Part shown: positions 1-64,000 of the stretch, piece by piece
How positions within the stretch are numbered: the first letter of the stretch is position 1
How the letters are laid out: the number at the start of each line of letters is the position of its first letter
From: Chiloscyllium plagiosum
Lineage: Eukaryota
Direction of reading: 5' to 3'
Assembly (NCBI RefSeq): GCF_004010195.1
Contig: NC_057749.1
Location: 5,807,339 to 5,871,338 of the forward strand
DNA: 64,000 bases
Program-made: the position numbers and the translations under genes
Notes under the pieces: model-generated
Seen by the model: the letters and a program-made list of their open reading frames with translations, nothing else
Told to the model about the DNA's origin: nothing
Databases searched by the model: none

Positions 1-1608
1 ACTATTCTTGGAGACACTGATGACATGAAGATCAAAGCCAAAGACTTGGCAATCTTTTCCCTGGCTTCCTAGAGAAACCGAGGATAAATCTCATCCAGCC
101 CAGGGGATTTATCTATTTTCACACTTCGCAGAGTTTTGAACACCTCCTGCTTGTGAACCTCAATCCCATTTCGTCTAGTAGTCTGTTTCTCAGTATTCTC
201 CTCAACAACATTGTCTTTTTCCAGTTTTTTTCATTGAGCACTTCCCGTTTCTCCTCTGATTCCACACACAACTTCCCACTGCTGTTTTTGATTGGCCCTG
301 ATATTAATCTAGTCATTTTATTATCCCTTATATACCTATAGAAAGCCTTCAGGTTTTCCCTGAACCTATCTATCAACAACCTCTCATGTCCCCTCCTCAC
401 TTGTCATAGCTCTCTCTTTAGGTCTTTCCTGGCTACCTTATAACTCACAATTGCCCTAACTGAGCCTTCACATCTTATCCTAATGTAAATCTTCTTCTTC
501 CTCTTGACAAGAGATTCAACTTCCTTCATAAACCAAGGCTCCTGTGCTCGACAACTTCCTCCCTGCCTGACAGTTACATACTTAGCAGGGACACGCAGTA
601 GCTGTTCCTTGAATAAACGCGGCACGGTGGCACAGTGGTTCTCACCGCGCCACAGACCTGGGTTCAATTCCTGCCTCAGGCAACTGTCTGCGTAGAGTTT
701 ACACATTCTCCTTGTGTCTGTGTGGGTGTGCTTTGGTTTCCTCCCAAAATCCAAAAATGTGCAGGCTAGGTGAATTGGCCATGTTAAATTGCCTGTAGTG
801 TTAGGTGTAGGGGAATGGGTCTGGGTGGGTTGCTCTTCAGATGGTCGGTGTGGACTTGTTGGGCCGAAGGGCCTGTTTCCACACTGTAAGTAATCTAATT
901 TCTATTGAGCCGTTTCCTTCCCCATCCTATGCATCCTAAATCTTGTCTAATCACATTGTAATTGTCTTTCCCCCAGCTGTAACTCTTGCCCTCAGGTGTA
1001 TACCTATCCCTTTCCATTGCTAAAGTAAACAAAGTGAATTATGGTCACTATCAGCAAAATGCTCACCTACCTCCATATCTAATACCTGGCCAGGTTCATT
1101 TCCTAGTACCAGATCCAATGTGGCCTTCCCCTTGGTTGGCCTATATACATACTGGACAAAAACTGACCCAACTAAAGTACTTGAACTATAGTATTCCCAG
1201 TCAATATTTGGGAAGTTGAAGGCCCCCATAACAACTACACTGTCATTCTTGCTCCTATCGAGAATCATCTTTGTTATCCTTTCCTCTAAATCTCTGGAAC
1301 TATTCAGACGCCTATAGAAAATTCCCAGCAGGGTGATCTCTCTTTTCCTGTTTCTAATCTCAGTCCATATTACCTCAGTTAATGAGTCCTCAAACATCCT
1401 TGTTGCAGCTATCATACTGTCCTTGACTAACAATGCCACACCCCCATCTCTTTTACCATCTTCTCTGTTCTTACTGCAGCATCTAAATCCTGGAACATGC
1501 AAGAACCATTCCTGTCCCTGCTCTACCCATGTCTCTGAAATGGCCACAACATTGAAATCCCAGGTACCGACCCATGCTGCAAGTTCAAAGACCTTATTCT
1601 GGATTGTT
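1..1608 (-). mobile_element. CR1/HER1-type LINE, degenerate ORF2 APE-endonuclease region, interrupted by a SINE at about 617-900
   Basis: ORF 1020-1547 reads AISETW...GGVALLVK...GIFYR...MGAFNFPNIDW...TLDLVLGN...SDHN. ORF 119-400 reads KAFYRYI..K...GPIK. Confidence 0.9.
617..900 (+). mobile_element. HE1-like tRNA-derived V-SINE
   Basis: GGCACGGTGGCACAGTGGTT head, GGTTCAATTCC B-box, V-domain and TAATCTAAT tail. Confidence 0.9.
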
Positions 1609-1965
1609 GAAGAAAACTCTCAGACTCAGACCTTGCGAACTGATTAGTTTATTACATGATATGTCATGGGGAATTCTCCGTCCTAACTGTGGCTCGGTGT
1701 TATTCCAAAGTACATCAGGATACTACAGGATTATATAGAGAAAACAGCTNNNNNNNNNNNNNNNNNNNNNNNNNNNNNNNNNNNNNNNNNNNNNNNAAAG
1801 GGAGGAGACACTATCTTGAGAAGGAAGATAAGGACAACCTTTCATATTACCTCATAGTAAGGAATGCATAGCCAGCAAAGTTCTGGCTGGGGACACAAAA
1901 TGAAACTCTCAGCCGAATCAGGAAAATGGCTTCCAGACAAATAATGTTAACTTTTCCCCAATATG

Positions 1966-2467
1966 AATGTTCCTGGCATTGAACTAGACACACTTCAAAC
2001 CAACATTTTGCTTGCCGATGCCCTCGTGCAACCCTGAAACCTTATTTCTGACATCCCTACTCTCAGCCTTCTCTATACTCAAACTACAATTTATATGCCA
2101 TCCCCCTGCTGAATTAGTTTAAACCCACCTGAAGAGCATCAGCAAATATCCCCCCCAGGATATTGGTACCCCTCTGGTTCAGGTGAAGACCATCCTATTT
2201 GTAGAGGTCCCACCTACCGCAAAAAAACCCCAATTATCCAGGAATCCAAAGCTTCCTCCCTGCACTGTCCCTGTAGCCTCTCTCTCCCTATTCCTCACCT
2301 CACTAGCACATGGCACGGGCAACAAACCAGAGATAACAACTCTGTTTTTTCTAGCTCCAAGCTTCCACTCTAGCTCCCTGAAATTCTGCACTAAATCCCC
2401 ATCTCTCTTCCTACCTATGTCATTACTGCCTATGTGGACCAAGACTTGGGACTGCTCCCCCTCCCTC
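1966..2467 (-). mobile_element. CR1 LINE ORF1 (SGNH esterase-like) fragment and inter-ORF region
   Basis: The peptide VHIGSNDIGRKRD...RVVISGLLPVP is typical of CR1 ORF1. Confidence 0.85.
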
Positions 2468-2903
2468 TTTGGTCCAACCAGTCCATGCCAAAATAATCTC
2501 TAACTAAACTAGTCACACCTGCCTGCTCCTGGCTCGTCTCCCTCCAAACCTTTCCAAATCATGTACTTATCAAAGTGTCATTTAAAGGTTATAGCTGTAT
2601 CCAGATCCATCATTTCCTCAAGAACTTCATTCCACAAGCAAACTACCCTCTGTGTAAACAATTTGCCCCTCATATCTTTTTATAAATCTCTCTCCTCTCA
2701 CCCTAAAAAAAACTCTTGAAATTCCCCATCCTAGAGGAAAAGCACCTACCATTAACTCTATCTATACACCTCATGATTTTATTAACATCAGTAAGGTCAC
2801 CTCTCAGCCTCCTATGCTCCAGTGAAAAAGTCCGAGCTTATCCAGCCTTCCTTTATGACTCAAACCTTCCCTACCCGGCAGAATCATGGTAAATCTTTTC
2901 TGA
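2468..2903 (-). mobile_element. CR1/HER1 LINE 3' end fragment
   Basis: Similar to the other CR1 3' ends in the window (e.g. 55718-56200). Confidence 0.8.
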
Positions 2904-3591
2904 GGCAGGTACCTCAGTCAGAATTGGAATGCTGTTGGTCTTTTTCTGAACCTTACACTAGTTGATTAGCTAAATGATTTAACCCATTCCCCCTTAGCAG
3001 GGTAATAAGCACAAAATATTGTGTAAGTTTAAGTGCAAACTATGGTGAGTGTGAATCACAAATCTTTTGGCTATTTTCTAAGTCTTAGTATTACAAGCCA
3101 GCCATACCCACAAATATGCACATATTTCCAGGATGAAATACTCAACATTTCAGCATTTCTGCTAATTATGCTCATTTGCAGACCATCATTGGAGTGTTAC
3201 AAGTTAAGCTTATTTTGAGTACAAGCATCTCGATAGGCTCCTTTCAAAAACATATTCAAATTTCTTTCTTAAATTAGGCAAGCTGCTGGACTTCAAAAGG
3301 TTCAGTATAGGTTTTCTAAAAAAAAGTTATTGCTAGTTATTTCAAATCAGCTTACTTTGATGGCATAGACTGACACTGTGATTAAAATTGCTTATTTTTT
3401 GTCATAAACTTGTGATAAATCTATTTGCAGATGTGTTAGTCAAACTGCATCACATTACTGCAACTAAATTTATAACAAGATATATTTTTAAAGCAATTAA
3501 AAAGATACACACAAGTGTGGTAAATGTTTGGTACTCTCTTCTATAATGGTAATGAACGCAGGATCTGTTGTTCATTTTAAATCTGAAATAA

Positions 3592-4451
3592 TGAAATAAA
3601 TGCACAGAGGCTTGCATCTCATCACTAAGTCACTCTTTATGTCAATGTACACAGTGCATGTACTCTGACCAGCCAGCTCAAATCCATCCTAGACTGAGAG
3701 GCTTTCTCAATCTCCTGTTTATTTTTTTTAATTCCTCCACACTACCGCCCAACTGCAGTAGTGCTTATATTTTCCCCAGCACCCATGTTGTATTTGTGCA
3801 GGTGTGTGACGCAGTGAAAGACACAAGGTGTACAAATCTTTATTCAATTTCCACCACCAAGAAGAAAGAAAACACCCAAGTGGCCAGTGACAAGCAGTGC
3901 CTTTCTCAGAGGGCAATGCTGTGTGATCAAACAGTGAAGGGGAGGGCAGGGATTAAATCAAAATAGAGTTGGAAGGGGAATCTTTTGTTTATTTATTTAT
4001 TTTTCTTATTATTTTAAGTGGCCAGTGACAAGCACTGTCCTTCGCATCAAAGGGCAATGCTGTGTGAATCTCCTGGTTATATTTTTTTTTCCCCACACTA
4101 CCGCCTAACTGCGGTAGTGCTTATTTTTTCCCCAGCACCCATGGTGTGTGTGTGCAGGTGTGAGACACAGTGAGAGACACAAAGTGCACAAATCTTTATT
4201 CAATTTCCACCACCAGGAAGATAGGAAAACACCCGAGTGGCCAGTGACAAGCACTGCCATTCACATCAAAGGGCAGTGCTGTGTGATCAAAACAGTGAAG
4301 GGGAGGGCAGGGATTAAATCAAAATAGAGTTGGAGGGGGAATCTTCTGTTTATATCTGTCAGCCAGGCACCCTGATTGGCCCAGGCTAACAACCCCAATC
4401 AAGGATCTCATAGTCAATGAGATCCACCTGAACCTGAATTCAATCACTATA
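3592..4451 (-). mobile_element. Solo LTR interrupted at its TATA box by stacked retroposon insertions
   Basis: The minus strand shows a CCAAT box (GGCCAATC), GATATAAACAG and a terminal ...TTATTTCA. The right part is homologous to 50985-51086, 59624-59708 and 60268-60420. Confidence 0.65.
3723..4339 (-). mobile_element. Three tandem insertions (3723-3978, 3993-4066, 4081-4339) of a short poly(A)-tailed retroposon, possibly the 3' end of a Tx1-like non-LTR element
   Basis: Each copy is bounded by a roughly 14-bp repeat AATCTCCTGTTTAT (3709, 3979, 4067, 4340). The two long copies have a minus-strand AATAAA, a terminal hairpin CACTACCGC-ctaact-GCGGTAGTG and an A-rich tail. Confidence 0.7.
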
Positions 4452-5149
4452 GATAGATTATTTTGTTAAGCAAAGGAATTGATCAATGGCAGGTATATAG
4501 AGTTAGGCCACAGGTCAGCCATAATCTCATTGAATGACAGAACAGGCCCAAGGGGCTGAATGGCCTATTCTGCTCCTATGACTTGATTGCGCTTGTTCAG
4601 GGACAGATTTTGTTTTGCAGTTTAGTAATAAGCAAAGAAATTCAAAACCTCGCAAACCAAGAGTGTATTTTGGCCCGATCTTAGCAAGATAGCTGATTGG
4701 AGCCAAAGCTGAAATTCTACATCCAAGTGTTAAGAGTGCCTCTTATTAATGACGTAAACCTCTTTTTAAGCGGTGAGATTCAGCCGATAGTCCATCCTTG
4801 ATGAAGCTGTGAGATCTTTTCTTGACTCGTCTTTCTTCTTCCATTGTCTTATATCATCCTGCTTTCATGAGGTCGACACATTTTACAACTTGCTTTGTTG
4901 ACATATGCTGAAGCATTTATTTTGTTAATATTTTGCATTCTGAAAACCTCTCTCAGTATTTGAAGAATTTGGGGAAAGTGTTGGTGTAGTGTTAATGATC
5001 CAGAGGCTCTGGTAATGCTCCAGGGACATGGTTTTGAAACTCACTTGCAATCTATTGGAACTTGAAATGAAACTCACAATCCATGATTGCTATAAAAACC
5101 ACATCTGGTTCATGAACGTTTTGACAATCATACATGAGATCTTTTCAGA

Positions 5150-5478
5150 ATCATAGAATTCCTACAGTGTGGGAGAAAACCATTCGGTCCATCAAGTCCA
5201 CACTAATCCTGTGAAGAGCATCCACCCACACCCATCCCTCTACCCTATCCCTGTAACTCTGTATACCCAAATGCTAAGCCATGTAGCCTGCACATCCCTG
5301 GACATCCTTGGGCAATTTAGCATGGCCAATCCACCTAACCTGCATCCAGTGGAAACCCATGCAGACATAGGGAGAATGTGTAAAGTTCAAACAGATAGTT
5401 GCCTGAGGGTGGAATCAAACTTAGGTCTCTGCTGCTGTGGGGCGGCAATGCTTACCACTGAGCCACCATGCCACCCCA
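5150..5478 (-). mobile_element. HE1-like SINE
   Basis: Reverse-complement head (...ACCACTGAGCCACCATGCCACCCC) and V-domain. Confidence 0.85.
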
Positions 5479-5684
5479 TGGATGGGGGTCTGGAATGCAC
5501 TGCCCAGGAGGGTAGTTGAGGTTGGGAAACTCACAACCTTTTGAAAAGTACTTGGATGAGCACTTGAAATATCATAATCTTCAAGACTAACAAGCCATTT
5601 GGTTCAACAAGTCCACACCTCCAAAGAATAACCCACCCAGACACATTCTCCTACCCTATCACTTTACATTTACCTTTAACTAAC

Positions 5685-5720
5685 ATTCCTGAAGAAGGGC
5701 TTATGCCCGAAACGTCGATT
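5685..5720 (+). ncRNA. Minimal type-I hammerhead ribozyme motif (Penelope-associated)
   Basis: CTGAAGA-A-GGGC-TTAT-GCCC-GAA-ACGT-C: both core boxes, a 4-bp stem II, a palindromic ACGT in place of stem III, and a GUC cleavage triplet. Confidence 0.7.
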
Positions 5721-5777
5721 CTCCTGTTCCCTGGATGCTGCCTGACCTGCTGCGCTTTTCCAGCAACACATTTTCAG
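5686..5777 (+). mobile_element. Penelope-like terminal fragment (family A)
   Basis: 12-bp TSD CTTTAACTAACA (5674-5685 / 5778-5789). Same sequence as the 3' end of the RT-bearing copy at 19798-20846. Confidence 0.85.
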
Positions 5778-6397
5778 CTTTAACTAACACACCTAACCTA
5801 CACAACCCTGAACACTATGGGCAATTTAGCATAGCCAATTCACCTGACTTGCACATCTTTAAAGTGTGGGAGGAAGCCGGTGCACTCGGAGGAAATGCGC
5901 ACGGACACGGAAGAATGGACAAAGTTCACACAGATGGTCATCCAAAGCTGGGATTGAACCAGGGTCCCTGGTGCAGGGAGGCAGCAGTGCTAACCACTGA
6001 ACCACCATGCCACCCCATAAGTGGTGGAGACTGATACAATTACAGTATTTAAAAAAACATCTGGATGAGTTTATAATAGGAAGGGTTCAGAAGAATATGG
6101 GCCAGGTGCTGGTAAATGGGAATACTTCAGAATATCTGTTTCCCTGCTGTACATATCTATGACTCTATGACTATGGGCCATGTGTTATAAAGTGGGACTA
6201 GTGTAGATTTGGCGATACAGACTTGGTGGACCAAAGGACCTCTGCTGCCCTGTATGATTCTATTATTTCATACTCAAGGGGAGCAATGGTCCTCAAGGGG
6301 AGCAATGGTGTATTGGTAGTGTCACTAGGTTAGTAATCCAGAACCCCAGTCTGGTGTTCTGGAGACATAGATTCAAATCCCATCATAGGAAAGTTTG

Positions 6398-6712
6398 TGG
6401 GCGGCACGGTGGCACAGTGGTCAGCACTGCTGCCTCACAGCACCAGAGACCGGGGTTCAATTCCCACCTTAGGCGACTCTCTGTGTGGAGTTTGCACATT
6501 GTCCCCGTGTCTGTGTGGGTTTCCTCCAGGTGCTCTGGTTTCCTCCCACAATCCAAAAATGTGCAGGTTAGGTGAATTGGCCATGCTAAATTACCCGTAG
6601 TGTTAGGTGAAGGGGTAAATGTAGGAGAATGGGTCTGGGTGGGTTATGCTTCGGTGGGCCGGTGTGGACTTGTTGGGCCGAAGGGCCTGTTTCCACACTG
6701 TAAGTAATCTAA
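6398..6712 (+). mobile_element. HE1-like SINE, full length
   Basis: A/B boxes, V-domain and TAATCTAA tail. Confidence 0.92.
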
Positions 6713-6851
6713 ACTTTTATGAAATATTTCTTACAACATTTAAGGCCTTTATCACCTGCAAACCTTCCAGCTTTTTAAATCTTCCTGCTATTTCTCAAAA
6801 TATATTTCTCCAAACCAAATACTTTTATACTTCAACTTTCATTGACCTTTT

Positions 6852-6957
6852 CAGAAACAAAAACAGAAATTGCTGGAAAAGTTCGGCAGGTCTGGCAGCA
6901 TCTGTGGAGAGAAATCAGAGTTAATGTTTTGGGTCCAGTGACTCTTCCTCAGAACTG
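6852..6957 (-). mobile_element. Penelope-like terminal fragment (family B), degenerate hammerhead
   Basis: The minus strand reads CTGAGGA-AGAGTC-ACTG-GACCC-AAAACATTAAC. Homologous to 29930-30115, 38695-38825 and 54520-54620. Confidence 0.6.
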
Positions 6958-7390
6958 ATGTTGCCTGGCCTGAAGCAAAGGTCTTATGAAGAAAGGCTGA
7001 GGGACTTGGGTCTGTTCTCATTGGAGAGAAGGCTGAGAGGCAATTTAATTTACAAGATGATCAGAGGATTAGAAAGGGTGGAGTGAGAGTCTTTTTTGTA
7101 GGATGATGACACCTGCTTGTACGAGGGAGCATAGCTGCAAATTGTGAGGTGATAGATTTATGGCAGATGTTAGAGGCAGGTTCTTCACTCAGAGAGTGGT
7201 AAGGGCGTGGAATGCCCTGCCTCCAATGTAGTTAACTCAGCCACAATAGGGGCATTTAAACAGTCCTTGGATAAGCATATGGATGATAATGGGATAGTCT
7301 AGGGTGATGGGCTTAGATTAGTTCACAGGCTGGCGCGACATCAAGGGCTGAAAGGCCTGTTCTGTGCTGTATTGTTCTATGTTCTATGTT
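6957..7390 (+). mobile_element. CR1 LINE 3' end
   Basis: Encodes YEERLRDLGLFSLERR...-like sequence and ends in a (TGTTCTA)n tail. Confidence 0.85.
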
Positions 7391-8786
7391 CGATATTACA
7401 TTGACTGCAATCTTTCCTCATTCCATCACAAGGGGCTTAAGGACAGCAAGCTAATTGTCAGAATAATTCAAGACAAACACTGCTGTCCCGATGTTCCTGG
7501 TAATGTACAGATTGTATTTATTATTGATTTAACGAAAAGAAGGTGTAAGGACAGTTCATGTAAACAAAACAAAATTGACGCAGTCAGTTGGGCCAAATGA
7601 CCTGCTTCTTCTCTGTTCTATGATTGCATGTAGACAGCACTTCTCCAGTATCTATTTTGTTCAAGTGACATTCTTTTGTTCATTATTTTAATACAGGAAT
7701 TAATTGTTTCTCTTAAATGGGTTGATGCTGCCTTTAAAACAGGAGACAAAAGAATGTCATATGATCCCCGAACATGACTGGTAGTAATTTCTAGGCTAAA
7801 ATGTCACAGTAATGCATAAAACGATGAGGTGAATTTCAAATCCAGGCTTGGGTATGCAGACCTGTTTGGGAATAACAAATACAGTAATTTAATGCTCTTT
7901 TTGAAGTATTATTAATGACATAAAGCTTATTAATGTATAAGTATTATTAAGTGGTCACTTAGTGGCATAGAACTATTGGGAAAAAATACTTTTGCTGAAG
8001 CTTTTTTGACTTGTACTGTTGACAAGAGGATTCTGATTGGTAGAGGTGTTGCCATGGAACTTGCATCAGTTGCACCAATCAGCACTCCCTTCCCATACTG
8101 TTTCAATGTTGTTTTTCCTTAACATTAGCGTTTCTTGAAAATTGTCCTGATGAGTGCTAGATGAAAAGCTTCCACAAAGAAGCATATTTTTTCTCAGTGA
8201 TATAAATGATTTCAAATCATAGTAGTCAGATGTTTGCAAGAAACACAAAAATCTTGATGAATCTCTTTTGAGGAATCAGCTTATCAAAAGCAGAAGATAG
8301 CTGAAAGAGCACCACAACATCTGAGAAATAAAAACATTCCAATAAATCTGACTGTTGTTGCAAGAAATCCAAATGAGACCATCATAATTAGTATCAGGAG
8401 CAGTGAGAATACTTTTCTTATCATCCTCAAGAGTATTAGAAAAGTAGTGATCATGATGAATAGATTCATGCTACAAAAGTCAATATAACTAGGACAGTTA
8501 TCAGGCCCCATCACTTTATACAATTAAACTCCGAGAAAAAATATTTTTGTTGTTGGGCAAAGGCTAAATGATAGAAGCATATCATAACTTTGGATGATAT
8601 GAGTTATTGAATTATGAAAGAATTATTTCATAAATTAACATGTTGTCTTCTAACAGTATAATGGAGAGTTCATTCTTGCAACTTATTCCAGTTATTAGAA
8701 CGAGCGTTGCAACAACCTGTAAATATTCGTGAAGGACTGAAATACAATCTCAAACCGTGGGAGCCAGCAGGTGACTTTTAAAAAAA

Positions 8787-8997
8787 CATTCTCCCCGTGT
8801 CTGTGTGAGTTTCCTCCGGGTGCTCCGGTTTCCTCCCACAGTCCAAAGATGTGCAGGTTAGGTGAATTGGCCATGCTAAATTGCCCGAAGTGTTAGGTAA
8901 GGGGTAAATGTAGGGGTCTGGGTGGGTTGCGCTTCGGCGGGGCGGTGTGGACTTGTTGGGTTGAAGGGCCTGTTTCCACACTGTAAGTAATAATCTA
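8787..8997 (+). mobile_element. HE1-like SINE, 5'-truncated
   Basis: V-domain plus tail. Confidence 0.88.
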
Positions 8998-9129
8998 AAT
9001 GTTCGATACCAGGCACATGTAGAAAATGTTGCACATGGTAAATGAGGAAGAGGTTTTATTGAACTCACAAGGCCAGTCATTCTTTTAATGGCTAGTCCAG
9101 ATTTTCCAATGGCTGAATAGCTGTTATTC

Positions 9130-9655
9130 TTTGGAATACTGCATTCATTTCTGGTCTCCCTGCTGTAGGCAAGATGCTATGAAACATGAAAGGGTTCAGA
9201 AAGGATTTACAAGTATGTTCTCTGGCTTGGAGAGCTTGAGCTGTAGTGAGAGGCTGAGTAGGCTGGGATTATTTTTCTTGGAGTTTCAGAGGCTGAGGGG
9301 TGACCTTATAGAGGTTGTAAAATCATGAGGGGCATGGAGCCGTGAATAGTCAAGGTCTTTTCCCCAGGGTAGGAGAGTCCAAAACTAGAGGGCATAGGTT
9401 TAAAGTGAGAGGAGAAAGATTTAAGAGGGCAACATTTTTATGCAAAGGATGGCGTGTGTATGCCAGAGGAAGTGATGGAGATTGGTACAATTATAATATT
9501 TAAAAGACATCCGGATGAGTACATGAATAGGGAGGGTTTGGAGGAATATGGGCCAAATGCTGGCAAATGGGACAAGATTAATGGAGAATATCTGTTCAGT
9601 ATGGACAACTTGAACCAAAGGGTTTGTTTCTATGCTGTACATCTCTGACTGTATG
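9130..9655 (+). mobile_element. CR1/HER1 LINE 3' fragment
   Basis: EYCIHFWSP...ERVQKGFT...LRGDLIEV peptide. Confidence 0.88.
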
Positions 9656-9919
9656 TGGAATCCCCACCACAGCAGAGTCTAAAGGAATTGACCAGGAAAT
9701 TCAAGGTTCCACCCGCCTGGAACCCTCTGAAAAAATTATCTTTCAAATTGGAGAATTTCGAGGACTCTAATGAAATTAAGGAAGTAGTTACTCAAGAAAA
9801 ATTAAACTATTAAGTCTACCTCTTGAGTAACTGTTTAACTGATGTTATACTTAGCTCACATACCCCAGACCACTTATAGAATATCTCGCAAGCTTTAAAA
9901 AGTACTTGGTTGAGCCCTT

Positions 9920-10012
9920 ATTGAGAATGTGGTGCTGGAAAAGCACGGTCGGTCAGGCAGCATCCGAGGAGCAGGAGAATCGATGTTTTGAGCGTCCGTT
10001 CTTCATCAGGAA
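9920..10012 (-). mobile_element. Penelope-like terminal fragment (family A, diverged)
   Basis: GCTGGAAAAGCAC...CTTCATCAGGAATG, with an imperfect TSD TGGTTGAGCCCTT / TGGCTGAGCACTT. Confidence 0.75.
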
Positions 10013-10427
10013 TGGCTGAGCACTTGGAATGTCATGACACAGAAGGCCATCACTCTAGCATGGGAAAGTAAGACTGAAGTAGGGGTAATAGTATATTTTT
10101 GGCAGTGCAGACTTGATGGATGAAGAGCCTCTTCTGTACTACATGATTCTATGATTCCATGACCCTGATTGAGCATATCTTAGGACTCAAAACCCCTGCC
10201 AATGGACATGCTCGCTCATTCTCCTGCTCCTTACCTGAACCACAGCCACACACTCATCTCCCCACAATACCCAAGCTCCTGAAACTCCAGCAGGACTATA
10301 CTCTACTGCTACCACTGAACCTGACTCCCTCCCCAGTGCTCGATCCAACACCAGACTTGACACCTATCCTCCCCATACCATACAAGGCTCAATCTCCAAC
10401 CCACACCAAATATTGCAACACCAACTT

Positions 10428-10724
10428 AGAATCATAGAAACCTTACAATGCAGAAAGATGCCCATCGAGTCTGCACCAATTCTCCAAAGAGCATCCCACC
10501 CATGCCCAGCTGTCCACCCAATTCCCATAAACCCACATTTCCCATGGGTAATCCACCTAGCCTGCACATCTTTGGACCGTGGGAGGAAACCGGAGCACCC
10601 AAAGGAAACCCACGCAGACAGAGGGAGAATGTGCAAACTTCACACAGACATTCACCCAGGGCTGGAATCAAACCTGGGTTCACTGCAGTTGTGAGGCAGC
10701 AGTGCTAACAACTGAGCCACCATG
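10428..10724 (-). mobile_element. HE1-like SINE
   Basis: V-domain and tRNA head on the minus strand. Confidence 0.88.
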
Positions 10725-11411
10725 CTGATTATACGGGCTTGCTGTGAAGTGATTAGCTGTTGTGCTTTCTAATTATGCATGTTACTCGAGTCTGAAATTC
10801 ACTGATCTTATAAGCCATATAATTGGCCTATGTGAAGGGACACTACCACTGCACAACAAGAGTCTTCCCTCTTAGCCTTTTACCTCAGATGTCAATACCA
10901 CCTGCTTATTGACATCTGTACTAATGGAAAAACTGTCTTTCCATCCATCCTATCCATGCCCTTCATATTCTTATAAACCTCTATCAGGACTCCCACCAAC
11001 CTTAGCTATTCCAAGGAAAACAACCCCAGTTTTTCCAATCTTTCTTCACAGCTCAGAGTCTCCAGCCAAGGAAACATCCTTACACACCCTCTCTCGTACA
11101 ATCACACCCTTTGCAAAACGTAGTGACCCAAACTGTATGCAGTACTCCAGTATAACTTCTGTGCCTCGACTGGTAAAGGCAGGTATCCCATGACCCTTCT
11201 TAACAACTCTATGTGCACAAGGAGCCACAAGGCTAAAGGTTTGATTGCTAAGAGTAGAAGTTCGGCACAACATCGTGGGCCAAAGGGCCTTTTCTGTGCT
11301 GTACATTTCTATGTTGTATGTTCTTCAGTGGCTGCTGCTCTGTTAAAACTCATCCATTATATTGTGATAATGCAACCTTTCAAAGCACCGATGACATAAC
11401 TCCCTTCCATG

Positions 11412-12011
11412 TGTGACAATGCTGCCCCTTTAACAAGGTTATTTTGTCCTGGTTTTATTTTTGAAGAGGGGTGGTAAAGGCAGAGGTGCTGAAATGTCTA
11501 AAAGTAGCTACGTTAAACAATGGCAGTGGAGTGGCCAGTTCTCCCAGTTCAGGTTTTTTTTCTAGTTTTGTTTCTTTTAGCAGGCAGTCAGGAACTGTTG
11601 GTAGCAGAGGAGCTGCTACTGTGAAAAAAGGTTCCATGCTTCAACAGACATTTCTTGCCTTGTTCTTCTCTCTGCAATCTCTGCTGCCTGTAAGAATCTG
11701 AGTTTGAATTTACCATTTGCCAAGGAGTGTGTTTTTGGGATGTTGCGAGTATTAGAGCAGCTCCTTTGTTAAGCTGCGATTTCGAGTCGGTTGGGTTTCC
11801 AAATAGCTAAGTTGTTCTAAATTCTGTTTTCTTTGATTCGTGTTTCAATCATAGTATGTGAATAAATTCTGTTTTGCTTAAAGCTGAGTGGTTTGACTAG
11901 CTGCATCCCTCCTGGAATATCCGCTGTACACCTGCCTTTAAAATAAGAATAAGTTAGGGTGTGGGCTACCTTCTAGAAGTGTTTTGAAGGGGTGTGGCTT
12001 TGTCCATAACA
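11412..12011 (+). mobile_element. Solo LTR (600 bp)
   Basis: TG...CA termini, 4-bp TSD CATG (11408-11411 / 12012-12015) and an internal AATAAA. The 3' half is homologous to about 14500-14799. Confidence 0.8.
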
Positions 12012-12527
12012 CATGGAAATTTTTTTAGTTAAGTGTTGGAGTGGGTGGTGGGAGGGAAGCAATTCTTATTGGATCAAATGGCAAAAGTTCTTTTTTGCCT
12101 GTTTTAAAAGGAAATGGTGACTTACAGAAACAGAATGAAAAGGAAAGTTCCATTTATATACCATGACTACATCTTTAAGAAAACGGGTCTCTCCATTTCA
12201 GACACTTCTGAGGGGAAACGCATTTCTCATGGGTCTGCGAAATTCTCTTCCCGGAGAGCCACGGAGGCCGAGTGATTGAATATTTTTAAGCACAGGAGGG
12301 TAGATTCTTGTCCAACAAGGGGCACAAAGCGGGGACACAGACAAGAAAATGGAGTTGAGGCCGCAGTCAGATTTTCTTGAACAGCAGAGTGAGCTTGAGG
12401 GGACAAATGACCTGCTCCATCTCGAACATTGTAACGTTCTTAGTTCATCGCTGCAAAAATGACTTAGACTATTTTGCAGAAGGAATATCAAACAAATTTC
12501 AACTCCAAGGCACTTAAAAAACAATGC

Positions 12528-12619
12528 TGAAAATGTGTTGCTGGAAAAGCGCAGCAGGTCAGGCAGCATCCAGGGAACAGGAGAAAGGGGAAATGAGGAA
12601 ACTGGAGAAATCTGAGTTC
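12528..12619 (-). mobile_element. Penelope-like fragment (family A), rearranged
   Basis: 12-bp TSD AAAAAACAATGC (12516-12527 / 12620-12631). Confidence 0.8.
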
Positions 12620-12780
12620 AAAAAACAATGCCTGCTTGAGGAGGTAGGTTTTAAGCAGTGACTTAATAGTGGAGAGAGCTGTAGAGAGAGAGATGTTTAA
12701 TGAGGGAATACAAGAGCTTAGGATCTACACAGCCACAAGTAACACAGTTACGGAAATTGAGGATTTACATAGAGTTGCAT

Positions 12781-13123
12781 CATAGAAGTCCTACATTGTG
12801 GAATTGGGCCCATCAAGTCCACTCTAACCCTACGTAGATCATCCTAGAAGCATCCCCCTACTCTATTCCTGTAACCCTGTATCTGCCATGGCTAATCTAC
12901 CTAGCCTGCACATCCCTGGACACCCAAGGGCAATTTAGCATGGCCAATCCACCTAACCTCCACATCTTTGTACTGTGGGAGGAAACCAGACCACCTGGAG
13001 GAAACCCACACAGACAAGGAGAGAATGTGTAAACTCCACACAGACAGTCCCTTGAGGGTGGAACCAAACCTGGGTCCCTGACACTGTGAGATAGTAATGC
13101 TAACCACTGAGCCACCATGCCAC
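12781..13123 (-). mobile_element. HE1-like SINE
   Basis: V-domain and head on the minus strand. Confidence 0.85.
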
Positions 13124-14190
13124 TCCTAATATGTACCAACATGTTGTGGGTTGTAGACATGGGGGAGGATACAGAGGTGGCATGGGGAAAGGCTATGGAG
13201 GGATTGCACCACAAGGACAATATTTTAAAATTTAGATATTTCTCAACTGGGAGTCAAAGTGTGTCAGCAACCACAGAGATAATGGGTGAGAGCTGGAATT
13301 GATATGTTTTAGGATACGGGCAGAGATTTTTGTGAGTTCAAATTCATAGTGGTTGAATGTAGAAGGCTAGTCAGGACAACATTGGATTTGTTGTCTCTGG
13401 ATGTTTCAAAGGAATGCATACAGTTTTCTGACACAGATGAGTTAAGGTAGGGACAGTAAAGAGTGGTGTTGTAGTATTCCTGTTTTAACTGGCCATGAGG
13501 AGACAAGTATAGAGATAAAGACTGTGAGCACCATTGAGAATGAGTTAGGAACATTTAAGTGACTTGGAACCGATTGAACAAGACAAGTAATTGTTTTGAA
13601 CTAATGGTAAACTAACGGACCGTCCAGACTGAACAAAAATGTCCTTCCAGTTCTTTATCCACAAACCATAAAAGACTAGATTTTGACATTTTCTTTCAAC
13701 TCTAAGCTTCTCACATTCAAAAGCCAGGATGAACATTTTTTTTCTACTGATTGAGCAGCTAATTGAAATGTAAAACAGCGTTGGCATTAGCATGCTGTGG
13801 TTGGCTGATTTTTCATTGTTTTAGGCAGCTAATGTCTGTTGTTTGAAGTCAGGCACAGCAAAATGATACTCATTTGTGATTTTGACTGGCACTGTGAAAA
13901 TTTCTGAAAGTCCAATAATGCGCCCATTCTTTTTAAATAAAGAGAAATTTAGTGAGGTTCTTGTTTTTGTTCGGCACAGACTCAGTGGGCTGTGATATGG
14001 ACCACTGTGATTTATATGTCAGCAACTCTAACCTTTACTCTTAGTTCCAAAACAGGAGTGTAACACAGTGAAAAGTACAATGGTGGGAGGTAGGGGCTCA
14101 AGACTAATAATCCAGAACACCAGGCTTCATGTTCTGAGGGCATGGGTTCAAATCCCACCATGGTATCATGAAATTTGAATTTGATTAAAA

Positions 14191-14799
14191 AGTTACTTTG
14201 GCTTTAAGAGGTATGTTTTGTCCAGGTTTTTTCTATGAAGAAATGTTGTGACAGATATACTGAGCAGTCTGCTCAGAGCCAATAAAGTTAATAGCTTGTG
14301 AGGCTTTCTTTTTTAAAATTGGAACAATACAAGCATCCTGGATGGGTGAGGTCAAGATCCCATAGAACCAGGATATTTACTTTTGATACTTCAACAGCAA
14401 TTGTTGCTGGGGTCTTGAAGCTGGATGTGGAAGCTGTTTTTCCTCTGTTTGTTATGGCTGAAAGTTATGGTTCTCCTCCTGCCACTAGAATTGCATGTGA
14501 GACCATCTATTTTACTGAATTTGCCTTTGCCAAGGGTGTGTTTATGGGGATGTTGCTGTATTGGAACAGTTACTGTTTAGTAATTCAATAATCTTTTATT
14601 CTGTTAAGTTATTCCAATTTCTTCTTTCTTTTGTTGTCTTTTAACTGTAGTGTATGAATAAAGTATGTTTTGCTTCAAGACTGGTTGTTTGACCAATTGA
14701 ATTACATCGGACTATAACACCTGGCACTTGCCTTTAAAATAAGAAGACATTAGGGTCTAGACTATTATCTGTTGAGGGGGTTTGGTCCCGTCCATAACA
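14191..14799 (+). mobile_element. Solo LTR related to 11412-12011
   Basis: Shared blocks TTTGCCAAGG.GTGTGTTT, GAATAAA, GCCTTTAAAATAAGAA and terminal GTCCATAACA. The 5' end is approximate. Confidence 0.7.
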
Positions 14800-15289
14800 A
14801 CTTGCCTAATTGAAGCAACTGCCAGTTGTTGTTAAAAACTACTTCATTCACTAAAGCCCTGCCGCACAAGACTCTCGGCCTGCAGCAGCATGGTTGACTC
14901 CAGGCAAGTGGGGATAGATAGCAAATGCTGGTCTCACTAACCATGCGCACAACCCTGCATAAAACTTTTAAATATAATATTTAAGGATAGTAGTCAAATA
15001 ATGCTTGATGGTGATTCATAGAGGAGAAAGGGGGAAATAGATGCAGCATGCTTAGAGTTAACACATTCAGTTGTTTGAAAATCAGTTTGTTTTTAGCTTA
15101 TGGTTAATATCGCAATGACAGCTCATATGTAAATAGTGCCTTTAACATACAAAGTATTCTTCATACCTTTAGTCAAGTTACTATGATTAGAGCTAAAACT
15201 AAAACCAATCAGCTCAGAAGATACAGATGCAAAGGACACAATTCTAAAGAGTGGGCAGGAGCAGAGACATCTGTGTGTATGAACATAAA

Positions 15290-17130
15290 TAATTAAAGGT
15301 GGCACGGCAATTATAGAGTGTGACTAATAAAGCGCACAGTGTTCTGGGCTTCATACATGGGGGCATTGAGAATAAGGTTTGGGAAGTTTTGATAAATATA
15401 AGAAAAGGTTAGACCTCAGCTGTGGTGCTGTGTACAATTCAGGGATAAGACACTCTAGGAAGGATGTGAATGTGTTGGAGAGAGTGCAGAAGAGGTTCAC
15501 AAAAATGGTTCCAAAGATGAGACCCTTCAGTTAAGATGAAAGATTGGAGAAGTTGGAACTGTTTTCCTTGGAAAAGAGAAGGTTAAAAGAAGATTTGAAA
15601 GGGAGATTTCAAATCATGAGTAATCTGTGAAAGGGAGAAATTGCTCCCACGCATAAAAAAGATTGAGAATTAGAGAGCATCATTTTCAATTAGAGTTTTA
15701 CGGATGTACAACATGGAAACAGACCCTTCGGTCCAACTCATCCATGCTGACCAAATATCCTAAATTGATCGAGTCTCATTTGCCAGCAGTTGGCCCATAT
15801 CCCTCTAAAACCTTCCTATTTATATACCCATCCAGATACCTTTTAATGTTGTAATTTTACCATCCTCCACCACTTTCTCTGGCAGTTCATTCCATACATG
15901 CACCATCCTCTGTGTGAAAAAATTGCCCCCCGGTCCCGTTTAACTGTTTCTCCTTTCATCTTAAACCTATGTCCTCTGGTTTTGAACTTCTCTACACTGG
16001 GGAAAATACCTTGACCATTTATCCTATCCATGCACCTCATGACTTTATAAGCCTCTATAAGGTCACCCCTCAGCCTCTGACACTCCAGGGAAAACAGCCC
16101 CAGCCTATTCAGCCTCTCCCTACAGCTCAAACCCTCCAATACCTGCAATATTGTGTAAATCTTTTCTTCACCCTTTCAAGTTCAACAACATCTTTCCTAA
16201 AGCAGGGAAACCAGAATTGAATGCAGTGTTCCAAAAAATGGCCTAGACAATGTCCTCCTAATCACTGCATTGAGGAGCTGCCGGGGCGACATGGTGGTTA
16301 GCACTGCTGCTTCATAGTGCCAGGGACCTGCATCTAATTCCTGCCTTGGGTGATTGTGTGGAGTTTGCACATTCTCCCATCTCTGTGTGGGTTTTCCTCC
16401 CACAATCCAAAGATTTTGCAGGTTAGTTGAATTGGCAATGCTCAATTGCCGATAGTCAAGGGTAAATGTAGGGGAACGAGTCTATGGGTTACTCTTCGGA
16501 GAATCGGTGTGGACTTGATTAGATTAGATTCCCTGCAGTGTGGAAACAGGCCCTTTGGCCCAACCAGTTCACACCAACCCTCCGAAGAGTAACCAACCCA
16601 GATCCATTTCCCTCTGACTAATGCACTTAACACTATGGGCAATTTAACATGGCTAAGTCACCTGATCTGCACATCTTTGGATTGTGGGAGGAAACCAGAA
16701 CACCCAGAGGAAACCCACGCGGACACAAGGAAAATGTGCAAACTCCACACGGACTGTCACCCAAGGCTGGAATTGAACCTGGGACCCTGGTGCTGTGAGG
16801 CTGCAGTGCTAACCACTGAGCCACTATGCCACCCCTTGTTCAACCAAAGGGCCTGTTTCCATACTGTACGGAATCTAATCTAAAGAAATAAGGGTAATAT
16901 GAGACAACCTTTTCACACAGCGAGTAGTTAATGTATGGAATGCATTGCCTGGAAATGTGGTGGAGGCAGGTTGAATTGAAGCATTCCAGAGGCAAGTGGA
17001 TGATTATTTAAGTAGAATCAATGTGCACACTTAGAGAGAAAAGATATTGACAGTAAGTTAAAGTGCTCAGAGGGCCAGTGCATCTACAGTGGGCTGAATT
17101 CTGCATTGCAACAATTCTGTGATTCTGAGT
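15290..17130. mobile_element. Nested cluster: old CR1 (+) interrupted by CR1 (-, 15692-16255), SINE (+, 16283-16882) and a SINE (-, 16518-16834) inside that SINE
   Basis: CR1 peptides (LEGLSCRERLNRLGLFSLE..RLRGDLIEAYK) and SINE heads in both orientations. Confidence 0.8.
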
Positions 17131-17730
17131 GGAAATTGTCTACACCTCCCAACAACTTAAAAAGCGAAAATAAATGGTATTTTCAAATATTGCCCTGTTA
17201 ATGTAAACAAACACATCAAGTAGCTGTAATTATTTCTACCTTGCACAGTTAAAGAACAATAACTACAAAACACTGATGTGTCCGTGAGACAATAAAACCC
17301 AAAGCAGACACAGAAATAGCCCATAATATAGAATTATTTTTTACATGGCTATGTCAACATACTGTAGTCTTCACACAAAGACCCATGCTGTGAGTTGTTG
17401 AATTTACCCACTGACAATAATTTCAATATCATTGACTTGGTTAGTACCACCAGGGTTTGTGTCAATGACTGTGAGTAACAACATGAATGGGTTTAGCCCT
17501 GACATGCTGGGAAGAGTCTTGCAGCATCTTTGCAGAACCCACTGTTCATTCTATACCCTTAAACATCTCAAAGGGAAGGCTATGCTAGTGCCTTCATTTT
17601 GTGATGTTTAAGGGCGTGGAACAGTTCTTGTGAGGTGGGACCTCCAGCATATAGAATAGACTTCCCTGGAGGTCTTGCCCATCAACAGCCATTGTTTTCT
17701 TGATTCTCTCATGGGATGTGGGTATCAATG

Positions 17731-17961
17731 AGGAGAAAGTGAGGACTGCAGATGCTGGAGATCAGAGCTGAAAATGTGTTGCTGGAAAAGCGCAGCAGGT
17801 CAGGCAGCATCCAGGGAACAGGAGAATCTATGTTTCGGGCATAAGCCCTTCTTCAGGAAGGGCTTCAAAATTCCTGAAGAAGGGCTTATGCCCGAAACCT
17901 CGATTCTCCTGTTCCCTGGATGCTGCCTGACCTGCTGCGCTTTTCCAGCAACACATTTTCA
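17731..17961. mobile_element. Penelope-like insertion with inverted terminal copies (family A)
   Basis: A minus copy at 17731-17859 and a plus copy at 17871-17961, with a 16-bp TSD GATGTGGGTATCAATG (17715-17730 / 17962-17977). Confidence 0.88.
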
Positions 17962-18469
17962 GATGTGGGTATCAATGGCAAGGTCAATATTTGCAGCCCA
18001 TTTCAAACCCACTATGAACTGAGTGGCTTGGAAGGACATTCCAGAGGGCTGTGAAAAATTACTTACAGTGGTGTGGAATCAAACTGACTCTAAAGGATGT
18101 TCATGAGCCAGATGGGTTTTTACAATGATTGATGATAGTGCCACGGTCACGATTACTGAAACTAGCAGTCAATTCCACATTTGTTCATTGAATTTGAATC
18201 CCATTGGCCACCATGGTGAGACTTGAATCCATGTCCCATAGAGTTAATCTAGGCCTCTGGATTACTAACAAAGCAACATTACTCCAGGGTCTCCTTCTCC
18301 CAGTCAGAGGCTAGAATCTTTTGGGCTCAGCAACACCACTGAGGAAACTATGGTTGCTACAGCAAGGACATGTCCTAAGAGTCCCTCAAAAACAAAGTGA
18401 TCCAAGTCAGTAATGTTGGGGAGGTGGGCCATGCAGTGGGAGTTGGTGTCAAGCACTCATCCAAGAAAC

Positions 18470-19320
18470 TGGGCAGTATTCCCTAAACTTCTGACTTGTA
18501 CCTTGTAGATGACAGACTGGCTTTGGAGAGTCAGAAGATAAGTTACTTGCTGCAACATTCATACTCTCTCGACTTGTTCTTCTAGCCACAGGATTCATAT
18601 GACAAGTCCAGTACAGTTTCTGGTCAATTGTAACCCCAGAGACATTTGGGGCAGCAGAGTGGCTCAGTGCTTAGCATTGCTGCTTCACAGAACCAGGGAC
18701 CTGGGTTAGATTCCAGCCTCAGGCGACTGTCTGTGTGGAGCTTATATGTTCTCTCCATGTCTGTGCAGGTTCCCTCTGGATGCTCTGGTTTCCTCCCGCA
18801 ATCCAAAGATGTGCAGGCTAGGTGAATTGGCCATGCTAAATTACTCATAGTTTTCAGGGATATGTAGGTTAGGTCCATTAGGGGATTGGGTCTAGGTGGG
18901 TTACTCTTTGGAGGGTCAGTGTGGACTTGTTAGGCTGAAGGTCCTGTTTTCACACTGTAGTGATTCTCTTCTACTGACAGTCACAGATTCAGCAAAGATA
19001 ATACCATGCCACCGAGTGATGATCTGATTGGATGTAGTCATTGTCTTTTGAGTGTCAAAAATGTTACTTGCCACTTGTCAGCCTAAACCAGGATATTGTG
19101 CAGATCTTGCTGTGTTTAGATGTGGACTGCTATTTGGGATATCACTGCTGACCATTATCCGATTATGAGCAAACATCCCAACCTCTGAGCTTATAATGGG
19201 GGGAAGGTCAATAACAAAGTAGCTGAAGGTGGTTGGGCCCTGGACACTTCACTGAAGAACTACTTCAGAGATGACCTGGACCTTAGATGACTCACCTCCA
19301 ACAACCTCAACCACAATCCA
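18470..19320 (-). mobile_element. Old CR1/L2-group LINE fragment interrupted by an HE1-like SINE (+, 18647-18965)
   Basis: Homologous to 58380-58900. Confidence 0.7.
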
Positions 19321-19797
19321 GTCCTTCTGGCTCAGAGATAGGGTCATGGCCATTGCATAACATGATCCTGTGTCTTCTGTTTAATGTGTTAAACTAAGGC
19401 ATTGCCTGAAGAGTGCAATTAGCTGTGAACAATTCTGATGTCACAAGTTCTCTGCCCTCACTAATGTAAATGAAACCCCAACACCTCAAAGCATTTACAG
19501 AAAGGTATGCCCCACCCGTTTTGGATTGTATTGTTTCATGCCTCCAACTCCATTTCAATTTACTCCCCTCCCTCTTTCATGATTACTGTGGCACTGTTCC
19601 TAGTGGGCAGATCTTGGCTAATTGTTATCAAAAAAAGAGAATCTGCCTCATTGCTGCTTTGGGGATCTACCAGTCTGAAAAAAAAGGCTCAAATAAAAGT
19701 AAAATATTGCAGATGTTGGAAATCTGAAACAAATGCCGAAGAAACCTGCAGGTCTGATGGTATCTGTGGAGAGAGAAATAGAGTTTAATTTTGAGTC

Positions 19798-20846
19798 GAA
19801 AAGAAAGTGAGGACTGCAGATGCTGGAGATCAGAGCTAAAAATGTGTTGCTGGAAAAGCGCAGCAGGTCAGGCAGCATCCAAGGAACAGGAGAATCGACG
19901 TTTTGGGCATAAGCCCTTCTTCAGGAATGAGGAAAGTTTGTCCAGCAGGCTAAGATAAAAGTTAGGGAGGAGGGACTTGGTGGAGGGGCGTTGGAAATGC
20001 GATAGGTGGAAGGAGGTCAAGGTGAGGGCGATAGGCCGGAGTGGGGGTGGGGGCGGAGAGGTCAGGAAGAAGATTGCAGGTTAGGAAGGCGGTGCTGAGT
20101 TCGAGGGATTTGACNNNNNNNNNNNNNNNNNNNNNNNNNNNNNNNNNNNNNNNNNNNNNNNNNNNNNNNNNNNNNNNNNNNNNNNNNNNNNNNNNNNNNN
20201 NNNNNNNNNNNNNNNNNNNNNNNNNNNNNNNNNNNNNNNNNNNNNNNNNNNNNNNNNNNNNNNNNNNNNNNNNNNNNNNNNNNNNNNNNNNNNNNNNNNN
20301 NNNNNNNNNNNNNNNNNNNNNNNNNNNNNNNNNNNNNNNNNNNNNNNNNNNNNNNNNNNNNNNNNNNNNNNNNNNNNNNNNNNNNNNNNNNNNNNNNNNN
20401 NNNNNNNNNNNNNNNNNNNNNNNNNNNNNNNNNNNNNNNNNNNNNNNNNNNNNNNNNNNNNNNNNNNNNNNNNNNNNNNNNNNNNNNNNNNNNNNNNNNN
20501 NNNNNNNNNNNNNNNNNNNNNNNNNNNNNNNNNNNNNNNNNNNNNNNNNNNNNNNNNNNNNNNNNNNNNNNNNNNNNNNNNNNNNNNNNNNNNNNNNNNN
20601 NNNNNNNNNNNNNNNNNNNNNNNNNNNNNNNNNNNNNNNNNNNNNNNNNNNNNNNNNNNNNNNNNNNNNNNNNNNNNNNNTGGGTTGTTCGGTTTTGGAA
20701 CTGGTCCTCCTGGGAGCAGATGCGGCGGAGACAAAGGAATTGGGAATATGGGATGGCATTTTTACAGGGGGTAGGGTGGGAGGAGGTGTAGTCTAGGTAG
20801 CTGTGGGAGTCGGTCGGTTTATAGTAAATGTCTGTGTTAACTGTCT
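19798..20846 (-). mobile_element. 5'-truncated Penelope-like element (RT C-terminal region plus 3' terminal repeat) spanning an assembly gap
   Basis: The peptide TDIYYKPTDSHSYLDYTSSHPTPCKNAIPYSQFLCLRRICS is characteristic of Penelope/Poseidon-type RTs. 15-bp TSD GTTTAATTTTGAGTC (19783-19797 / 20847-20861). Confidence 0.85.
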
Positions 20847-20959
20847 GTTTAATTTTGAGTCCACAATGACTCTTCTTTATAACTGGAAACATTCACTCTA
20901 TTTCTGTCTCCACAGATGATGCTAGACCTGCTGCATTTCTCCAGGATTCTCTGAATCTG

Positions 20960-21575
20960 TTGCAAACAAAAAGGCTACAGTTGGACAGCTTGATTGACAC
21001 CACATCCAGGAGCATCCATTCCCTTCATTACACTCAGGAGCAGCAATGTGTACTGTCTACAAGATGCACTGCAGAAATTCACCAAAGATCCTCAGATAAC
21101 ATCTTCCAAACCAACGACCACTTCCAATTAGAAGGACAAGGGCAGCAGATACATGGGAATACCACCTTCTGCAAGAGGCCCTCCAAGCCACTCATCATCC
21201 TGACTTGGAGATACAGTCAGTTCTGCTATAACTTGTCTTTTGTTAATGTGAAATGGCTGTAACATGATTGTGAATAGGGAATGCAGTTTCACAATGGGAA
21301 CTTGTAAAACATATGCTAGCTATAAGGTGATTAGATCGCCAAAACTTTAAATGTTACTTGTATTGTGCGATTTTTGTCTAGCGCAGGGTTGCACAGATCG
21401 CGTTATAGAAAAATTGACTGTATTCCTTCCATGTCACTGGGTCAAAAACCTGGAATTCCCTCTGTGGGAAGGGCACTGTGTGGGTCTACCAACAGCACAT
21501 AGACTGCAACGATGCAAGAAGGCAGCTCACTACCACCTTCTCAAAGACAATAAATGCTGGGCATAGCCAGCAACA
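20960..21575 (+). mobile_element. Old LINE 3' region (same family as 57890-58400)
   Basis: Reverse-complement homology to 57900-58270. Confidence 0.7.
21214..21420. mobile_element. Tc1/mariner-pogo (Tigger-like) MITE
   Basis: TIRs CAGTCAGTTCTGCTATAAC / GTTATAGAAAAATTGACTG (16/19 match) and a TA TSD on both sides. The host LINE resumes afterwards. Confidence 0.8.
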
Positions 21576-21799
21576 AAACGAAAGGGGTTGAATTGTTTTC
21601 AAAGCCTTTCAGAGGGAATGTAAGCTGTACTCTTTTCTTTAATTATTGCCAGTTACCCCCCTCCCATCTCCCCAACCTCCATGTTTTCATATTGTTGCTT
21701 CAGGACGCCAGGTGCTGCTCAGTTTTCAGGCCCACGTCTTTGCAAGTTGGACTTTATTACAAAGAGCACTGGAGAGAAACCTGAGCTGGGGTTCTGGCT

Positions 21800-22571
21800 G
21801 CCATCGATTTGAGATGCTCTCTTGTAGCCCCCTCCCAGGGACTCCCCCAAAACCTTGCCCCCTTCCCAGTTTGGGGGCCGAGGGTGAACTGTGCAGCCTG
21901 CAGGCTTCAGTCCTGGGCCAATCCCCGTTTAAAAGACAGGGGGAGGGGACACATAGAACACAGACAAAGGTGAGGGGCAGCTTCTATGGCAACCCAATAG
22001 ATCACATTCCCCTATTCAGTAAGCGTATGGGAAACGCAGAGCGCTCTCACGGCAGTTAGCAGCTTTTCTTCGCTGTTACAATGGGGTCTCTGCCGAGGGA
22101 AGGGTTCGAATCCCGCAAAGGATGAAGCCTTCTTGATTGTTATTTTTTTTTTAATTGTTGTTAAATTTCTGCTGGCTTGCCTTTTATTCTCTGCTTTCCA
22201 GTCCAAGGATTCTCCCTGGTTTATTTTTGTTTTGGAGAAGTGGGAGGACTCGCACGCCTTTCTGGGGTTTGCAGACTGCGAAGTCCTGGTGCCTTTTTGA
22301 ACCTCATGGCCGTGGTGGGCGGGTGGGCGAGGGCTCTGAAGAGGAGGGGGGGGGGTAAGCGTCCGGATTTCCAGCGCCCGTCCATACAGGGAAGGGGAGG
22401 GGGGAGGAGAGGGGGAGGTGGGTGGGGAGGGAGAAATCCTCTCTCCGCTCAGTGCATCAGGAGCTAGAGATGTGGCAGGGATCTGAGAGCCCGTGGTCGC
22501 TGTGTCTGTCTGACGGCTGAGCCATATCCACATAGCAAAGGGGGTACCGGGAGGCTCCTAGCCGAGGGGAC
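21800..22571 (+). promoter_or_regulatory. GC-rich HCN4 promoter/5'UTR region
   Basis: Repeat-free, GC- and CpG-enriched, with G-tracts at 22344-22431 directly upstream of the ATG. The TSS cannot be determined from sequence. Confidence 0.6.
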
Positions 22572-23236
22572 ATGGACAAACTGGCTCCTTCTATGCGCAA
22601 GAGACTCTACAGCCTTCCGTCGCCGACCCGGGCCAAAGCTGGGGCAGAGGACGAGGAGAAGGAGGGAGACCCAGAGGCGGCCAGGAGGGGTTTCAAAATG
22701 AGACCCCTGCCTTCTCCCTCCGGAGGGCTGACCAGGGAACCACTGGCCGGAGGGCAGGACAGCAACCTCTTGGAAACCGAGCTCGGGAGGACGGTCAAAG
22801 GCAGCAGCATCAGCAGCAGCACGAACGGGGACTGCCGCCGGTTCCGGGGCAGTCTCGCCTCGGTGACCGGCCGCACGCTCCAGGGAGCCGGGCTGGCCGA
22901 TGACAAGCGCCTGATCGTCGAGGGGGACTCCAGCCCCAGCGAGGACACCAACCCCGGCAGCGAGGGCTCCGAGGCGAGTCCCCAAGCCGAGCCGAGCTCC
23001 GAACCCGAGCCCGGGCTGGCTTTCCTGAAAGTGGACACCGCCGACCAGATCCTGCTGGAGGATGAGCTCCGGGCGAGCCAAGCCGGCTTCATGCAGAGAC
23101 AATTCGGGGCCATGCTCCAGCCGGGAGTCAACAAATTCTCGCTCCGGATGTTTGGGAGCCAGAAAGCAGTAGAGAGGGAGCAGGAGCGAGTCAAATCCGC
23201 CGGCTTCTGGATTATCCACCCTTACAGCGACTTCAG
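22572..23236 (+). CDS. HCN4: Coding exon 1 of potassium/sodium hyperpolarization-activated cyclic nucleotide-gated channel 4 (cytoplasmic N-terminus up to just before S1)
   Basis: The ORF starts [16 protein letters not shown] and contains [36 protein letters not shown] and [53 protein letters not shown], all recognisable from vertebrate HCN4. It ends at TTCAG|GTAA, a phase-2 donor at 23237, which is the conserved HCN exon-1 boundary. Codon usage is GC/CpG-rich. Confidence 0.95.
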
Positions 23237-24210
23237 GTAACCCGCTGTCTCAATGCCCTGAAATCACTTGAAAACAGAAACAAAGTTCATTGCCTTGCCT
23301 TTCAGTCAAGATAAGGCATGTCCCAATTAGATCCCACAAACAGGAGGGAGGTAAAGTTCCAAAGAATGGAGTTGGCACAAGGAGCAGATTTAAAATAGTC
23401 CTTTCTCAGTAGTGTTGAGAGTTTTATTGTATGAAAGCTGCCTTGATAAATAAAGCCAGGTATGAGGATTTGTCCAGCGGCCTGGCAAGATTGGGGATGT
23501 TTGTTTCAATATTATTTATGCAAGTTTTATTTTATGAAATGTGCAGCTTGTGAAAGTTCCTAACTCGGGAGGTACAACTCCACCCTGTTCTTTGCGGGTA
23601 AACACTTTGTTAAACTATTGGCGAACACTCAGAATTCTAACCTTTGCCAATTCGTTCTAGTCATTTTGAAAGTTTGCCTAGAATTTGGTAATGATCGCAA
23701 AATTGCATGTGTCCTTGGTTGTTTGTGTTAACGCACTTCCAACGGGGACTGTAGTTCCCATCCACGTATGCTTATATTTACGTACATTTAATGGTAATGA
23801 CCTGGTTCGTCGGTTTCATCCATCTCCCACACCAGAGATCTCCAGAGATCACCACATCTCCTCTGTGCACCAGAGTTCCCTCCTATACCCATGCAGGGGC
23901 AAAGCGACAAGCAAGGTAGCCCTGTGTAGCTGACAGAGGAGAGGTAGCTGAGAGGCTATGGTGCTCTGTAGTTAGGCAAAATCTGACACATTCCAAACTC
24001 GCCTCTGGGCATGAGAGTTTGGACAAGATCATCCAACAGCTAGTGCTGATAACGCTTCAGGCTCATATGTGTTGGAAACTGCAATGGGGTGTGGGAGGGG
24101 AAGGGGAGGCGGATGGACAAGAGGACTTTTTTAAAAAAAAAACAGTGCGTTCAGGCCAAGAGGATAGGCAGGGCGCGCTCGCCACGAGGAAAAGCGGAAT
24201 TGGTGTGGTG

Positions 24211-24231
24211 GTTGCTGTCCGTGGTGCTGAA
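24211..24231 (-). promoter_or_regulatory. RE1/NRSE (REST/NRSF binding site) in HCN4 intron 1
   Basis: The minus strand reads TTCAGCACCACGGACAGCAAC, a 19/21 match to the consensus TTCAGCACCACGGACAGCGCC. It lies within a CpG-rich patch at about 24150-24440. Confidence 0.9.
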
Positions 24232-24627
24232 CGCGGCCGTTCCCTCCATATCCCCGCGGCCTCAGTCCCCGCGGCTTTCGCCGACGCGTAGCCTCGAGAC
24301 TCAGTGCAACTTGCGCCGCGACAGAGCCATTGGAACCGAGTTCACTCCCGAAATAACGCGGATTCCCTTTGGAACTGGCGGTTTCAAGAATTGCGCTCCA
24401 CATTGTAGAGCGCCACCAGCAACCAAACCAAGTTAGCGCCCTGGAGCACTAACAAAACAGGAATTGGAGCTGGAGAGGAATCGGGGGGCACTTTAAACCT
24501 TGCGATTTGATTATCCTTATAGGTTTGAAGGTCTCTGGAAGCTTAGCATGCTAGAACCTTGAACAAGGGGGTGCCTGATACCCATGTGTGACCCATCTCT
24601 TGTAACTGTCTGTTTTAGTTGCTTACT

Positions 24628-24830
24628 GAGTTGGTTAGCTCAGTTAGTTGACTGGCTGCTATGCCGTGCAACGTAATGCTAACACTGTGGGTTCGATCCC
24701 CACTTCATAGAAGACCCCATCATTTTAACCTTGCTCCTTGCCAATGCGTGGCGACCCTTAGTTCAAACTCGCCACCATTCCAATGGTTTCTCTCAATGCT
24801 TATTGGGGTATTGTCATTTCTTGGGCGATT
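24628..24830 (+). mobile_element. Old tRNA-derived SINE
   Basis: TTAGCTCAGTT...GGGTTCGATCCC A/B boxes. Homologous to 34975-35145 (+) and 42700-42870 (-). Confidence 0.6.
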
Positions 24831-25014
24831 AACCTGTCCATGACCATAGAACCTTGCAATGATTATATGACAGCCGAGAGCACTCTTCTTCTACAAGTTG
24901 TAATGCTGAAGAGAACGTGTCACGACCACTTAGGGACCTTGCTATAGTCTTGCGTTCAGTTTGTTTGTTTTTTTGCAGGCAGGCGCATAGTGGTGATGAC
25001 AAGACTATATCTTG

Positions 25015-25212
25015 GCTGGAAATGTGTTGCTGGAAAAGCGCAGCAGGTCAGGCAGCATCCAGGGTACAGGAGAATCGACGTTTCGGGCATAAGGGCTTAT
25101 GCCCGAAACGTCGATTCTCCTGTTCCCTGGATGCTGCCTGACCTGCTGCGCTTTTCCAGCAACACATTTCCAGCTCTGATCTCCAGCATCTGCAGACCTC
25201 ACTTTCTCCTCA
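25015..25212. mobile_element. Penelope-like insertion with inverted termini (family A)
   Basis: Near-perfect inverted repeat of about 78 bp and a 14-bp TSD AAGACTATATCTTG (25001-25014 / 25213-25226). Confidence 0.88.
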
Positions 25213-25455
25213 AAGACTATATCTTGTCCCGGTGATCGGCAGGCAAGGCAAAACTAAGTAGCTATGCTTTCCAATTGTCAGCTGGACCCGAAGAGCCTAT
25301 GCTTGAGATCACTCTTATTGTCTCATACAGTCCAGACAATGGCATACCGTGTCATTCCTGGCTCACCAACCCAGTGATTGGATTGACGGGCCTCTTATAT
25401 TACCGGAAATATCGGCTCGTTTACCAACGATTCTGTCCAGCTTTCTGCTCTTTGT

Positions 25456-25722
25456 ACAGCCACAGAATCATACCGCACGGAAACAGACCCTTCGGCCCAA
25501 CTAGCCCATGCCGAACATAATCCCAAACTAAACTAGCCCCATCTGCCCGCTCCTGGCACATATCCCTCCAAACTTTTCCTATCCATGCCCTTATCCAAAT
25601 GTCTTTTAAATGCTGTAATAATGCCCACAACCACTACTTCCTCAGGAAGTTCATTCCCACACAGCGAATCACCCCCTGGGTTAAAAAAAAAGTCCCTCGT
25701 GTCCCTCTCCTTATCTCTTTTA
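25456..25722 (-). mobile_element. CR1/HER1 3' end
   Basis: WNELPEEVV..G.ITAFKRHLDK-like peptide. Confidence 0.8.
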
Positions 25723-26999
25723 TAAACTGACCAATGCATAACATACTTCCCATTTAACGTGCATTGGCGATTTAGCAGAGAGGAACACCGTCACGTTTCT
25801 GGCAAACTGGTGGTGAAAAGTTGAACAGGACAAAAACAATTTTACTTCCGTTGAGCTCTTAAAATGATCCAGTTCCCCACAGAAAACACAATGCTGTGCA
25901 TTTTTTGTGAAGATAGTTATTGTTAACTTTGTGACCATGAGTGAGCCAGCAACTTCACCTACGGAGATATTCATGGTTTCACAGCCAGCCGAGAGATATG
26001 TTTAAAGTATGTTTCTTCAAGTAGTGCTTCCTATGCATTATGTCATATGTAGGAGTAAGTCCAGTTTAAATTAAGCAATAAGCAGTCATACCTGGACTCA
26101 TGAGAGCGTCATTAACATGTTCTTACATACGTTAAAGATGAACTCATGATCAGTGAAATTTGTCTCTGCCCCACAGCTTTCTTCACATTTTACCTCACTC
26201 TATTCACGCAATTTGGTACTGGAGATGGCATCATTTAAGTCTGATTTAGCTCTACAAACACGGCTGATCGCTTCCTAAAGTTGAAACCATGCTATATGTG
26301 CAAGCGACTGACGATGCAGCCTTCAGACGTGCTGTGACAGATATCAGTGTAAAACAGACATATTGTTCTTTCAGCCACACGTTGTCCTAGCTGATTAAAC
26401 ATCAAATGTTCCGAGCAACATTGATTGTAAAGCGAGGCTGTGTTTTAATGAGTCACAGACATTTTGAGTGTGATACATTTCATCACCTCCTCTTCATGTT
26501 TAATAAACTCCAGGGTGGAGTATGTTGGAAACACCGCCGTTTCATTGATGGAAGTGAGAGGCAGTTTTGCTTCTCTCGTCCTGAACATACGAATGGGAAG
26601 GTTTCGGTAATGAGCCTAGTTTAGTTTGAAGGAAGTGAATAAAATGCAAAGCCTGTGTACACAATTCAGACTGGCACCTCATTGCTGTACCGGAGGAGTG
26701 TCACACTGCCCGCAATGCCGACTTTTCAAAGACTCGATAAAATAACACATTGTCTACTCTATAACGTGGACGCTAAACATCCCATGTCAGTTCGTGGGGG
26801 GGGGGGGGGGGGACGACTATTCGCTCACTGCATCTTAGTTACAAATCATTAAAAAACACAAGACTTTGTAGTGTGCAAATTGGCTGATGTATTTAACAGT
26901 GACAACATTCAAAAATACTTTATTGGCAACAAAAGATCTCGAGGCATCCTGAAGTTATGCAATGTAGTACATAAATGTCAATGATTTCCTTTTCTTTAC

Positions 27000-27354
27000 T
27001 GACAATAGACAATAGGTGCAGGAGTAGGCCATTCTGCCCTTCGAGCCTGCACCACCATTCATTATGATCATGGCTGATCATCCTCAATCAGTATCCTGTT
27101 CCTACCTTATCTCCATAACCCTTGATTCTACAATCCTGAGAGCTCTATCCAACTCTTTCTTAAATGAATCCAGAGACTGGGCCTCCACTGCCCTCTGGGG
27201 CAGAGCATTCCACACAGCCACCACTCTCTGGGTGAAGAAGTTTCTCCTCATCTCTGTCCTAAATGGTCGACCCCGTATTTTTAAGCTGTGTCCTCTGGTT
27301 CGGCACTCACCCATCAGTGGAAACATGTTTCCTGCCTCCAGAGTGTCCAATCCT
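27000..27354 (-). mobile_element. Young CR1 LINE 3' end
   Basis: Intact peptide TRGHSLKIRGRPFRTEMRRNFFTQRVVAVWNALP and a (GACAATA)n tail. Confidence 0.9.
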
Positions 27355-27514
27355 AGCCAGAAGGAGGGTAGCATGGAGGGTAGCGTGTAACAATTGATGA
27401 TACAACATTGACTGAAGTTCATGGTTTTATCTTGTTAATTTCAAAACATCCACACACGGACAAATCATATAAGAAATAATGTGTTTCAGGACCTAAAGGG
27501 GTCTGCGCTTTTCA

Positions 27515-28197
27515 GATAGGCTGGGAATTTTTCACCAGAGCAAAGGAGGTTGAGGGGTGATCTTACAGAGGTTTAGAAAATCATGAGCAGCATAGATAAG
27601 GTGAATAGCGATGGTCTATTCCCTAAGGTGGGGGAGTTCAAAAGTAGAGGGAATAATTTAAAACTGAGAGGAGAAAGATTTAAAAAGGATTTGAGGGGCA
27701 TCGTTTTTACACAGAGTGGTTAAGATTAGATTACCTACAGTGTGGAAACAGGCCCTTCAGCCCAATAAGTCCACACCGACCCTCCGAAGAGTAACCCACC
27801 CAGTCCCATTTCCCTCTGACTAATGCACCTAACACTATGGGCAATTCACCTGACCTGCACACCTTTGGACTGTGGGAGGAAACCCATGCAGACACAGGGA
27901 CAATGCATAAACTCACACAAACAGTCACCCAAGGCTGGAATCATACCTGGGACCCTGGTGTTGTGAGGCAGCAGTGCTAATCACTGAGCCACTATGCCAC
28001 TCCACATGTGGACTGAACTGCTAGACCAGATGCAGGTACAGTTAGAACATTAAAAAGACATTTGGATAAATACATGAAAAGAAAAGCATTGGAAGGATCA
28101 AGGCCAAGCACAGGCAGGGGGGTCGAGTTTAGTTTGGAAACATGATCGGCATTGACTAGTTGAACTGAAGGGTCTGTTTCCATGCTGTATGACTCCA
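27515..28197 (+). mobile_element. CR1 3' fragment interrupted by an HE1-like SINE (-, 27722-28000)
   Basis: LINE sequence flanks the SINE on both sides. Confidence 0.82.
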
Positions 28198-29929
28198 TAT
28201 ATATATAGCAATAGAGAAAATGTAAATGAAACAAAGGATTATTTTTGGAGGACTGCCCTTAATTGTGTTAAACTGAGCAGTAATAGAAGAGGTATTGGGA
28301 CAACAGTCTGGTCTTGTAGGTGATATGATGTGTAACAAAAAAAATTGTGATTCGGTGGTGCTGTTCTTGCCTCTGATTCGGGAGACTTAACTTCCAGTCT
28401 CACATCCTCCAGAGGCATGCAGTTACATCCCTTAATGAGTTGATTAGAATATAAAGCAATAAATTCAATGAGCAGCAAAAGAGAATGCCAAGTAACATAA
28501 AGTAATTAAAACAACATCCCTGAATATAAGAATCTGTGCTAATATGATTTTATGATATGAAAGAGTCCAGGAGCTCTTCAATCCAGTGTTGGAGTTGGTG
28601 ACCCTTTACCTGTCTCTAGCCCTGGGGAGCTCCAGGCCAGCTAAGGCATTGGAGATCAAAATGGAACACGGGTAGAATGATAAATGTAAATGCGAAATGC
28701 TAGGCTTGGAATTATTGACAGAATATTCATGCTATGGTTAGTAAATCTGATGTTGTCAGTGCTGAATTGAATAGTTTTCTTAAATAACTTGCTAAAAGTA
28801 CTTTTGTAGATAATTACAGAGTAAACTGAATGCCAAACAGTTAGTGATGGAATAGCATCAATTAACAAAACAGTGAGCAGTCCTTAGATTTAGCATGTCT
28901 TCCTAACTTTTTTTCCAAGAATAATATTTGTTAGCATCTCTATTTAGTTTATCACCAATTCTCTCCCCTTCCCTTCCTAAATGTGTCAATTGATTCCTTG
29001 CTGATGTCGTGTTCCATAGGCACTAGCCACTCTCCATTAGCACATCTAAAATAGCAACTCATATAAATAGGAAGAAAGACTTCCATCTATACCACACTTT
29101 CTTCGCACATTCAACATCTCAACATTAAAACTAATGGTGGGCTTTTTGAAAATCAGGACTGTTGCTAAATAGAAAATGCAGCAGTCAATTTGCTCTCAGT
29201 AAATTCCCAAAGATGACAATGTGATAATTACCAGGTGATCTGTTTTTTGTGATGTTGATTGAAAGATAATCATTGACCAGAACAGCAGTGTCTTGGGATC
29301 TTTTACATTCACCCAAGTGGGCAGATAGAGTCTTGGTTTAATTTTTTGATAGAGAGATAACAATCTATACAGTGTAATACTCCTACGGCAATGCTCTGGA
29401 GTGTCAGCTGTGTTTGCTTTTGCCTGGAACTCCAAGCCGCTCAGTAGGTCTTGTGATTCACAGATGACCAACTGAACCATGATTGACCTAGTAGGTGAAA
29501 TTTAATAATCTGATTTATTGGTGAATTTCAGTCATGGGTATAACAGTTAGACCCTTGCACAATATGCATAGACACCCCTGAATGAGGCTTCGAAGTGGGA
29601 GCTCTGATCAACTTCTTCAGTTGACCACAAGGTACTGGGGGCAATTATAGCAGTTGAGGTCAGTGTACCAAGGTCATTACCAAACAAAACTGTGGTGAAC
29701 TTGATTGTTGTGGTTCAGTAGCTCATTATTTCTGTTGGTGGCTGCATTTATAGAGATCATCTGATTGTGCATCTTTTTTCAAAAGTGGAAATGCACTGTC
29801 TTTTAACAAAGTGCATCTGATTCATGCAGTTTACAAAGTGTTTTCCATATCATTCTCATTTGTTTGAAAATAGTAAAGCATTCAAAAATTACTATTCCTA
29901 ATTTTCAGTTCTAAAATGCTTCAGAAGAA

Positions 29930-30115
29930 TAAAACACAGAACACAATCAGAAATTGTTGAAAAAACTCAGCAGGTCTGGTGGAGAACGGTTCTGAAGAAG
30001 GGTCGCTAGAACCGAAATGTTAATTCTGCTTTCTCTCCACAGATGCTGCCAGACCTGCTGAGATTTTCCAGCAATATCTGTTTGCATTACTGATTTTCAG
30101 CATCAGCAATTGTTT
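29930..30115 (+). mobile_element. Penelope-like inverted terminal fragment (family B) with hammerhead-like core
   Basis: CTGAAGA-A-GGGTC-GCTA-GAACC-GAAATGTTAA at 29992-30023, with inverted flanks. Confidence 0.65.
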
Positions 30116-31431
30116 GATTTTTTTCTGTATTATAAAACATATATTTACAAAATGTGAATCAATACAGATTCTACATATTCTTGTTCTCAAAAACAAGAAA
30201 GACTAGTGGATTTGATTTTTACTGCCTTCCAAACCATCATCACTGACAGTTGACAATTTCCTAAAGTGACATTCCAGAAGAAAGGAAATAAAGTTCTAAG
30301 GGATGACAACTGCACTTTTGTCCAGATTTCCAATTGTAGGTTTTCCTTTGTCAAAGGGGATCCTTTTGGCAGTGAATGTCTATCACGTCCCTCTGAAACT
30401 GGCCAGTCAGAGGCCTGCAAGAATTTCCTCGGGGAAGTCTCCCTTCTAATAGTACATCTGCAATTTGGAACTCACCCTCGCGAAACACGAGGAATGAGTC
30501 CTTTCCTTGTTAATCCAAATATAAAAATATAAACTTTGACCAGGAGAAATCAGTCCTGCAAGTTTGCAGAGAGCAATCTTCATTTTATGTCATATAGAGA
30601 CACACACAAACTCCATCAGTTGGCAATCAGCTGTTTCCTTCCATCAATGTACCCTTCATGTTTTATCTGTTCCAAGTTGCACTCTGTACTTTAAATTGAT
30701 AGTTCAGAAAGCTCTGGTGTCTTTTTAGAATACAGAGGGCAACACAGGGCCACTGTGAAATTGTGATGAACAACGTCAATTTGTTCATTTCAAACAATTG
30801 CCGACTGAGAGAAATGTCAATTATTAGAACCCAAAAGTTATTGGAATGGATGTATTATGATGGCATTTTAGTCTATTTGTAGTCTATAACCTGTGGGCGC
30901 AAGGCAATTGAGAATGTGGACCTTAGATTATAACTCGTGACACTGAATGAATAACAGACCATGAATGATAACTAATCTAATCACTGTTTTCTGTGGATGT
31001 GGAAAGTTAGATTGATGGTGTTTGGGTATAAGTAGCGTTCACATCGTATTTCCCAATGTCTAGCAGAGACATCCCTTCCTCAGCCACAGCCTGTTACTAA
31101 ACCAGTGGAAATTCATGGGGACTATAAGTACAACAAAGAAGGTATTAAAATGATATTTGAAATTTATGTAGTTCATAAACTGTTTCCCATGTCTCTAATG
31201 TTGCCCTACCCCCATATCTTTCATGGGTTACTTTGTTCTCAGTATCTCGTTTATCAGATTGATCGTTGTGATATCAAGCAGAGAGCTCTAGTGAGAATGC
31301 TGCAAGGACAATGACAGATCTTTAAGACATCTGTCCCAGTTCAAATCAGGAATTTGTCATCCTCTTGAGTCAGATAATTGCTGATTTGGTTTTTCCATGA
31401 GGCAAGCTGGGGTTCAGCAAGTGCAAGACTT

Positions 31432-31770
31432 GGGGAGGCCCAGTGGCAAGCACTGCTGCCTCACAGCACCAGGGACCTGGGTTCAATTCCAGTCTCAAGT
31501 GACTGCCTGTGTGGAGTTTGCAATGTTCTCCCTGTGTCTGCCTGGGTTTGCTTCCACAGTCCACAGATAGATGTGCAGGTTAGGTGGTTTAGCCATGTTC
31601 TAATTGCTCGTGGTTTCCAGGGATGTGCAGGCTGGGTGGATTAGTCATGGGAAATGTAGGCTTACAGGGATAAGGTAATAGGGTGGTTCTGGAAAGGATC
31701 CTTGTCAGAGGGTGGGTGTGGATTTGATGGGCTGAACGGCATGCTTCCAATCTTTAGGAGATGCTATGCC
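31432..31770 (+). mobile_element. HE1-like SINE
   Basis: Head and V-domain. Confidence 0.82.
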
Positions 31771-33754
31771 ATAAAGATAATCGGGAGAGTGTTGGAATCT
31801 CCAGTTTATAGTTGACAAGACTTCAGCAGCTGATGAACGAGTAAGGCCCAAGTTGCAGATGTGGAAACCTGACCATTTTGTAATAGAGGTGGATATAAGG
31901 TCACATGCTCATCTCAGGATTGTGTAGGACCCTAAGTTTGTGACTGAGTGATGTTTAAACTGAGACAGGCATCCAGGATGTGTGATGGAACTGGTGCTGT
32001 AGGTTCTGAGTTTGCAATAGGGAGCTGATGATAATGGCCTCAGCCTTTTCAGTGTTGAGCTGGAGAAAACTGCAATGCGGAAGAAACTACGGCAGACACC
32101 AGATTAGCAGCACGAGACCACAGAGCCAGGGCTGAGTGAGTTGGTGGAGAACTAGAATTCTGTGGTTTCTGCATTCATAAGTGATCTGATCCACCTGCAG
32201 GAGAAAACTTTCATAAGCTTTCTGATCGGTACATTTTCCTGCAGTGTTCAAATTATTTCCTATGAACTCTGTTCTACGTGCAGAACGACCTTTCTGTTCT
32301 AATAAAACACCTTGAGTCAAGAGTGGCAATTGACAAGATTCTATTCTAACAATAGGAGTTATTTGCAAATGGCGAGGGGATCTTGTTTCTTCCTTATTGA
32401 GGAGGATTTCACCTCTGTCTTACACCCTTCACAATTGCACAGGAACAGAAGTACAGTTCAGTGAATTAGCCTGTACAATTTTTAACTTAACTAAGCCATT
32501 GTGGAAATTCCATATCTATATCCAGTGTCACAACTGCCCCTATTAAGAATTCCCTTCTAAACATTCCTGACTCATGCCCATAAGAATGGAGAGTCAGGTT
32601 ATACAAATTCTTGTTTACAATAAGTTAACACAAAGATGATCAATATTTCATTTGCAATGAATGAGTTGACTTTACCTGCTACATAATTAAATTGGTTAGA
32701 GTTGAATTCTTAATCTGAAAGCTGATAGGCACTAATGCCAATAAAGCAATCTATGGTCAAAAAATATCATTGCATCAATTGTACACTTTCCTGTGAGCAA
32801 TACAACAATGTTCCTTTTGGCTTTATATATCAAAGAAAATGCATCCATATGTTTTGTTCCAAACACCTAAAGTCTTATAAACTGCCCATTGATATAATTA
32901 CAGTTGATAAAATGGACATTGAGCTGCAGCTTGACCTTTAAAATCACCTTCTACCGACCTTTAATTCTTAAATTATTAATATTATTGAATAAAAAAGAAA
33001 TATGCAACTGAGGAATAGTGGTTTTATTTGGCTCTGAAGAAAATGAGAATTCTCTGTTTGTCTTAAATCTTAAATTGCTTATGGATAAATTCAATCTCTC
33101 TGGGTGAGGCACATTTCCTTTTCACACATTCTGATGCTGAAATAAATGTTCACCTTACAATATCAAATCTACTCAAATGTCAAAAATAGGCATATTCCTG
33201 TAATGGTAATTGCATATCAAAACAAAATGTAACTTGAATCTCAATTATAAGTTAACACCCAGTTACTCTTGTTCACGATAATTTGCTTTCCTTCATCTTA
33301 TCTACCTTAACATATAGCCTTTATTTTAACTGTCCTCTATCTGAATACATTGAGGTATTCTACTAATACTAAATGCTTTCCCATTCTTTAAAAGTGTCAC
33401 AATTTTTCAGTGTTCAGTTCGTCTATTTTCCCAATTGGTTCTCTTCCTCTTCCTCTCCCAGTTATATTTTAGCAATGAGAATCATTCAAATTATTTTTCA
33501 ATATAATGAATGACAATATTTTAAATTGAAGCAGCCACTAATATACAGGATCATAAAAAGCTGTTCATACAATTTGAAACTGTCATTCTGCCTCAATATT
33601 CTGCATGCATTTATCATTTCTAAGAATTCCTCACCTTAGTAAGATAACAAAATTTACTTTTCACCTTGGAACCCTGACCTCCATGTATTATCTAGGATTA
33701 TTTTTCATATAGGGAGACTTTGATTATTTTATGTGCATAAACAAACAATTTATC

Positions 33755-34160
33755 CATTTCCAGGGTGTGGGCATCACTGGGAAGGCCAGCATTTAGTGGC
33801 CATCCCTAATTGTCTTTGAGAAGATAGTGATGAGATGCATTCTTGAATACAACTGGGCTAACAGGTCATTTCAGAATGCAACTAAATATCAATGTCATTG
33901 CTGAAGATCTGCAGTTGAATATAGGTCAGACTGTGTAAGAATGGCAGATTTCATTTCGCGAAGGAGATTAATGAACCAAATTGTTTTTTTTAACGTCAAA
34001 TCAGTAATTTCATGGTCATTAATACTAGCTTTTTATTATGGATTTATTAAATTAATTGAGTTTAAATTCCCCAGCTGCTATGGGATGTTTAAGCTTAGAT
34101 CATAAGTCCAGGTCTCTAGATTATAAGCCCAGTAACATAAACACTCTGCTACTGTGCCCC
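33755..34160 (-). mobile_element. Old SINE sharing its 3' tail with the 57890 LINE family
   Basis: Homologous to 35515-35870 (+), 43015-43322 (-) and about 17960-18300 (-). Confidence 0.6.
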
Positions 34161-35514
34161 AGTAATTTGCAGTTCATGCAGGATAACTGCACCAAGACAA
34201 ATTAAAACAAAATTTAGATGTTTACAAGTATTCCGTTTGGGACTGCATTTCCTCCATTTGCCAAGAATACTCATTCTTTAATGAACTGTCACTGAGCGGG
34301 AAGGTGCAGAAATCTCCTTCCCCAGGTGATATTAACACACTGTCTCTTGAGATTTCCTGCTCTCTACTGCAGTATCTTTGTGAATTCCCTTATATTCCTT
34401 GCTGCAATTATTCATTCACTAATGCATGTCTAAATAGAACATAGAAAAAATATTCAGCTGAAAGATGAATGTCGACAGGAGATGAATGTCGAGAACTGAC
34501 CTGAAGTGGATTCGTGTTCAGATAATCAGACCATGTATTGTACTGTGTTCAATTGTGATATAAAAATAATCCTGCAGATCTTTGCCTGGATGATGTACTT
34601 TGCAGGTCTACTAAAATTATTGAGTAGAATCTTTGTATTTTCATGCATTACATTTTACATTATGATTAAAATTGAGAGCAGAAATCATATCGATCGATAG
34701 AGGAAATAGAAAGCACATTTAATACTTGTCCTTTAGTGTCTGTCAAGAATGCAACCAAAGATTAAATGTTAGGATAGCAGTTCCCACATTGGTGAAAGGG
34801 TACTGATCAACTGACTGGGGTGCATTTACAATTTGGACCTTCCTTCCAGTTATCTCCCTGTGGTTTGTCTGACTTTAGTTTTCATAGGCAGAGCAACTTT
34901 CTTATGATCCTTTACTGACTATATGTTTGGAGTAGCATCTGTCATTTAGCACATTGCTCCTATTCAACTCAAGGTAGCTGATTAGCTCATTCAGCTGGAT
35001 TGCTAGCTTGTAGTGTAGGGTAATGCTAAGAATGTAGGTTCCATTCGCACACTGGCTGCGATCCTGTTAACGAATTCTTTTTCTTTCCTCTTGCCAAAGG
35101 CAAGTTGATCCTCAGGTTAAGCCACCACCATCTCTTTCTAATAAATGAGGTGTTACATTTTATTTAACCTGATCAATCATTGTGTATCACTCACCGGACA
35201 ACACACGAAGGGTACTCACATAATCCTTCCATCTCTTTTTAACACAAAATAAGCCTCACATGAACAATGCACACAGGTAACATCAATCTGCTAAAGCCTT
35301 TCAGTTAGTGCAGTAGGAAGCAAAGACAAACAACTTATCAACTGAGCACCTACAGCAAATTGAATTGGCTTCTAAGCAAGCAGAGCAAGGGCATCGAAGG
35401 TTTTTGTGTTTCTTTTAGGAAAGCCTGTTCATTATAATGGTGATCAGAGCAAGAGATGTTGTCCATAATTTCTATTTACACTCTGGTATCACACAAAACC
35501 ATGAGAATAGGAGG

Positions 35515-35870
35515 GTGGCATGGTGGTGACATCACTGGACTAGGAATCCAGATGTGCTCAGGATATGAGTGTCAATCCCACTGCATCTCGTGAAACTTAA
35601 AAATAACTCATAAATCTGGATTTGAAAACTAGTATCAGTAATGATGACCATTTCAATATTAATTGATTATGGTTAAAAAAAAATCTGCATCGGGTTCACT
35701 GATGTCCTCTAGAGAAGGAAATTTGTCATCCTTAGCTGGTTTGACACATGTGACTCCAGACCCATAGCAACCCGATTGAGAATTAGCTTTCTGGAATGGC
35801 TCAGCAAGCCATTCAGGTCAAGGACAATTAGGCATGGATGATAGTTGCTGGCCTTTCCAGCAACAATCTC
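35515..35870 (+). mobile_element. Old tRNA-derived SINE
   Basis: GGTGGCATGGTGGT..CACTGGACTAG.AATCCAG head. Related heads occur near 6305, 14085 and 36265. Confidence 0.6.
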
Positions 35871-36419
35871 ATCCTCGGGATATTTCATTAGGACCCCCTC
35901 CCCACCCTGCAAGACCAGTATGCCAAGTTCCTGCTCAGGAAGCCCCCACCCCATTTTCACACCTGCTAGAAAGGCAGGTATCTGAACCTGTAGAGAGCTG
36001 AGGCCCACAATAGCTGCTAATTGACCATAGAAGGACCTAAATGGCTGACAAGCTGAGAAGGCTCGTAATAAACATTCTTATGCAGTACTTAATGACTGAT
36101 CTAGCAAGAAGACATCAACTGTGTATTCTCCAGGAGCAACCCACTTAATTATTTTCCATTCTCGCAGGATAACTGCACCACCGGAAAGGGGAAAATAGCG
36201 CCAATGGTCTTTATATGAATGTAAAATTCTTACCAAGCAATATACTTTAAAAGAATGAGGGGGTGATGGTGGTATAGTGGTAAAGTCTTTGGATAGTAAT
36301 CCAGAGCCTCAGCCTAATGTTCTGGGCTCATGAGCTCAAATTGCATCATGGGAGAAAAGGTATTGGGTCAGTCTCTATCACAAGAAGCAGAGTATATGAC
36401 AAACAGTTGGGACTGAAGA

Positions 36420-37510
36420 CAAGCTAGTCACCAGGAACCTGATAGACTGCATCCAAGGAATTTAAAGGAAGTGGTTTCGGAGGTAGTGGAGACATTGGTT
36501 GAAATTTTCCAGAACTCGTTGAATTTTGAGAGGGTTGTAGTGGAATTGAAAATTGTTAAAGTTCCTGATTTAAGAAGAGAGAGAAACAAAAAGTAGGAAA
36601 CTAGGCAGTTAGTGTAACATCTGTTGTTGGGAAAATCTGTTGAGGACATAAAAAAATGTCAACGGATATAGTTAGGTTGAGTGAGTAGGCAAGAAATCTG
36701 GGCGATGGAGTTTAACATTTGAAAATGCAAGGTCTTTCACATTGATAGGAAGAATCAAATGATAAGCTGCTATTTAAATGAGAAGAGACTCCAAAAACAT
36801 GCAGTGCCGAGGGACCTGGGTGTTGTGTATGAAACACAAACAGTTAGCATGCAAGTGCAGCAAGTAATTGTGAAGGTAAATTGAATTTTGGCTTTATTGC
36901 CCGGGGTTGGAATGTAAAATTAGAGAAGTTTTGTTTCAACAGTGCACGGTGTTGGTGAGGCCATGCCTGGAGTCATGTGTACAGCTTTGTCCCTGTATTT
37001 AAGAAAGTATAGTCAGGATTTGGAGAACTTCAAAAGTGATCAATTGAACTGATTCCTCTATTGAAGAGGTTGACTTTTCAAGAATGGCTAAACAGGTTAG
37101 ACCTTCATTAATTTGAATGAAGAAGAATGCGAGGTAAGGATATTGAAACAAATGAATTTTCAGGGGACTTGACTGCGTAAATGTTGAGAAGAAGTTGCCA
37201 TTAGTTGGGGTGGGGCAGAAGTCTTTGAACCAGGGGACATAGTTACAGAATAAGGGGACAATAATTTAAAACTGGGATATGAAGAAATTTCTTCTCCCAG
37301 AGAGCAGTGAATCGCTGGAATTTTTTACCCCAGAGAATGGTGGAGGCTAAATAATTGTAAATATGTAAAAAGGAGGTAGATTTTAAAAACAGTTGAGGAC
37401 TAAGGGGTATGAAGACCTGGTATAAAAATGGAGTTGAGGCCTGTGCTGATCAGAAATCATCTTATTGATTGATGGCATTGGGTTGAAGGGACAAAAGTCG
37501 TACTGCTGCA
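36420..37510 (+). mobile_element. Old degenerate CR1 LINE
   Basis: SPGTD.LHPRNLKEV..EVVETLVEIFQNS-like coding remnant and a CR1 3' end. Confidence 0.75.
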
Positions 37511-39984
37511 GGATAAAAGTGATCTCAGCATTAGTAGTCCAGCAAAGCAATATTGTTTGAGAGCTTTTTATAACTTCTAACTTGCAGTAGGCCTTAACAC
37601 CGCTGGAAATGAAGACTACATTTACCTCACCTCAGAGTTACATTTTCATTTAGACAAAATGAGTTAGCTAGCTGTGAAGTAGACAACATGAGATTGGCAT
37701 GCAGCCACAGGACAAAGAGTTCCTAACACAAAGACTGAAATCATGTTTGAAAAAATGTCAGGTCTGCTTTATCCATCTAAAATCACAAAGAACTAAAGGC
37801 GAAAAAGGATCAGTGGAAAATACAATTTTTGATAAAATTGCTTCTGAACACTTTCCTTGTGCCACTTTTGAAGTAAAATTTTAAACAACATAATGTTGCC
37901 AAAAAGAATGGAAACTTTAAGAAAAATTCATTTGGAATTTTGCAGTTCAAATATTCTGGCAACAGGAAATAAACAGAAAAAGATGTATTGTCCTGTTCTG
38001 AAGCAGAGTCATACTGAATATGAAATGTTAACCCTGTTTCTCTCTCCACAAATGCTGCCAATTCTACTTAGATTTTCCAGAAATTTATGCTTTTATTTAA
38101 TATTTATTATCTGCTAGATTTTGGAACCTACAGCTTAAGCTGCAACATTCCAGTTCAAAGTGGAAATGAGTATAACTCCCTACATGTAATTTTCTTTGGG
38201 ACACGATAACATGAAGCAGCACCTCTAAAGGAACTATAACAGCATGTAAGAGCAAAATCAGCTGATTTGCCAGTTGCACAGAAAGTTGCACTTGCCACTA
38301 AGCAGTAATGACAGCTTTCAGCACTTGCTGAGTCACAGAGAAAGGTGTAAATGAGTATGGCACAGTCTTGAGCAGATTTGGATGCTAATATGAACAGATT
38401 ACAAATTGTCGCGTGGTAGTAGAGAACTTGAACATTGCTGAGAAATGAGACACGCTGCTGACCCTTTTAATCCTGCAGTTGTGAGGACAGGCAAAGAATA
38501 CCAGATTTCAAAGGGAGAAGTGATTTATATTGCATTGAAAAAGGGGACAAATTGGTTGGCATGTTGAATCTGATTGATTATATGAACATATGCTCATACT
38601 CAGGAACCAGTCCTCTGCAGGAAATAGGGACATGCTTGGGTATTGTGTCTTTCCTGAATTAAACAAGAACCATGGGTGATACTAGTTAACAACTGAAAGA
38701 ATTGCGGATGCTATAAATCAGAAACAAAAATTGAAATTGCTGGAAATGATCTGCACATCTGGCAGCATTGTGAAGAGAAATCAGAGTTAATGTTTCAGAT
38801 CGAGTGACATTTCCTCAGAACAGATAGTGGTTCCTTGGTGCATTTTCCATGACAACTCCTTGACCAATCACAGTCAACTTGCCAACCAAAAGCACCCTTT
38901 TCTCAAGCAGTAGAAATTGTTGCTTCCTTTGCAATTTGGCATTTTTGCACCTGCCCTGATGAGCGCAAGATGAAACGCTTCAATAAATTTAAAAATGGAT
39001 GCTGCCACTTAATGAATTATCTTCTTGTTATCGCATTGTGGATTGTCAGAACTCGCTGCATGCAAGTTGACTCCCTCACTTTCTGTGTTATGATAATGCA
39101 CATACTTTATCAAACATTGCACTGGTTGTAAGGTCCTTCAGAATTTCCTGAGATTGTGAAAGGCTCTGTGCAGATGTGCCCCTTTTCCATAATTGTAATT
39201 GCCCTGCTCAAGGGCTGACTGCATTTGTTTTGCAATTGTCAGTCCATCGTGCATGCACATACTGTGCTCAGCAATCAGTCTTGCTTGGTGTCAGATTCAG
39301 ATTGGATTTTGCTATTTTTGCTCTCATTGACACAAACTTGTGAATTGCATCTATTCATATCTTCATTCATTTAGTTTTATTTCTAGGAAACTGTAATGAT
39401 ACCAACCCAAATATAGACTCATCAAAAGACACAAGAAGGAAAGGAAACTGTAAATTCTGGCATTCTGAAACAAAATGAAATTTTGGAAATACACCCAGGA
39501 TAGCTAACATCTAAGAGGAGATGAAGTTTTAACAGTATTATGAATAGGGCTATTTATCAGAGCAAAATTCTAGTGAATAAGGGGACAAAAGTACCACTTG
39601 TTTTCAGTCATATGAAAAAACATAATGCCTTTTGCATATACTTTTTAACTGGATTGCAGCAAACCTGTCTATGGCTTTATGAACAAAGATCAGTCGATAT
39701 GAATCATAAACCCAGAGGAATCCCTTAGTCATGAGTGTCTTTGACTGACTCTGCATATTCACCAATCTCTCATTATTACAGGATCAGCTTGCATCAGTTT
39801 GACAATTTCTATGTATAAGATCGCCAATATTTCCAGATAAAATCAGTGTGTCTGGTTAATGTTTTCAGTGCTCAAACAAACTGAATTATTTTTCCCAGTC
39901 CACAGTAGGATATAATTCCATTATGTGAACTGAGATTCACCCAAAAGTTCACTTGATTAATGCTTTAGTCATGCATTCCATTTA

Positions 39985-40620
39985 ATACGGAATATGTTGT
40001 ACTTATAGGGGGTGTGCTATATTTACAGTTTGGTGTGCTGTATTTACAGGGGCTATACACTATTTCCAGTAAGATATGCTGTATTTACAGGGATTATGCT
40101 GTATTCATGATAGGATATTCTATATTTACAGGGGCTGTGCTATTTTCACAGTGTGATATGTGTATTTACAGGGATTCTGCTGTATTCACAGTGATATAGG
40201 CTTTATAGGGGCTATGCTGTATTCACAGTAGGATATGCTGCATTTACAGGAGCAATGCTGTATTCACAGTAGGATATGCTGTATATACATGGGCTATGCT
40301 ATTTTCACAGTAGGATATTCTGTATTTATAGGGGCTATGCTATTTTCACTGTGTGATACGTGTATTTACAGGAATTCTGCTTGTATTCACAGTGATATAT
40401 GCTTTATTTTCCGGGCCAAGCTGTATTCATAGTGGGATATGATGCATGTACAGGGCTATGCTGTATTTACAGGCGGAGCTGTTTTGTTTACAAATAGAGA
40501 TGCTGCATTTCCAGAGGTTTTGCTGTTTTCACAGGAGGCAATGCTGAATTGGAGGAGAGGCTGTATTTTGCCAGCTGTGCAGTAACTTTTGCTGGGTGGT
40601 ATGCATTGTGCTGTATTTTG
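39985..40620. repeat. Degenerate ~20-bp minisatellite (GCTGTATTTACAGGG/ATTCACAGTAGGATAT) with a higher-order period
   Basis: Recurrent ATGCTGTATT(T/C)ACAG units. Confidence 0.9.
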
Positions 40621-41269
40621 CCCCTTTATGTGTGTGTGTGGGGAGGGGTGGGGGGGATGGTGGGGGTGGTATTTTTGTGTTAGTACTGAGACCCAAACAG
40701 GTGCCAAAATTTGAAAGGAGGGAAATGAAGTTGAAAGATCATATGGAACAATGTTGGGTATGAGTGGGTGGTTGGCATACCACCAGAATCACCCCCCCCC
40801 CCCCCCTTGGGTTCAATGGAGGAAGACGGACAGCAACCATAAAAAAGTAACAAGGCTGACTCCATGTATCAGTGATAGACCCGCCCATACTACCCTCAAC
40901 AACTTTCTCCCCTCTATCCTTCATCAAGTGGGCCCTAGCATACACATCTCCCTCTTCCAAGCATTCACCTGCACCTTTCCTCTCTCCCTGTCCCACAGTT
41001 AATACCAGCATCTTATCATATACCACTAGTTCAGAGTCACTTTGTTCCTTCTTGCTCTTTCCAGATGTCAAATGGTCCCCACTTTTCCATCCATCACCAC
41101 CCCATCCTCATTTCATCTTTATTTCCCCTCACTACAAACTATAATGTCTGACCCATTCCCCCCTCAGTTTAGCTGCCCAAGGAAGGCTCACACTGGACAG
41201 GAGTCAGAATGTTAACTTTAGCTCTGGGTGAAAGCACTAAATGGGCAAAATTATCTCCACATTGCAATG

Positions 41270-41650
41270 AAAGGCTTGCATTTATATAGCACCTTTCATG
41301 ACCACAGGGTATCCCAAAGGTCCACATGGCCAATGAAGCCCTTTTCAAGTGTGAACACTGTGACGATTGTAGGAAATACAGCAGCCAACCTTGTGCACAG
41401 CAAGATCCCACAAACAACAATGGGATACTGCTTTAGTAATCTGTATTTTGTGATGTGGGATAACCATTGACCAGGACACTGCAAATAACTCCCCTGCTTT
41501 TGTTCGGATGAGATTTCACGGGTCCTTGACCAGAGAGGGCACATGTGACCACTGCTTTTGACCATTGTCAAAAAGATGCTATCTCCACCAGTACAGCATA
41601 CCTTCAGCACTGCATTGCATTGGAGTGTCAGCCTGCACAGTGAAGTTCCC
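41270..41650 (-). mobile_element. Ancient SINE with an L2-type tail (...GTGCTATATAAATGCAAG)
   Basis: Similar relics occur at about 29075-29480 and 61750-62070 (-), and 26660-26990 and 39050-39180 (+). Confidence 0.55.
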
Positions 41651-41989
41651 AAGTCTCACCTACTGCACTGGAAGATAAAGCACCAGCCCAACATCTTAGA
41701 ACATACTGAGTTCTCAGCACAGTGGTATGTTGTTAAAAGCAAACTCTTTCAGGTGGACATTGAAGGTTGTATGACACTGTTTGCAGAAAAGCAGCAAGTT
41801 CAGCCGACGTGCTAGCAAGCAAGACACCCTGAACAGCAAGAAATCATCCTGTACATCATTCAGTGGCACCATGCTGTGTAAAACAAAAAGGTTCCCTGTG
41901 CATTTTATTTAACAGCTGTCATCCTATACTTCATTGCGTATTAAGTGCTTTTGGAACCTTTGCAGAAATTCAATGAATAAATGCAAATT

Positions 41990-42175
41990 TAAAAATCACA
42001 CAACACCAGGTTATCGTCCAACAGGTGTAATTGGGAGCACTAGCTTTCAGAGCGCCACTCCTTCATTGCCACGTTCCGAAAGCTAGTGCTTCCAATTAAA
42101 CCTGCTGGATTATAACCTGGTGTCGTGTCATTTTTAACTTTGTACACTCCAGTCCAACACCGGCATTTCCAAATC
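41990..42175. mobile_element. Penelope-like inverted-repeat insertion (family C)
   Basis: Inverted arms of about 70 bp, a 13-bp TSD ATAAATGCAAATT (41977-41989 / 42176-42188) and CCGAAAGCTAGTG hammerhead half-motifs. Confidence 0.75.
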
Positions 42176-43329
42176 ATAAATGCAAATTGTTCTTCACATT
42201 TATCGCATTTAAATGAAACAGCGACATGTTCAGCTCTCATTTGTCAGTGTGAGTGTCACACTTTATTGTGAGGGACTTGGTCTCACAAAACCTGCTTTTT
42301 GGTGGGTTTCCCAGAATTGTGAGCCTTAAATCCTGATTTTTACCTTTCTGTCTCTGAACGTGGTTTCATAAATGGTGGGAAAATGACTGCCACTTGCTTG
42401 CCTGGTCAATGGCTTTATGCTTATCTCTGCAAAACAGTTTATAGCTCCCCTCCCTTGCTTCAAACCACCAACTAGCAAACTCCACAGAGAGGAAGCTGGG
42501 CAAATTATGAATTGAGTTGTGGGTGTAAAACTAGTGGAGGTGAATTGGCTGGTTGTTTTTCTTCCCAAGCTCCTTTCCCTATCTCTCTCTGTTGGAGCTG
42601 CAAATATACACTGCCTACTTCTGTTCCACACGGAAATCAGGGCTCTATTTCTTCACCCTTTCTTCTGATCTTTGAAACAGTAAAATCATCATGGATGACT
42701 CTCTCATTAGAGAGACAACTGGTGATAGTTTTAATCTGAGGGTCATCATACCTCAGGCAAAGTGAAAGGTTGAGAAGGAGGGACCTTTATGGTAACTTCA
42801 GCTGGTGCAAGAATTAAATGAGTCCTATTAGCTTCAAACTGTGTCACAAACAAACAAAGCTAACTGAATCCCAGAAACAGGCAGATGTCTTGGATACCTA
42901 TTGCCAGTGTCAATCAGGATCTGAGGACAGTTAGTCCTTTAATACTTTCTTCCAGGTATGGATAGTTAAAAAAACTTCAACTCTTGTGTATGTTGGTGCA
43001 ATGTGAATGGATTTTTTAAAAATTCATTTACAAAGTGTGGGCATTTATTGCCCAGAGGGCAGTTATGAGTCAACCACATTGCTGTGGGTTAGGAACCACA
43101 TGTAGGGCAGAACGGGTAAGGATGGCAGCTTCCTTCTCTGAAGGACATAGTCAACCAGATGGATTTTTCCACCGTGGTAATGGTCATCATTGATTCCAAA
43201 TATTTATTGGATTCAAATTCCACCATCTACTCTGGCAGGATTTGAACCTGGGTTGCTAGAACATTACCTTGGGTTTCAGGAGTAATAACTCAGTAATGAT
43301 TCCACTAGGCTATTGCCTCCCCGTAAATG

Positions 43330-44150
43330 GCTTTGTTTTAGAATTGGTAGATGAGTGGTATGATTACAGCTCTTGTTGAAGAGTTTGGTGGAATAGACAG
43401 AAAGAAACAGTTTCCTTGTGTGGAGGAGTTGAGAAGAAGGGGACATAAACAAAAAAAAAAGATTAAGCCAGATGAAAAGAAATCCTTCTTCAAACAGTGT
43501 ATTGTGAAAATTTGGAACTTTCTACTCCTAAAAGCTGTTAAGGTTGAAGGATAATTGAAAATGTTAAAATTGAGATTGGCAGATTTTTGTTGGGTGAGGG
43601 TACTAAGGACTACAGAACACAAGAAGCTGAAGTCAGAGTAGACTGTTCAGTCCCTCAAGCCTGCCCCACCATTTGATAAGTTTATGGCTGTAATCTCAAC
43701 TCTACTTTCCCGCCTGCCTCCTGTATCTCCTGAATCCCTTGTTGATCTGAAATCCATCTTGCTAAACCTTGAATATATTCAATGACCTGCTACTCTCTGG
43801 GAAAGAAAATTCCTCAGGCTAACAACTCCATGAGAGAAGAAGAAAGCAGGAATTATCAGCAGTGCTTTGCCCGGAGGCCTACTGAAAACATTACCGGGTA
43901 AGGTGATGAAACGTCTGGAAGTGAACCTTCCAGCTCAGCTAGCAAACCTATATCCAGAAGAAATTTCCTCCTCATCTCCCTTTAACATTTAAACTGTTCT
44001 AGATATCCCTGGAAGGGAAAACTTCCTTCCAGCGTCCACCCTGTCTCGCCCTCAACTGCAGTTAGTCATTGAGTTCAGAAACAGATCAGCTATGGTCTAA
44101 TTGAATGCCAGAACAGGTTTGAGGGGCTGAATGGTATTCTCCTGTTCCTA
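43330..44150. mobile_element. Nested CR1 3' ends (+ and -) with an inserted Penelope-like fragment (about 43840-43960)
   Basis: CR1 tails in both orientations. The insert contains ...GGTGATGAAACGTCTG and is flanked by AGAAGAA repeats. Confidence 0.6.
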
Positions 44151-45280
44151 AGTTTAGAGGTTTAAAGGCAGGTATCCTGCAGGACTCATCTAGAAATAAA
44201 GAAATCTCGAAGAGGAACTTGACCAACAGGAAACTATCGGTGAGAAGAGTTAAAGAATTACCAGGAATTTCTTTGAAGCTGAGCTGTGACAAATAGAACT
44301 TAATTCTGCCTTTAACCTAGCAACATTGCAATGGTTTTGGACATCTTTCTAGATGAAAGGCATGATATAATTGCAAATCGCTACAGTAGCAACTGATCCA
44401 TGACAGCACCTGTGTACAAAAGGAAAAATTGACAATATTGTGAAAACACTTTAATGGAAGTTGTTTGGTATAGGTTTTCATCTCTTGTAGTTGGTAATAA
44501 GGAAAAAAAACCCCTCCAATTTTCAGTAATTTCACTGAATCAAAAACCTCAAGGATTAATTTCAACTTTTGGTGCTAATCAGGCTTTTAACCTAGCCCAC
44601 CATTGAACCATTCTAAATTGCTGAGTTCCCTCCCACCAAATTTGCCCCATGAGCAATCATGTATATTTCAGGTTTATGAGCCATGATATTTTAAAACACG
44701 CTCGATTCAGAAATGATCCCTTTAGATTGGAAGATTGCAACTGTAGTCCCATTGTTGAAGAGAGAAGGAGGAAAGAACAAGAAATGATCGACCTATTAGT
44801 AGAATTTTAAATTTTTGCCAGAGTTGATTGAGCCACTTGAAAAAAATTGAGCTTAATAGCAAGAGCCAACATGGATTTGTGAGCCTTGGATCATGTCTTA
44901 TATTCCTGACTGAGGAAGTAACTAAAGTGATAAATGGCAAATGTCCGAAGATGTAGTTTACATGGATTTCCTGAAAGTATTTCATTCCGAATAAGAAGCA
45001 ATTAGCTAAAATTAAAGCTCATGGATTTTAGTGACCTGTTCGTAAGATTTGTTGGGTAAATAGGAAGCTTGATTTTTCCCCTGGGTCAGGGAAGTAAGTT
45101 CAGGGCTGTTTGTGGATCCTGAACCCACAGTTGGAGAGAAACAATCACTCATTTGAGCTTTTACTGTGATACTCCCTTAATTTGAATGGGACAAAGCAAT
45201 TAAGCACAGCGGGTTAGCTTTCAAAACTGATAGGCCAATCACAGACCTTGCAACTTGAGGCGAGTGGCAATGGAAGGCGA

Positions 45281-45405
45281 GATGTGGAGGTGCCGGTGTC
45301 GGACTGGGGTGAACAAAGTCAGAAGTCACACAACACCAGGTTATAACTCAACAGGTTTATTTGAAATCACAAGCTTTTGGCGCACTGCCCCTTCATCAGG
45401 TGAAG
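45281..45405 (-). mobile_element. Penelope-like terminal fragment (family C)
   Basis: The minus strand reads CAC-CTGATGA-AGGGGCAGTGCGCC-AAAAGCTT-GTG. Confidence 0.7.
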
Positions 45406-45950
45406 AGGCAAAAAGAAGCCAAGAGAAGGTGGGTTTACCTTCAACCTCTTTCTAACTATTCCTAATCTTTCCTTTGTAATGTGTATTTAACAACCAGGTG
45501 ACCACTCTAGCGGAAGATAATAAATGTTGTATTACTGGCTTTTAACACAAGCCTACTAAACACTGACAGGGAAACAAAATGAAGGGTTCTTTAATGGAGG
45601 ATAGCAGCAGCCCAGGAGACTGTGCTACTATCACTGTTCCACCTACTATTGCACTTGTTAACTTACATCACTTTACATAAAGGTAGTTCTAATATAATGT
45701 GATGGTTGCATTCTTATGCATTATAGAAAAATCACGCTTTAGATACAGCATTTAAAGTCTGGGGGTGGTAATCGCTTTACAGCCAATACATGTTTTTAAA
45801 GTTTGCGCTTTAGAAACAGTGTCCCCACTTCATCAAACACGTTACACCGAATTCACATTAACGAAACAGGCGTAATAGCAGAATGACCTGTGTTTAGCAG
45901 TTTGTCAATCAAGTTAATCTACATGCAATTCAAGACGATATCAGACCAAG

Positions 45951-46085
45951 GAGGAGAAAGTGAGGACTGCAGATGCTGGAGATCAGAGCTTAAAAATGTG
46001 TTGCTGGAAAAGCGCAGCAGGTCAGGCAGCATCAAAGGAGCAGGAGAATCGACATTTCGGGCATAAGCCCTTCTTCAGGAATCTT
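45951..46085 (-). mobile_element. Penelope-like terminal fragment (family A)
   Basis: Imperfect TSD TCAGACCAAG / TCAGATCAAG. Confidence 0.85.
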
Positions 46086-46499
46086 TCAGATCAAGGAAGG
46101 GAGGCGCGCTGTGGGCAGGCTCTTGGATTCTCCTGTACCCAGGTGCACAGAGAAAGCCTCTAAACCTGCTTTGAGTGTTGGTTCCCCTTCACCCACCAAG
46201 CCTACTGCCGGGCCCCTACCTATAAGCACCTAAACCTGCTCCCTGGTGGCGTGGAACCTGGAAGTCAATGGAAAATTCCATCCACTTTCCTTTGAATTGG
46301 TTCCAGTTGGACATTTCATAAGCCTAATTGGCTACCCAGCATATGCAAAAGTGACACTTCTGCAAACATGGCCAGGAGCTGGGACTCAACCAGGAAACCA
46401 ACATCCCAGTCAACAGGGCTAATTTTTGGTGCCCAGCTGTTTCCAATTTCTGCTCCAGCAGAAAATTTAACTCAGTGAATACGGATAATGGATATGTAC

Positions 46500-47620
46500 C
46501 TGAATGAGAAGGAAGTAATTAATGATGTCCCAAAAGGATCTTTACTGGGGACGAACCATTCTCATGGTATCTATTAATGACTTTGATTCTGATACAATGA
46601 GCCATATATCCACGTACACTGATGGCACACAGATTGATGACATTGTAAGTAGTGTAGACGGAAGTATAAAATTACCAAGAGACATTCATAGAACAAATGA
46701 GACACAGATGAATTTGAAGGAGGTCCTCCAGTTTGGACCAAAAAGAGACAGAACAAAATGATACTTAAATGATAAATGACTAGATCAGTGGAGAAATTTA
46801 AAGATGATATACATATTACCAAAATGCAGTAATCAAGCACAAAGCAACATTGAAAAAGCCTAATATATACCTAATTAAGCAAGTAAATTATGTAATTATT
46901 AACTTGAGAGCTAGAATATAAAAAGGAGAACTGTTACTAGAACTATACAACATCCTATACAACATCTTATATCACATTCCTGATGAAGGGCTTATACACG
47001 AAATGTCGACTCTCCTGCTCCTCGGATGCTGCCTGACCTGCTGTGCTTTTCCAGTGCCACACCTTTCAACTCTAACTCTCCAGCATCTGCAGTCCTCACT
47101 TTCTCCTAGAACAATGCAAAGTCTTAATTAGGCAATGCATTGTATAATTTGGATCTCCACACCTTATAACGGATATATTGGCCTCAAAGGGAAGATTCAA
47201 TAAATATTGTCAGGGGTTCAAGGGTTAGATTATGATGGTTTGATTAAATAAGCAATGCTTTGATTCCTCAGAATATGGAAGGTCAAGCAGCTTTGTGACT
47301 GAGGTTTTCCTCAGTTTAAAAGGAGTTGGGACAGGTGTAGAAAATGTTTTTTTTCCATTAATGGAAAGCCAAGGATAAGTGGACAAAATCCTAAACTCAA
47401 AGTCAGGCCATTTGGGAGAGATGTTAGGAAATATTACTTCATCAAATACTGCAATTCAATACTTGGGTCAATCAGATTTAAATCTGAAACTGTTGAACTT
47501 TTGTCAGCTAAAAGCTTAGAGAGATTTGGAATGAGTGGATACAGCTAGGAAGCAGATCAGTTATGATCTAACTGATTGGCATGATAGATTTTGAGGGCTG
47601 AATGGTACACTTCAGTTCCA
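46500..47620 (+). mobile_element. Very old CR1 RT/3' fragment, interrupted by a Penelope-like fragment (+, 46975-47107)
   Basis: INDFD...STYTDGTQI is a degenerate INDLD...FADDTKI. The insert begins CATTCCTGATGAAGGG. Confidence 0.65.
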
Positions 47621-48158
47621 TGAGTCTATTTTCTGGATCAATTGCTTATTTGTGGTGCCCTTTTCATAACTTGATCTGTCTAGGTTTCTGTTGGTTTAAC
47701 CATGGAATTTCTTTGTTTGGTTCATGCTTATGGGCCAAGTTACACTATAGTTTGACCATTGCCTTCTGCAGGATGGCTGATTGGGAAACTCTCTCCCTCT
47801 TGCTGCCTGCCATCAGGAGTATTATGAAGATTCATGGATTGATAATGAACCTGGTTAGCCAGACTTTGAATGTACCTAGTGCAGGACCTGAACCTTGAGC
47901 TTCTGATGAGACATTAGGGATCCTCTCAGTGCACACTGAAGAACCTCCTCACTAATCTGATATACAGTCAACTAACGCAACCCTAAGGGCTATTCCTGCC
48001 TGGGCTACAATTACTTTAGGTCATGGCTGAACAAGAAAACCTTGGTGTGCCCTACTCAACCAGGTAACCAGTGCAGCAGGCTTTCTGTTAGGGGTGAAGG
48101 AAGGCTAACCCTTCTTCTATACTCATTTACGCATCATTGAGGGACTGCTCACTATACA

Positions 48159-48352
48159 TGAATCTATGGAATTCTCTGCCCCAGAAGGTTCTGAGATGCC
48201 ATTATTGAATACGTCATTATCATAGTCCACTCAGCCCATAGTGCTGCATGGATTCCATTATCTATTGCAAATCTCCTATCTTTACCTAATATTGCTGCAC
48301 ACCATTTCTATCTAAATAGTCACAAATAGTCATCTGATATCCTCTTGAATCC
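48159..48352 (+). repeat. 194-bp direct duplicate of 49471-49664
   Basis: Only two mismatches seen by eye. Confidence 0.92.
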
Positions 48353-48512
48353 TCTTGATGGGCACTGATATAAAACTAGATATAGGTAATATGGTATTGA
48401 AAGATTCAACAGATATTTGTTATAGCTCCTGATATATACATGTCACAGGCACTTGAGGATCTAGGCTATTGCTAAGTAATTCAATTACAAACAGTTGCAT
48501 GCTTTCAACAGA

Positions 48513-48717
48513 TGTACAACGTTAAAAATCACACAATACCAGGTTATATTCCAACAGGTTTATTTGGAAGCAATAGCTTCGGTGTGCTGCTCCTTCATCA
48601 GGTAAGTCGTGGTGCTCTGAAAGCCAATGCTTCCAATTAAACCTGTTGGACTATAACCTGTTGTTGCGCGATTATTTAACTTTGTCCACCCAGTCCAACA
48701 CCGGCTCCTCCACATCA
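48513..48717. mobile_element. Penelope-like inverted-repeat insertion (family C)
   Basis: Inverted arms, with minus-strand CTGATGAAGGAGCAGCACACCGAAGCTA. Confidence 0.72.
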
Positions 48718-50613
48718 CGGCTACCTTCAACTTCAAGTTGAAGTTGCTCCATACTTCATGTTGTATCATACTTCAAGTTGCTCCATTTAAGATGGAGTCA
48801 GAGACCTTTGTACCTTCAGGTCACATGACATGATACAATGATTATATCATGTTCTTAAAGGTATACTGCATGCTAACTGTGAAACATACATAGTATATGG
48901 CACTGACAGTGTAACAAAATGTCCCAAGGATATTATCAGTTATTTTATAAAATGACACATAGCCTCATAAGGAAGGATGGGTGGCAAAATGCATAAGTAT
49001 AAAGCTGGGTTTAACTGAGCACCTTAAAGGAGGAGAGAGAGGCGGAGATGCAATGGATTTTTGTAGCTTATTGTCCAAGGCTTTTTTTTTTAGCTTTTTT
49101 GACATTGATTAAAGTGCAGGAACAAAGACAATTTGTGGGAGAATTGTACATGATTTTACTGGAAACATTGCAGTTGTTGGTGTTCATATTAAGAACCGTG
49201 CTTGAAGTGATCTGGTGAAGTTTCACTAAATTAGTCCCTGGGAGGATGGTTGGCCATTGTGATGACAGTTTGAATAATTGGCCTTATATTCGATGGAGTT
49301 CAGAAGAACAAGAGGTGATTTAATTGAAACACAATTGTTTCTGAAGGGGCTTGGTCAGCACTGATGCTCTTTCTGCTGGCTGGGGATTCTGAAACAGGGG
49401 CACAAGATCAATTTAAGGGGCCAATCAATTAGGACGAAGATGAGAAGAAATTTGCTCACTCAAGGGGTTGTGAATCTATGGAATTCTCTGCCCCAGAAGG
49501 TTCTGGGATGCCATTATTGAATACGTCATTATCATAGTCCACTCAGCCCATAGTGCTGCATGGATTCCATTATCTATTGCAAATCTCCTATCTTTACCTA
49601 ATATTGCTGCACACCATTTCTATCCAAATAGTCACAAATAGTCATCTGATATCCTCTTGAATCCCTCAATTGAATGCCACCTCCACCACATTTCCAAGCA
49701 GTGCATTCCAAAAATTTAAGATTATGATAGGCAGATGTTTGGTCTCTTAGAGAAACAAGGGAGTTGGGAAGTTGAGTTGAAGTCCTTGATCAGCTTTTGA
49801 ATATAGAAGCAATATAAAGGGGCTGAATGGTTTACTCCAGCTCCTATTGTGTTGAGGTCTTGCCTTCAAGCTGCTGAAGAGACAGTTACCAATGGTGAGG
49901 CGAAGAAAATGGCAGGGTGTGGTGGTGGGTATATGCCAAAGGGGATGAAACTGAGCGATTAGAGAGATCTCAGGGTGAGGTTCTTGGTGCACAGTGGTCG
50001 TGTGAGCCAAGAGGCCCTGATTCAAGCCCCACCTGTTCTAGAAGTGTGTAATAACATCTCTGAATGGGTTATGTAGAAAATATCCTGAACTAGAGTGAGG
50101 GCTCTGTTGGAAGACGAGAGGAACGTTATTGGTAACAGATCAGGACACGCTAAGTTGTCACCAAAATAGCATCAAAATGATGATAGCTTGTGAGCTGAAC
50201 TTGGCACCGCTTAATAGGAGATGGAATTTAGAATCTGTCGGTAGCTCTACAATAATTGTTTGGACAGTTTCAAAAGCATAATCTCGGAGTAAAGGCATTT
50301 AGGTGAAGCATTATTTTAAATGTTATGGTGGACTGCCATTTCCCATAATCTAGGTTGGTTGTAGCCTTGGCAGAGTAATGCCAAGATAGCAGCTGCTTCA
50401 AAACCAGTGTCAATTGAATCACCTGAGTCATAATTAACATGCCACATCATCCAAATTCATCATCTGCAAATGTGAAAATTCTTGTAAACAATCCAAGTTG
50501 CTTGGACACCCCACAGATGCTGATAGTTGACAAGGTTTTACACAACTTTACATAATTCACAACTATTGGCAGTAAGTAGCAAAATCACCAACCCTAGGTG
50601 GACCAGCATCAGG

Positions 50614-51086
50614 TGTAAAGAGTGCAGTGGCGTCTATTGTTCCTGGCACTAGATTAGTCCCCTCACTAACACAAAATGGAGAGTCCTTCACTGATCCAGC
50701 TCCCTCACGGCCGGTTCGCAGGGTGGGTACAACCTCTGACACTCCTGTTTATGTTTTTGTTTTCTTTCTACTTTTTTACCCTGCACTACCGCCTAACTGC
50801 GGTAGTGCTTATATTGTCCCCAGCACCCATGATGTGTGTGTGCAGGCGTGAGATACAGTGAAAGACAACAGGCGTACAAATCTTTAATCATTTTCCACCA
50901 CCAGGAAGAAAGGAAACACCCGAGTGGCCAGTGACAAGCAGTGCCCTTCTCAAAAGGTAATGCTACTGTGTCTCTGCTGTTTATATCTGTCAGCCAGGGA
51001 TCCCTGATAGGACTGGATTAACAGCCCCAATCAGAGAACTTATATTCAATGAGGTCCACCTGACTGAGCCCGTTACCATCGCTACA
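50614..51086 (-). mobile_element. Solo LTR (related to 3592-4451) interrupted at its TATA box
   Basis: Ends ...ATCGCTACA, with a CCAAT/TATA region homologous to 4350-4451. The left end is approximate. Confidence 0.6.
50753..50971 (-). mobile_element. Fourth copy of the short poly(A)-tailed retroposon
   Basis: Same body as 4081-4285, flanked by CTCCTGTTTAT and CTGCTGTTTAT. Confidence 0.75.
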
Positions 51087-51759
51087 ATGATGATTGTGGT
51101 ATTGTAGTGGGCTAACAAAGAATTGCAGTCTATTTGTGGAAAGGAGTGAGGTGACACAGGAAGAGCAGATACTCAGTGTTATGCATAATTTTGCAAAGAC
51201 AGGATGTGCTATGATTTAGCAGAACAATGAAAACAGTTTGTTTCCAAACTGACAAAAGCCAGAATCCCTGTCAGGATAAAAGAAAAACATTATTTGTGTA
51301 TGAGGGCGTGACCTTTGTTGTCTTCACAACGTTTAGCATTCTGCAGCTAATTTTATCATGAATTACCACAGAATGTCAAATAAAAATGCATACGGAAGTA
51401 AAGGTCATCGCCACTTCTTCCAAGTAATGGAATCTCGCTGGCCCATTAGCTCATTAAATGTTACCTTACAGAAGAAACCTATGGAACATTGGCTTCTTGA
51501 ATACTCATTGAAAGGAACGTGGTCTCGCAGTCAGAGAGATGTTTGGAAGGGCGGAAAAGAAACCTTGACAATTCTTGAAAGGGGAAGCTGAATTGTCTTC
51601 TTGCACAGGATTCATTACCTGCCCTGTTTATAAGTAGTCTGGACTTAGCTATTTAGGAGAACCATATTCAAATTTGCTGCTGGCACCATGTTGGGAGAAG
51701 GACTGAAATTTGTTAAATAGTTTGACTATAATCTAGCACTCACCTCAACGCATACTGAT

Positions 51760-51938
51760 CTTTGGCCATGCTAAATTGCCCGTAGTGTTCAGAGATGTAT
51801 AGTTTAGGTGCATTAGTCATAGAAATGTAGAGTAATAGGGTAGGGGTGTATGTCTGGGTAGGATACTCTTCGGAGAATCAGTGTGGACTTGTTGGGTCAA
51901 ATAGCCTGTTTCCACACTGTAGAGATTCTATGATTCTA
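51760..51938 (+). mobile_element. HE1-like SINE 3' half
   Basis: TTGGCCATGCTAAATTGCC...GTTTCCACACTGTAG and an ATTCTATG tail. Confidence 0.8.
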
Positions 51939-52316
51939 TGAAGATGGCTGGGTTGATGGTTGAAATGATTTAAAGTAGAAAAAGACACTTTGGAACAAGA
52001 ATGGGCAAAGGGGCAGCCCCCCGCGCCCCCACCCCGTGACTGCAAAGAGTAGAGAATCAAACAGAATTTAGTGTGGACACGCTCAGGTCATTGAAGGCAG
52101 CAGCACAAGTAAGTAAGACATTAAAATGCAAAACGAGTTCCAGAGACAGAGAAGGCATGGTGGCTCACTGGTTAGTGCTGCTGCCTCACAGTTTGGCTCT
52201 ACCCTTCGGCGACTATCTGTGTGGAGTTTGCACATTCATCTCCGTGTCTGTGTGGGTTTCCTACCACAGTCCAAAGATGTGAAGGTTAGGTGGATTGGCC
52301 ATGGGGAATTGCCCAT

Positions 52317-53106
52317 TGTTACGACATGGGTAAACCCTCCTGCTTAATTTAATCCAGCAACACAGAAAAGATTTATTCTGTGCAGTAATCTGTGAAAATT
52401 CGAAAGGCCAACAACTATTTAAAGTAAAAATAAACAACTTTATTTCTTAAAGTATAACAGAGAATAATTAACTAGCAACTATTTAAAATTCCTTCCTCTG
52501 ACCTATCTTTTGCTTCCCCTTCTATATTTCTAGTCTGATAAAACCCCCGATTAAGATTTACTGAAAAATTCAAATTTCAAAACCAACCAGCTGTTGAATC
52601 TCCTTTTTTTATATCTTCCTCTGTAGAGTTGCTCTCCAGGTCAGTGTCAATGTTTTCCTCTGTCCAAACTCCTTCTCTAGCCAGGTACCTCTCAGAGGGT
52701 TCTGACTAGCAGTCGACATCTGTTGGTCGATTGCAGTTCTCCCTTAACTGATCAATTTTTTCCCAGTCTTACCCTCCCTTAACTGTTCAATTTTTTCCCA
52801 GTCTTACCCTCCCTTAACTGTTCAATTTTTTCCCAGTCTTATACCTCCAAAGCATTGGATTATGTCATTGGCTTTTAATATTGTCAATATACTAAATTCA
52901 AACTTGGTATATTTTGGTATATTTTGGGATATAATTTAAACTGATTGGCCTAATTCAAGTTTACTTTTTGTCTCCAGGCAACCAGCTACACTAGCTGCTG
53001 GACCAAAAGGGTGCATTATATCTTGTTCAGAACACTTGTTGCTGTCAGGTAGTTCTGCTAGCTTTTAACTCTCTTAAAGGTACAGTACACCCACATCATC
53101 ATAACA
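52317..53106 (-). mobile_element. Solo LTR (790 bp)
   Basis: Inverted termini TGTTACGA...TCATAACA, 4-bp TSD CCAT/TCAT and a minus-strand AATAAA. Confidence 0.78.
52741..52841. repeat. 35-bp tandem repeat, about 3 copies, inside the LTR
   Basis: Unit CCCTTAACTG(A/T)TCAATTTTTTCCCAGTCTTACCCT. Confidence 0.95.
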
Positions 53107-53431
53107 TCATATCGCCCAAGGATGCGCAGGCTAGGTGGATTGTGGCAGGCGTTGTGAAATGCAGGGTTATAGGGATAGGGCAGGTGGTGTGGGTCTGAAT
53201 GGACTAGTATGGGCCAAATGGCTTGCTTCCACACTATGGTAAGCATGAAAATAATGTGGAACAGGTTTATGACTCCAGAGCATTGTCTACTGTTTTGGAT
53301 TGCTGTTACAAGAAGAATATAATGAAAATAGAAAAGATGGAATGTGGATTTGCTGGAATACTATCACAGTCAAACAGTTAAAGTTGTGAAGAGAAATTGG
53401 AGATATTATAGATTTCCTCATTGAAGTGGTG

Positions 53432-54398
53432 AACATAGAACATTACAGCGCAGTACAGGCCCTTTGGACCTCGATGTTGCGCTAACTTGTGAAACCAATC
53501 TGAAGCCAATCTAACCTACACAATTCATTTTTGTTCATATGTCTATCCAATGACGATTTAAATGCCCTTAAAGTTGACGAGTCTACAACTGTTGCAGGCA
53601 GTGCGGTCCATGCCCCTACTACTCTCTAAGTAAAGAAACTACCTGTGACATCTGTCTTATATCTATCACCCTTCAAATTAAAGCCATGCCCCCTTGTGCT
53701 AGCCATTAGGCGGCACGGTGGCACAGTGGTTAGCACTGCTGCCTCACAGCGCCAGAGACCCGGGTTCAATTCCCGACTCAGGCGACTGACTGTGTGGAGT
53801 TTGCACGTTCTCCCCGTGTCTGCGTGGGTTTCCTCCGGGTGCTCCGGTTTCCTCCCACAATCCAAAAATGTGCGGGTCAGGTGAATTGGCCATGCTAAAT
53901 TGCCCGTAGTGTTAGGTTAAAGGGGTAAATGTAGGGGTATGGGTGGGTTGCGCTTCGGCGGGTCGGTGTGGACTTGTTGGGCCGAAGGGCCTGTTTCCAC
54001 ACTGTAAGTAATCTAATCTAATCTAATTACCAACCGAGGAAAAAGGCTCTCACTGTCCACCCAATGTAACCCTCTTATATGTCTCAATTAAGTCACCTCT
54101 CAATCTTCTTCTCTCTAGTGAAAACAGCCTGAATTCCCTCTGTCTTTTCTTGTAAGATCTTCCCTCCATACCAGGGAACATCCCAGTAAATCTCCTCTGA
54201 ACCCTTTCTAAAGCTTCCACATCCTTCCTATAACGTGGTGACCAGGACTATATGCAGTACTCCAAGTACGGCCAGACCAGAGTTTTGTATAACTGCAGTG
54301 TGACCTCATGCCTCCAAAACTCAATCCCTCTACTAAAGTCATAAGAAGTATGCATTCTTAACAACCCTATCAACCTGGGTGGCAACTTTCAGGGATCT
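53432..54398 (-). mobile_element. CR1 LINE 3' fragment interrupted by a young HE1-like SINE (+, 53709-54026)
   Basis: The SINE retains its CpGs and a (TAATC)3 tail. The LINE resumes on both sides. Confidence 0.88.
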
Positions 54399-55717
54399 AA
54401 GCCTTAAGTTTATGGAAAAATAATGACTGACAGATTATTTCTCCTTGTTGGAAATCTAATTAAAAAGGAGGCATATATTTTTGATAACAACATTCTCTAA
54501 GAAATAGAAACATTAAATTTACAGTAAAACAGAAATTTCTGGTGAAACTCAGCAGATTGGGCAGCATTTGTGGAGAGAAAGCAGAGTTAACATTTTGGAT
54601 CCAGTGACCCTTCTTCAGACTACTTTGATTAACATAGTTACACAACTTTGGATAGAATGTTGAATTCTTTCACACAAACTGTTTGAAAGATAAAGGCCTG
54701 TCTGTTGATTTTTATTTGTAAAAGGGAGTTGTGGATAGTAAATTGAGAAAAAGGAAATTGTTCATGGGGTATGAAGACCAGTTAGAGTCTGGGTGGGGTT
54801 CTCAGGAATGCGGGTGTGGATTTGATGGGGTATAATTCCACACGATAGGGATTCTAAGTAGCAATTTCAAAGAAATGAACATGTCACCTAAAGATAATCA
54901 AGAATATCAACATCATATTATTATGCTGTATTCCACAAGTAGCACTCTAAGATGAACTAGGGAACATGTCTAAGTCAGTTACCAGAAACTAACATTGAAA
55001 CTCAAAAGCTTTCACACCCAAATATTGTTTTTGATTAAAATTGCATTAACTATTTCTAATGGGAATCCACAATATCTGGAGCTCTTTGGAGGGAAAGCAC
55101 TTGTCTTTCAAGCGCTTGTCTTAAGCCTTGGCAATTCGTGATTCATTGTTGCATTTCAATAACTTTAATACTTAAGTGACAAACATACAGGATATTGGAT
55201 ACTTATCGGGGATTAAAAAGCAATATCTTTGGCCTGTGTAAGGTACTATAGACAATGACAGCAACAGAATGTTTGTAACCATCAGCTAAGCTTACTGGCA
55301 GGCTGCCCAAGCACTTCTAGAATTTCCTGGTGTGTACCTAGCAACCTTTTTTTATTAGCCTGACGTTAACATCCCAGTCCTCTACAACAGAGCGAGTATC
55401 TGATCTTGCCATCTGGGCACGTTTTATCCCCTGTGCTCTCACTGCTGCATTCTGTGGTCAATGATTCACTATGTGAAGACTCCCTTCCTCTCGCCAACCT
55501 CTGAAGTAGGTACAGTGCCAACCTGTTACTTGTGAGGGTCAGCTTAAGGGATGCTACATCTTCAGAAGATCAGGCATCCTCTAGTGACAGAATGCTCTCA
55601 ACATGCCTGAATTGTGAGGGAGGGACAAAACTTAGCGCTTAGCCTGAAAAAGAAATGTGTGCTTGCTGAAAGTAGCTGCAGTTTGTCATGTTGTGGGTCT
55701 AAGGTGAGATCAAATCA

Positions 55718-56706
55718 TCGAGTCATAGAGCTGTACAACACAGAAGTAGACCCTTTGGTCCAAATCCTAAATATCCCAAATTAATCTAGCCCATTTGGCC
55801 CATATACCTCTGAGCCCTTCCTTTTCAAATACCCATCCAGATGTCTTTTAAATGTTGTAATTGTACCAGTCTCCAACACTTCCTCTGGCAACTCATTCCA
55901 TTCATGCACTATCCTCTGTATGGCGAGGTTTCCCCTTTGGTCTCTTTTAAATCTTTCCCTTCTCACCTTAAACCCATGCCCACTAATGTTGGACTCCCCC
56001 ACCCTGGGGAAAAAAACCTTGTCTATTTACCCTATCCATGCCCCTCATGATTTTATAAACTTCTATCAGTTCGCCCCTCAGCTTCTGACCCCCCAGGGAA
56101 AACAGCCCCAGTCTATTCAGCCTCTCCCTAGAGATCAAACCCTCCAACCCTGGCAACATCCTTGTAAATCTTTTCTGAATCCTTTCAAGTATCACAACAT
56201 CCCTCCTATAGCAGAAAGACCAGAACTGAAAGCAGTATTCCAAAAGTGGCCTAACCAATGTCTTGTATAGCCGCAACATGACATCCCAACTCCTACATTC
56301 AATGCACTGACCAATAAAGACCAGCAGACTGAACACCTTCTTCGCTATCCTGTCTATCTTGAACTCCACTTTCAAGGAACTTTGAACCTGCATTCCAGGG
56401 TCACTTTGTTCAGCAACACTCACCAGGACCTTACAATGAAGTGTATAAGTCCCGCCCTGATTTGCCATTCCAAAATGCAGCACCTAACATTTTTCTAAAT
56501 TAAACTCCATCTGCCACTCCGCAGCCCATTGGCTCATCTGATCAAGTTCCCGTTGTATTCTGAGGTAGCCTTCTTTGCTGTCCATTACAGTTCTAATTTT
56601 GGTGTCATTCGCAAACTTACCAACTGTTCCTCCTATGTTCACATCTAAATCATTTATATAAATGACAAAAAGCAGTGGACCCGGCACTGATCCTTGTAGC
56701 ACATTG
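55718..56706 (-). mobile_element. CR1/HER1 LINE RT C-terminus and 3' end
   Basis: QGSVPGPLLFVIYINDL...KFANDTKI...WQMEFNLEKC and LYKTLVRPLLEYCFQFWS. Confidence 0.92.
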
Positions 56707-57889
56707 CTAAGAAGCTAAAGGGGGTAAGAGATGGGACATGAAATGCCTTCTTGTCAGGTTGTTGAGTCTATTCAAGGCAGGGATTGATAGACTTTTGGGT
56801 ACAAAGGAAATTGTGTTGGTGTCATGTTGTGAATATCCAGTTCATTATTTACATATTTGAGAATATAACTTCTAGTTTTCATAATTAACATTTTAACTAT
56901 AGGAAAATGTTGGGAAATGAAATATAAACAATTCTGATGTAAATGCAACTGAAACAAGCTGATAATGAAGAAAACCCAAACAATGATTTCATGATCTCTA
57001 TTCATTGTAATGGAGCTGGAGTGGTCTTGAGAGGGAGAGAGGGAAATCACATCTGTGAGCAATAAAAACACTGATATGCGTTGCAAGATCAAAGAGTTGT
57101 GTTGAAGATAAAATCATTAATTTGCATTTCTGAATCATCCTGAAGAATGCCACATTATCACAGAAATAGTAATTCAGGGTGGAGCCTTGGTGAGAGGGTC
57201 TTTTGCTCAATTTACCTTTGTGAGTTTTTCGACAATAGCAATCAGAAGGAAGCAGCTGGAGGATTTTTTCTAGCTTGCATCTGGTCGAAGAAATCCGCAG
57301 TGGTGTTCAGAGCCCAGGGCAGAAAGCAGTCAGCTTGAATAACCAGATGGAAAGAGCTGCACGAGCAGACTGGGAGATGGTTAAAACAACAGTCTATGTA
57401 TATTCAAAGCCAGAATAAGGAGCTGAAGAGTTCACTGTCTGGAGCCTTTAAAGAGATCTAAAAACTAATGGAAAATCCCCATATAATTTATAACTTTAAG
57501 GACTAGCTTGTGTACTGAGTAGAATTAAAAACTCTGGAGAGCAATGTTTCCTTCCAGGAAAAGTGAATGAACCTTAAAAAATTCATAAAACGGGATCCTT
57601 GGGGATGATGTGTGAGACGAGGGTAATAGTGTAACTGAGTACTTCACAATAAATACTCACTATTAATAATATAGGGTTATCATTAATAGCTCTTACTTTG
57701 ATTGATTTTGTTTTAATGGTCCAATAAAGTTTGTGTTTGTCAAAATAGCATTAGCCCCTGTTGTATTGTTCTGCCAGTTAACTGCTGGGTATTGGGATTT
57801 CCTCTTTAAACAGGAATAGTTTTAAATATTCAGGACATAATAACAGAACAATGAAGTTGGTGTAAAAGGTTAGTTGCGACCTTAATTTT

Positions 57890-59545
57890 TTAAATTCATT
57901 CATGGGATGTGAGAGCCCCACATGCTGGGCCAACATTTATTGCCCATCCCTAGCTGCTCCTGAGGAGGTGGTGGTGAGCTGCCTTCTTGAACCGCTGCAG
58001 GCAATTTGGTGTAGATAGATCATTGGAGAAGGAGGACCAAGATTTTGACAGCATGGAAATGAAGGTACAATGATATATTTCCAAGTCAGGATGGTGAGTG
58101 GCTTGGATGGGAACTTACAAGTGGTGGTGTTTATATGTATCTGCCACCCTTGTCCTTCTAGATGATTGTGGTTGTGGATTAGGAAGATCCTGTCTAACAA
58201 AACATGGTGAATTCCTGCAGTGCATCTTGTAGATGGTACCCATTGCTGCTAGTGAGCAATGGTGGTGGTGGCAGGAGTGAATATTTATGGTTGCTGTGCC
58301 AATGAAGCAGGCTGATTTCTCCTGGATGGTATCAAGCTTCTTCCATGTTGTTGGATCTGTGCTCAGAAGGTGCTAAGGAGTATTCCATCACACTCGTGTG
58401 TTGTGTTTTGTAGATACTGGAGAGGTTTTGGGAGTCAGGTGATAAGCTATTTGGTGCAAGAATCCTAGTCTTCAATCTGCTCTTGTAGTCACTGTACTTA
58501 CTTAGCTAGTCCAGTTCAGTTTTTGGTCAACTGTAACTCCTAGATTTTTAATAGTGGGGAATTCAGTGAAGATGGTGTCATTGAATCTTAAGGGGTGATG
58601 ATTAAATTCTCTCTTTTTGGAGATTATCATTGCCAGCACTTGTGTGGTCTGAATGGTACTTACCACTTGTCAGCCCAAACCTGGTATTGTCCAGGTTTTG
58701 CTGCATTGAACATGGACTTCTTCAATATCCGAGGAGTCATAAATAGTGTTGGACATTTTGTAGTCGTCAGTGAACATCCCTAATTCTGGTGTTCCGATGG
58801 AGGGAAGGCCATTGATGAAGCAGCTGAAGCTTGTTGGGTTTAAGACACCAACCTGAGGAACTCCTGGGACAGGGATGACTGATGTCCACCACTACCTTCC
58901 TTTGTGCTATCTTGGAGTCTAACCAGCAAAGAGTTTTCTCCGAAAACCCATTGACTCTAGATTTTCCAGGACTCCTTGATGTCACACTCAGTCAAATGGG
59001 CAGCAGTGGTTAGCACTGCTGCCTCACACACCAGGGTCCAAGGTTCGATTCCAGCCTCAGGCGGCCGTCTGTGTGGTGTTTACACATTCTCCCTGTGTCT
59101 GCGTGGGTTTCCTCCGGGTGCTCCAGGGTTTCCGCCCACAGTCCAAAGATGTGCAGGTGAATTGGCCATGCTAAATTGCCCATAGTGTTAGGTGTATTAG
59201 TCAGAGGGAAATGGGTCTGGGTGGGTTACTCTTTGGAGGGTTGGTGTGGACTTGTTGGGCCAAAGGGACAGCTTGGACAGCAAGTTTCATTGTTAGTGTT
59301 GTTGTCTTTTAGATGAAAAGTTAGAGGCCGAGGCCTTGAATGCTCTGTAGGGGATCTAAAAACTTAATGTCAAAGGCCGTCATTCTCACTTCACCTCTGG
59401 AGCTCAGCTCTTTTGTCCATGTTTCACCTAAGACTGTAATGAGGTCAGGAGCTCAGTGGCCATGGTTGAACTCAAACTGAGTGTCAGTGAGCAGGTTACG
59501 GTTTGTAAGTGATAGCACTGTTGATGATTCCTTCCATCCCTTTAC
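57890..59545 (-). mobile_element. Old CR1/L2-group LINE interrupted by an HE1-like SINE (+, 58997-59268)
   Basis: The minus strand at about 58796-58867 reads PGVPQVGVLNPTSFSCFINGLPSI, a degenerate RT GVPQGSVLGP..F..FINDL motif. Confidence 0.75.
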
Positions 59546-60543
59546 TGAATGGTGGAATGGGATCAAAAGGCTGAATACCCTACAACAAATTATGTTTTCA
59601 GATTGCTATACTTATACAAATATGTCAGCCAGGGCTCCCTGATTGGCTCAGGTTAACAATCAAGGATCTTTTGTCAATAAGATCCACCTGGCCCTGGCTC
59701 CAATCACAGAATTGCATTTCAAACAAGATGATTAAGTGGCTGCAAAGTATCATTTAGACATTCTAAGGATGTGAATGTTGCTATACAAATGCCAGGCCAA
59801 GTCCAAAAGGAAGCTAGATTGTGCTATGGTCTGGAAAGCCAGGGTGAAGGATGGAACTGCTTTAGCATAGTCGTTTTGTCACCTTGGATCGATGGCTCAG
59901 AGATAGTTGGGAATATTATAAGTTTAATATCATTTTTATAAGCAAACATACAGTATCACTGATGCACATTTGAAGACACCTCAGTTGTCTTCAATTATAT
60001 GCAGATGGAAGGTAGTTTTGAGCTTTTACTTGAGCAAAAATGAAATTACAGTGGGGTTGAGCTCTGAGATGTAAGCATGTACAAATAAATACATATACAA
60101 TAGGTTTAATGTTGGATCCAGTTCTATCCTTCACCTTGGCTTTCCAGACCAGCACTGTCTAGCTTCCTTTATGACTTTGCCTTGCATTTGTATAGCAACT
60201 TTCACATCCTTAGAATGTCTAAATAACACTTTACAGCCACTTAATCATTTTGTTTAAAATGCAATGCTGTGATTGGAGCTAGGGCCAGGTGGACCTTATT
60301 GACTATGAGATCCTTGATTGTGGTTGTTAACTTGGGCCAATCAGGGAGCCTGGCTGACTGGTATAAACAGGAGTCTCAGAAGGTCTCCTTAGTTTAGGAA
60401 CTGGCTCTGAGCTGGTTGGTCTGATTAGTTATCTTGGATAACTAATGGTAAGGTCAGCAGAAGAGAGAGTATTCAAGGCCTCGTCCTCTAACTTTTCATC
60501 TAAAAGACAACAACACTAACAATGAGACTTGCCATCCAAGCTG
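59269..60543. repeat. Nested inverted duplication
   Basis: Outer arms 59269-59346 / 60466-60543 and inner arms 59624-59859 / 60119-60358. Confidence 0.88.
60268..60421 (+). mobile_element. LTR fragment of the 3592/50614 family with an uninterrupted TATA site
   Basis: GGCCAATCAGGGAGCCTGGCTGACTGGTATAAACAGGAG is continuous here. Confidence 0.7.
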
Positions 60544-61223
60544 CACAGAAGTATCACCCTGGGTTATGTGCTGACATCTCTGGAGTGGGATTTGAAACCA
60601 CACATTAGACTCAAAGGTGTGAATGCCAGCAGCTGAACCACAGATGCCTCTGTAGGTGGTTGTACAAGGCACACTGGTGTATCAAACTGTCTCGGGGCAA
60701 CTGGGAATTAATGTCAACCTTGTCAGCCAGTCCATAAAGAAATTTTTAAAAATGTGTTAACACCTTTACTAATGTGGTGATGAGAAGGAGAAGAACTGCA
60801 TGAAGCATCCCTCTATTAATACCTTTAACCATCACTTCTGGGCTACAATATGGAATTAACCTGAAAACTTAAGATGATGAGACACGTTTCTTTATTTTTC
60901 TTCTTGAGGCTATTAAGTTGAACTTCCTGAGTCATTTTAATGTGAGTATTGAATTTTGTTCTAGTTCATGGTTAAAGATTTGAGGACGTCAATTACTAGT
61001 GTGATGAATACTCTCTTACCAGTAAATAAACTGGCTTCCACTGGGATTCTACAGGATACTTTGTCGCCTTTATTGAATTATGAGTTAAAAATTTGGACCT
61101 ACCATTTAATGTATATCTTTTAGTTTTGTGCATGACAAACAGATTTCTCTTTCCAGAAAATGGCAATACTATTCAGAGGGTACAAAATATAACTTGTGGA
61201 TTGTTGAGGGACCTTTGACTTTC

Positions 61224-61532
61224 ACAGAATCCCTACATTGTGGAAGCAGGCCAATTGGTCCATCAAGTCCATACTGACTCTCCAAAGAGCATCCCATCCA
61301 CGCTACTCTGTCCCATGGCTAATCTACCTAGTTTGCACATGACAGGCAATTTAGCATGGCCAAATCACCGAACCTTTGGACTGTGGGAGGAAACCAGAGC
61401 TCCCAGAGGAAACCCATGCAGACACAGGGAGAACATACAAACTTCACACAGACAGTCACCCAAGGTTGGAATCAAGCCCAGCCCCTGGTGCTGTGATGCA
61501 GCAGTGCTAACCACTGTGCCACTGTGCCACCA
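61224..61532 (-). mobile_element. HE1-like SINE
   Basis: Head and V-domain on the minus strand. Confidence 0.85.
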
Positions 61533-64000
61533 TTCTTATGAGGTAGCATTGTATTGGAATGTTGAGGTGAAGGGTAATGGTTCATTTTTTATTGTAGTAT
61601 TACTGTTTGCTAATGTGGGAGCAATTAGCTTTCTCGGTATGTGGTTTCATGCTATTATATAAGTGAAATTTTATTTATAAATGTTATATGAGCATTGTCG
61701 ATGAGCTTTATGTTTTTAAAACAAATGAAATAAATATTTGCCTAAACATAGCAGGACGTCACAAAGTGTTTCAGAAACAATGAATTACTTTGACAATTAC
61801 TAACCAGTAGTCTGGCTGTTACAATAGCAACTATTCACACAGTAAAGGAGCACACAGCAATGTGATGAATGGTCAGTAAATCTGTATATGGATGTTTTCA
61901 GTTGAGGGCAGGCTGTGATGTTAAGATATCAGTGTGGCTCTTTGCTGTCCCTTTAATTAATGGCCAGAATCTTTAACATTGACCTGAACGAAAGTGAGAC
62001 ATTGCTTTTGTTGTATGCTTTATCCTGAGCACAGTGCCTCTAACAATGCAGCAATCCTTCAATGTGGTAAAGGCAGCACCCTTGCCATTTGTTAGCTTAG
62101 CTCTGTTTATAGTATTCACCTTCTTTCACATAGGAGGTTACGAGTAACATTCCCACCTGTTACATACTTCTATTGTCTAATTTGACTCAGGGAAACGTAG
62201 CGATGACACTAGTATCTAAGCATATTAGGGACTTTATTTACAGAATTTTAGACAATGTCTACGCCATCCTTCCTGCTCAGCTTCTAGTACATTCTGTGGT
62301 GTCTGTTGCATGTCCTCTGGTACATTGCTTAACCAATCAATCACAGATAGTATCTGTTACTTACCAGTCTCACGCATCAAACACAGAACAATCATACCAT
62401 TCAATACTCCACCAGCCCAAGATCTAATGTGAAATGTAGCCTGACATTTCAATACTTTCTTAAACGCTGGGGATGCTGTATTGCTGAAAATGCAGTCTTG
62501 TCGATAAAATGTTAAATCGAGATTTCACCCCCGCCCCCACCATTCAAATTGACATAAGAGTCTGATTCACTATTTTTTATTTTCACCGACTTGAAATCCT
62601 GAGACTTCCTAACTGACAGTACAAGCGATTCAAGATGAAGGGCCACCATCATCCTTTCAAGGGTAACTAGGGCACTAAATGCAAGCCTTGCCCACCTCCT
62701 CAAAATGAAGCATGCAAAGAATGCAGTTATCTAATGAATTGACCAACTTTCCTCCCCTAGCTATTTGATCACTTAGTCCAAATGCTTCCAGTTGTTGAAG
62801 TCTTGCCTGCTGCATTTGGCTCAGTATCAATAACAACTCCACTTCAGAAGTAATTAAGTCACCGTGAGGTATTTTGGAGTCCTGTGAGCTTATAGTAAAG
62901 GCACTGTATGAATGCAAGTTCTTCCTTTCAAGAAAGAGACAGCACAGTTGGCTTTCATATGTCATTTTGACACCTTTGGAGTTGCATGGTTCTGCTCAGA
63001 GCTCCTTTTCATCTGCATTATAAGCAACATGGAACTGGCAATGCAGCTCAGTTGAATTGGCATAAAGGCAATATTATAGATCTCAATTGATGATTATAAA
63101 TTGTTCTGGATTGGTGTTAAATAAACAGCAGAGGGTGGTTGTACTTGCAATAGTAACCCACCAAGTGGTGTTATCATCTATTTGTTTCAATCACAAGTTG
63201 GATTATTTGTGTAGACAACAAGTAGAAAGCCATCTGTTCTTCTTCTGCCACACGCTGCTGAAGTGTTGGAAAAAGAAAGCAAACATATTAATCATCTAAG
63301 ATGTTAGCGGGTAAGCAGCATCCCATTTGAAGCATTAAAGCATGGTGCCATATAGTATTATTACATTTGCCAGAAGGTGACTTCTGATCTCAAGCTATCT
63401 TTCAGGCTGTCTTGTCTAGGTGTCCAGAATGGGAAATATCTTGTATATCAATAGCAACAGGGTAGGGAATTTGGTAGCTCTAATATCTTGCACAGAATCT
63501 GGCAAAATGGAAGCGTTATTGTCGGAAAAATATGGTCAGGTTGCAGAGATTCTGATGGATCACTTGCTCCCTCATATCCTCCATCATTTTGGTAATTTTC
63601 CACCACAACTGACAGACGTACAGCCTGTTTACTTACATTCTGTTGCATGTCCCTCTGCTACATTAGTGCCAGGAATTAGACATTGTTATTAAACATTGTT
63701 CAAATAATTAAGCCTAACTGACATGGAGCATCCAGAATGTTATTACATTTGGCACTGAGTAGTGCTCAGTCTAAATTTATTCCACTAAAATAAACAAAGA
63801 TGTTGGAAATCTGAAATAAAACAGAAACTTAGCTGGTCTAGCAGAATCTGTGGAGAAAGAAACAGTGTTAAAAGTTTTGAGTCTGGTAAGACGTATCTTT
63901 GGAACCTGTGACATTGGCAAGACAAGTATTTGCAGCCCATCCTGGATTGCCCAGGAGCTGAGTGGCTTCCTTGGCCATTTCATAGTCAATAATATTACTG

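Follow-up and report, generated by a model that had tools for sequence, protein, structure and literature searches.

Site-specific retroposons usually have low copy numbers and few targets. The closest described systems include SINEU-3 and Tx1-Mar of crocodilians, which, according to the part of the published account used here, occupy a single position in Mariner-N4_AMi and create a 16-bp duplication there (PMC4494074). In the same part of that account, tandem copies that sandwich the duplication were interpreted as sequential insertions, and two Tx1 families, Tx1-8_Crp and Tx1-4_AMi, prefer particular LTR retrotransposons (PMC4494074). For chondrichthyans, the relevant portion of another source reports that Tx1-type repeats are present and that no full L1 is (PMC8455134), and an excerpt on L1 gives its nick consensus as TTTT/AA (PMC1950540).

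We analysed a 64-kb stretch of Chiloscyllium plagiosum DNA (the window, by which we mean the whole stretch), in which a short promoter-bearing repeat, referred to as the host, is interrupted at its TATA box by stacked inserts (Table 1). These inserts are probably 5′-truncated copies of an abundant, poly(A)-tailed non-LTR retroposon that strongly prefers one 14-bp target and is inserted by target-primed reverse transcription (TPRT); they could represent the 3′ end of a LINE, or that of a non-autonomous element that a LINE mobilises. On the minus strand, the array runs from the host through T1, A, T2, B, T3, C and T4 to the rest of the host. An earlier note on this DNA had described a target of about 14 bp recurring four times, at 3709, 3979, 4067 and 4340, with three minus-strand element copies carrying A-rich tails between the targets. 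Both observations were borne out, as copies A, B and C were seen and the 14-mer AATCTCCTGTTTAT was found at these four positions with 0, 2, 1 and 1 mismatches, respectively. With up to 2 mismatches allowed, the 14-mer had 8 matches in the window compared with 1.02 expected, and none of 100 shuffles reached 8; the further matches include a second occupied site (50739) and an empty site (60363, minus strand). The target ATAAACAGGAGATT begins at the second base of the host TATAAA box. All four element copies occupy a single position within the host repeat, at both of the two sites concerned, and none was found elsewhere in the 64 kb by BLAST and profile search. Every copy is flanked by a duplication of the target (T1 to T4 at 0–2 mismatches, the flanks of D at 11/14), and all four end in an A-rich or poly(A) tail. 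They all lie in the sense orientation downstream of the host CCAAT/TATA motifs, and the placement of these motifs immediately upstream of the insert, which the earlier note had also pointed out, thus holds for 4/4 copies.

Table 1. Positions of the inserts, the target copies and the host repeats in the window.
Feature	Coordinates	Strand	Remarks
Retroposon copy A	4081..4339	(-)	259 nt; A9 tail at 4082-4090; 5′ truncated relative to longer genomic copies
Retroposon copy B	3993..4066	(-)	50-nt internal core (4017-4066), then its own degenerate A-rich tail (3993-4016, 24 nt)
Retroposon copy C	3723..3978	(-)	256 nt; 5′ end same as A; A8 tail at 3723-3730
Retroposon copy D	50753..50970	(-)	5′ truncated; full 3′ end with hairpin; long degenerate A-rich tail (50753-50778)
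AATAAA of copy A	4195..4200	(-)	TTTATT on the + strand; about 100 nt before the tail
3′-terminal hairpin, copy A	4096..4119	(-)	stem of 9-10 bp (4096-4104/4111-4119), 6-nt loop
3′-terminal hairpin, copy C	3740..3763	(-)	stem 3740-3748/3755-3763; one pair G.U in sense RNA only
Target copy T1	4340..4353	(-)	sense ATAAACAGAAGATT; 1 mismatch to the copy at 3709
Target copy T2	4067..4080	(-)	sense ATAACCAGGAGATT; 1 mismatch
Target copy T3	3979..3992	(-)	sense ATAAACAAAAGATT; 2 mismatches
Target copy T4	3709..3722	(-)	sense ATAAACAGGAGATT; equals the family form
3′ target copy of D	50739..50752	(-)	11/14 positions match the 5′ copy of D
Host copy 1, upstream promoter-like part	4354..4451	(-)	conserved in 4/4 window host copies, with 77% column identity on average
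Host copy 1, downstream part	3547..3708	(-)	from alignment; end near 3547 approximate
Host copy 2, upstream part plus 5′ target copy (50971-50984)	50971..51072	(-)	from BLAST and alignment
Host copy 3, empty site	60269..60450	(+)	from alignment; TATAAACAGGAGTCT at 60362-60376 continuous with the downstream host part
Host copy 4, upstream part only	59620..59707	(-)	from alignment

Copies A and C share 89.7% identity (BLAST, 261 columns), the core of B matches A at 46 of 50 positions (92%), and the 5′ ends of B and D lie at most 2 nt apart. The two long copies had been credited with an AATAAA and a 9-bp terminal hairpin, and both features are present in A and in C, the AATAAA of C reading TTTATT on the + strand at 3839-3844, about 100 nt before the tail. 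MFE and centroid folding agree on the terminal hairpin, which is kept in all three copies that have a 3′ end, with one-sided changes. With the C variant, and likewise with the letter that most genomic copies have at 4103, a G-C pair becomes G.U in the sense RNA and an A-C mismatch in the antisense. Because the variants stay paired only in the sense RNA, they hint, if only slightly, at a role of the hairpin in the RNA. An internal hairpin (4250-4261/4269-4280) was considered as a conserved feature and rejected, as it is broken in C and D in an alignment read by eye. The frame ending in SPSNSILI-stop, which had been likened to an ORF2 C-terminus, is present, but its 8 residues, one base of which is taken from T1, are too short for that likeness to be tested and lend no weight to the Tx1 assignment made in the earlier note. 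When the 30-letter 5′ continuation seen in the reads is translated by hand, two of the three frames are open, and the frame is therefore uninformative. A search of the whole window with Rfam at gathering scores gave no matches, indicating that no tRNA, 7SL, 5S or snRNA serves as a head of the element or as its target.

The host family is represented by four copies in the window, of which two are occupied, one is empty and one is rearranged from the TATA region on; together they make up about 1 kb of the 64 kb. Likeness between the copies starts near TG(T/C)(A/T)GTGATTGG and extends over about 95 nt on the upstream side of the target and roughly 60–170 nt on the downstream side, and the CCAAT and TATA promoter motifs of the U3-like part are conserved in all four. 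In host copy 1, the upstream part contains ATTGG at 4375-4379 (CCAAT in the sense direction), CCAAT at 4395-4399 and a 9-bp palindrome (4404-4412/4417-4425), and its TATAAA box spans 4354/4353-4349, so that the repeat is broken one base into the box. In host copy 4, family likeness is lost at the TATA region (59620) and returns about 274 nt further on, from 59345 downwards. The regions beyond the four copies are non-collinear; therefore, we take the host to be a self-contained short repeat of about 270 nt, as opposed to the 5′ end of something long. For the same reason, the regions downstream of the host copies being non-collinear, we ruled out that the host is the 5′ end of the neighbouring CR1/L2-like LINE (1-2500, minus strand).

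It is a fair guess that the host is a solo LTR, as had been proposed. The promoter motifs agree with this assignment, whereas paired copies, gag-pol and a clear flanking duplication were not found in the window. With one choice of boundary, host copy 1 is flanked by CTATAG/TTATAG, the first of which may be part of the repeat itself, and no clear pair of flanking duplications was seen at host copies 2 and 3. Within the 64-kb window, no paired host copies surround a gag-pol body, a result that would be obtained for a solo LTR as well. No gag, protease or integrase was detected in the 145 of 156 window ORFs of at least 72 aa that were scanned, the 11 omitted ones including ORFs that overlap the inserts.

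The arrangement suggests a mechanism. An endonuclease would nick the bottom strand at 5′-...CCTGTTTAT/ATCTG-3′, separating the T of the TATA box from its ATAAA, and the freed T-rich 3′ end (...TTTAT-3′) would prime on the poly(A) tail; the top strand would be cut 14 bp downstream, after GATT, and repair fill-in would duplicate the 14 bp. An intact target would thus remain on each side after every event, and new copies could land beside old ones in head-to-tail sense stacks, which would explain the stacks because each event leaves two usable targets. Under this scheme, the upstream target copy would retain the complete TATAAA, the downstream copies would be preceded by a tail and lose the box, and the downstream part of the host would be separated from its promoter motifs. 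Promoter capture by the insert and disabling of the host may follow. As a separate observation, the TTTAT/A nick site also resembles the loose L1 consensus, and part of the preference could be generic.

Evidence beyond the window was obtained from contigs of the public DNA runs X1 and X12, which carry two species labels and were aligned to 3350-4550 at 80% likeness. The summed word depth of these contigs is not a copy number and was compared by orders of magnitude only. In X1, this depth was 6–13 in the unique left flank, 49,000–62,000 in the upstream part of the host, 570–2,430 in its downstream part and 0.73–1.5 million in copy A; it climbed from 80 to 568 between the bins 3514-3554 and 3555-3595, at the downstream edge of host copy 1. 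Relative to the upstream and downstream parts of the host, the element was therefore about 20 and about 500 times as deep, respectively. By these orders of magnitude it ranks among the commonest repeats, far ahead of the alignable host copies. In X16, a set guessed to be RNA, the element-to-host depth was about 30:1, similar to the roughly 27:1 of the DNA runs.

At least 27 T precede 4091 in 221 contigs of X1 and 219 of X12, indicating that the tails are typically long. Continuation past 4341 is shared by 149 contigs of X1 and 127 of X12 (agreement 0.68), indicating that A and C are truncated copies of a longer form. Among the joints listed, 10 of 12 rows lead from a 5′ end of the element to target or target-like letters and the T run of the next copy, with the 5′ ends at 4235, 4275, 4281, 4288 (twice), 4304, 4307, 4338 and 4341 (twice). 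These joints point to stacked arrays elsewhere, with at least 8 other truncation points, under both species labels. Since contigs break in long tails and a joint is visible only if both of its sides match the aligned stretch, this view favours stacked arrays; element flanks in unrelated DNA would be spread over 2,146 loose contig ends outside the listing. Joints that fit empty host copies (3640/3680/3686 to 4339-4370) were carried by 19 contigs of X1 and joints that fit occupied ones (3729/3732 to 4082-4092) by 16, so that the two types are about equally common among the joints listed, beyond which there are 587 more. In X12, a 958-base contig reaches from the unique flank through the host and T4 into the beginning of C, with 10 differences over 437 bases. 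At least copy C is therefore older than the split of the two species labels.

The excess of element depth over host depth has two readings: either most copies lie outside the host family, or most hosts are too diverged to be aligned at 80% likeness. Judging by the depth ratio, copies at the target may be a minority of those in the genome. This excess is also one reason to consider that the element recognises the 14-bp word in any context, with the promoter repeat as the commonest carrier of that word and without a functional link to the TATA box or to host transcription, a reading that we regard as somewhat unlikely. Several joints would suit it in showing only 21 letters of target and T run on their short side. 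A start set by the TATA box would also lie about 10–16 nt inside the insert, and promoter capture, if real, would not be expected to reproduce the element's own 5′ end. The window itself speaks otherwise, since no element copy lies outside the host family and the 14-mer matches at 31796 and 52597 are unoccupied, though these carry 1–2 mismatches. A bolder extension of promoter capture appears doubtful to us, namely that the element belongs to a promoter-trapping lineage without a promoter of its own, which would be transcribed from the captured LTR-like promoter and in which renewal of the target would lift the ceiling on copies, to the order of 10^5 copies in stacked arrays in two related species.

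We return to the reading that we prefer, repeated insertion of a retroposon with a strong preference for one target, and to what the copies in the window say of their history. The insert of D matches that of A at 164/190 positions (86.3%) and that of C at 161/190 (84.7%), whereas host copies 1 and 2 match at only 64/87 positions in their upstream parts (73.6%) and at 29/68 in their downstream parts. Identity is thus higher between the inserts than between the hosts around them, and we conclude that D and the array entered hosts that had already diverged. Copy B had been treated as simply a short copy; it is short, but it lacks both ends relative to A and C, and since both ends differ it is the product of an event of its own. 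The relation of A to C is of another kind. Their first 52 nt at the 5′ end are identical at 51 positions, compared with 173 of 192 in the rest, and a hand estimate puts the chance of so few changes over these 52 nt and the target copy at about 0.04. T1 and T3 have a derived base in common, at which T2, T4 and the family majority (at 4345) carry the other letter. The shared 5′ end, the 51/52 identity and the derived base of T1 and T3 indicate that recombination, and not insertion alone, shaped the array, and comparison of the copies makes unequal exchange or a gene-conversion tract within the array likely. Two separate insertions may have given rise to A and C, or a single one with later unequal exchange or gene conversion. 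In all, the window records no fewer than three independent events (B, D and A/C), and perhaps four. Microhomology was rejected as the cause of the recurrent 5′ ends, as the overlap at the 5′ junctions is only 2 nt in A and C and 1 nt in B and D. Of the three stacked insertions proposed in the earlier note, insertion at one specific site is upheld by the target duplications, tails, truncation and empty site, whereas the count of three is qualified by the possible duplication of A or C.

The same A/C features would also be expected if a non-specific retroposon of the L1 type had struck an A/T-rich TATA site by chance or through a generic TTTT/A preference, and the array had then grown as its 14-bp duplications slipped or crossed over unequally. 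The resemblance of the nick site TTTAT/A to the L1 consensus TTTT/AA, as given in the excerpted source (PMC1950540), and the element depth far above that of the host fit such a history as well. Nevertheless, we consider it improbable, given that D was independently inserted at the same base of a host only 73.6% identical, that B is unlike A and C at both ends, that at least 8 more truncation points lie beside target-like letters in the reads, and that both sites in 64 kb fall at one position of a family totalling about 1 kb. We consider it very improbable that the insert began as a built-in or captured piece of a single host (LTR) subfamily, spread with the repeat and was tandemly duplicated locally: the constant place and orientation of the insert and the minority variants at 4103 and 4109 common to A, C and D would suit it, but an empty host copy exists in the window and contigs also fit empty hosts, an A tail and a target duplication mark every copy, truncation points vary, occupied host copy 1 matches empty copy 3 (80/94) better than it matches occupied copy 2 (64/87), the four window host copies already suggest that occupied and empty hosts are intermixed, and the element is much commoner than the host and has a longer form that extends further 5′. 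The earlier note had named a constitutive LTR segment as evidence against its own proposal, and several findings speak against such a segment, namely the empty host copy, the tails, the target duplications and the diverged second occupied host. A related candidate, in which the insert would represent R-U5 of the host LTR, was ruled out by the long poly(A) tails in the reads and by the empty site.

With regard to the enzyme, the poly(A) tail, the duplications of 13–14 bp, the 5′ truncation and the T-rich/A nick site make a member of the L1/Tx1 group the most likely mobilising enzyme. The longest copy in the 64-kb window is 259 nt, and no reverse transcriptase or endonuclease belonging to the element was found there. 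An APE domain (1020-1619) and an RVT_1 fragment (56487-56714) were the only APE or RT matches, and no 3′ end of the element adjoins either of them. An ORF near the APE domain (2182-2499), with no Pfam match, has an esterase-like motif that we take to suggest a CR1/L2-type LINE. Two degenerate motifs of the element gave no matches in the metagenome, viral and genome contig collections scanned. Searches of the full-text literature returned nothing relevant for motifs of the element and the host and no match for four motifs of the neighbouring repeats.

With its apparent preference for a site that lies inside an abundant repeat and is rebuilt at each insertion, the element illustrates how target specificity could be compatible with a rise to the most frequent repeats in a genome. 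The interest of the locus would be higher if a very high copy number had indeed been achieved through one self-renewing target. The locus would also offer a natural 14-bp recognition sequence for a putative APE-type endonuclease and, for annotation, such stacks should be treated as nested insertions rather than as a satellite or a composite LTR subfamily.

Compared with known systems, the inserts resemble L1 and Alu in general traits of TPRT: they have a poly(A) tail, are 5′ truncated, lie between duplications of about 14 bp and point to a nick where a T-rich run meets an A. L1 differs in using hundreds of thousands of unrelated sites, whereas both window sites and the arrays in the reads share one 14-bp word. 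R2 in 28S rDNA is target-specific and relies on the transcription of its target, as the portion of the source used here has it, and provides a model for the idea of promoter capture (PMC4494074). The restriction-like endonuclease and the rRNA gene, however, are peculiar to R2, and co-transcription is only putative at the present locus. Tx1L in Tx1D of Xenopus laevis is closer, being a LINE sent into one site of another mobile element by a sequence-specific APE-type endonuclease, according to the parts of two sources drawn on here (PMC4494074, PMC1950540). By the same excerpts, its target is a non-autonomous piggyBac DNA transposon and the specificity of its endonuclease was shown in vitro, in both of which it differs from the element described here (PMC4494074, PMC1950540). 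In Tx1-8_Crp and Tx1-4_AMi, within the limits of that excerpt, the preferred target is an LTR retrotransposon, the class that had been proposed for this locus, where the host is only a putative LTR (PMC4494074).

The strongest likeness is to SINEU-3 and Tx1-Mar. In the part of their description used here, a poly(A)-tailed retroposon likewise occupies one position of another transposon family with a long, fixed target duplication (16 bp there and 14 bp here), tandem copies surround the duplication, 5′-truncated copies lie at the same target, and target and insert are of similar age (PMC4494074). The same portion of that work also marks the differences: the target there is a Mariner DNA transposon, as opposed to the TATA box of a promoter-bearing short repeat; the partner LINE was placed in the Tx1 clade, whereas no copy with RT lies in the window here; and 90% of copies flank the target there, whereas the copy number here is apparently far higher (PMC4494074). 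The earlier note had known of no description of such a target, and on this point it has to be corrected, because a preference of Tx1 families for particular LTR retrotransposons, and SINE copies in tandem on either side of a target duplication, are both already in print in the part of the literature used here (PMC4494074). Set against that same part, the TATA-box target, and probably the host lineage, are new, and the mechanism is the one already in print for SINEU/Tx1-Mar (PMC4494074).

Where the poly(A) tail (3723-3731) of copy C of the A-tailed retroposon meets the 14-bp target (3709-3722), an A-run followed by ATAAAC makes an AATAAA-like word at the copy's 3' end, and a second junction of tail (4081-4090) with duplicated target (ATAAAC..., 4067-4080) is present in the array. 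The AATAAA-like word at the tail-target junction is a by-product of insertion at the TATA box.

Host copies 4 and 3, members of the dispersed repeat that carries the target, form with their flanks the arms of a local inverted duplication (59300-59850 and 60130-60545), with a likeness of 89.7% between their upstream parts. The left arm lacks the target and ~90 nt of host sequence directly after it; from the host TATA region onwards, this segment is replaced by an unrelated stretch of ~274 nt. Another dispersed repeat adjoins a host copy; the depth of this repeat relative to the retroposon was ~15-fold higher in X16, a run guessed to be RNA, than in X1, a DNA contig run.

Features of the sequence surrounding the repeat array
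Feature	Position	Strand	Remark
LINE fragment	1-2500	minus	continues beyond window start
APE endonuclease domain	1619-1020	minus	Pfam PF03372, E 1.7e-12
ORF with esterase-like HIGSNDIGRK motif	2499-2182	minus	5' of APE domain
Assembly gap (run of N)	1750-1796		
Dispersed repeat adjoining host copy	4497-4580		
Further copies of that repeat	44068-44143, 27012-27077		
Assembly gap (run of N)	20115-20680		
Open frame with Ion_trans_N domain	22536-23237	plus	PF08412, E 2.1e-22
Short RVT_1 reverse-transcriptase fragment	56487-56714	minus	different retroelement; E 6.4e-07, right at Pfam cut-off

The Ion_trans_N frame sits inside a GC-rich region at 22-24 kb and probably represents coding exon 1 of a gene for an HCN-type channel; the repeat array would therefore lie upstream of this vertebrate gene, at a distance of ~18 kb.

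Within the window, no 3' end of the retroposon was found close to the RVT_1 fragment, and none of its copies adjoins the LINE fragment. A Pfam search with the HIGSNDIGRK-bearing ORF returned no match. The esterase-like motif near the APE domain suggests that the LINE fragment may be a CR1/L2-type element.

What the first reader, a model, noticed from the sequence alone, without database searches (positions are those of the whole stretch)
3709..4353. Sequence-specific retroposon that targets the TATA box of an LTR family (three insertions stacked at one site)
Seen in sequence: a solo LTR is cut at its TATA region (minus strand GAT-ATAAACAGGAGATT). The roughly 14-bp target AATCTCCTGTTTAT recurs four times (3709, 3979, 4067, 4340), separating three copies of a minus-strand element with an A-rich tail. 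The two long copies also carry AATAAA and a 9-bp terminal hairpin, and they begin with a frame ending SPSNSILI-stop, resembling an ORF2 C-terminus plus 3'UTR. Established: Tx1-clade non-LTR retrotransposons are often sequence-specific, and Xenopus Tx1L inserts into another transposon. Inference: this is a Tx1-like element, or a non-autonomous derivative, that parasitises an LTR retrotransposon promoter. Each insertion regenerates the target, places the LTR's CCAAT/TATA promoter immediately upstream of the insert in the sense orientation, and probably disables the host LTR. The Tx1 assignment rests only on my recollection of the short C-terminal peptide. I do not know of a description of this target.
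Basis: partly seen in the sequence, partly recalled or inferred. Interest (0 to 1): 0.85.

Follow-up and report, generated by a model that had tools for sequence, protein, structure and literature searches.

The report
Tx1-type LINE targeting an LTR TATA box
A jumping gene of the Tx1 family has inserted three times at one short sequence at the TATA box of a small LTR repeat, and does so across this genome, adding a target to a family already known for site-specific insertion.

Summary
On the minus strand of window 3592-4451 lies a ~235-bp solo LTR. It is split after its TATA motif (ATAAACAGGAGATT) by three stacked retroposed units, each with an A-rich tail and each followed by a copy of the 14-bp target. 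The units are 5'-truncated 3' ends of a LINE. Longer genomic copies carry an APE endonuclease, a reverse transcriptase and a weak Cys-His tail. The EN-RT part is 53% identical over 752 residues to the Xenopus Tx1 ORF2 protein. Target preference is genome-wide. LTR halves flank the LINE cluster, always in the same orientation, in 14 of 30 loci sampled by LINE 3' end. Of 28 LTR copies sampled by their U3 half, 10 carry a retroposed insert at exactly this point: 5 LINE, 5 other poly(A) retrocopies. The two long window copies are independent insertions of different age, not a tandem duplication. A second occupied LTR lies at window 50679-51086. The kind is known: Tx1-clade elements are often site-specific, and Kojima 2015 reports two crocodilian Tx1 families that prefer LTR retrotransposons. 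Use of the LTR promoter by the LINE remains untested. I rate this a new member of a known kind, of moderate interest.

The parts
4354..4451 (-). Host solo LTR, 5' (U3-like) part. It starts TATAGTGATTG and holds CCAAT (GGCCAATCAG) and the start of the TATA motif.
   Evidence: Own-genome matches cover window 4452-4340 only. It aligns with 18 uninterrupted copies and matches the natural LTR half F1up at 87%.
4340..4353 (-). Target copy T1 (ATAAACAGAAGATT), the 5' target-site duplication of copy A; it belongs to the LTR TATA motif.
4081..4339 (-). LINE copy A: the last 8 codons of ORF2 plus stop (4316-4314), the 3'UTR and the tail (4090-4081). It is young, with 1 private non-tail substitution.
   Evidence: Best genomic copies are 94-97% identical. 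It matches natural LINE copy L032 positions 6058-6308 at 96.8%. Private-difference count.
4250..4280 (-). Hairpin 1 of the 3'UTR (12-bp stem), the core of segment S. S also forms the 5' terminus of full-length copies.
   Evidence: (I7) and fold. The S duplication is seen as double matches, ref 484-553 and 6113-6180.
4096..4119 (-). Hairpin 2, the terminal 9-10-bp stem just before the tail.
   Evidence: (I1).
4067..4080 (-). Target copy T2 (ATAACCAGGAGATT).
3993..4066 (-). Mini-unit: 50 nt of segment S (4066-4017) followed directly by an A-rich tail (4016-3993).
   Evidence: It matches LINE ref 6113-6164 and 490-540. Similar S-plus-tail units occur in L012, L013 and L023.
3979..3992 (-). Target copy T3 (ATAAACAAAAGATT).
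3723..3978 (-). LINE copy B: the same 5' truncation point as A, but old (32 non-majority alignment columns, about 24 outside the tail, most absent from all 48 compared copies). Tail at 3734-3723.
   Evidence: 89% identity to the LINE ref; A-B identity 87.8%; no shared private variants.
3709..3722 (-). Target copy T4 (ATAAACAGGAGATT), continuous with the rest of the LTR.
   Evidence: the same string stands in uninterrupted LTR copies.
3592..3708 (-). Host solo LTR, 3' (R/U5-like) part. It holds an ATAAAG signal and ends ...TTTATTTCA.
   Evidence: Own-genome matches cover window 3722-3592 only; F1dn match at 78%.
50679..51086 (-). Second, independent case in the window. An LTR of a sister subfamily is split at the same point. 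5' duplication ATAAACAGCAGAGA at 50984-50971; LINE 3' fragment plus tail at about 50970-50753; 3' duplication ATAAACAGGAGTGT at 50752-50739.
60269..60424 (+). Uninterrupted (empty) copy of the host LTR, with an intact target ATAAACAGGAGTCT at 60363-60376.

Best explanation
Window 3709-4353 is a stack of three independent target-primed reverse-transcription events. They were made by a Tx1-clade, APE-endonuclease LINE at one preferred site: the TATA motif ATAAACAGGAGATT of a ~235-bp LTR family.

Proposed mechanism, inferred from the junctions and from what is established for Tx1L and L1:
1. The element's endonuclease recognises a short asymmetric motif (core AAACAGGAG) and nicks the bottom strand at the A/T-rich 5' edge.
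2. The T-rich 3'-OH primes cDNA synthesis on the A-rich RNA tail.
3. The top strand is cut 13-14 bp downstream, after GATT.
4. The target is therefore duplicated on both sides of each insert. Each event leaves two usable targets, so inserts pile up head to tail in one orientation.
5. Most cDNAs are heavily 5'-truncated, so most copies are only the ORF2 end plus 3'UTR.
6. The machinery also accepts other polyadenylated RNAs, which land at the same site.

Shown here: the LINE's identity, the target preference, the duplications, the fixed orientation, and the independence of copies A and B.
Inferred: the nick positions, the endonuclease as the specificity determinant, and any role of the LTR promoter.
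For: 1. LINE identity.
- Natural copies L032 and L063 carry Exo_endo_phos and RVT_1, and L031 gives a weak zf-RVT hit. A weak CCHC knuckle lies in the ORF1 region.
- P0005 is 53% identical over 752 aa to Tx1 ORF2.

2. Copies are LINE ends.
- 29 of 30 fetched loci extend further 5' than the window copies, with scattered truncation points running into ORF2.

3. Target preference, LINE side.
- 43 of 66 3' ends in 30 loci have AAACAGGAG (up to 1 mismatch) within 140 nt after the 3'UTR. Controls give 197/5000 and 345/4888 random windows. The 66 ends are not independent, because stacks contribute several each.
- LTR halves flank the LINE cluster in 14 of 30 loci, and all 14 are in the same orientation as the LINE.

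4. Target preference, host side.
- 28 LTR copies were chosen only by U3 similarity. 18 are empty. 5 carry this LINE directly after ATAAACAGGAGATT, with five different truncation points. 5 carry other A-tailed retrocopies with the same duplication.
- In L047 the local variant AAGAG is present on both sides of the insert.
- Two of the foreign inserts have exactly one other genomic match, at 97% and 89% identity.

5. Contigs of a DNA run show 15 listed joints (32 more not shown) from the LTR target to many different LINE positions.

6. A and B are independent insertions.
- A has 1 private non-tail substitution. B differs from the majority at 32 columns, about 24 outside the tail, and most of these variants occur in none of the 48 compared copies.
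- Every variant A and B share is also present in at least 7 of those 48 copies.

7. Off-LTR insertions at look-alike motifs: for example L004, with duplication AAACAGCAGTTAAG in a non-LTR flank.

8. Established knowledge: Tx1L endonuclease nicks its target sequence-specifically (Repanas et al. 2007, PMC1950540, passages read, citing Christensen et al. 2000).
Against: - Specificity is a preference, not absolute. Several copies sit at unrelated sites with ordinary duplications (L029 CCCTCGTAGG, L028, L010, L024). In 16 of 30 loci no LTR half was found within the 3.2 kb held.
- The duplications flanking the young copy A differ at 2 of 14 positions (T1 against T2), more than its age predicts.
- The variant AACCAGGAG recurs at 3' junctions in different loci (window, L005, L017, L019). 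In L008 a target copy lies inside the tail, upstream of the real duplication. Part of the downstream 'target' can therefore be carried in from the source copy's read-through transcript.
- Some arrays look amplified as tandem DNA repeats rather than by repeated insertion: L019 has five units at a ~118-bp period with one shared truncation point.
- Only 40 of 1155 and 40 of 5256 first-look candidates were scored. The samples are the best-scoring copies, not a random draw.
- No RT tree was built.
Confidence: 0.88

Rival explanations
1. The array arose from one insertion, followed by tandem duplication (unequal crossing-over or slippage) of the unit 'insert plus target'.
For: A and B share the same 5' truncation point. 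Elsewhere, L019 shows five units with one truncation point, one target variant and a ~118-bp period, which does look like DNA-level amplification.
Against: A-B identity is only 87.8%, while A is up to 94.6% identical to its best genomic relatives in the same alignment (96-97% by BLAST). A has 1 private non-tail substitution against about 24 non-tail differences in B. They share no private variant. The middle unit has a different structure. The shared start point also recurs within 6 nt in unrelated loci (L024, L036). Microhomology between the GATT end of the target and ATTT in the LINE could explain that (inference).
Confidence: 0.04
2. This is an ordinary L1-like LINE with only the usual A/T-rich nick preference. 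The association with the LTR is a by-product of the TATA box being A/T-rich and the LTR being abundant.
For: The duplication begins with an A/T-rich stretch like L1 targets. Some copies lie at unrelated sites.
Against: The first look found 5256 candidate LTR copies of about 235 bp, which is roughly 0.03% of 3.56 Gb. Yet 14 of 30 LINE clusters lie in them, at one nucleotide position and in one orientation. 10 of 28 LTRs are hit at that same position. The conserved part of the flank is CAGGAG, not the A/T run.
Confidence: 0.03
3. An LTR retrotransposon that had captured a LINE fragment in its LTR was itself amplified, spreading one composite LTR.
For: The host is multicopy, and inserts are always in one orientation.
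Against: The junctions differ. Truncation points are at ref 5799, 6062, 6096, 6113 and 6236 in five LTRs. At least 15 distinct joints are listed in DNA contigs. Tails differ in length, and foreign retrocopies occur at the same point. Duplications flank every insert. 18 of 28 LTRs are empty.
Confidence: 0.02
4. The window units belong to a distinct non-autonomous (SINE-like) derivative of the LINE rather than to truncated LINE copies.
For: Most sampled copies are under 400 bp. 5' ends cluster loosely 110-135 bp upstream of the stop codon. S-plus-tail mini-units recur.
Against: No separate head sequence is present. 5' ends form a smear from 0 to more than 1.7 kb that runs continuously into ORF2. 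The window copies match full-length natural copies colinearly.
Confidence: 0.03

Closest known systems
Tx1L of Xenopus laevis (inserts into the DNA transposon Tx1D)
   Same: Closest named protein: 53% identity over 752 aa of EN-RT. Both are APE-type LINEs that insert at one sequence inside another transposable element. Tx1L endonuclease is sequence-specific in vitro (PMC1950540, passages read).
   Different: The host of the target is an LTR, not a piggyBac-type DNA transposon. The target sequence is different. Here the preference is partial, and foreign poly(A) RNAs are co-inserted.
Tx1-8_Crp and Tx1-4_AMi (crocodilian Tx1 families; Kojima 2015, PMC4494074, section 15 read)
   Same: [quoted passage not shown] This is the same class of target.
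   Different: The main text gives no position within the LTR element, and the supplementary figures could not be read. Whether those families hit a TATA box, and whether they are close relatives of this element, is unknown. They come from a different vertebrate lineage.
Other target-specific Tx1 lineages: Keno (U2 snRNA genes), Kibi/Koshi (microsatellites), Tx1-Mar (Mariner-N4_AMi), Tx1-9_AMi (Harbinger)
   Same: The same clade-wide habit of choosing multicopy, harmless targets. Stacked insertions and co-mobilised small RNAs or SINEs were described for Tx1-Mar (PMC4494074, sections 3, 14, 15 and passages).
   Different: The targets differ. None of the listed targets is a promoter element of an LTR.
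Human/mouse L1
   Same: APE endonuclease plus RT. A/T-rich first nick, 5' truncation, 13-14-bp duplications, and trans-mobilisation of poly(A) RNAs into processed pseudogenes (established knowledge).
   Different: Much lower similarity (214 bits). L1 has no extended sequence motif. Here the retrocopies are funnelled to one site.
R2/R1 in rDNA
   Same: Site-specific elements that rely on co-transcription with the target and can carry target sequence in their RNA (discussed in PMC4494074, section 20). The L008 copy with a target copy inside its tail suggests read-through of this kind.
   Different: R2 uses a restriction-like endonuclease. The targets are rRNA genes, not another retroelement's promoter.

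Membership tests
Tx1 clade of non-LTR retrotransposons | ORF2 with an N-terminal APE-type endonuclease followed by a reverse transcriptase | tested here: met
   PF03372 (E 1.1e-6) and PF00078 (E 9.7e-33) on P0005 from natural copy L063. The same domains are found on pieces of L032.
Tx1 clade of non-LTR retrotransposons | EN-RT sequence closer to Tx1L than to L1 proper | tested here: met
   400/752 (53%) identity to YTX2_XENLA (856 bits). Human L1 ORF2p gives 214 bits, E 3.2e-62. These are pairwise scores only.
Tx1 clade of non-LTR retrotransposons | RT-domain phylogeny grouping with Tx1, Keno, Kibi and Koshi (RTclass1-type test) | not tested
Tx1 clade of non-LTR retrotransposons | C-terminal Cys-His motif after the RT | tested here: inconclusive
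   zf-RVT scores 22.6 bits, below the 27.5 cut-off, on P0002. A CxxC...H...C pattern is visible in the translation.
Tx1 clade of non-LTR retrotransposons | ORF1 with a CCHC zinc knuckle | tested here: inconclusive
   zf-CCHC scores 19.9 bits, below the 20.8 cut-off, on L063:1856-2542. The ORF1 region is broken by frameshifts and a 42-base N run.
Target-specific LINE (Kojima 2015 working criterion: one type of sequence in more than 20% of flanks) | The same target in more than 20% of flanks | tested here: met
   LTR halves flank 14 of 30 LINE loci. The motif follows 43 of 66 3' ends. The criterion is quoted from PMC4494074, section 6.
LTR of an LTR retrotransposon or endogenous retrovirus (the host repeat) | TG...CA termini with the order CCAAT/TATA, then poly(A) signal | tested here: met
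   Seen in the window copy and in the 18 aligned natural copies.
LTR of an LTR retrotransposon or endogenous retrovirus (the host repeat) | Short (4-6 bp) target-site duplication at solo copies | tested here: inconclusive
   Read by eye from the 18 copies aligned. Exact 5-bp duplications occur in 3 (L043 GGACT, L058 TTACC, L039 ATTAC). One-mismatch or one-gap pairs occur in 3 more (L059, L056, L054). The rest are unclear, and the copies are 10-25% diverged.
LTR of an LTR retrotransposon or endogenous retrovirus (the host repeat) | Paired LTRs around an internal region with PBS, PPT and gag-pol | tested here: not met
   0 of 28 sampled copies has a shared internal flank, so all look solo.
SINE or non-autonomous partner of the LINE | Own head or promoter and a defined 5' end, sharing only the LINE tail | tested here: not met
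   5' ends are scattered and continue colinearly into ORF2.

The most novel reading that the evidence does not exclude
The element may have given up, or never had, a promoter of its own. By inserting 13-14 bp behind a CCAAT/TATA promoter, always in sense, it would borrow the LTR's promoter. The ~70-nt hairpin segment S stands both at the 5' terminus and in the 3'UTR. It would let the reverse transcriptase jump between RNAs and rebuild or extend 5' ends lost to downstream transcription starts. As a side effect, cellular mRNA retrocopies would be delivered behind a ready-made promoter, making a site-specific generator of potentially expressed retrocopies. My data do not exclude this: the orientation is always sense, all seven 5'UTR-bearing copies begin with S or with '3' part-S', and foreign retrocopies do sit at the site. 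None of it is shown.
Probability: 0.15. Interest if true: 0.75.

Novelty: new member of a known kind. Interest (0 to 1): 0.45.

Why it matters
It adds a well-documented case to the Tx1 clade's list of chosen targets. The data give nucleotide-level junctions, an occupancy estimate (10 of 28 sampled LTRs) and evidence that the same machinery places unrelated poly(A) RNAs at one defined site. A short asymmetric motif recognised by an APE-type endonuclease is useful material for studying how these enzymes gain specificity. It is also relevant to site-directed insertion tools. The placement just behind a promoter gives a testable idea of how one retroelement can live off another's regulatory sequence. 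For genome annotation, it explains a recurrent class of 'LTR interrupted by A-rich arrays' and warns that such arrays mix repeated insertion with tandem amplification.

Tried and rejected
- RNA evidence. No listed holder of L063:640-1660 is on record as RNA.
  - I laid two raw-read poly(A) single-cell RNA runs, one presumed-RNA contig run and one DNA contig run on L063:600-1660.
  - X19 gave 767 reads. Nearly all lie on the LINE 3' part (786-1008), with depth up to 534 on one strand. Depth is about 0-1 on the 5'UTR and ORF1 start.
  - No place was reported where molecules begin. 450 reads run on at 1008 into the ordinary 3'UTR, so they come from ordinary 3' ends elsewhere in the genome.
  - X20 laid nothing. 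The library is 3'-biased and can be primed on genomic A-rich tails. It therefore says nothing about LTR-initiated transcripts.
- Supplementary figures of Kojima 2015, which would show where Tx1-8_Crp and Tx1-4_AMi sit in LTR elements, could not be read.
- Earlier findings of this scan: none by sequence or by place.
- Literature. Searches for Tx1 with shark and retrotransposon (6 papers, listing only), and for non-LTR retrotransposon with TATA box, LTR and target-specific (34 papers, 15 listed, listing only), gave no description of this target.
- Intact copy. The 1436-aa 'open frame' at G000:C21 proved to be inflated by a 1739-base N run. L032 and L063 both have frameshifts in the endonuclease region. 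I found no fully intact ORF2, so I make no claim about current activity.
- Parent of the host LTR. No pair of LTR hits within 10 kb appears in the lists, and all sampled copies are solo.
The host-side census therefore rests on the U3-half sample only.
- The idea that the insert is a constitutive LTR segment was rejected.
Full report
**What is in the window**

I read the region on the minus strand. It runs in this order:
- LTR 5' part (4451-4354), holding GGCCAATCAG and GATAT.
- Target copy T1, ATAAACAGAAGATT (4353-4340).
- Copy A (4339-4081).
- Target copy T2, ATAACCAGGAGATT (4080-4067).
- A 50-nt fragment plus A-rich tail (4066-3993).
- Target copy T3, ATAAACAAAAGATT (3992-3979).
- Copy B (3978-3723).
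- Target copy T4, ATAAACAGGAGATT (3722-3709).
- LTR 3' part (3708-3592).

The 14-mer has 8 matches at up to 2 mismatches in the 64-kb window, against 1.02 expected. None of 100 shuffles reaches 8. Four of the eight matches are the array. Two of the others turned out to be further copies of the same LTR target, described below. Copies A and B each carry three features:
- the last codons of an ORF (SPSNSILI-stop);
- an AATAAA;
- a 12-bp hairpin and a terminal 9-10-bp hairpin.

**The inserted element is a LINE**

- An own-genome search with copy A gave 1155 first-look candidates. The 40 that were scored are 94-97% identical.
- In the 30 loci fetched, 29 copies extend further 5' than the window copies. 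Their start points are scattered.
- The upstream sequence translates as the C-terminus of a LINE ORF2, ending ...LAKLAINRSRQRAVEGV...GVECIISPSNSILI*, preceded by a CxxC...H...C motif.
- Two long natural copies were fetched. Their pieces hit RVT_1 and Exo_endo_phos. They also give weak zf-RVT and zf-CCHC hits.
- An 847-aa EN-RT stretch of L063 (P0005) finds UniProt YTX2_XENLA, 'Transposon TX1 uncharacterized 149 kDa protein', at E 7.5e-252. Identity is 400/752, or 53%.
- Human L1 ORF2p scores only 214 bits.
- Among the listed hits, one of the highest identities (64% over 58% of the query) is to LINE sequence embedded in a stingray gene model. Many turtle proteins are 50-58% identical.
- I built no tree, so clade membership rests on pairwise similarity and domain order.
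- Both long copies have frameshifts in the endonuclease region. The long 'open frames' are partly artefacts of N runs. I make no claim about present activity.

**The host is an LTR-like repeat**

- Searches with the two halves of the host show that homology stops at window 4452 and 3592. That defines a repeat of about 235 bp, with 5256 and 1249 first-look candidates for the two halves.
- One place, G000:C2:6394734-6394967, matches both halves contiguously. It is an empty site.
- In 18 aligned natural copies the repeat starts TGTAGTG and ends TTTCA. The order is CCAAT, TATA, then AATAAA.
- Exact 5-bp flanking duplications are seen in 3 of the 18 copies, and near-exact ones in 3 more (read by eye).
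- All 28 sampled copies look solo. The parent element was not found, so 'LTR' is the best reading but not proven.
- A sister subfamily has the target variant AAACAGGAGTGT and the same 3' end architecture. It is hit in the same way.

**Target preference**

From the LINE side:
- 43 of 66 3' ends in the 30 loci are followed within 140 nt by AAACAGGAG (up to 1 mismatch). Random windows give 3.9% and 7.1%.
- LTR halves flank the LINE cluster in 14 of 30 loci, and in all 14 they share the LINE's orientation.

From the host side, 28 LTR copies were picked only by similarity of the U3 half:

| State at the target site | Copies | Loci |
|---|---|---|
| Uninterrupted | 18 | |
| This LINE directly after ATAAACAGGAGATT | 5 | L036, L045, L048, L051, L055 |
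| Other A-tailed retrocopies at the same nucleotide, with the same 12-14-bp duplication | 5 | L035, L038, L042, L047, L060 |

- The five LINE inserts have five different truncation points.
- In L047 a local variant of the target is present on both sides of the insert, so the flanking repeat is a true duplication of the site.
- Two of the foreign inserts each have exactly one other match in the genome, at 97% and 89% identity. They look like retrocopies of single-copy transcripts.
- A third foreign insert belongs to a repeat family with 1747 first-look candidates.
- Contigs of a DNA run, possibly the sample the assembly came from, show 15 listed joints from the LTR target to different LINE positions, with 32 more not shown.
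- The LTRs make up roughly 0.03% of the genome, so the enrichment is very large.

The preference is not absolute:
- Copies at unrelated sites exist (L029, L028, L010, L024).
- Some insertions lie at look-alike motifs outside LTRs. L004, for example, has the duplication AAACAGCAGTTAAG.
- This points to a short motif, rather than the whole LTR, as the thing recognised.

**Stacking or duplication**

- A and B are 87.8% identical.
- Against 48 genomic copies, A has 1 private non-tail substitution. B differs from the majority at 32 alignment columns, about 24 of them outside the tail. Most of these B variants occur in none of the 48 copies.
- Every variant that A and B share is also present in at least 7 of the 48 copies.
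- They are therefore separate insertions of different age, with B older and A recent.
- Their common start point recurs within 6 nt in L024 and L036. Microhomology between the GATT end of the target and ATTT in the LINE may explain this (inference).
- Some other arrays do look amplified as DNA. L019 has five units with a ~118-bp period and one shared truncation point.

**Further cases in the window**

- At 50679-51086 (minus strand) an LTR of the sister subfamily is split at the same point by a LINE 3' fragment. The duplications are ATAAACAGCAGAGA and ATAAACAGGAGTGT.
- At 60269-60424 (plus strand) there is an empty LTR with an intact target.
- At 59620-59707 (minus strand) an LTR 5' part breaks off at the TATA region, with no recognisable insert.

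**Mechanism**

The junctions fit target-primed reverse transcription with three steps:
1. A first nick on the bottom strand at the 5' edge of (A)TAAAC.
2. Priming on an A-rich tail.
3. A top-strand cut 13-14 bp downstream, after GATT.

This regenerates the motif on both sides and fixes the orientation. That the endonuclease carries the specificity is inferred from Tx1L, whose endonuclease nicks its target specifically (PMC1950540, passages read). Foreign poly(A) retrocopies at the same site show that the specificity lies in the protein-DNA step, not in pairing between LINE RNA and target.

Two observations suggest that read-through transcripts carrying the downstream target also take part. The variant AACCAGGAG recurs at 3' junctions in several loci. 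In L008 a target copy lies inside the tail, upstream of the real duplication.

**An unexpected structural feature**

- In all seven copies that contain the 5'UTR (L063, L032, L007, L021, L015, L028, L019), the 5'UTR is preceded seamlessly by segment S.
- S is the ~70-nt hairpin-bearing part of the 3'UTR.
- In six of the seven, S is itself preceded by a variable length of ORF2 end. In L032 the copy starts at S.
- S is thus a terminal direct repeat. The variable extensions are best explained by template switching at S (inference).
- The window's middle unit, and similar units in L012, L013 and L023, consist of S followed directly by a tail. I have no settled explanation for these.

**Comparison with what is known**

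- Tx1-clade elements are known for target preference: Tx1L in Tx1D, Keno in U2 genes, Kibi and Koshi in microsatellites, Tx1-Mar in a Mariner element, and Tx1-9_AMi in Harbinger elements.
- Kojima 2015 states that Tx1-8_Crp and Tx1-4_AMi prefer specific groups of LTR retrotransposons (PMC4494074, sections 3, 6 and 15 read). Its supplementary figures could not be read, so I cannot say whether the position is the same.
- Four full-text searches found no description of a LINE aimed at an LTR TATA box. Searches were followed by reading passages of two papers. Searches were read as listings only. The library does not include Repbase Reports.
- I therefore rate this a new member of a known kind.
- The promoter-borrowing idea is attractive but untested. 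The only RNA data available were 3'-biased and uninformative.

Noticed in passing
window 50679-51086 (-): A second LTR, of a sister subfamily, is split at the same TATA-motif position by a 5'-truncated copy of the same LINE, with flanking duplications.
   Followed up: yes
window 60269-60424 (+) and 59620-59707 (-): The first is an uninterrupted copy of the host LTR with an intact target. The second is an LTR 5' part that breaks off right at the TATA region, with unrelated sequence after it and no tail.
   Followed up: partly
L063:940-1010; L032 about 6049-6118 (- strand); L007, L021, L015, L028, L019: The ~70-nt hairpin segment S of the 3'UTR also forms the 5' terminus of full-length copies. 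It is often preceded by a variable piece of ORF2 end joined seamlessly at S, which suggests template switching.
   Followed up: partly
L035, L038, L042, L047, L060: Non-LINE poly(A) retrocopies are inserted at exactly the LINE's target in the LTR, with the same duplication. Two have a single other genomic match. One belongs to a ~230-bp repeat family.
   Followed up: partly
L008 (oriented) about 1746-1830: This LINE copy has a tail containing AAACAGGAGTGT followed by more A's. The real duplication (GGAAACAGGCCAT) lies further on, so it looks like 3' transduction of the source copy's target.
   Followed up: no
L019 (oriented) 70-593: Five units of the last ~73 nt of the LINE plus tail plus target, at a ~118-bp period. 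All have the same truncation point and the target variant AACCAGGAGAGT, so this is probably tandem amplification of one insertion.
   Followed up: no
L027 (oriented) about 1457-1790: An LTR variant lacking the ATAAACAGGAG motif carries a LINE at the equivalent position, with duplication AGATTAGATCCT. This hints that flanking LTR sequence may add to recognition.
   Followed up: no
L063:5717-7455 and 1664-1705: N runs inside a LINE copy inflate the 'open_frame_aa' values of the protein search.
   Followed up: yes
runs X2-X14: Runs labelled with four other organisms hold 7-14% of the sampled 31-mers of L063:640-1660. This is about the share the LINE 3' part makes up, so near-identical LINE ends may exist in related species.
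   Followed up: no
window 5160-5900: Two partial direct repeats about 410-510 bp apart (families D7-D13), belonging to another interspersed repeat.
   Followed up: no

What the first reader, a model, noticed from the sequence alone, without database searches (positions are those of the whole stretch)
24211..24231. Near-consensus RE1/NRSE in HCN4 intron 1: REST control of the pacemaker channel may predate the shark-bony vertebrate split
Seen in sequence: TTCAGCACCACGGACAGCAAC (minus strand) about 975 bp after the exon-1 donor, in a CpG-rich, repeat-free patch. Established: mammalian HCN4 is repressed by REST/NRSF through an NRSE in intron 1. Inference: this is the orthologous element, conserved across jawed vertebrates.
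Basis: partly seen in the sequence, partly recalled or inferred. Interest (0 to 1): 0.7.

Follow-up and report, generated by a model that had tools for sequence, protein, structure and literature searches.

The report
REST silencer in shark HCN4 intron
A shark pacemaker-channel gene (HCN4) carries a strong docking site for the neuronal-gene repressor REST, but it sits near the gene's start, as in the sister genes HCN1-3, not far downstream as in rodent HCN4, so it may be an old family feature that mammalian HCN4 replaced.

Summary
The motif is real: TTCAGCACCACGGACAGCAAC on the minus strand at 24211-24231, 975 nt after the exon-1 donor of a carpet-shark HCN4, in the densest CpG patch of the intron. 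It is the window's only consensus RE1. The identical 21-mer at two unrelated mouse loci scores 0.97 and shows REST enrichment, so it very probably binds REST. The claim that it is the orthologue of the mammalian HCN4 NRSE is not supported. The rat Hcn4 intron-1 REST peak lies 18.6 kb from the start site, the mouse site differs in linker and tail, and a bird HCN4 has no RE1 in the first 6 kb of intron 1. The shark position instead matches the paralogues: rat Hcn1/2/3 peaks lie in intron 1 at 1.7, 1.4 and 0.7 kb; frog hcn1/hcn2 and one HCN1-type locus have similarly placed antisense sites. Best reading: a functional promoter-proximal REST site, probably inherited from the ancestral vertebrate HCN gene and lost or displaced in amniote HCN4. 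Independent gain remains a serious rival: flanks do not align, and orientation and tail matches are common by chance. No other shark could be tested. A 24/25 shark-teleost promoter match upstream of exon 1 was noticed.

The parts
24211..24231 (-). RE1/NRSE, canonical two-half-site form with 2-nt linker, antisense to HCN4
   Evidence: identical 21-mer enriched for REST at two mouse loci
24137..24436 (.). Small CpG-rich patch containing the RE1 (29 CpG in 300 nt, o/e 1.12), separated from the exon-1 CpG island by a CpG-poorer stretch
22572..23236 (+). Coding part of HCN4 exon 1 (222 codons, phase-2 junction in the Arg codon of YSDFR)
23237..64000 (+). HCN4 intron 1 (GT donor at 23237); exon 2 is not in the window, so the intron is longer than 40.7 kb
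21980..22004 (+). Conserved upstream element, 24/25 identical to a teleost hcn4 locus at the same distance from the ATG (592 vs 576 nt); X-box-like half-site next to a CCAAT pentamer (motif names recalled)

Best explanation
The 21-mer is a functional REST binding site. REST bound about 2 kb from the HCN4 promoter would recruit Sin3/HDAC and CoREST complexes and damp HCN4 in cells with high REST (non-neuronal cells, working myocardium), leaving it free in neurons and other low-REST cells. It is not the direct counterpart of the distal mammalian HCN4 NRSE. It occupies the proximal intron-1 slot seen in HCN1, HCN2 and HCN3, most likely because the ancestral vertebrate HCN gene had a site there; shark HCN4 kept it, and amniote HCN4 lost it and uses a site ~18 kb downstream. 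Shown: motif, gene identity, position, paralogue positions, absence in a bird. Inferred: REST binding in shark (about 0.9), repression, common descent with the paralogue sites (about 0.5), turnover rather than displacement.
For: Exact, unique motif. Same 21-mer at two mouse loci, PWM 0.9719 against a 0.91 cut-off, with enrichment values 1.3-3.3 in three cell types. CpG retention around it fits the hypomethylation reported at conserved REST sites (abstract). Rat peaks in intron 1 at 1682 (Hcn1), 1415 (Hcn2), 718 (Hcn3) but 18,635 (Hcn4) nt from the TSS; mouse Hcn2 and Hcn3 sites 922 and 427 nt from the nearest exon, first intron; frog hcn1 and hcn2 sites 1804 and 2024 nt from the gene start, antisense; locus L009 (HCN1-type) has an antisense RE1 1225 nt after the same donor. 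Only 8 of the first 192 rat peaks lie in an intron 1 within 2 kb of a TSS. Bird HCN4 L001: no site and no CpG patch in 5,998 nt. Site turnover with conserved targets is the reported norm between frog and human.
Against: No flank homology: shark and L009 introns share only the 19-nt motif; shark and bird introns share nothing. Antisense orientation is common (19 of 30 intragenic frog rows, 6 of 8 non-HCN proximal rows). The 20/21 match to mouse Hcn3 is weak evidence: 4 of 40 mouse sites with this core share the CAA tail. Half of rat intron-1 peaks seen (8 of 16) are proximal, and proximal sites repress best, so selection could produce this placement repeatedly. L007 (HCN3-type, 932 nt) and L008 (divergent HCN, 5,998 nt) have no site. 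One shark only; REST in sharks not tested.
Confidence: 0.5

Rival explanations
1. One reading: shark and mammalian HCN4 sites descend from one element, which in amniotes was pushed ~17 kb from exon 1 by insertions.
For: One strong site in intron 1 of HCN4 in each lineage; absence from the first 6 kb in a bird is also what displacement predicts; 17-nt cores differ only in the linker. Compatible with a pre-duplication origin too.
Against: 0.98 kb after the donor in a >40.7 kb intron versus 18.6 kb from the TSS; mouse tail TGTC versus shark CAAC; no NRSE listed for frog hcn4; RE1 positions are mostly not kept between frog and human.
Confidence: 0.22
2. Independent gain: the site arose in the shark (or carpet-shark) lineage, by point change or transposon, and lies near exon 1 because proximal sites repress best.
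For: No alignable flanks with any other locus; proximal intron-1 sites are common among intron-1 peaks (8 of 16); potency falls within 2-3 kb of the TSS; many RE1s are young or transposon-borne; two HCN loci with enough intron lack it.
Against: All three other paralogues have a site in the same slot in rat, two in frog; no repeat signature within the window and no Pfam transposon domain in the two overlapping ORFs; a strong CpG patch suggests long residence (inference).
Confidence: 0.25
3. Chance match without function, inside a CpG-rich element that does something else (enhancer or antisense promoter).
For: No binding, chromatin or conservation data for any shark were obtained; G+C-rich patches raise the odds of G+C-rich motifs.
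Against: Expected exact cores about 6e-5 per 64 kb under base composition; 0 of 100 shuffles; lies in a gene whose whole family is REST-bound in rat.
Confidence: 0.03

Closest known systems
Mammalian HCN4 intron-1 NRSE (Kuwahara 2003, Kuratomi 2007, as summarised in PMC9405064; REST peaks in PMC5103073, PMC4499139, PMC2573930 supplements)
   Same: Same gene, same intron, canonical RE1 core, single strong site.
   Different: About 18.6 kb from the rat TSS versus about 1.6 kb from the shark ATG; linker AT and tail TGTC in mouse versus AC and CAAC; orientation not seen. I could not read the two primary papers, so equating their NRSE with the 18.6 kb peak is inference.
Proximal intron-1 RE1s of HCN1, HCN2 and HCN3 (rat, mouse, human; frog hcn1/hcn2)
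   Same: Intron 1, 0.4-1.2 kb after exon 1 where measured; antisense in frog hcn1, frog hcn2 and L009; mouse Hcn3 site is 20/21 identical.
   Different: Different paralogues; no flank homology shown; sequence identity at this level also occurs at unrelated loci.
RE1/NRSE class of REST binding sites (PMC1557810, PMC4430910)
   Same: Matches the degenerate consensus exactly; PWM score of the identical 21-mer 0.97.
   Different: In a cartilaginous fish, a lineage not covered by the tables I saw.

Membership tests
Canonical RE1/NRSE | Match to the consensus with two half-sites and a 2-nt linker | tested here: met
   Exact match to NTYAGMRCCNNRGMSAG, only one in the window
Canonical RE1/NRSE | PWM score above the 0.91 cut-off | tested here: met
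   Identical 21-mer scored 0.9719 in the mouse table; score read from the table, not recomputed
Canonical RE1/NRSE | Bound by REST at this locus in vivo and represses the gene | not testable with these tools
   Only indirect: same 21-mer enriched at two mouse loci
Canonical RE1/NRSE | REST protein present in the organism | not tested
   No genome held; REST in teleosts and frogs is in print; in sharks recalled only
HCN4 orthologue | HCN4-specific N-terminus alignable over the whole of exon 1 | tested here: met
   Rabbit HCN4 1-263 aligns to 1-222 (184 bits); HCN1 94 bits and HCN3 67 bits over the last ~54 residues only. Database names of shark relatives are inconsistent (HCN1-, 3-, 4-like)
HCN4 orthologue | Synteny (NEO1, NPTN neighbourhood) | not tested
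   No neighbouring gene was identified in the window
Orthologue of the mammalian HCN4 NRSE | Same position within intron 1 | tested here: not met
   975 nt after donor versus 18,635 nt from TSS in rat; none in 5,998 nt of bird intron
Orthologue of the mammalian HCN4 NRSE | Alignable flanks | not testable with these tools
   Mammalian flanks not available; bird locus ends 6 kb into the intron
Proximal intron-1 RE1 shared by HCN paralogues | Within ~1.5 kb of the exon-1 donor, antisense | tested here: met
   orientation known only for frog hcn1/hcn2, L009 and the window
Proximal intron-1 RE1 shared by HCN paralogues | Common descent (flank homology or continuous presence on the tree) | tested here: inconclusive
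   Only the motif aligns with L009; 2 further loci with over 900 nt of intron besides the bird lack it

The most novel reading that the evidence does not exclude
One RE1 sat about 1 kb into intron 1 of the single HCN gene before the vertebrate genome duplications and was passed to all four paralogues. Sharks keep it in HCN4; on the way to amniotes HCN4 alone lost it and gained a distal site, which loosened promoter-proximal silencing of the isoform that serves the heart's pacemaker outside the nervous system.
Probability: 0.3. Interest if true: 0.6.

Novelty: new member of a known kind. Interest (0 to 1): 0.36.

Why it matters
REST sites in HCN genes are known, so one more in a shark is modest news. 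Its position is the useful part. If it is the ancestral family site, it dates a REST-target link to before the HCN duplications and gives a clear case of site turnover in the pacemaker-channel gene, with a testable prediction: shark HCN4 should be more tightly REST-repressed than mammalian HCN4, because repression is reported to fall off within 2-3 kb of the start site. A handful of public shark, chimaera, gar and lamprey genomes would settle it.

Tried and rejected
Own genome: not held, so no genome-wide RE1 count, REST gene search, repeat check or look at other shark HCN genes. Sequencing runs for 22300-24700 with a long-read filter: none was listed; this is no evidence, and it left conservation in other sharks untested. 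Extending L001, L008, L009: records not held. Five of nine metagenome loci (L002-L006, 85-605 nt of intron) were too short to test the proximal slot. Loose-gap local alignments of introns and promoters were uninformative (8 and 18 of 100 shuffles reached the observed scores); replaced by an ungapped test. Sequence identity between RE1s as a sign of descent (shark vs mouse Hcn3 20/21; L009 vs mouse Hcn2 21/21) was rejected: the same words occur at unrelated mouse loci. Shared antisense orientation was downgraded. ORFs over the site have no Pfam match above cut-off. Rfam: nothing in the window. Earlier scan findings: none. Primary papers PMID 17173866, PMC291842 and 10.1093/molbev/msp058 not held. 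Search for human HCN4 exon coordinates found nothing. A protein alignment failed on a frame slip and was not needed.

Full report
Observation. The reverse complement of 24211-24231 is TTCAGCACCACGGACAGCAAC. It is the single match to the 17-nt RE1 core in the window, with no mismatch; 0 of 100 dinucleotide shuffles give an exact match and 18 of 100 give one at up to two mismatches. With the degenerate consensus printed in PMC4430910 (passage) it is again the only exact hit; two more appear at one mismatch. It differs at 2 of 21 positions from a recalled full consensus. The donor GT is at 23237, so the site starts 975 nt into the intron and 1639 nt from the ATG. The 300-nt tile 24137-24436 holds 29 CpG (o/e 1.12), the highest of 135 intron tiles; the next has 13 and the median is 3. 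No window-internal repeat lies between 23237 and 25014.

The gene. The frame 22572-23237 aligns over its whole length to rabbit HCN4 1-263 (184 bits), including the N-terminal blocks that HCN1 and HCN3 lack; those align only over the last ~54 residues. The best of 1743 longer relatives are from Chiloscyllium (96%) and Rhincodon (91%), then other elasmobranchs at 57-66%, so the window is from a carpet shark; database names for these proteins are inconsistent. tblastn with four full-length relatives finds no later HCN exon in the window, so intron 1 exceeds 40.7 kb. Synteny was not tested.

Would it bind REST? In the 1166-site mouse table of PMC2573930 (supplement rows seen) the identical 21-mer stands at two unrelated loci, score 0.9719, with values of 3.27/2.94/2.05 and 1.94/1.49/1.33 in the E14, NS5 and NIH3T3 columns (I read these as enrichment ratios, the sub-heads were not shown). 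The cut-off of that matrix is 0.91 (PMC1557810 passages). Conserved REST sites are reported as hypomethylated (PMC4499139 abstract), which fits the CpG patch; that link is inference. That sharks have REST is recalled, not tested.

Is it the mammalian HCN4 element? A review (PMC9405064, passages) states that HCN4 has a conserved NRSE-like sequence in intron 1 that represses the promoter in rat myocytes, without a position; the primary papers were not held. ChIP tables give the position. In rat neural stem cells (PMC5103073, supplement file 12; file 13 not searched) Hcn4 has two peaks: intron 1 at 18,635 nt from the TSS and one 35 kb upstream. In human and mouse ES cells (PMC4499139, supplement file 3; file 1 not searched) one of three human and one of two mouse HCN4 peaks is marked conserved and it is the strongest; from recalled gene coordinates it lies about 20 kb inside intron 1. 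The mouse site, found at mm8 chr9:58639995, 32.8 kb from the Neo1 3' end and labelled AF064874 (recalled as Hcn4 mRNA), reads TTCAGCACCATGGACAGTGTC and is bound in ES and neural stem cells. A scan of metagenomes for host DNA returned 9 HCN exon-1 loci. L001 is a bird HCN4 (97% to bird proteins); its 5,998 nt of intron 1 hold no RE1 at six mismatches of 21, no paired half-sites, no CpG patch and no similarity to the shark intron. The frog table of PMC4430910 lists hcn1 and hcn2 but no hcn4, neo1, nptn or loxl1; gaps or missing annotation in that assembly could explain this. So the positional test of orthology fails.

What it does match. The same rat table puts Hcn1, Hcn2 and Hcn3 peaks in intron 1 at 1682, 1415 and 718 nt from the TSS. 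Mouse Hcn2 and Hcn3 sites are 922 and 427 nt from the nearer exon of the first intron. Frog hcn1 and hcn2 sites are 1804 and 2024 nt from the gene start, antisense. L009, closest to HCN1 among solved structures on 30 residues (no HCN2 in that list; taxon not established), has an antisense RE1 1225 nt after the homologous donor. Of the four loci with over 900 nt of intron, one has a site (L009) and three do not (L001, L007 HCN3-type with 932 nt, L008 divergent with 5,998 nt); five loci were too short.

Controls on that pattern, counted by hand. Among the first 192 rat peaks, 16 lie in an intron 1 and 8 of them within 2 kb of a TSS (30 of 352 text places seen), so three of four paralogues in that slot is well above the 4% base rate, but half of all intron-1 peaks are proximal. 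Among the first 30 of 196 intragenic frog rows, 9 lie within 2.5 kb of the gene start and 19 are antisense, as are 6 of the 8 proximal non-HCN rows: orientation carries little weight. The shark site is 20/21 identical to mouse Hcn3 and L009 is 21/21 identical to mouse Hcn2, but 4 of 40 mouse sites with the shark's core share its CAA tail and the Hcn2 word recurs at an unrelated locus: identity is not descent. Shark and L009 introns share only the motif. PMC2573930 reports that repression is strongest near the TSS and drops within 2-3 kb (passages), which both predicts strong repression here and offers a route to convergence.

Mechanism and odds. REST most likely binds this site (about 0.9, inferred) and, through Sin3/HDAC and CoREST (established; passage in PMC3902484), lowers HCN4 transcription where REST is high. 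For its history I give 0.5 to retention of an ancestral proximal site with turnover in amniote HCN4, 0.25 to independent gain, 0.22 to orthology with a displaced mammalian site, 0.03 to chance. The cardiac framing is untested in sharks; in trout HCN4a is among the main cardiac isoforms and HCN transcripts peak in the sinoatrial node (PMC7895799 passages).

Novelty. RE1s in HCN introns are known. Searches for HCN4+NRSE+intron (2 papers), RE1+REST+HCN4+conserved+zebrafish (4), HCN1+NRSE+first intron+conserved (1), HCN4+HCN1+REST+ChIP-seq+RE1 (3) and HCN+NRSE+paralog+duplication (0) showed no shark site and no paralogue-wide account in listings and the passages read; the library lacks most subscription papers, including the REST network evolution paper I asked for, which may cover it. 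Verdict: new member of a known kind, interest 0.36.

By-product. A teleost hcn4 locus (L002, 98% to percomorph proteins) matches window 21980-22004 at 24 of 25 bases, 576 versus 592 nt before the ATG; the best 25-mer in 30 shuffles reached 17-20, and 8 of 9 loci lack the word, none of which is an HCN4 locus reaching that far upstream (L001 holds 248 nt upstream). This is the one non-coding element shown here to be shared by shark and bony-fish HCN4.

Noticed in passing
window 21980-22004; L002:2304-2328: 24/25 identical element about 580-590 nt upstream of the HCN4 ATG in shark and teleost; resembles an RFX X-box half-site abutting a CCAAT pentamer (names recalled). Likely core promoter element conserved across jawed vertebrates.
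   Followed up: partly
L009:1318-1338: Antisense RE1 1.2 kb into intron 1 of an HCN1-type gene, identical in all 21 letters to the mouse Hcn2 site; the same word also occurs at an unrelated mouse locus.
   Followed up: yes
window 25015-25174: 160-nt near-perfect palindrome (156 of 160) belonging to a family with copies near 5.7, 9.9, 12.5, 17.8, 19.8, 46.0 and 47.0 kb; looks like a fold-back or MITE-type repeat.
   Followed up: no
window 39974-40554: Tandem array with a 41-nt period, about 13 diverged copies.
   Followed up: no
window 1750-1796 and 20115-20680: Assembly gaps (runs of N); the larger lies 1.9 kb upstream of the HCN4 ATG.
   Followed up: no
window 6400-6615, 18650-18865, 53709-53924 and others: Abundant ~200-nt SINE-like repeat family on both strands, plus LINE-like ORF fragments at 1020-1619 and 55983-56483 (class recalled).
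   Followed up: no
protein hits P0002-P0008: Shark HCN4 orthologues are named HCN1-like or HCN3-like in several database records although their N-termini are HCN4-type.
   Followed up: no
L002:2928: An RE1-like word with one base missing lies in the coding start of teleost hcn4; probably a codon coincidence.
   Followed up: no

Follow-up and report, generated by a model that had tools for sequence, protein, structure and literature searches.

Elements of the Tx group, which falls within the L1 clade, are described as target-specific (PMC3747384), and the targets recorded for early-branched elements and for the Tx1 and R1 clades include transposons (PMC4640811). Tx1-8_Crp and Tx1-4_AMi are crocodilian LINEs of the Tx1 clade that have been reported to insert into specific LTR retrotransposons (Kojima 2015, PMC4494074); the element described below is like them in targeting LTR elements, although its host is a shark and theirs are crocodilians. 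The same source describes SINEU-3 copies stacked around a duplication in Mariner-N4, where hitchhiking was tested with 5'-truncated copies and transcription from the target was proposed (PMC4494074). Both SINEU-3 and Tx1-Mar in Mariner-N4_AMi have, as here, a poly(A) tail and tandem copies that sandwich the target duplication, which is 16 bp there; their target, however, is a DNA transposon, and the SINEU head is that of U1/U2 snRNA, whereas the shark insert has no small-RNA head (PMC4494074). Tx1L of Xenopus laevis likewise occupies one fixed site within another transposon, Tx1D, and has a sequence-specific APE endonuclease (PMC4494074, PMC1950540), but its target is a DNA transposon of the piggyBac type, and the enzyme has been assayed for Tx1L whereas we infer one for the shark element. 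R2, in 28S rDNA, and Keno, in U2 genes, are comparable in having a multicopy transcribed target and in the possible use of its promoter (PMC4494074, PMC4640811). The targets of these two are essential host RNA genes, whereas the shark target is a dispensable repeat. R2, moreover, uses a restriction-like endonuclease.

The insert that we describe in this shark appears to work like the Tx1 elements of crocodilians and frogs, its membership of the Tx1 clade being putative. A literature search covering sources other than Repbase Reports and subscription journals, where the family may already be catalogued, returned no paper on it. The evidence comes from a window of 64 kb, i.e. the whole stretch of DNA analysed, and from public sequencing runs aligned to its positions 50300-51400, which consist of raw reads from organism A and of contigs from organisms B (two runs) and C.

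The insert, its target and its host repeat

The locus at 50614-51086 is an LTR-like repeat on the minus strand, 241 bp long once the insert is taken out, which looks like a solo LTR and which we take to be that of a Gypsy-type retrotransposon. It has TG...CA ends (TG at 51086, CA at 50614) and a putative promoter box, TATAAA, at 50985-50980, which adjoins the point where the insert splits the repeat. The insert, also read on the minus strand, is a poly(A)-tailed, 5'-truncated retroposon end of 218 bp at 50753-50970, lying between two copies of a 14-bp target. On the plus strand the order is host, ACACTCCTGTTTAT (50739-50752), T-rich tract (50753-50777), body (50778-50970), TCTCTGCTGTTTAT (50971-50984), ATCTGTCAGCCAGG and host again. 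The parts of this locus, and an empty relative of the host, are as follows.

50614..50738, minus strand: host LTR-like repeat, part downstream of the target, ending ...TTTACA at 50614
50739..50752, minus strand: target site duplication, downstream copy (plus strand ACACTCCTGTTTAT), 13 of 14 letters identical to the single copy at 60363-60376
50753..50777, minus strand: decayed poly(A) tail, T-rich on the plus strand
50778..50970, minus strand: insert body, the putative 3' untranslated end of a LINE-type retroposon, 5'-truncated
50783..50808, minus strand: hairpin with a 10-bp stem and a 6-nt loop, directly before the tail
50971..50984, minus strand: target site duplication, upstream copy (plus strand TCTCTGCTGTTTAT), decayed, 11 of 14 letters identical to 50739-50752
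50980..50985, minus strand: TATAAA box of the host, predicted to act in its promoter, first T 15 nt upstream of the insert
50985..51086, minus strand: host LTR-like repeat, promoter part, beginning TGTAG at 51086
60269..60430, plus strand: empty host LTR with a single target copy at 60363-60376, which stands for the pre-insertion state

The initial annotation had bounded the insert by flanks of 11 letters, CTCCTGTTTAT at 50742-50752 and CTGCTGTTTAT at 50974-50984, the latter followed by ATCTGTCAGCCAGG as at 4354. The element and its flanks proved to be real, but the duplication is 14 bp rather than 11, and the insert proper is 50753-50970. A longer duplication (19 bp with 15 matches, by inspection) was set aside, since 14 bp better fits the cluster described below and the read joints; this length is within the ~10-20 bp typical of the Tx1 clade, and the empty LTR has one copy. 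The upstream duplication at 50971-50984 is equally close to its own host and to the cluster target (11/14 each) and is too decayed to discriminate between them. At 50976 the letter is C in 107/126 and 85/106 reads, so that the G found there in the window is mostly private.

The 50614 end of the host was placed by its CA dinucleotide and by its likeness to the end of the cluster host at 3592 (by inspection), while at the TG end the contig loose ends at 51062/51067 are uniform up to ...CACTACA and variable beyond. No duplication of 4-6 bp flanks the LTR at 50614-51086 (TCAGG / ATGAT), an old copy with one end placed by inspection, and in the same check on the cluster host, where the copies are likewise old, the flanks AATAA / GATAG match at 3/5 letters. 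No internal region adjoining any host LTR copy was found in the window. The empty LTR lies in a local inverted duplication at 59269-60543, where 59269-59346 pairs with 60543-60466 (94%) and 59624-59859 with 60358-60119 (87%), and which bears the promoter arm of the host LTR twice. Its second host copy, at 59620-59707, was dropped as another empty site, being the inverted duplicate of the 60269 copy and having no target 11-mer.

Another LTR, 47 kb away, has three further copies of the insert stacked at this site, at 3709-4353; this second host starts with TA, one change from TG.

3592..3708, minus strand: downstream part of the second (cluster) host LTR, which is of another subtype
3709..4353, minus strand: three stacked inserts, namely copy A (3723-3978), the short middle copy (3993-4066) and copy C (4081-4339)
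3709, 3979, 4067 and 4340, minus strand: starts of the four 14-bp target copies separating the cluster inserts, each beginning AATCT
4314..4339, minus strand: head of copy C (in copy A, 3953-3978), seven codons PSNSILI and then TAA
4354..4451, minus strand: second host LTR (cluster), promoter part

That the same body sits at the same LTR position in the same orientation and between the same flanks, as had been claimed, is borne out by three results. The body is 87-88% identical to the copies at 3740-3920 and 4084-4280, which have the same orientation relative to their host. The 19-mer across the junction, with at most 3 mismatches, occurs three times in the window (4346, 50977 and 60352-60370 on the minus strand) against 0.03 expected, and 0/100 shuffles reach three. 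Finally, nhmmer found four copies of the insert in the window, all of which (4/4, at 2/2 loci) lie at the same target with a tail and a 14-bp duplication. The duplication tracks its host, as AATCT opens it in 4/4 cluster copies and ACACTC at the read joints.

Several other repeats and one gene surround these loci. An exon at 22536-23240 shares 96% identity with an HCN channel of Chiloscyllium and 91% with HCN4 of the whale shark, which places the window in a carpet shark; it represents the first coding exon of an HCN4-type channel, with the cluster ~18 kb upstream and the insert at 50753-50970 ~27 kb downstream; the latter would probably lie in intron 1 of this gene. Two segments 1.3 kb apart, 48159-48352 and 49471-49664, form a 194-bp direct repeat (99% identical) that is either a recent duplication or an assembly effect, and a 41-bp minisatellite of ~12 copies occupies 39992-40472. 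At 17729-17962, 25015-25212, 19802-19929, 45947-46085 and 46974-47107 there are young repeats of 130-230 bp that are in part palindromic, are 85-98% alike and resemble miniature inverted-repeat elements.

Identity of the insert family

The insert family is abundant. In 1,934 million letters, the read depth on the insert body is ~5,000-6,000 as against 0 on the unique flanks, which corresponds to ~9,000-16,000 copies if a genome of 3-5 Gb is assumed. Pattern scans of viral contigs, metagenomes and prokaryote genomes gave zero matches to the repeat, as expected for shark repeats. The 3' end is fixed: a T tract is present at 4/4 window copies, and a clean T run marks the tail end of family copies in 1936 reads. 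Truncation at the 5' side is variable: the window copies have two different 5' ends, and the contigs have at least four others. The middle copy is shortened on the 3' side as well. All ten pairs of the hairpin at 50783-50808 are preserved in 3/3 copies, with two one-sided changes and zero compensatory ones, and with three copies covariation is uninformative. In contigs of organism B, loose ends at 50952 (X5) and 50964 (X7) continue the insert in the 5' direction in forms unlike the majority form of organism A, which suggests several related subfamilies with a common 3' end.

The head of the longer copies reads as the last codons and the stop of a LINE ORF2, probably followed by the 3' UTR. The open frame there amounts to 11 aa, and the lone substitution between copies A and C in the PSNSILI head is synonymous. 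We take this head with its TAA to be the end of a LINE ORF2, which presumably resembles the ORF2 ends of shark Tx1-type elements, and on this reading the insert is probably the 3' UTR of a target-specific LINE of the Tx1/L1 clade. No ORF2 with APE endonuclease and reverse transcriptase is attached to any of the four window copies; in 243 window frames scanned against Pfam there were only unrelated endonuclease and reverse transcriptase fragments of LINEs, at 1023-1619 and 56487-56714 (minus), which are unlinked to the insert and which we assume to be CR1-like. Pfam matches below the cut-off (OSK, ABM, TcA_RBD, DUF7044) were weak and were taken as chance. Protein searches with a 74-aa frame after the stop gave 0 matches among 6 candidates and no relevant protein, one match to an unrelated repeat protein being put down to chance. 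As to a small-RNA head, ARAGORN found 0 genes and Rfam 0 matches at the gathering score, with four chance-level matches far below it; a classical SINE, with a head derived from a small RNA, is rejected on these results.

It is unlikely, in our judgement, that the insert is instead a short non-autonomous element with fixed 5' ends (~260 and ~200 nt), which would be mobilised in trans and might use the TATA box of its host for transcription. Such an element would account for the 5' end shared by copies A and C and for the other one shared by 50753-50970 and the middle copy, and it is consistent with the lack of a tRNA or other small-RNA head and with the sense orientation of the insert 15 nt past the TATA box. 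Against it, the contigs contain many other 5' breakpoints and the sequence of the head reads as an ORF terminus; both 5' ends may also be stalling points, a hairpin lying at the shorter one.

Target preference and proposed insertion mechanism

We consider it very probable that the insert stems from an abundant LINE, of which it is the 3' end. This LINE most likely belongs to the Tx1 branch of the L1 clade and would use target-primed reverse transcription to enter a single site in a family of LTRs; the tail, the 14-bp duplication and the 5' truncation are the marks of this process. A first-strand nick would fall between 50984 and 50985 on the template strand, within the TATA box (5'-...CTGTTTAT/ATCTG-3'), and the T-rich 3' end at the nick would prime on the poly(A) tail. 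Reverse transcription would then halt early, leaving a 5'-truncated copy, and a second nick 14 bp away would give rise to the 14-bp duplication. As the TATA-side target would stay intact after each insertion, later copies could stack at the same spot. The insert at 50753-50970 would be one such event, into an LTR subtype unlike that at 3592-4451.

Within the window, 4/4 copies at 2/2 loci lie at the target. The published criterion for target specificity is one repeat in >20% of flanks (PMC4494074), and the loose ends of the aligned sequences cover 30 letters. The motif TTTAT has 249 sites in the window, and random insertion would place 0.007-0.11 copies genome-wide on the exact site. The L1 endonuclease has the consensus 5'-TTTT/AA-3', and that of Tx1L is sequence-specific (PMC1950540). 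The predicted nick, TTTAT/AT, resembles the L1 consensus, which is one point in favour of a looser behaviour: a loosely targeted L1-clade LINE might insert widely at T-rich sites, with the TATA region of the LTR holding a minority of its copies and the insertion still being independent. The depth of the insert, about twice that of the host (6057 vs 2782), likewise fits a less than strict specificity, and reads aligned to 50300-51400 reveal only joints to the host at 50614-51086. We nevertheless regard loose targeting as quite unlikely, since all four window copies lie at this site as against the 249 TTTAT sites available, and since stacking and diverged host subtypes could account for the depth ratio.

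Target-primed insertion at a preferred site also bears on the order of the stacked copies, of which the newest would be the one nearest the TATA box. Copy C has the majority letters of the family: three loose-end motifs are found in C only, and C fits the majority loose ends. Copy A and 50753-50970 have in common a 3-nt gap and a G at sites where C is like the middle copy, although one CpG site contradicts this division. Copies A and C, though neighbours, thus appear to descend from separate masters, which is what sequential insertion would predict. On the other hand, A and C have a common 5' end and a near-identical head (1/53 vs 18/186 differences, p=0.08), and given these, local copying within the cluster is possible. 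The insert at 50753-50970 and the middle copy end at one point yet differ at the diagnostic gap and G sites, which suggests a recurrent stop at the shorter 5' end, where a hairpin sits. A head-to-tail joint, 50949->50784, is present in 53 reads with 43 starts. In the middle copy (3993-4066) the final ~130 nt of the element are missing, and the hairpin with them, although a T-rich tail and a duplication of its own are present; its short 3' end reflects internal tailing or a later deletion.

Independence of the insertion and its significance

We are confident that 50753-50970 is a real and independent insertion. Its 5' end, at ...GCTACTGTG, lies ~55-60 bp short of that of the two long copies, and this difference, together with the letters that separate it from the middle copy, argues for independence. 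The initial annotation had based a separate insertion on two observations, both of which are accurate. The left part of the host differs clearly from 3592-3708, as 28/66 aligned letters differ over the left 70 bp of the two hosts and their local alignment is at shuffle level (194/500 shuffles as good); this part of the argument holds. Truncation within 1-2 nt of the end of the middle copy is also real, but a truncation point common to both does not by itself argue for independence.

Copying of a filled LTR should have left host and insert equally diverged, and the divergence found is unequal. The right (promoter) arms of the two hosts differ at 23/98 positions, while 50753-50970 differs from copy A at 22/180 (Fisher p=0.018) and from copy C at 19/180; on the best-conserved 77 bp alone (14/77) the excess of host divergence is not significant (p=0.24, 0.11). 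The cluster host is nearer to the empty LTR at 60269-60430 (right 8/77, left 22/67) than to the host at 50614-51086 (14/77, 28/66). In addition, 1114/14,558 aligned reads pass from the promoter arm into an uninterrupted LTR consensus ending ...CTCTGACACTC, like the host at 50614-51086 (agreement 0.64). Both host types therefore have empty relatives.

At least four other breakpoints, 50804, 50846, 50853 and 50927, connect the insert to this site in contigs of organisms B and C, with an ACACTC-type duplication; 50806, 50822, 50911 and 50918 do so less clearly. These were drawn from the joints listed (15 of 183, and 12 of 261 rows of in-between letters), whose sides are short (21-32 letters) and among which the alignment reveals only joints to the host at 50614-51086. 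The joint 50810->50979 was discarded as a breakpoint, its in-between letters resembling the tail of another copy. No empty orthologue of 50753-50970 was seen, the contigs of organisms B and C also being filled. Since these contigs continue from the unique flank into the insert (X5 record 1, 50300-50813; X8 record 17, 50345-50846; an X7 piece ends at 50696), the insertion is older than the split of the three related shark species; the right-hand flank pieces diverge by 2-3% (10/392, 7/346, 13/419).

That a single ancestral insertion was amplified with the LTR retrotransposon, 50753-50970 being a descendant minus ~60 bp at its 5' end, would suit a site from which the insert could be copied along with the LTR, the similar age of the insert at both loci (10-12% between copies) and the non-significant host excess on the conserved 77 bp, but is very improbable given that an empty LTR is nearer to the cluster host than is the host at 50614-51086, that empty LTRs of the latter type are common in reads, that several distinct 5' breakpoints each adjoin the duplication, and that a later deletion would have had to end exactly at the duplication. 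Taken as a whole, then, a target-preferring LINE, probably of Tx1 type, is in our estimation the likely source of a real independent insertion.

The principle that site-specific LINEs use other transposons as safe landing sites is already known in frogs and crocodilians; the present family extends it to a shark, and its target is precisely mapped. With ~10,000 copies, plentiful filled and empty targets, and host subtypes that differ beside the cut, it provides a good natural data set, suited to learning which bases a Tx1-type endonuclease reads, a matter relevant to site-specific gene insertion. As the target lies at a TATA box, the borrowing of a promoter can also be tested directly. It is possible, though doubtful, that the target was picked for its promoter, with truncated promoter-less copies being transcribed from the LTR and re-mobilised in trans, a cycle that would account for the recurring 5' ends. 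If this were true, the inserted poly(A) end would also shorten the LTR element's own transcript, and one retrotransposon would be exploiting and disabling the promoter of another class in thousands of copies.
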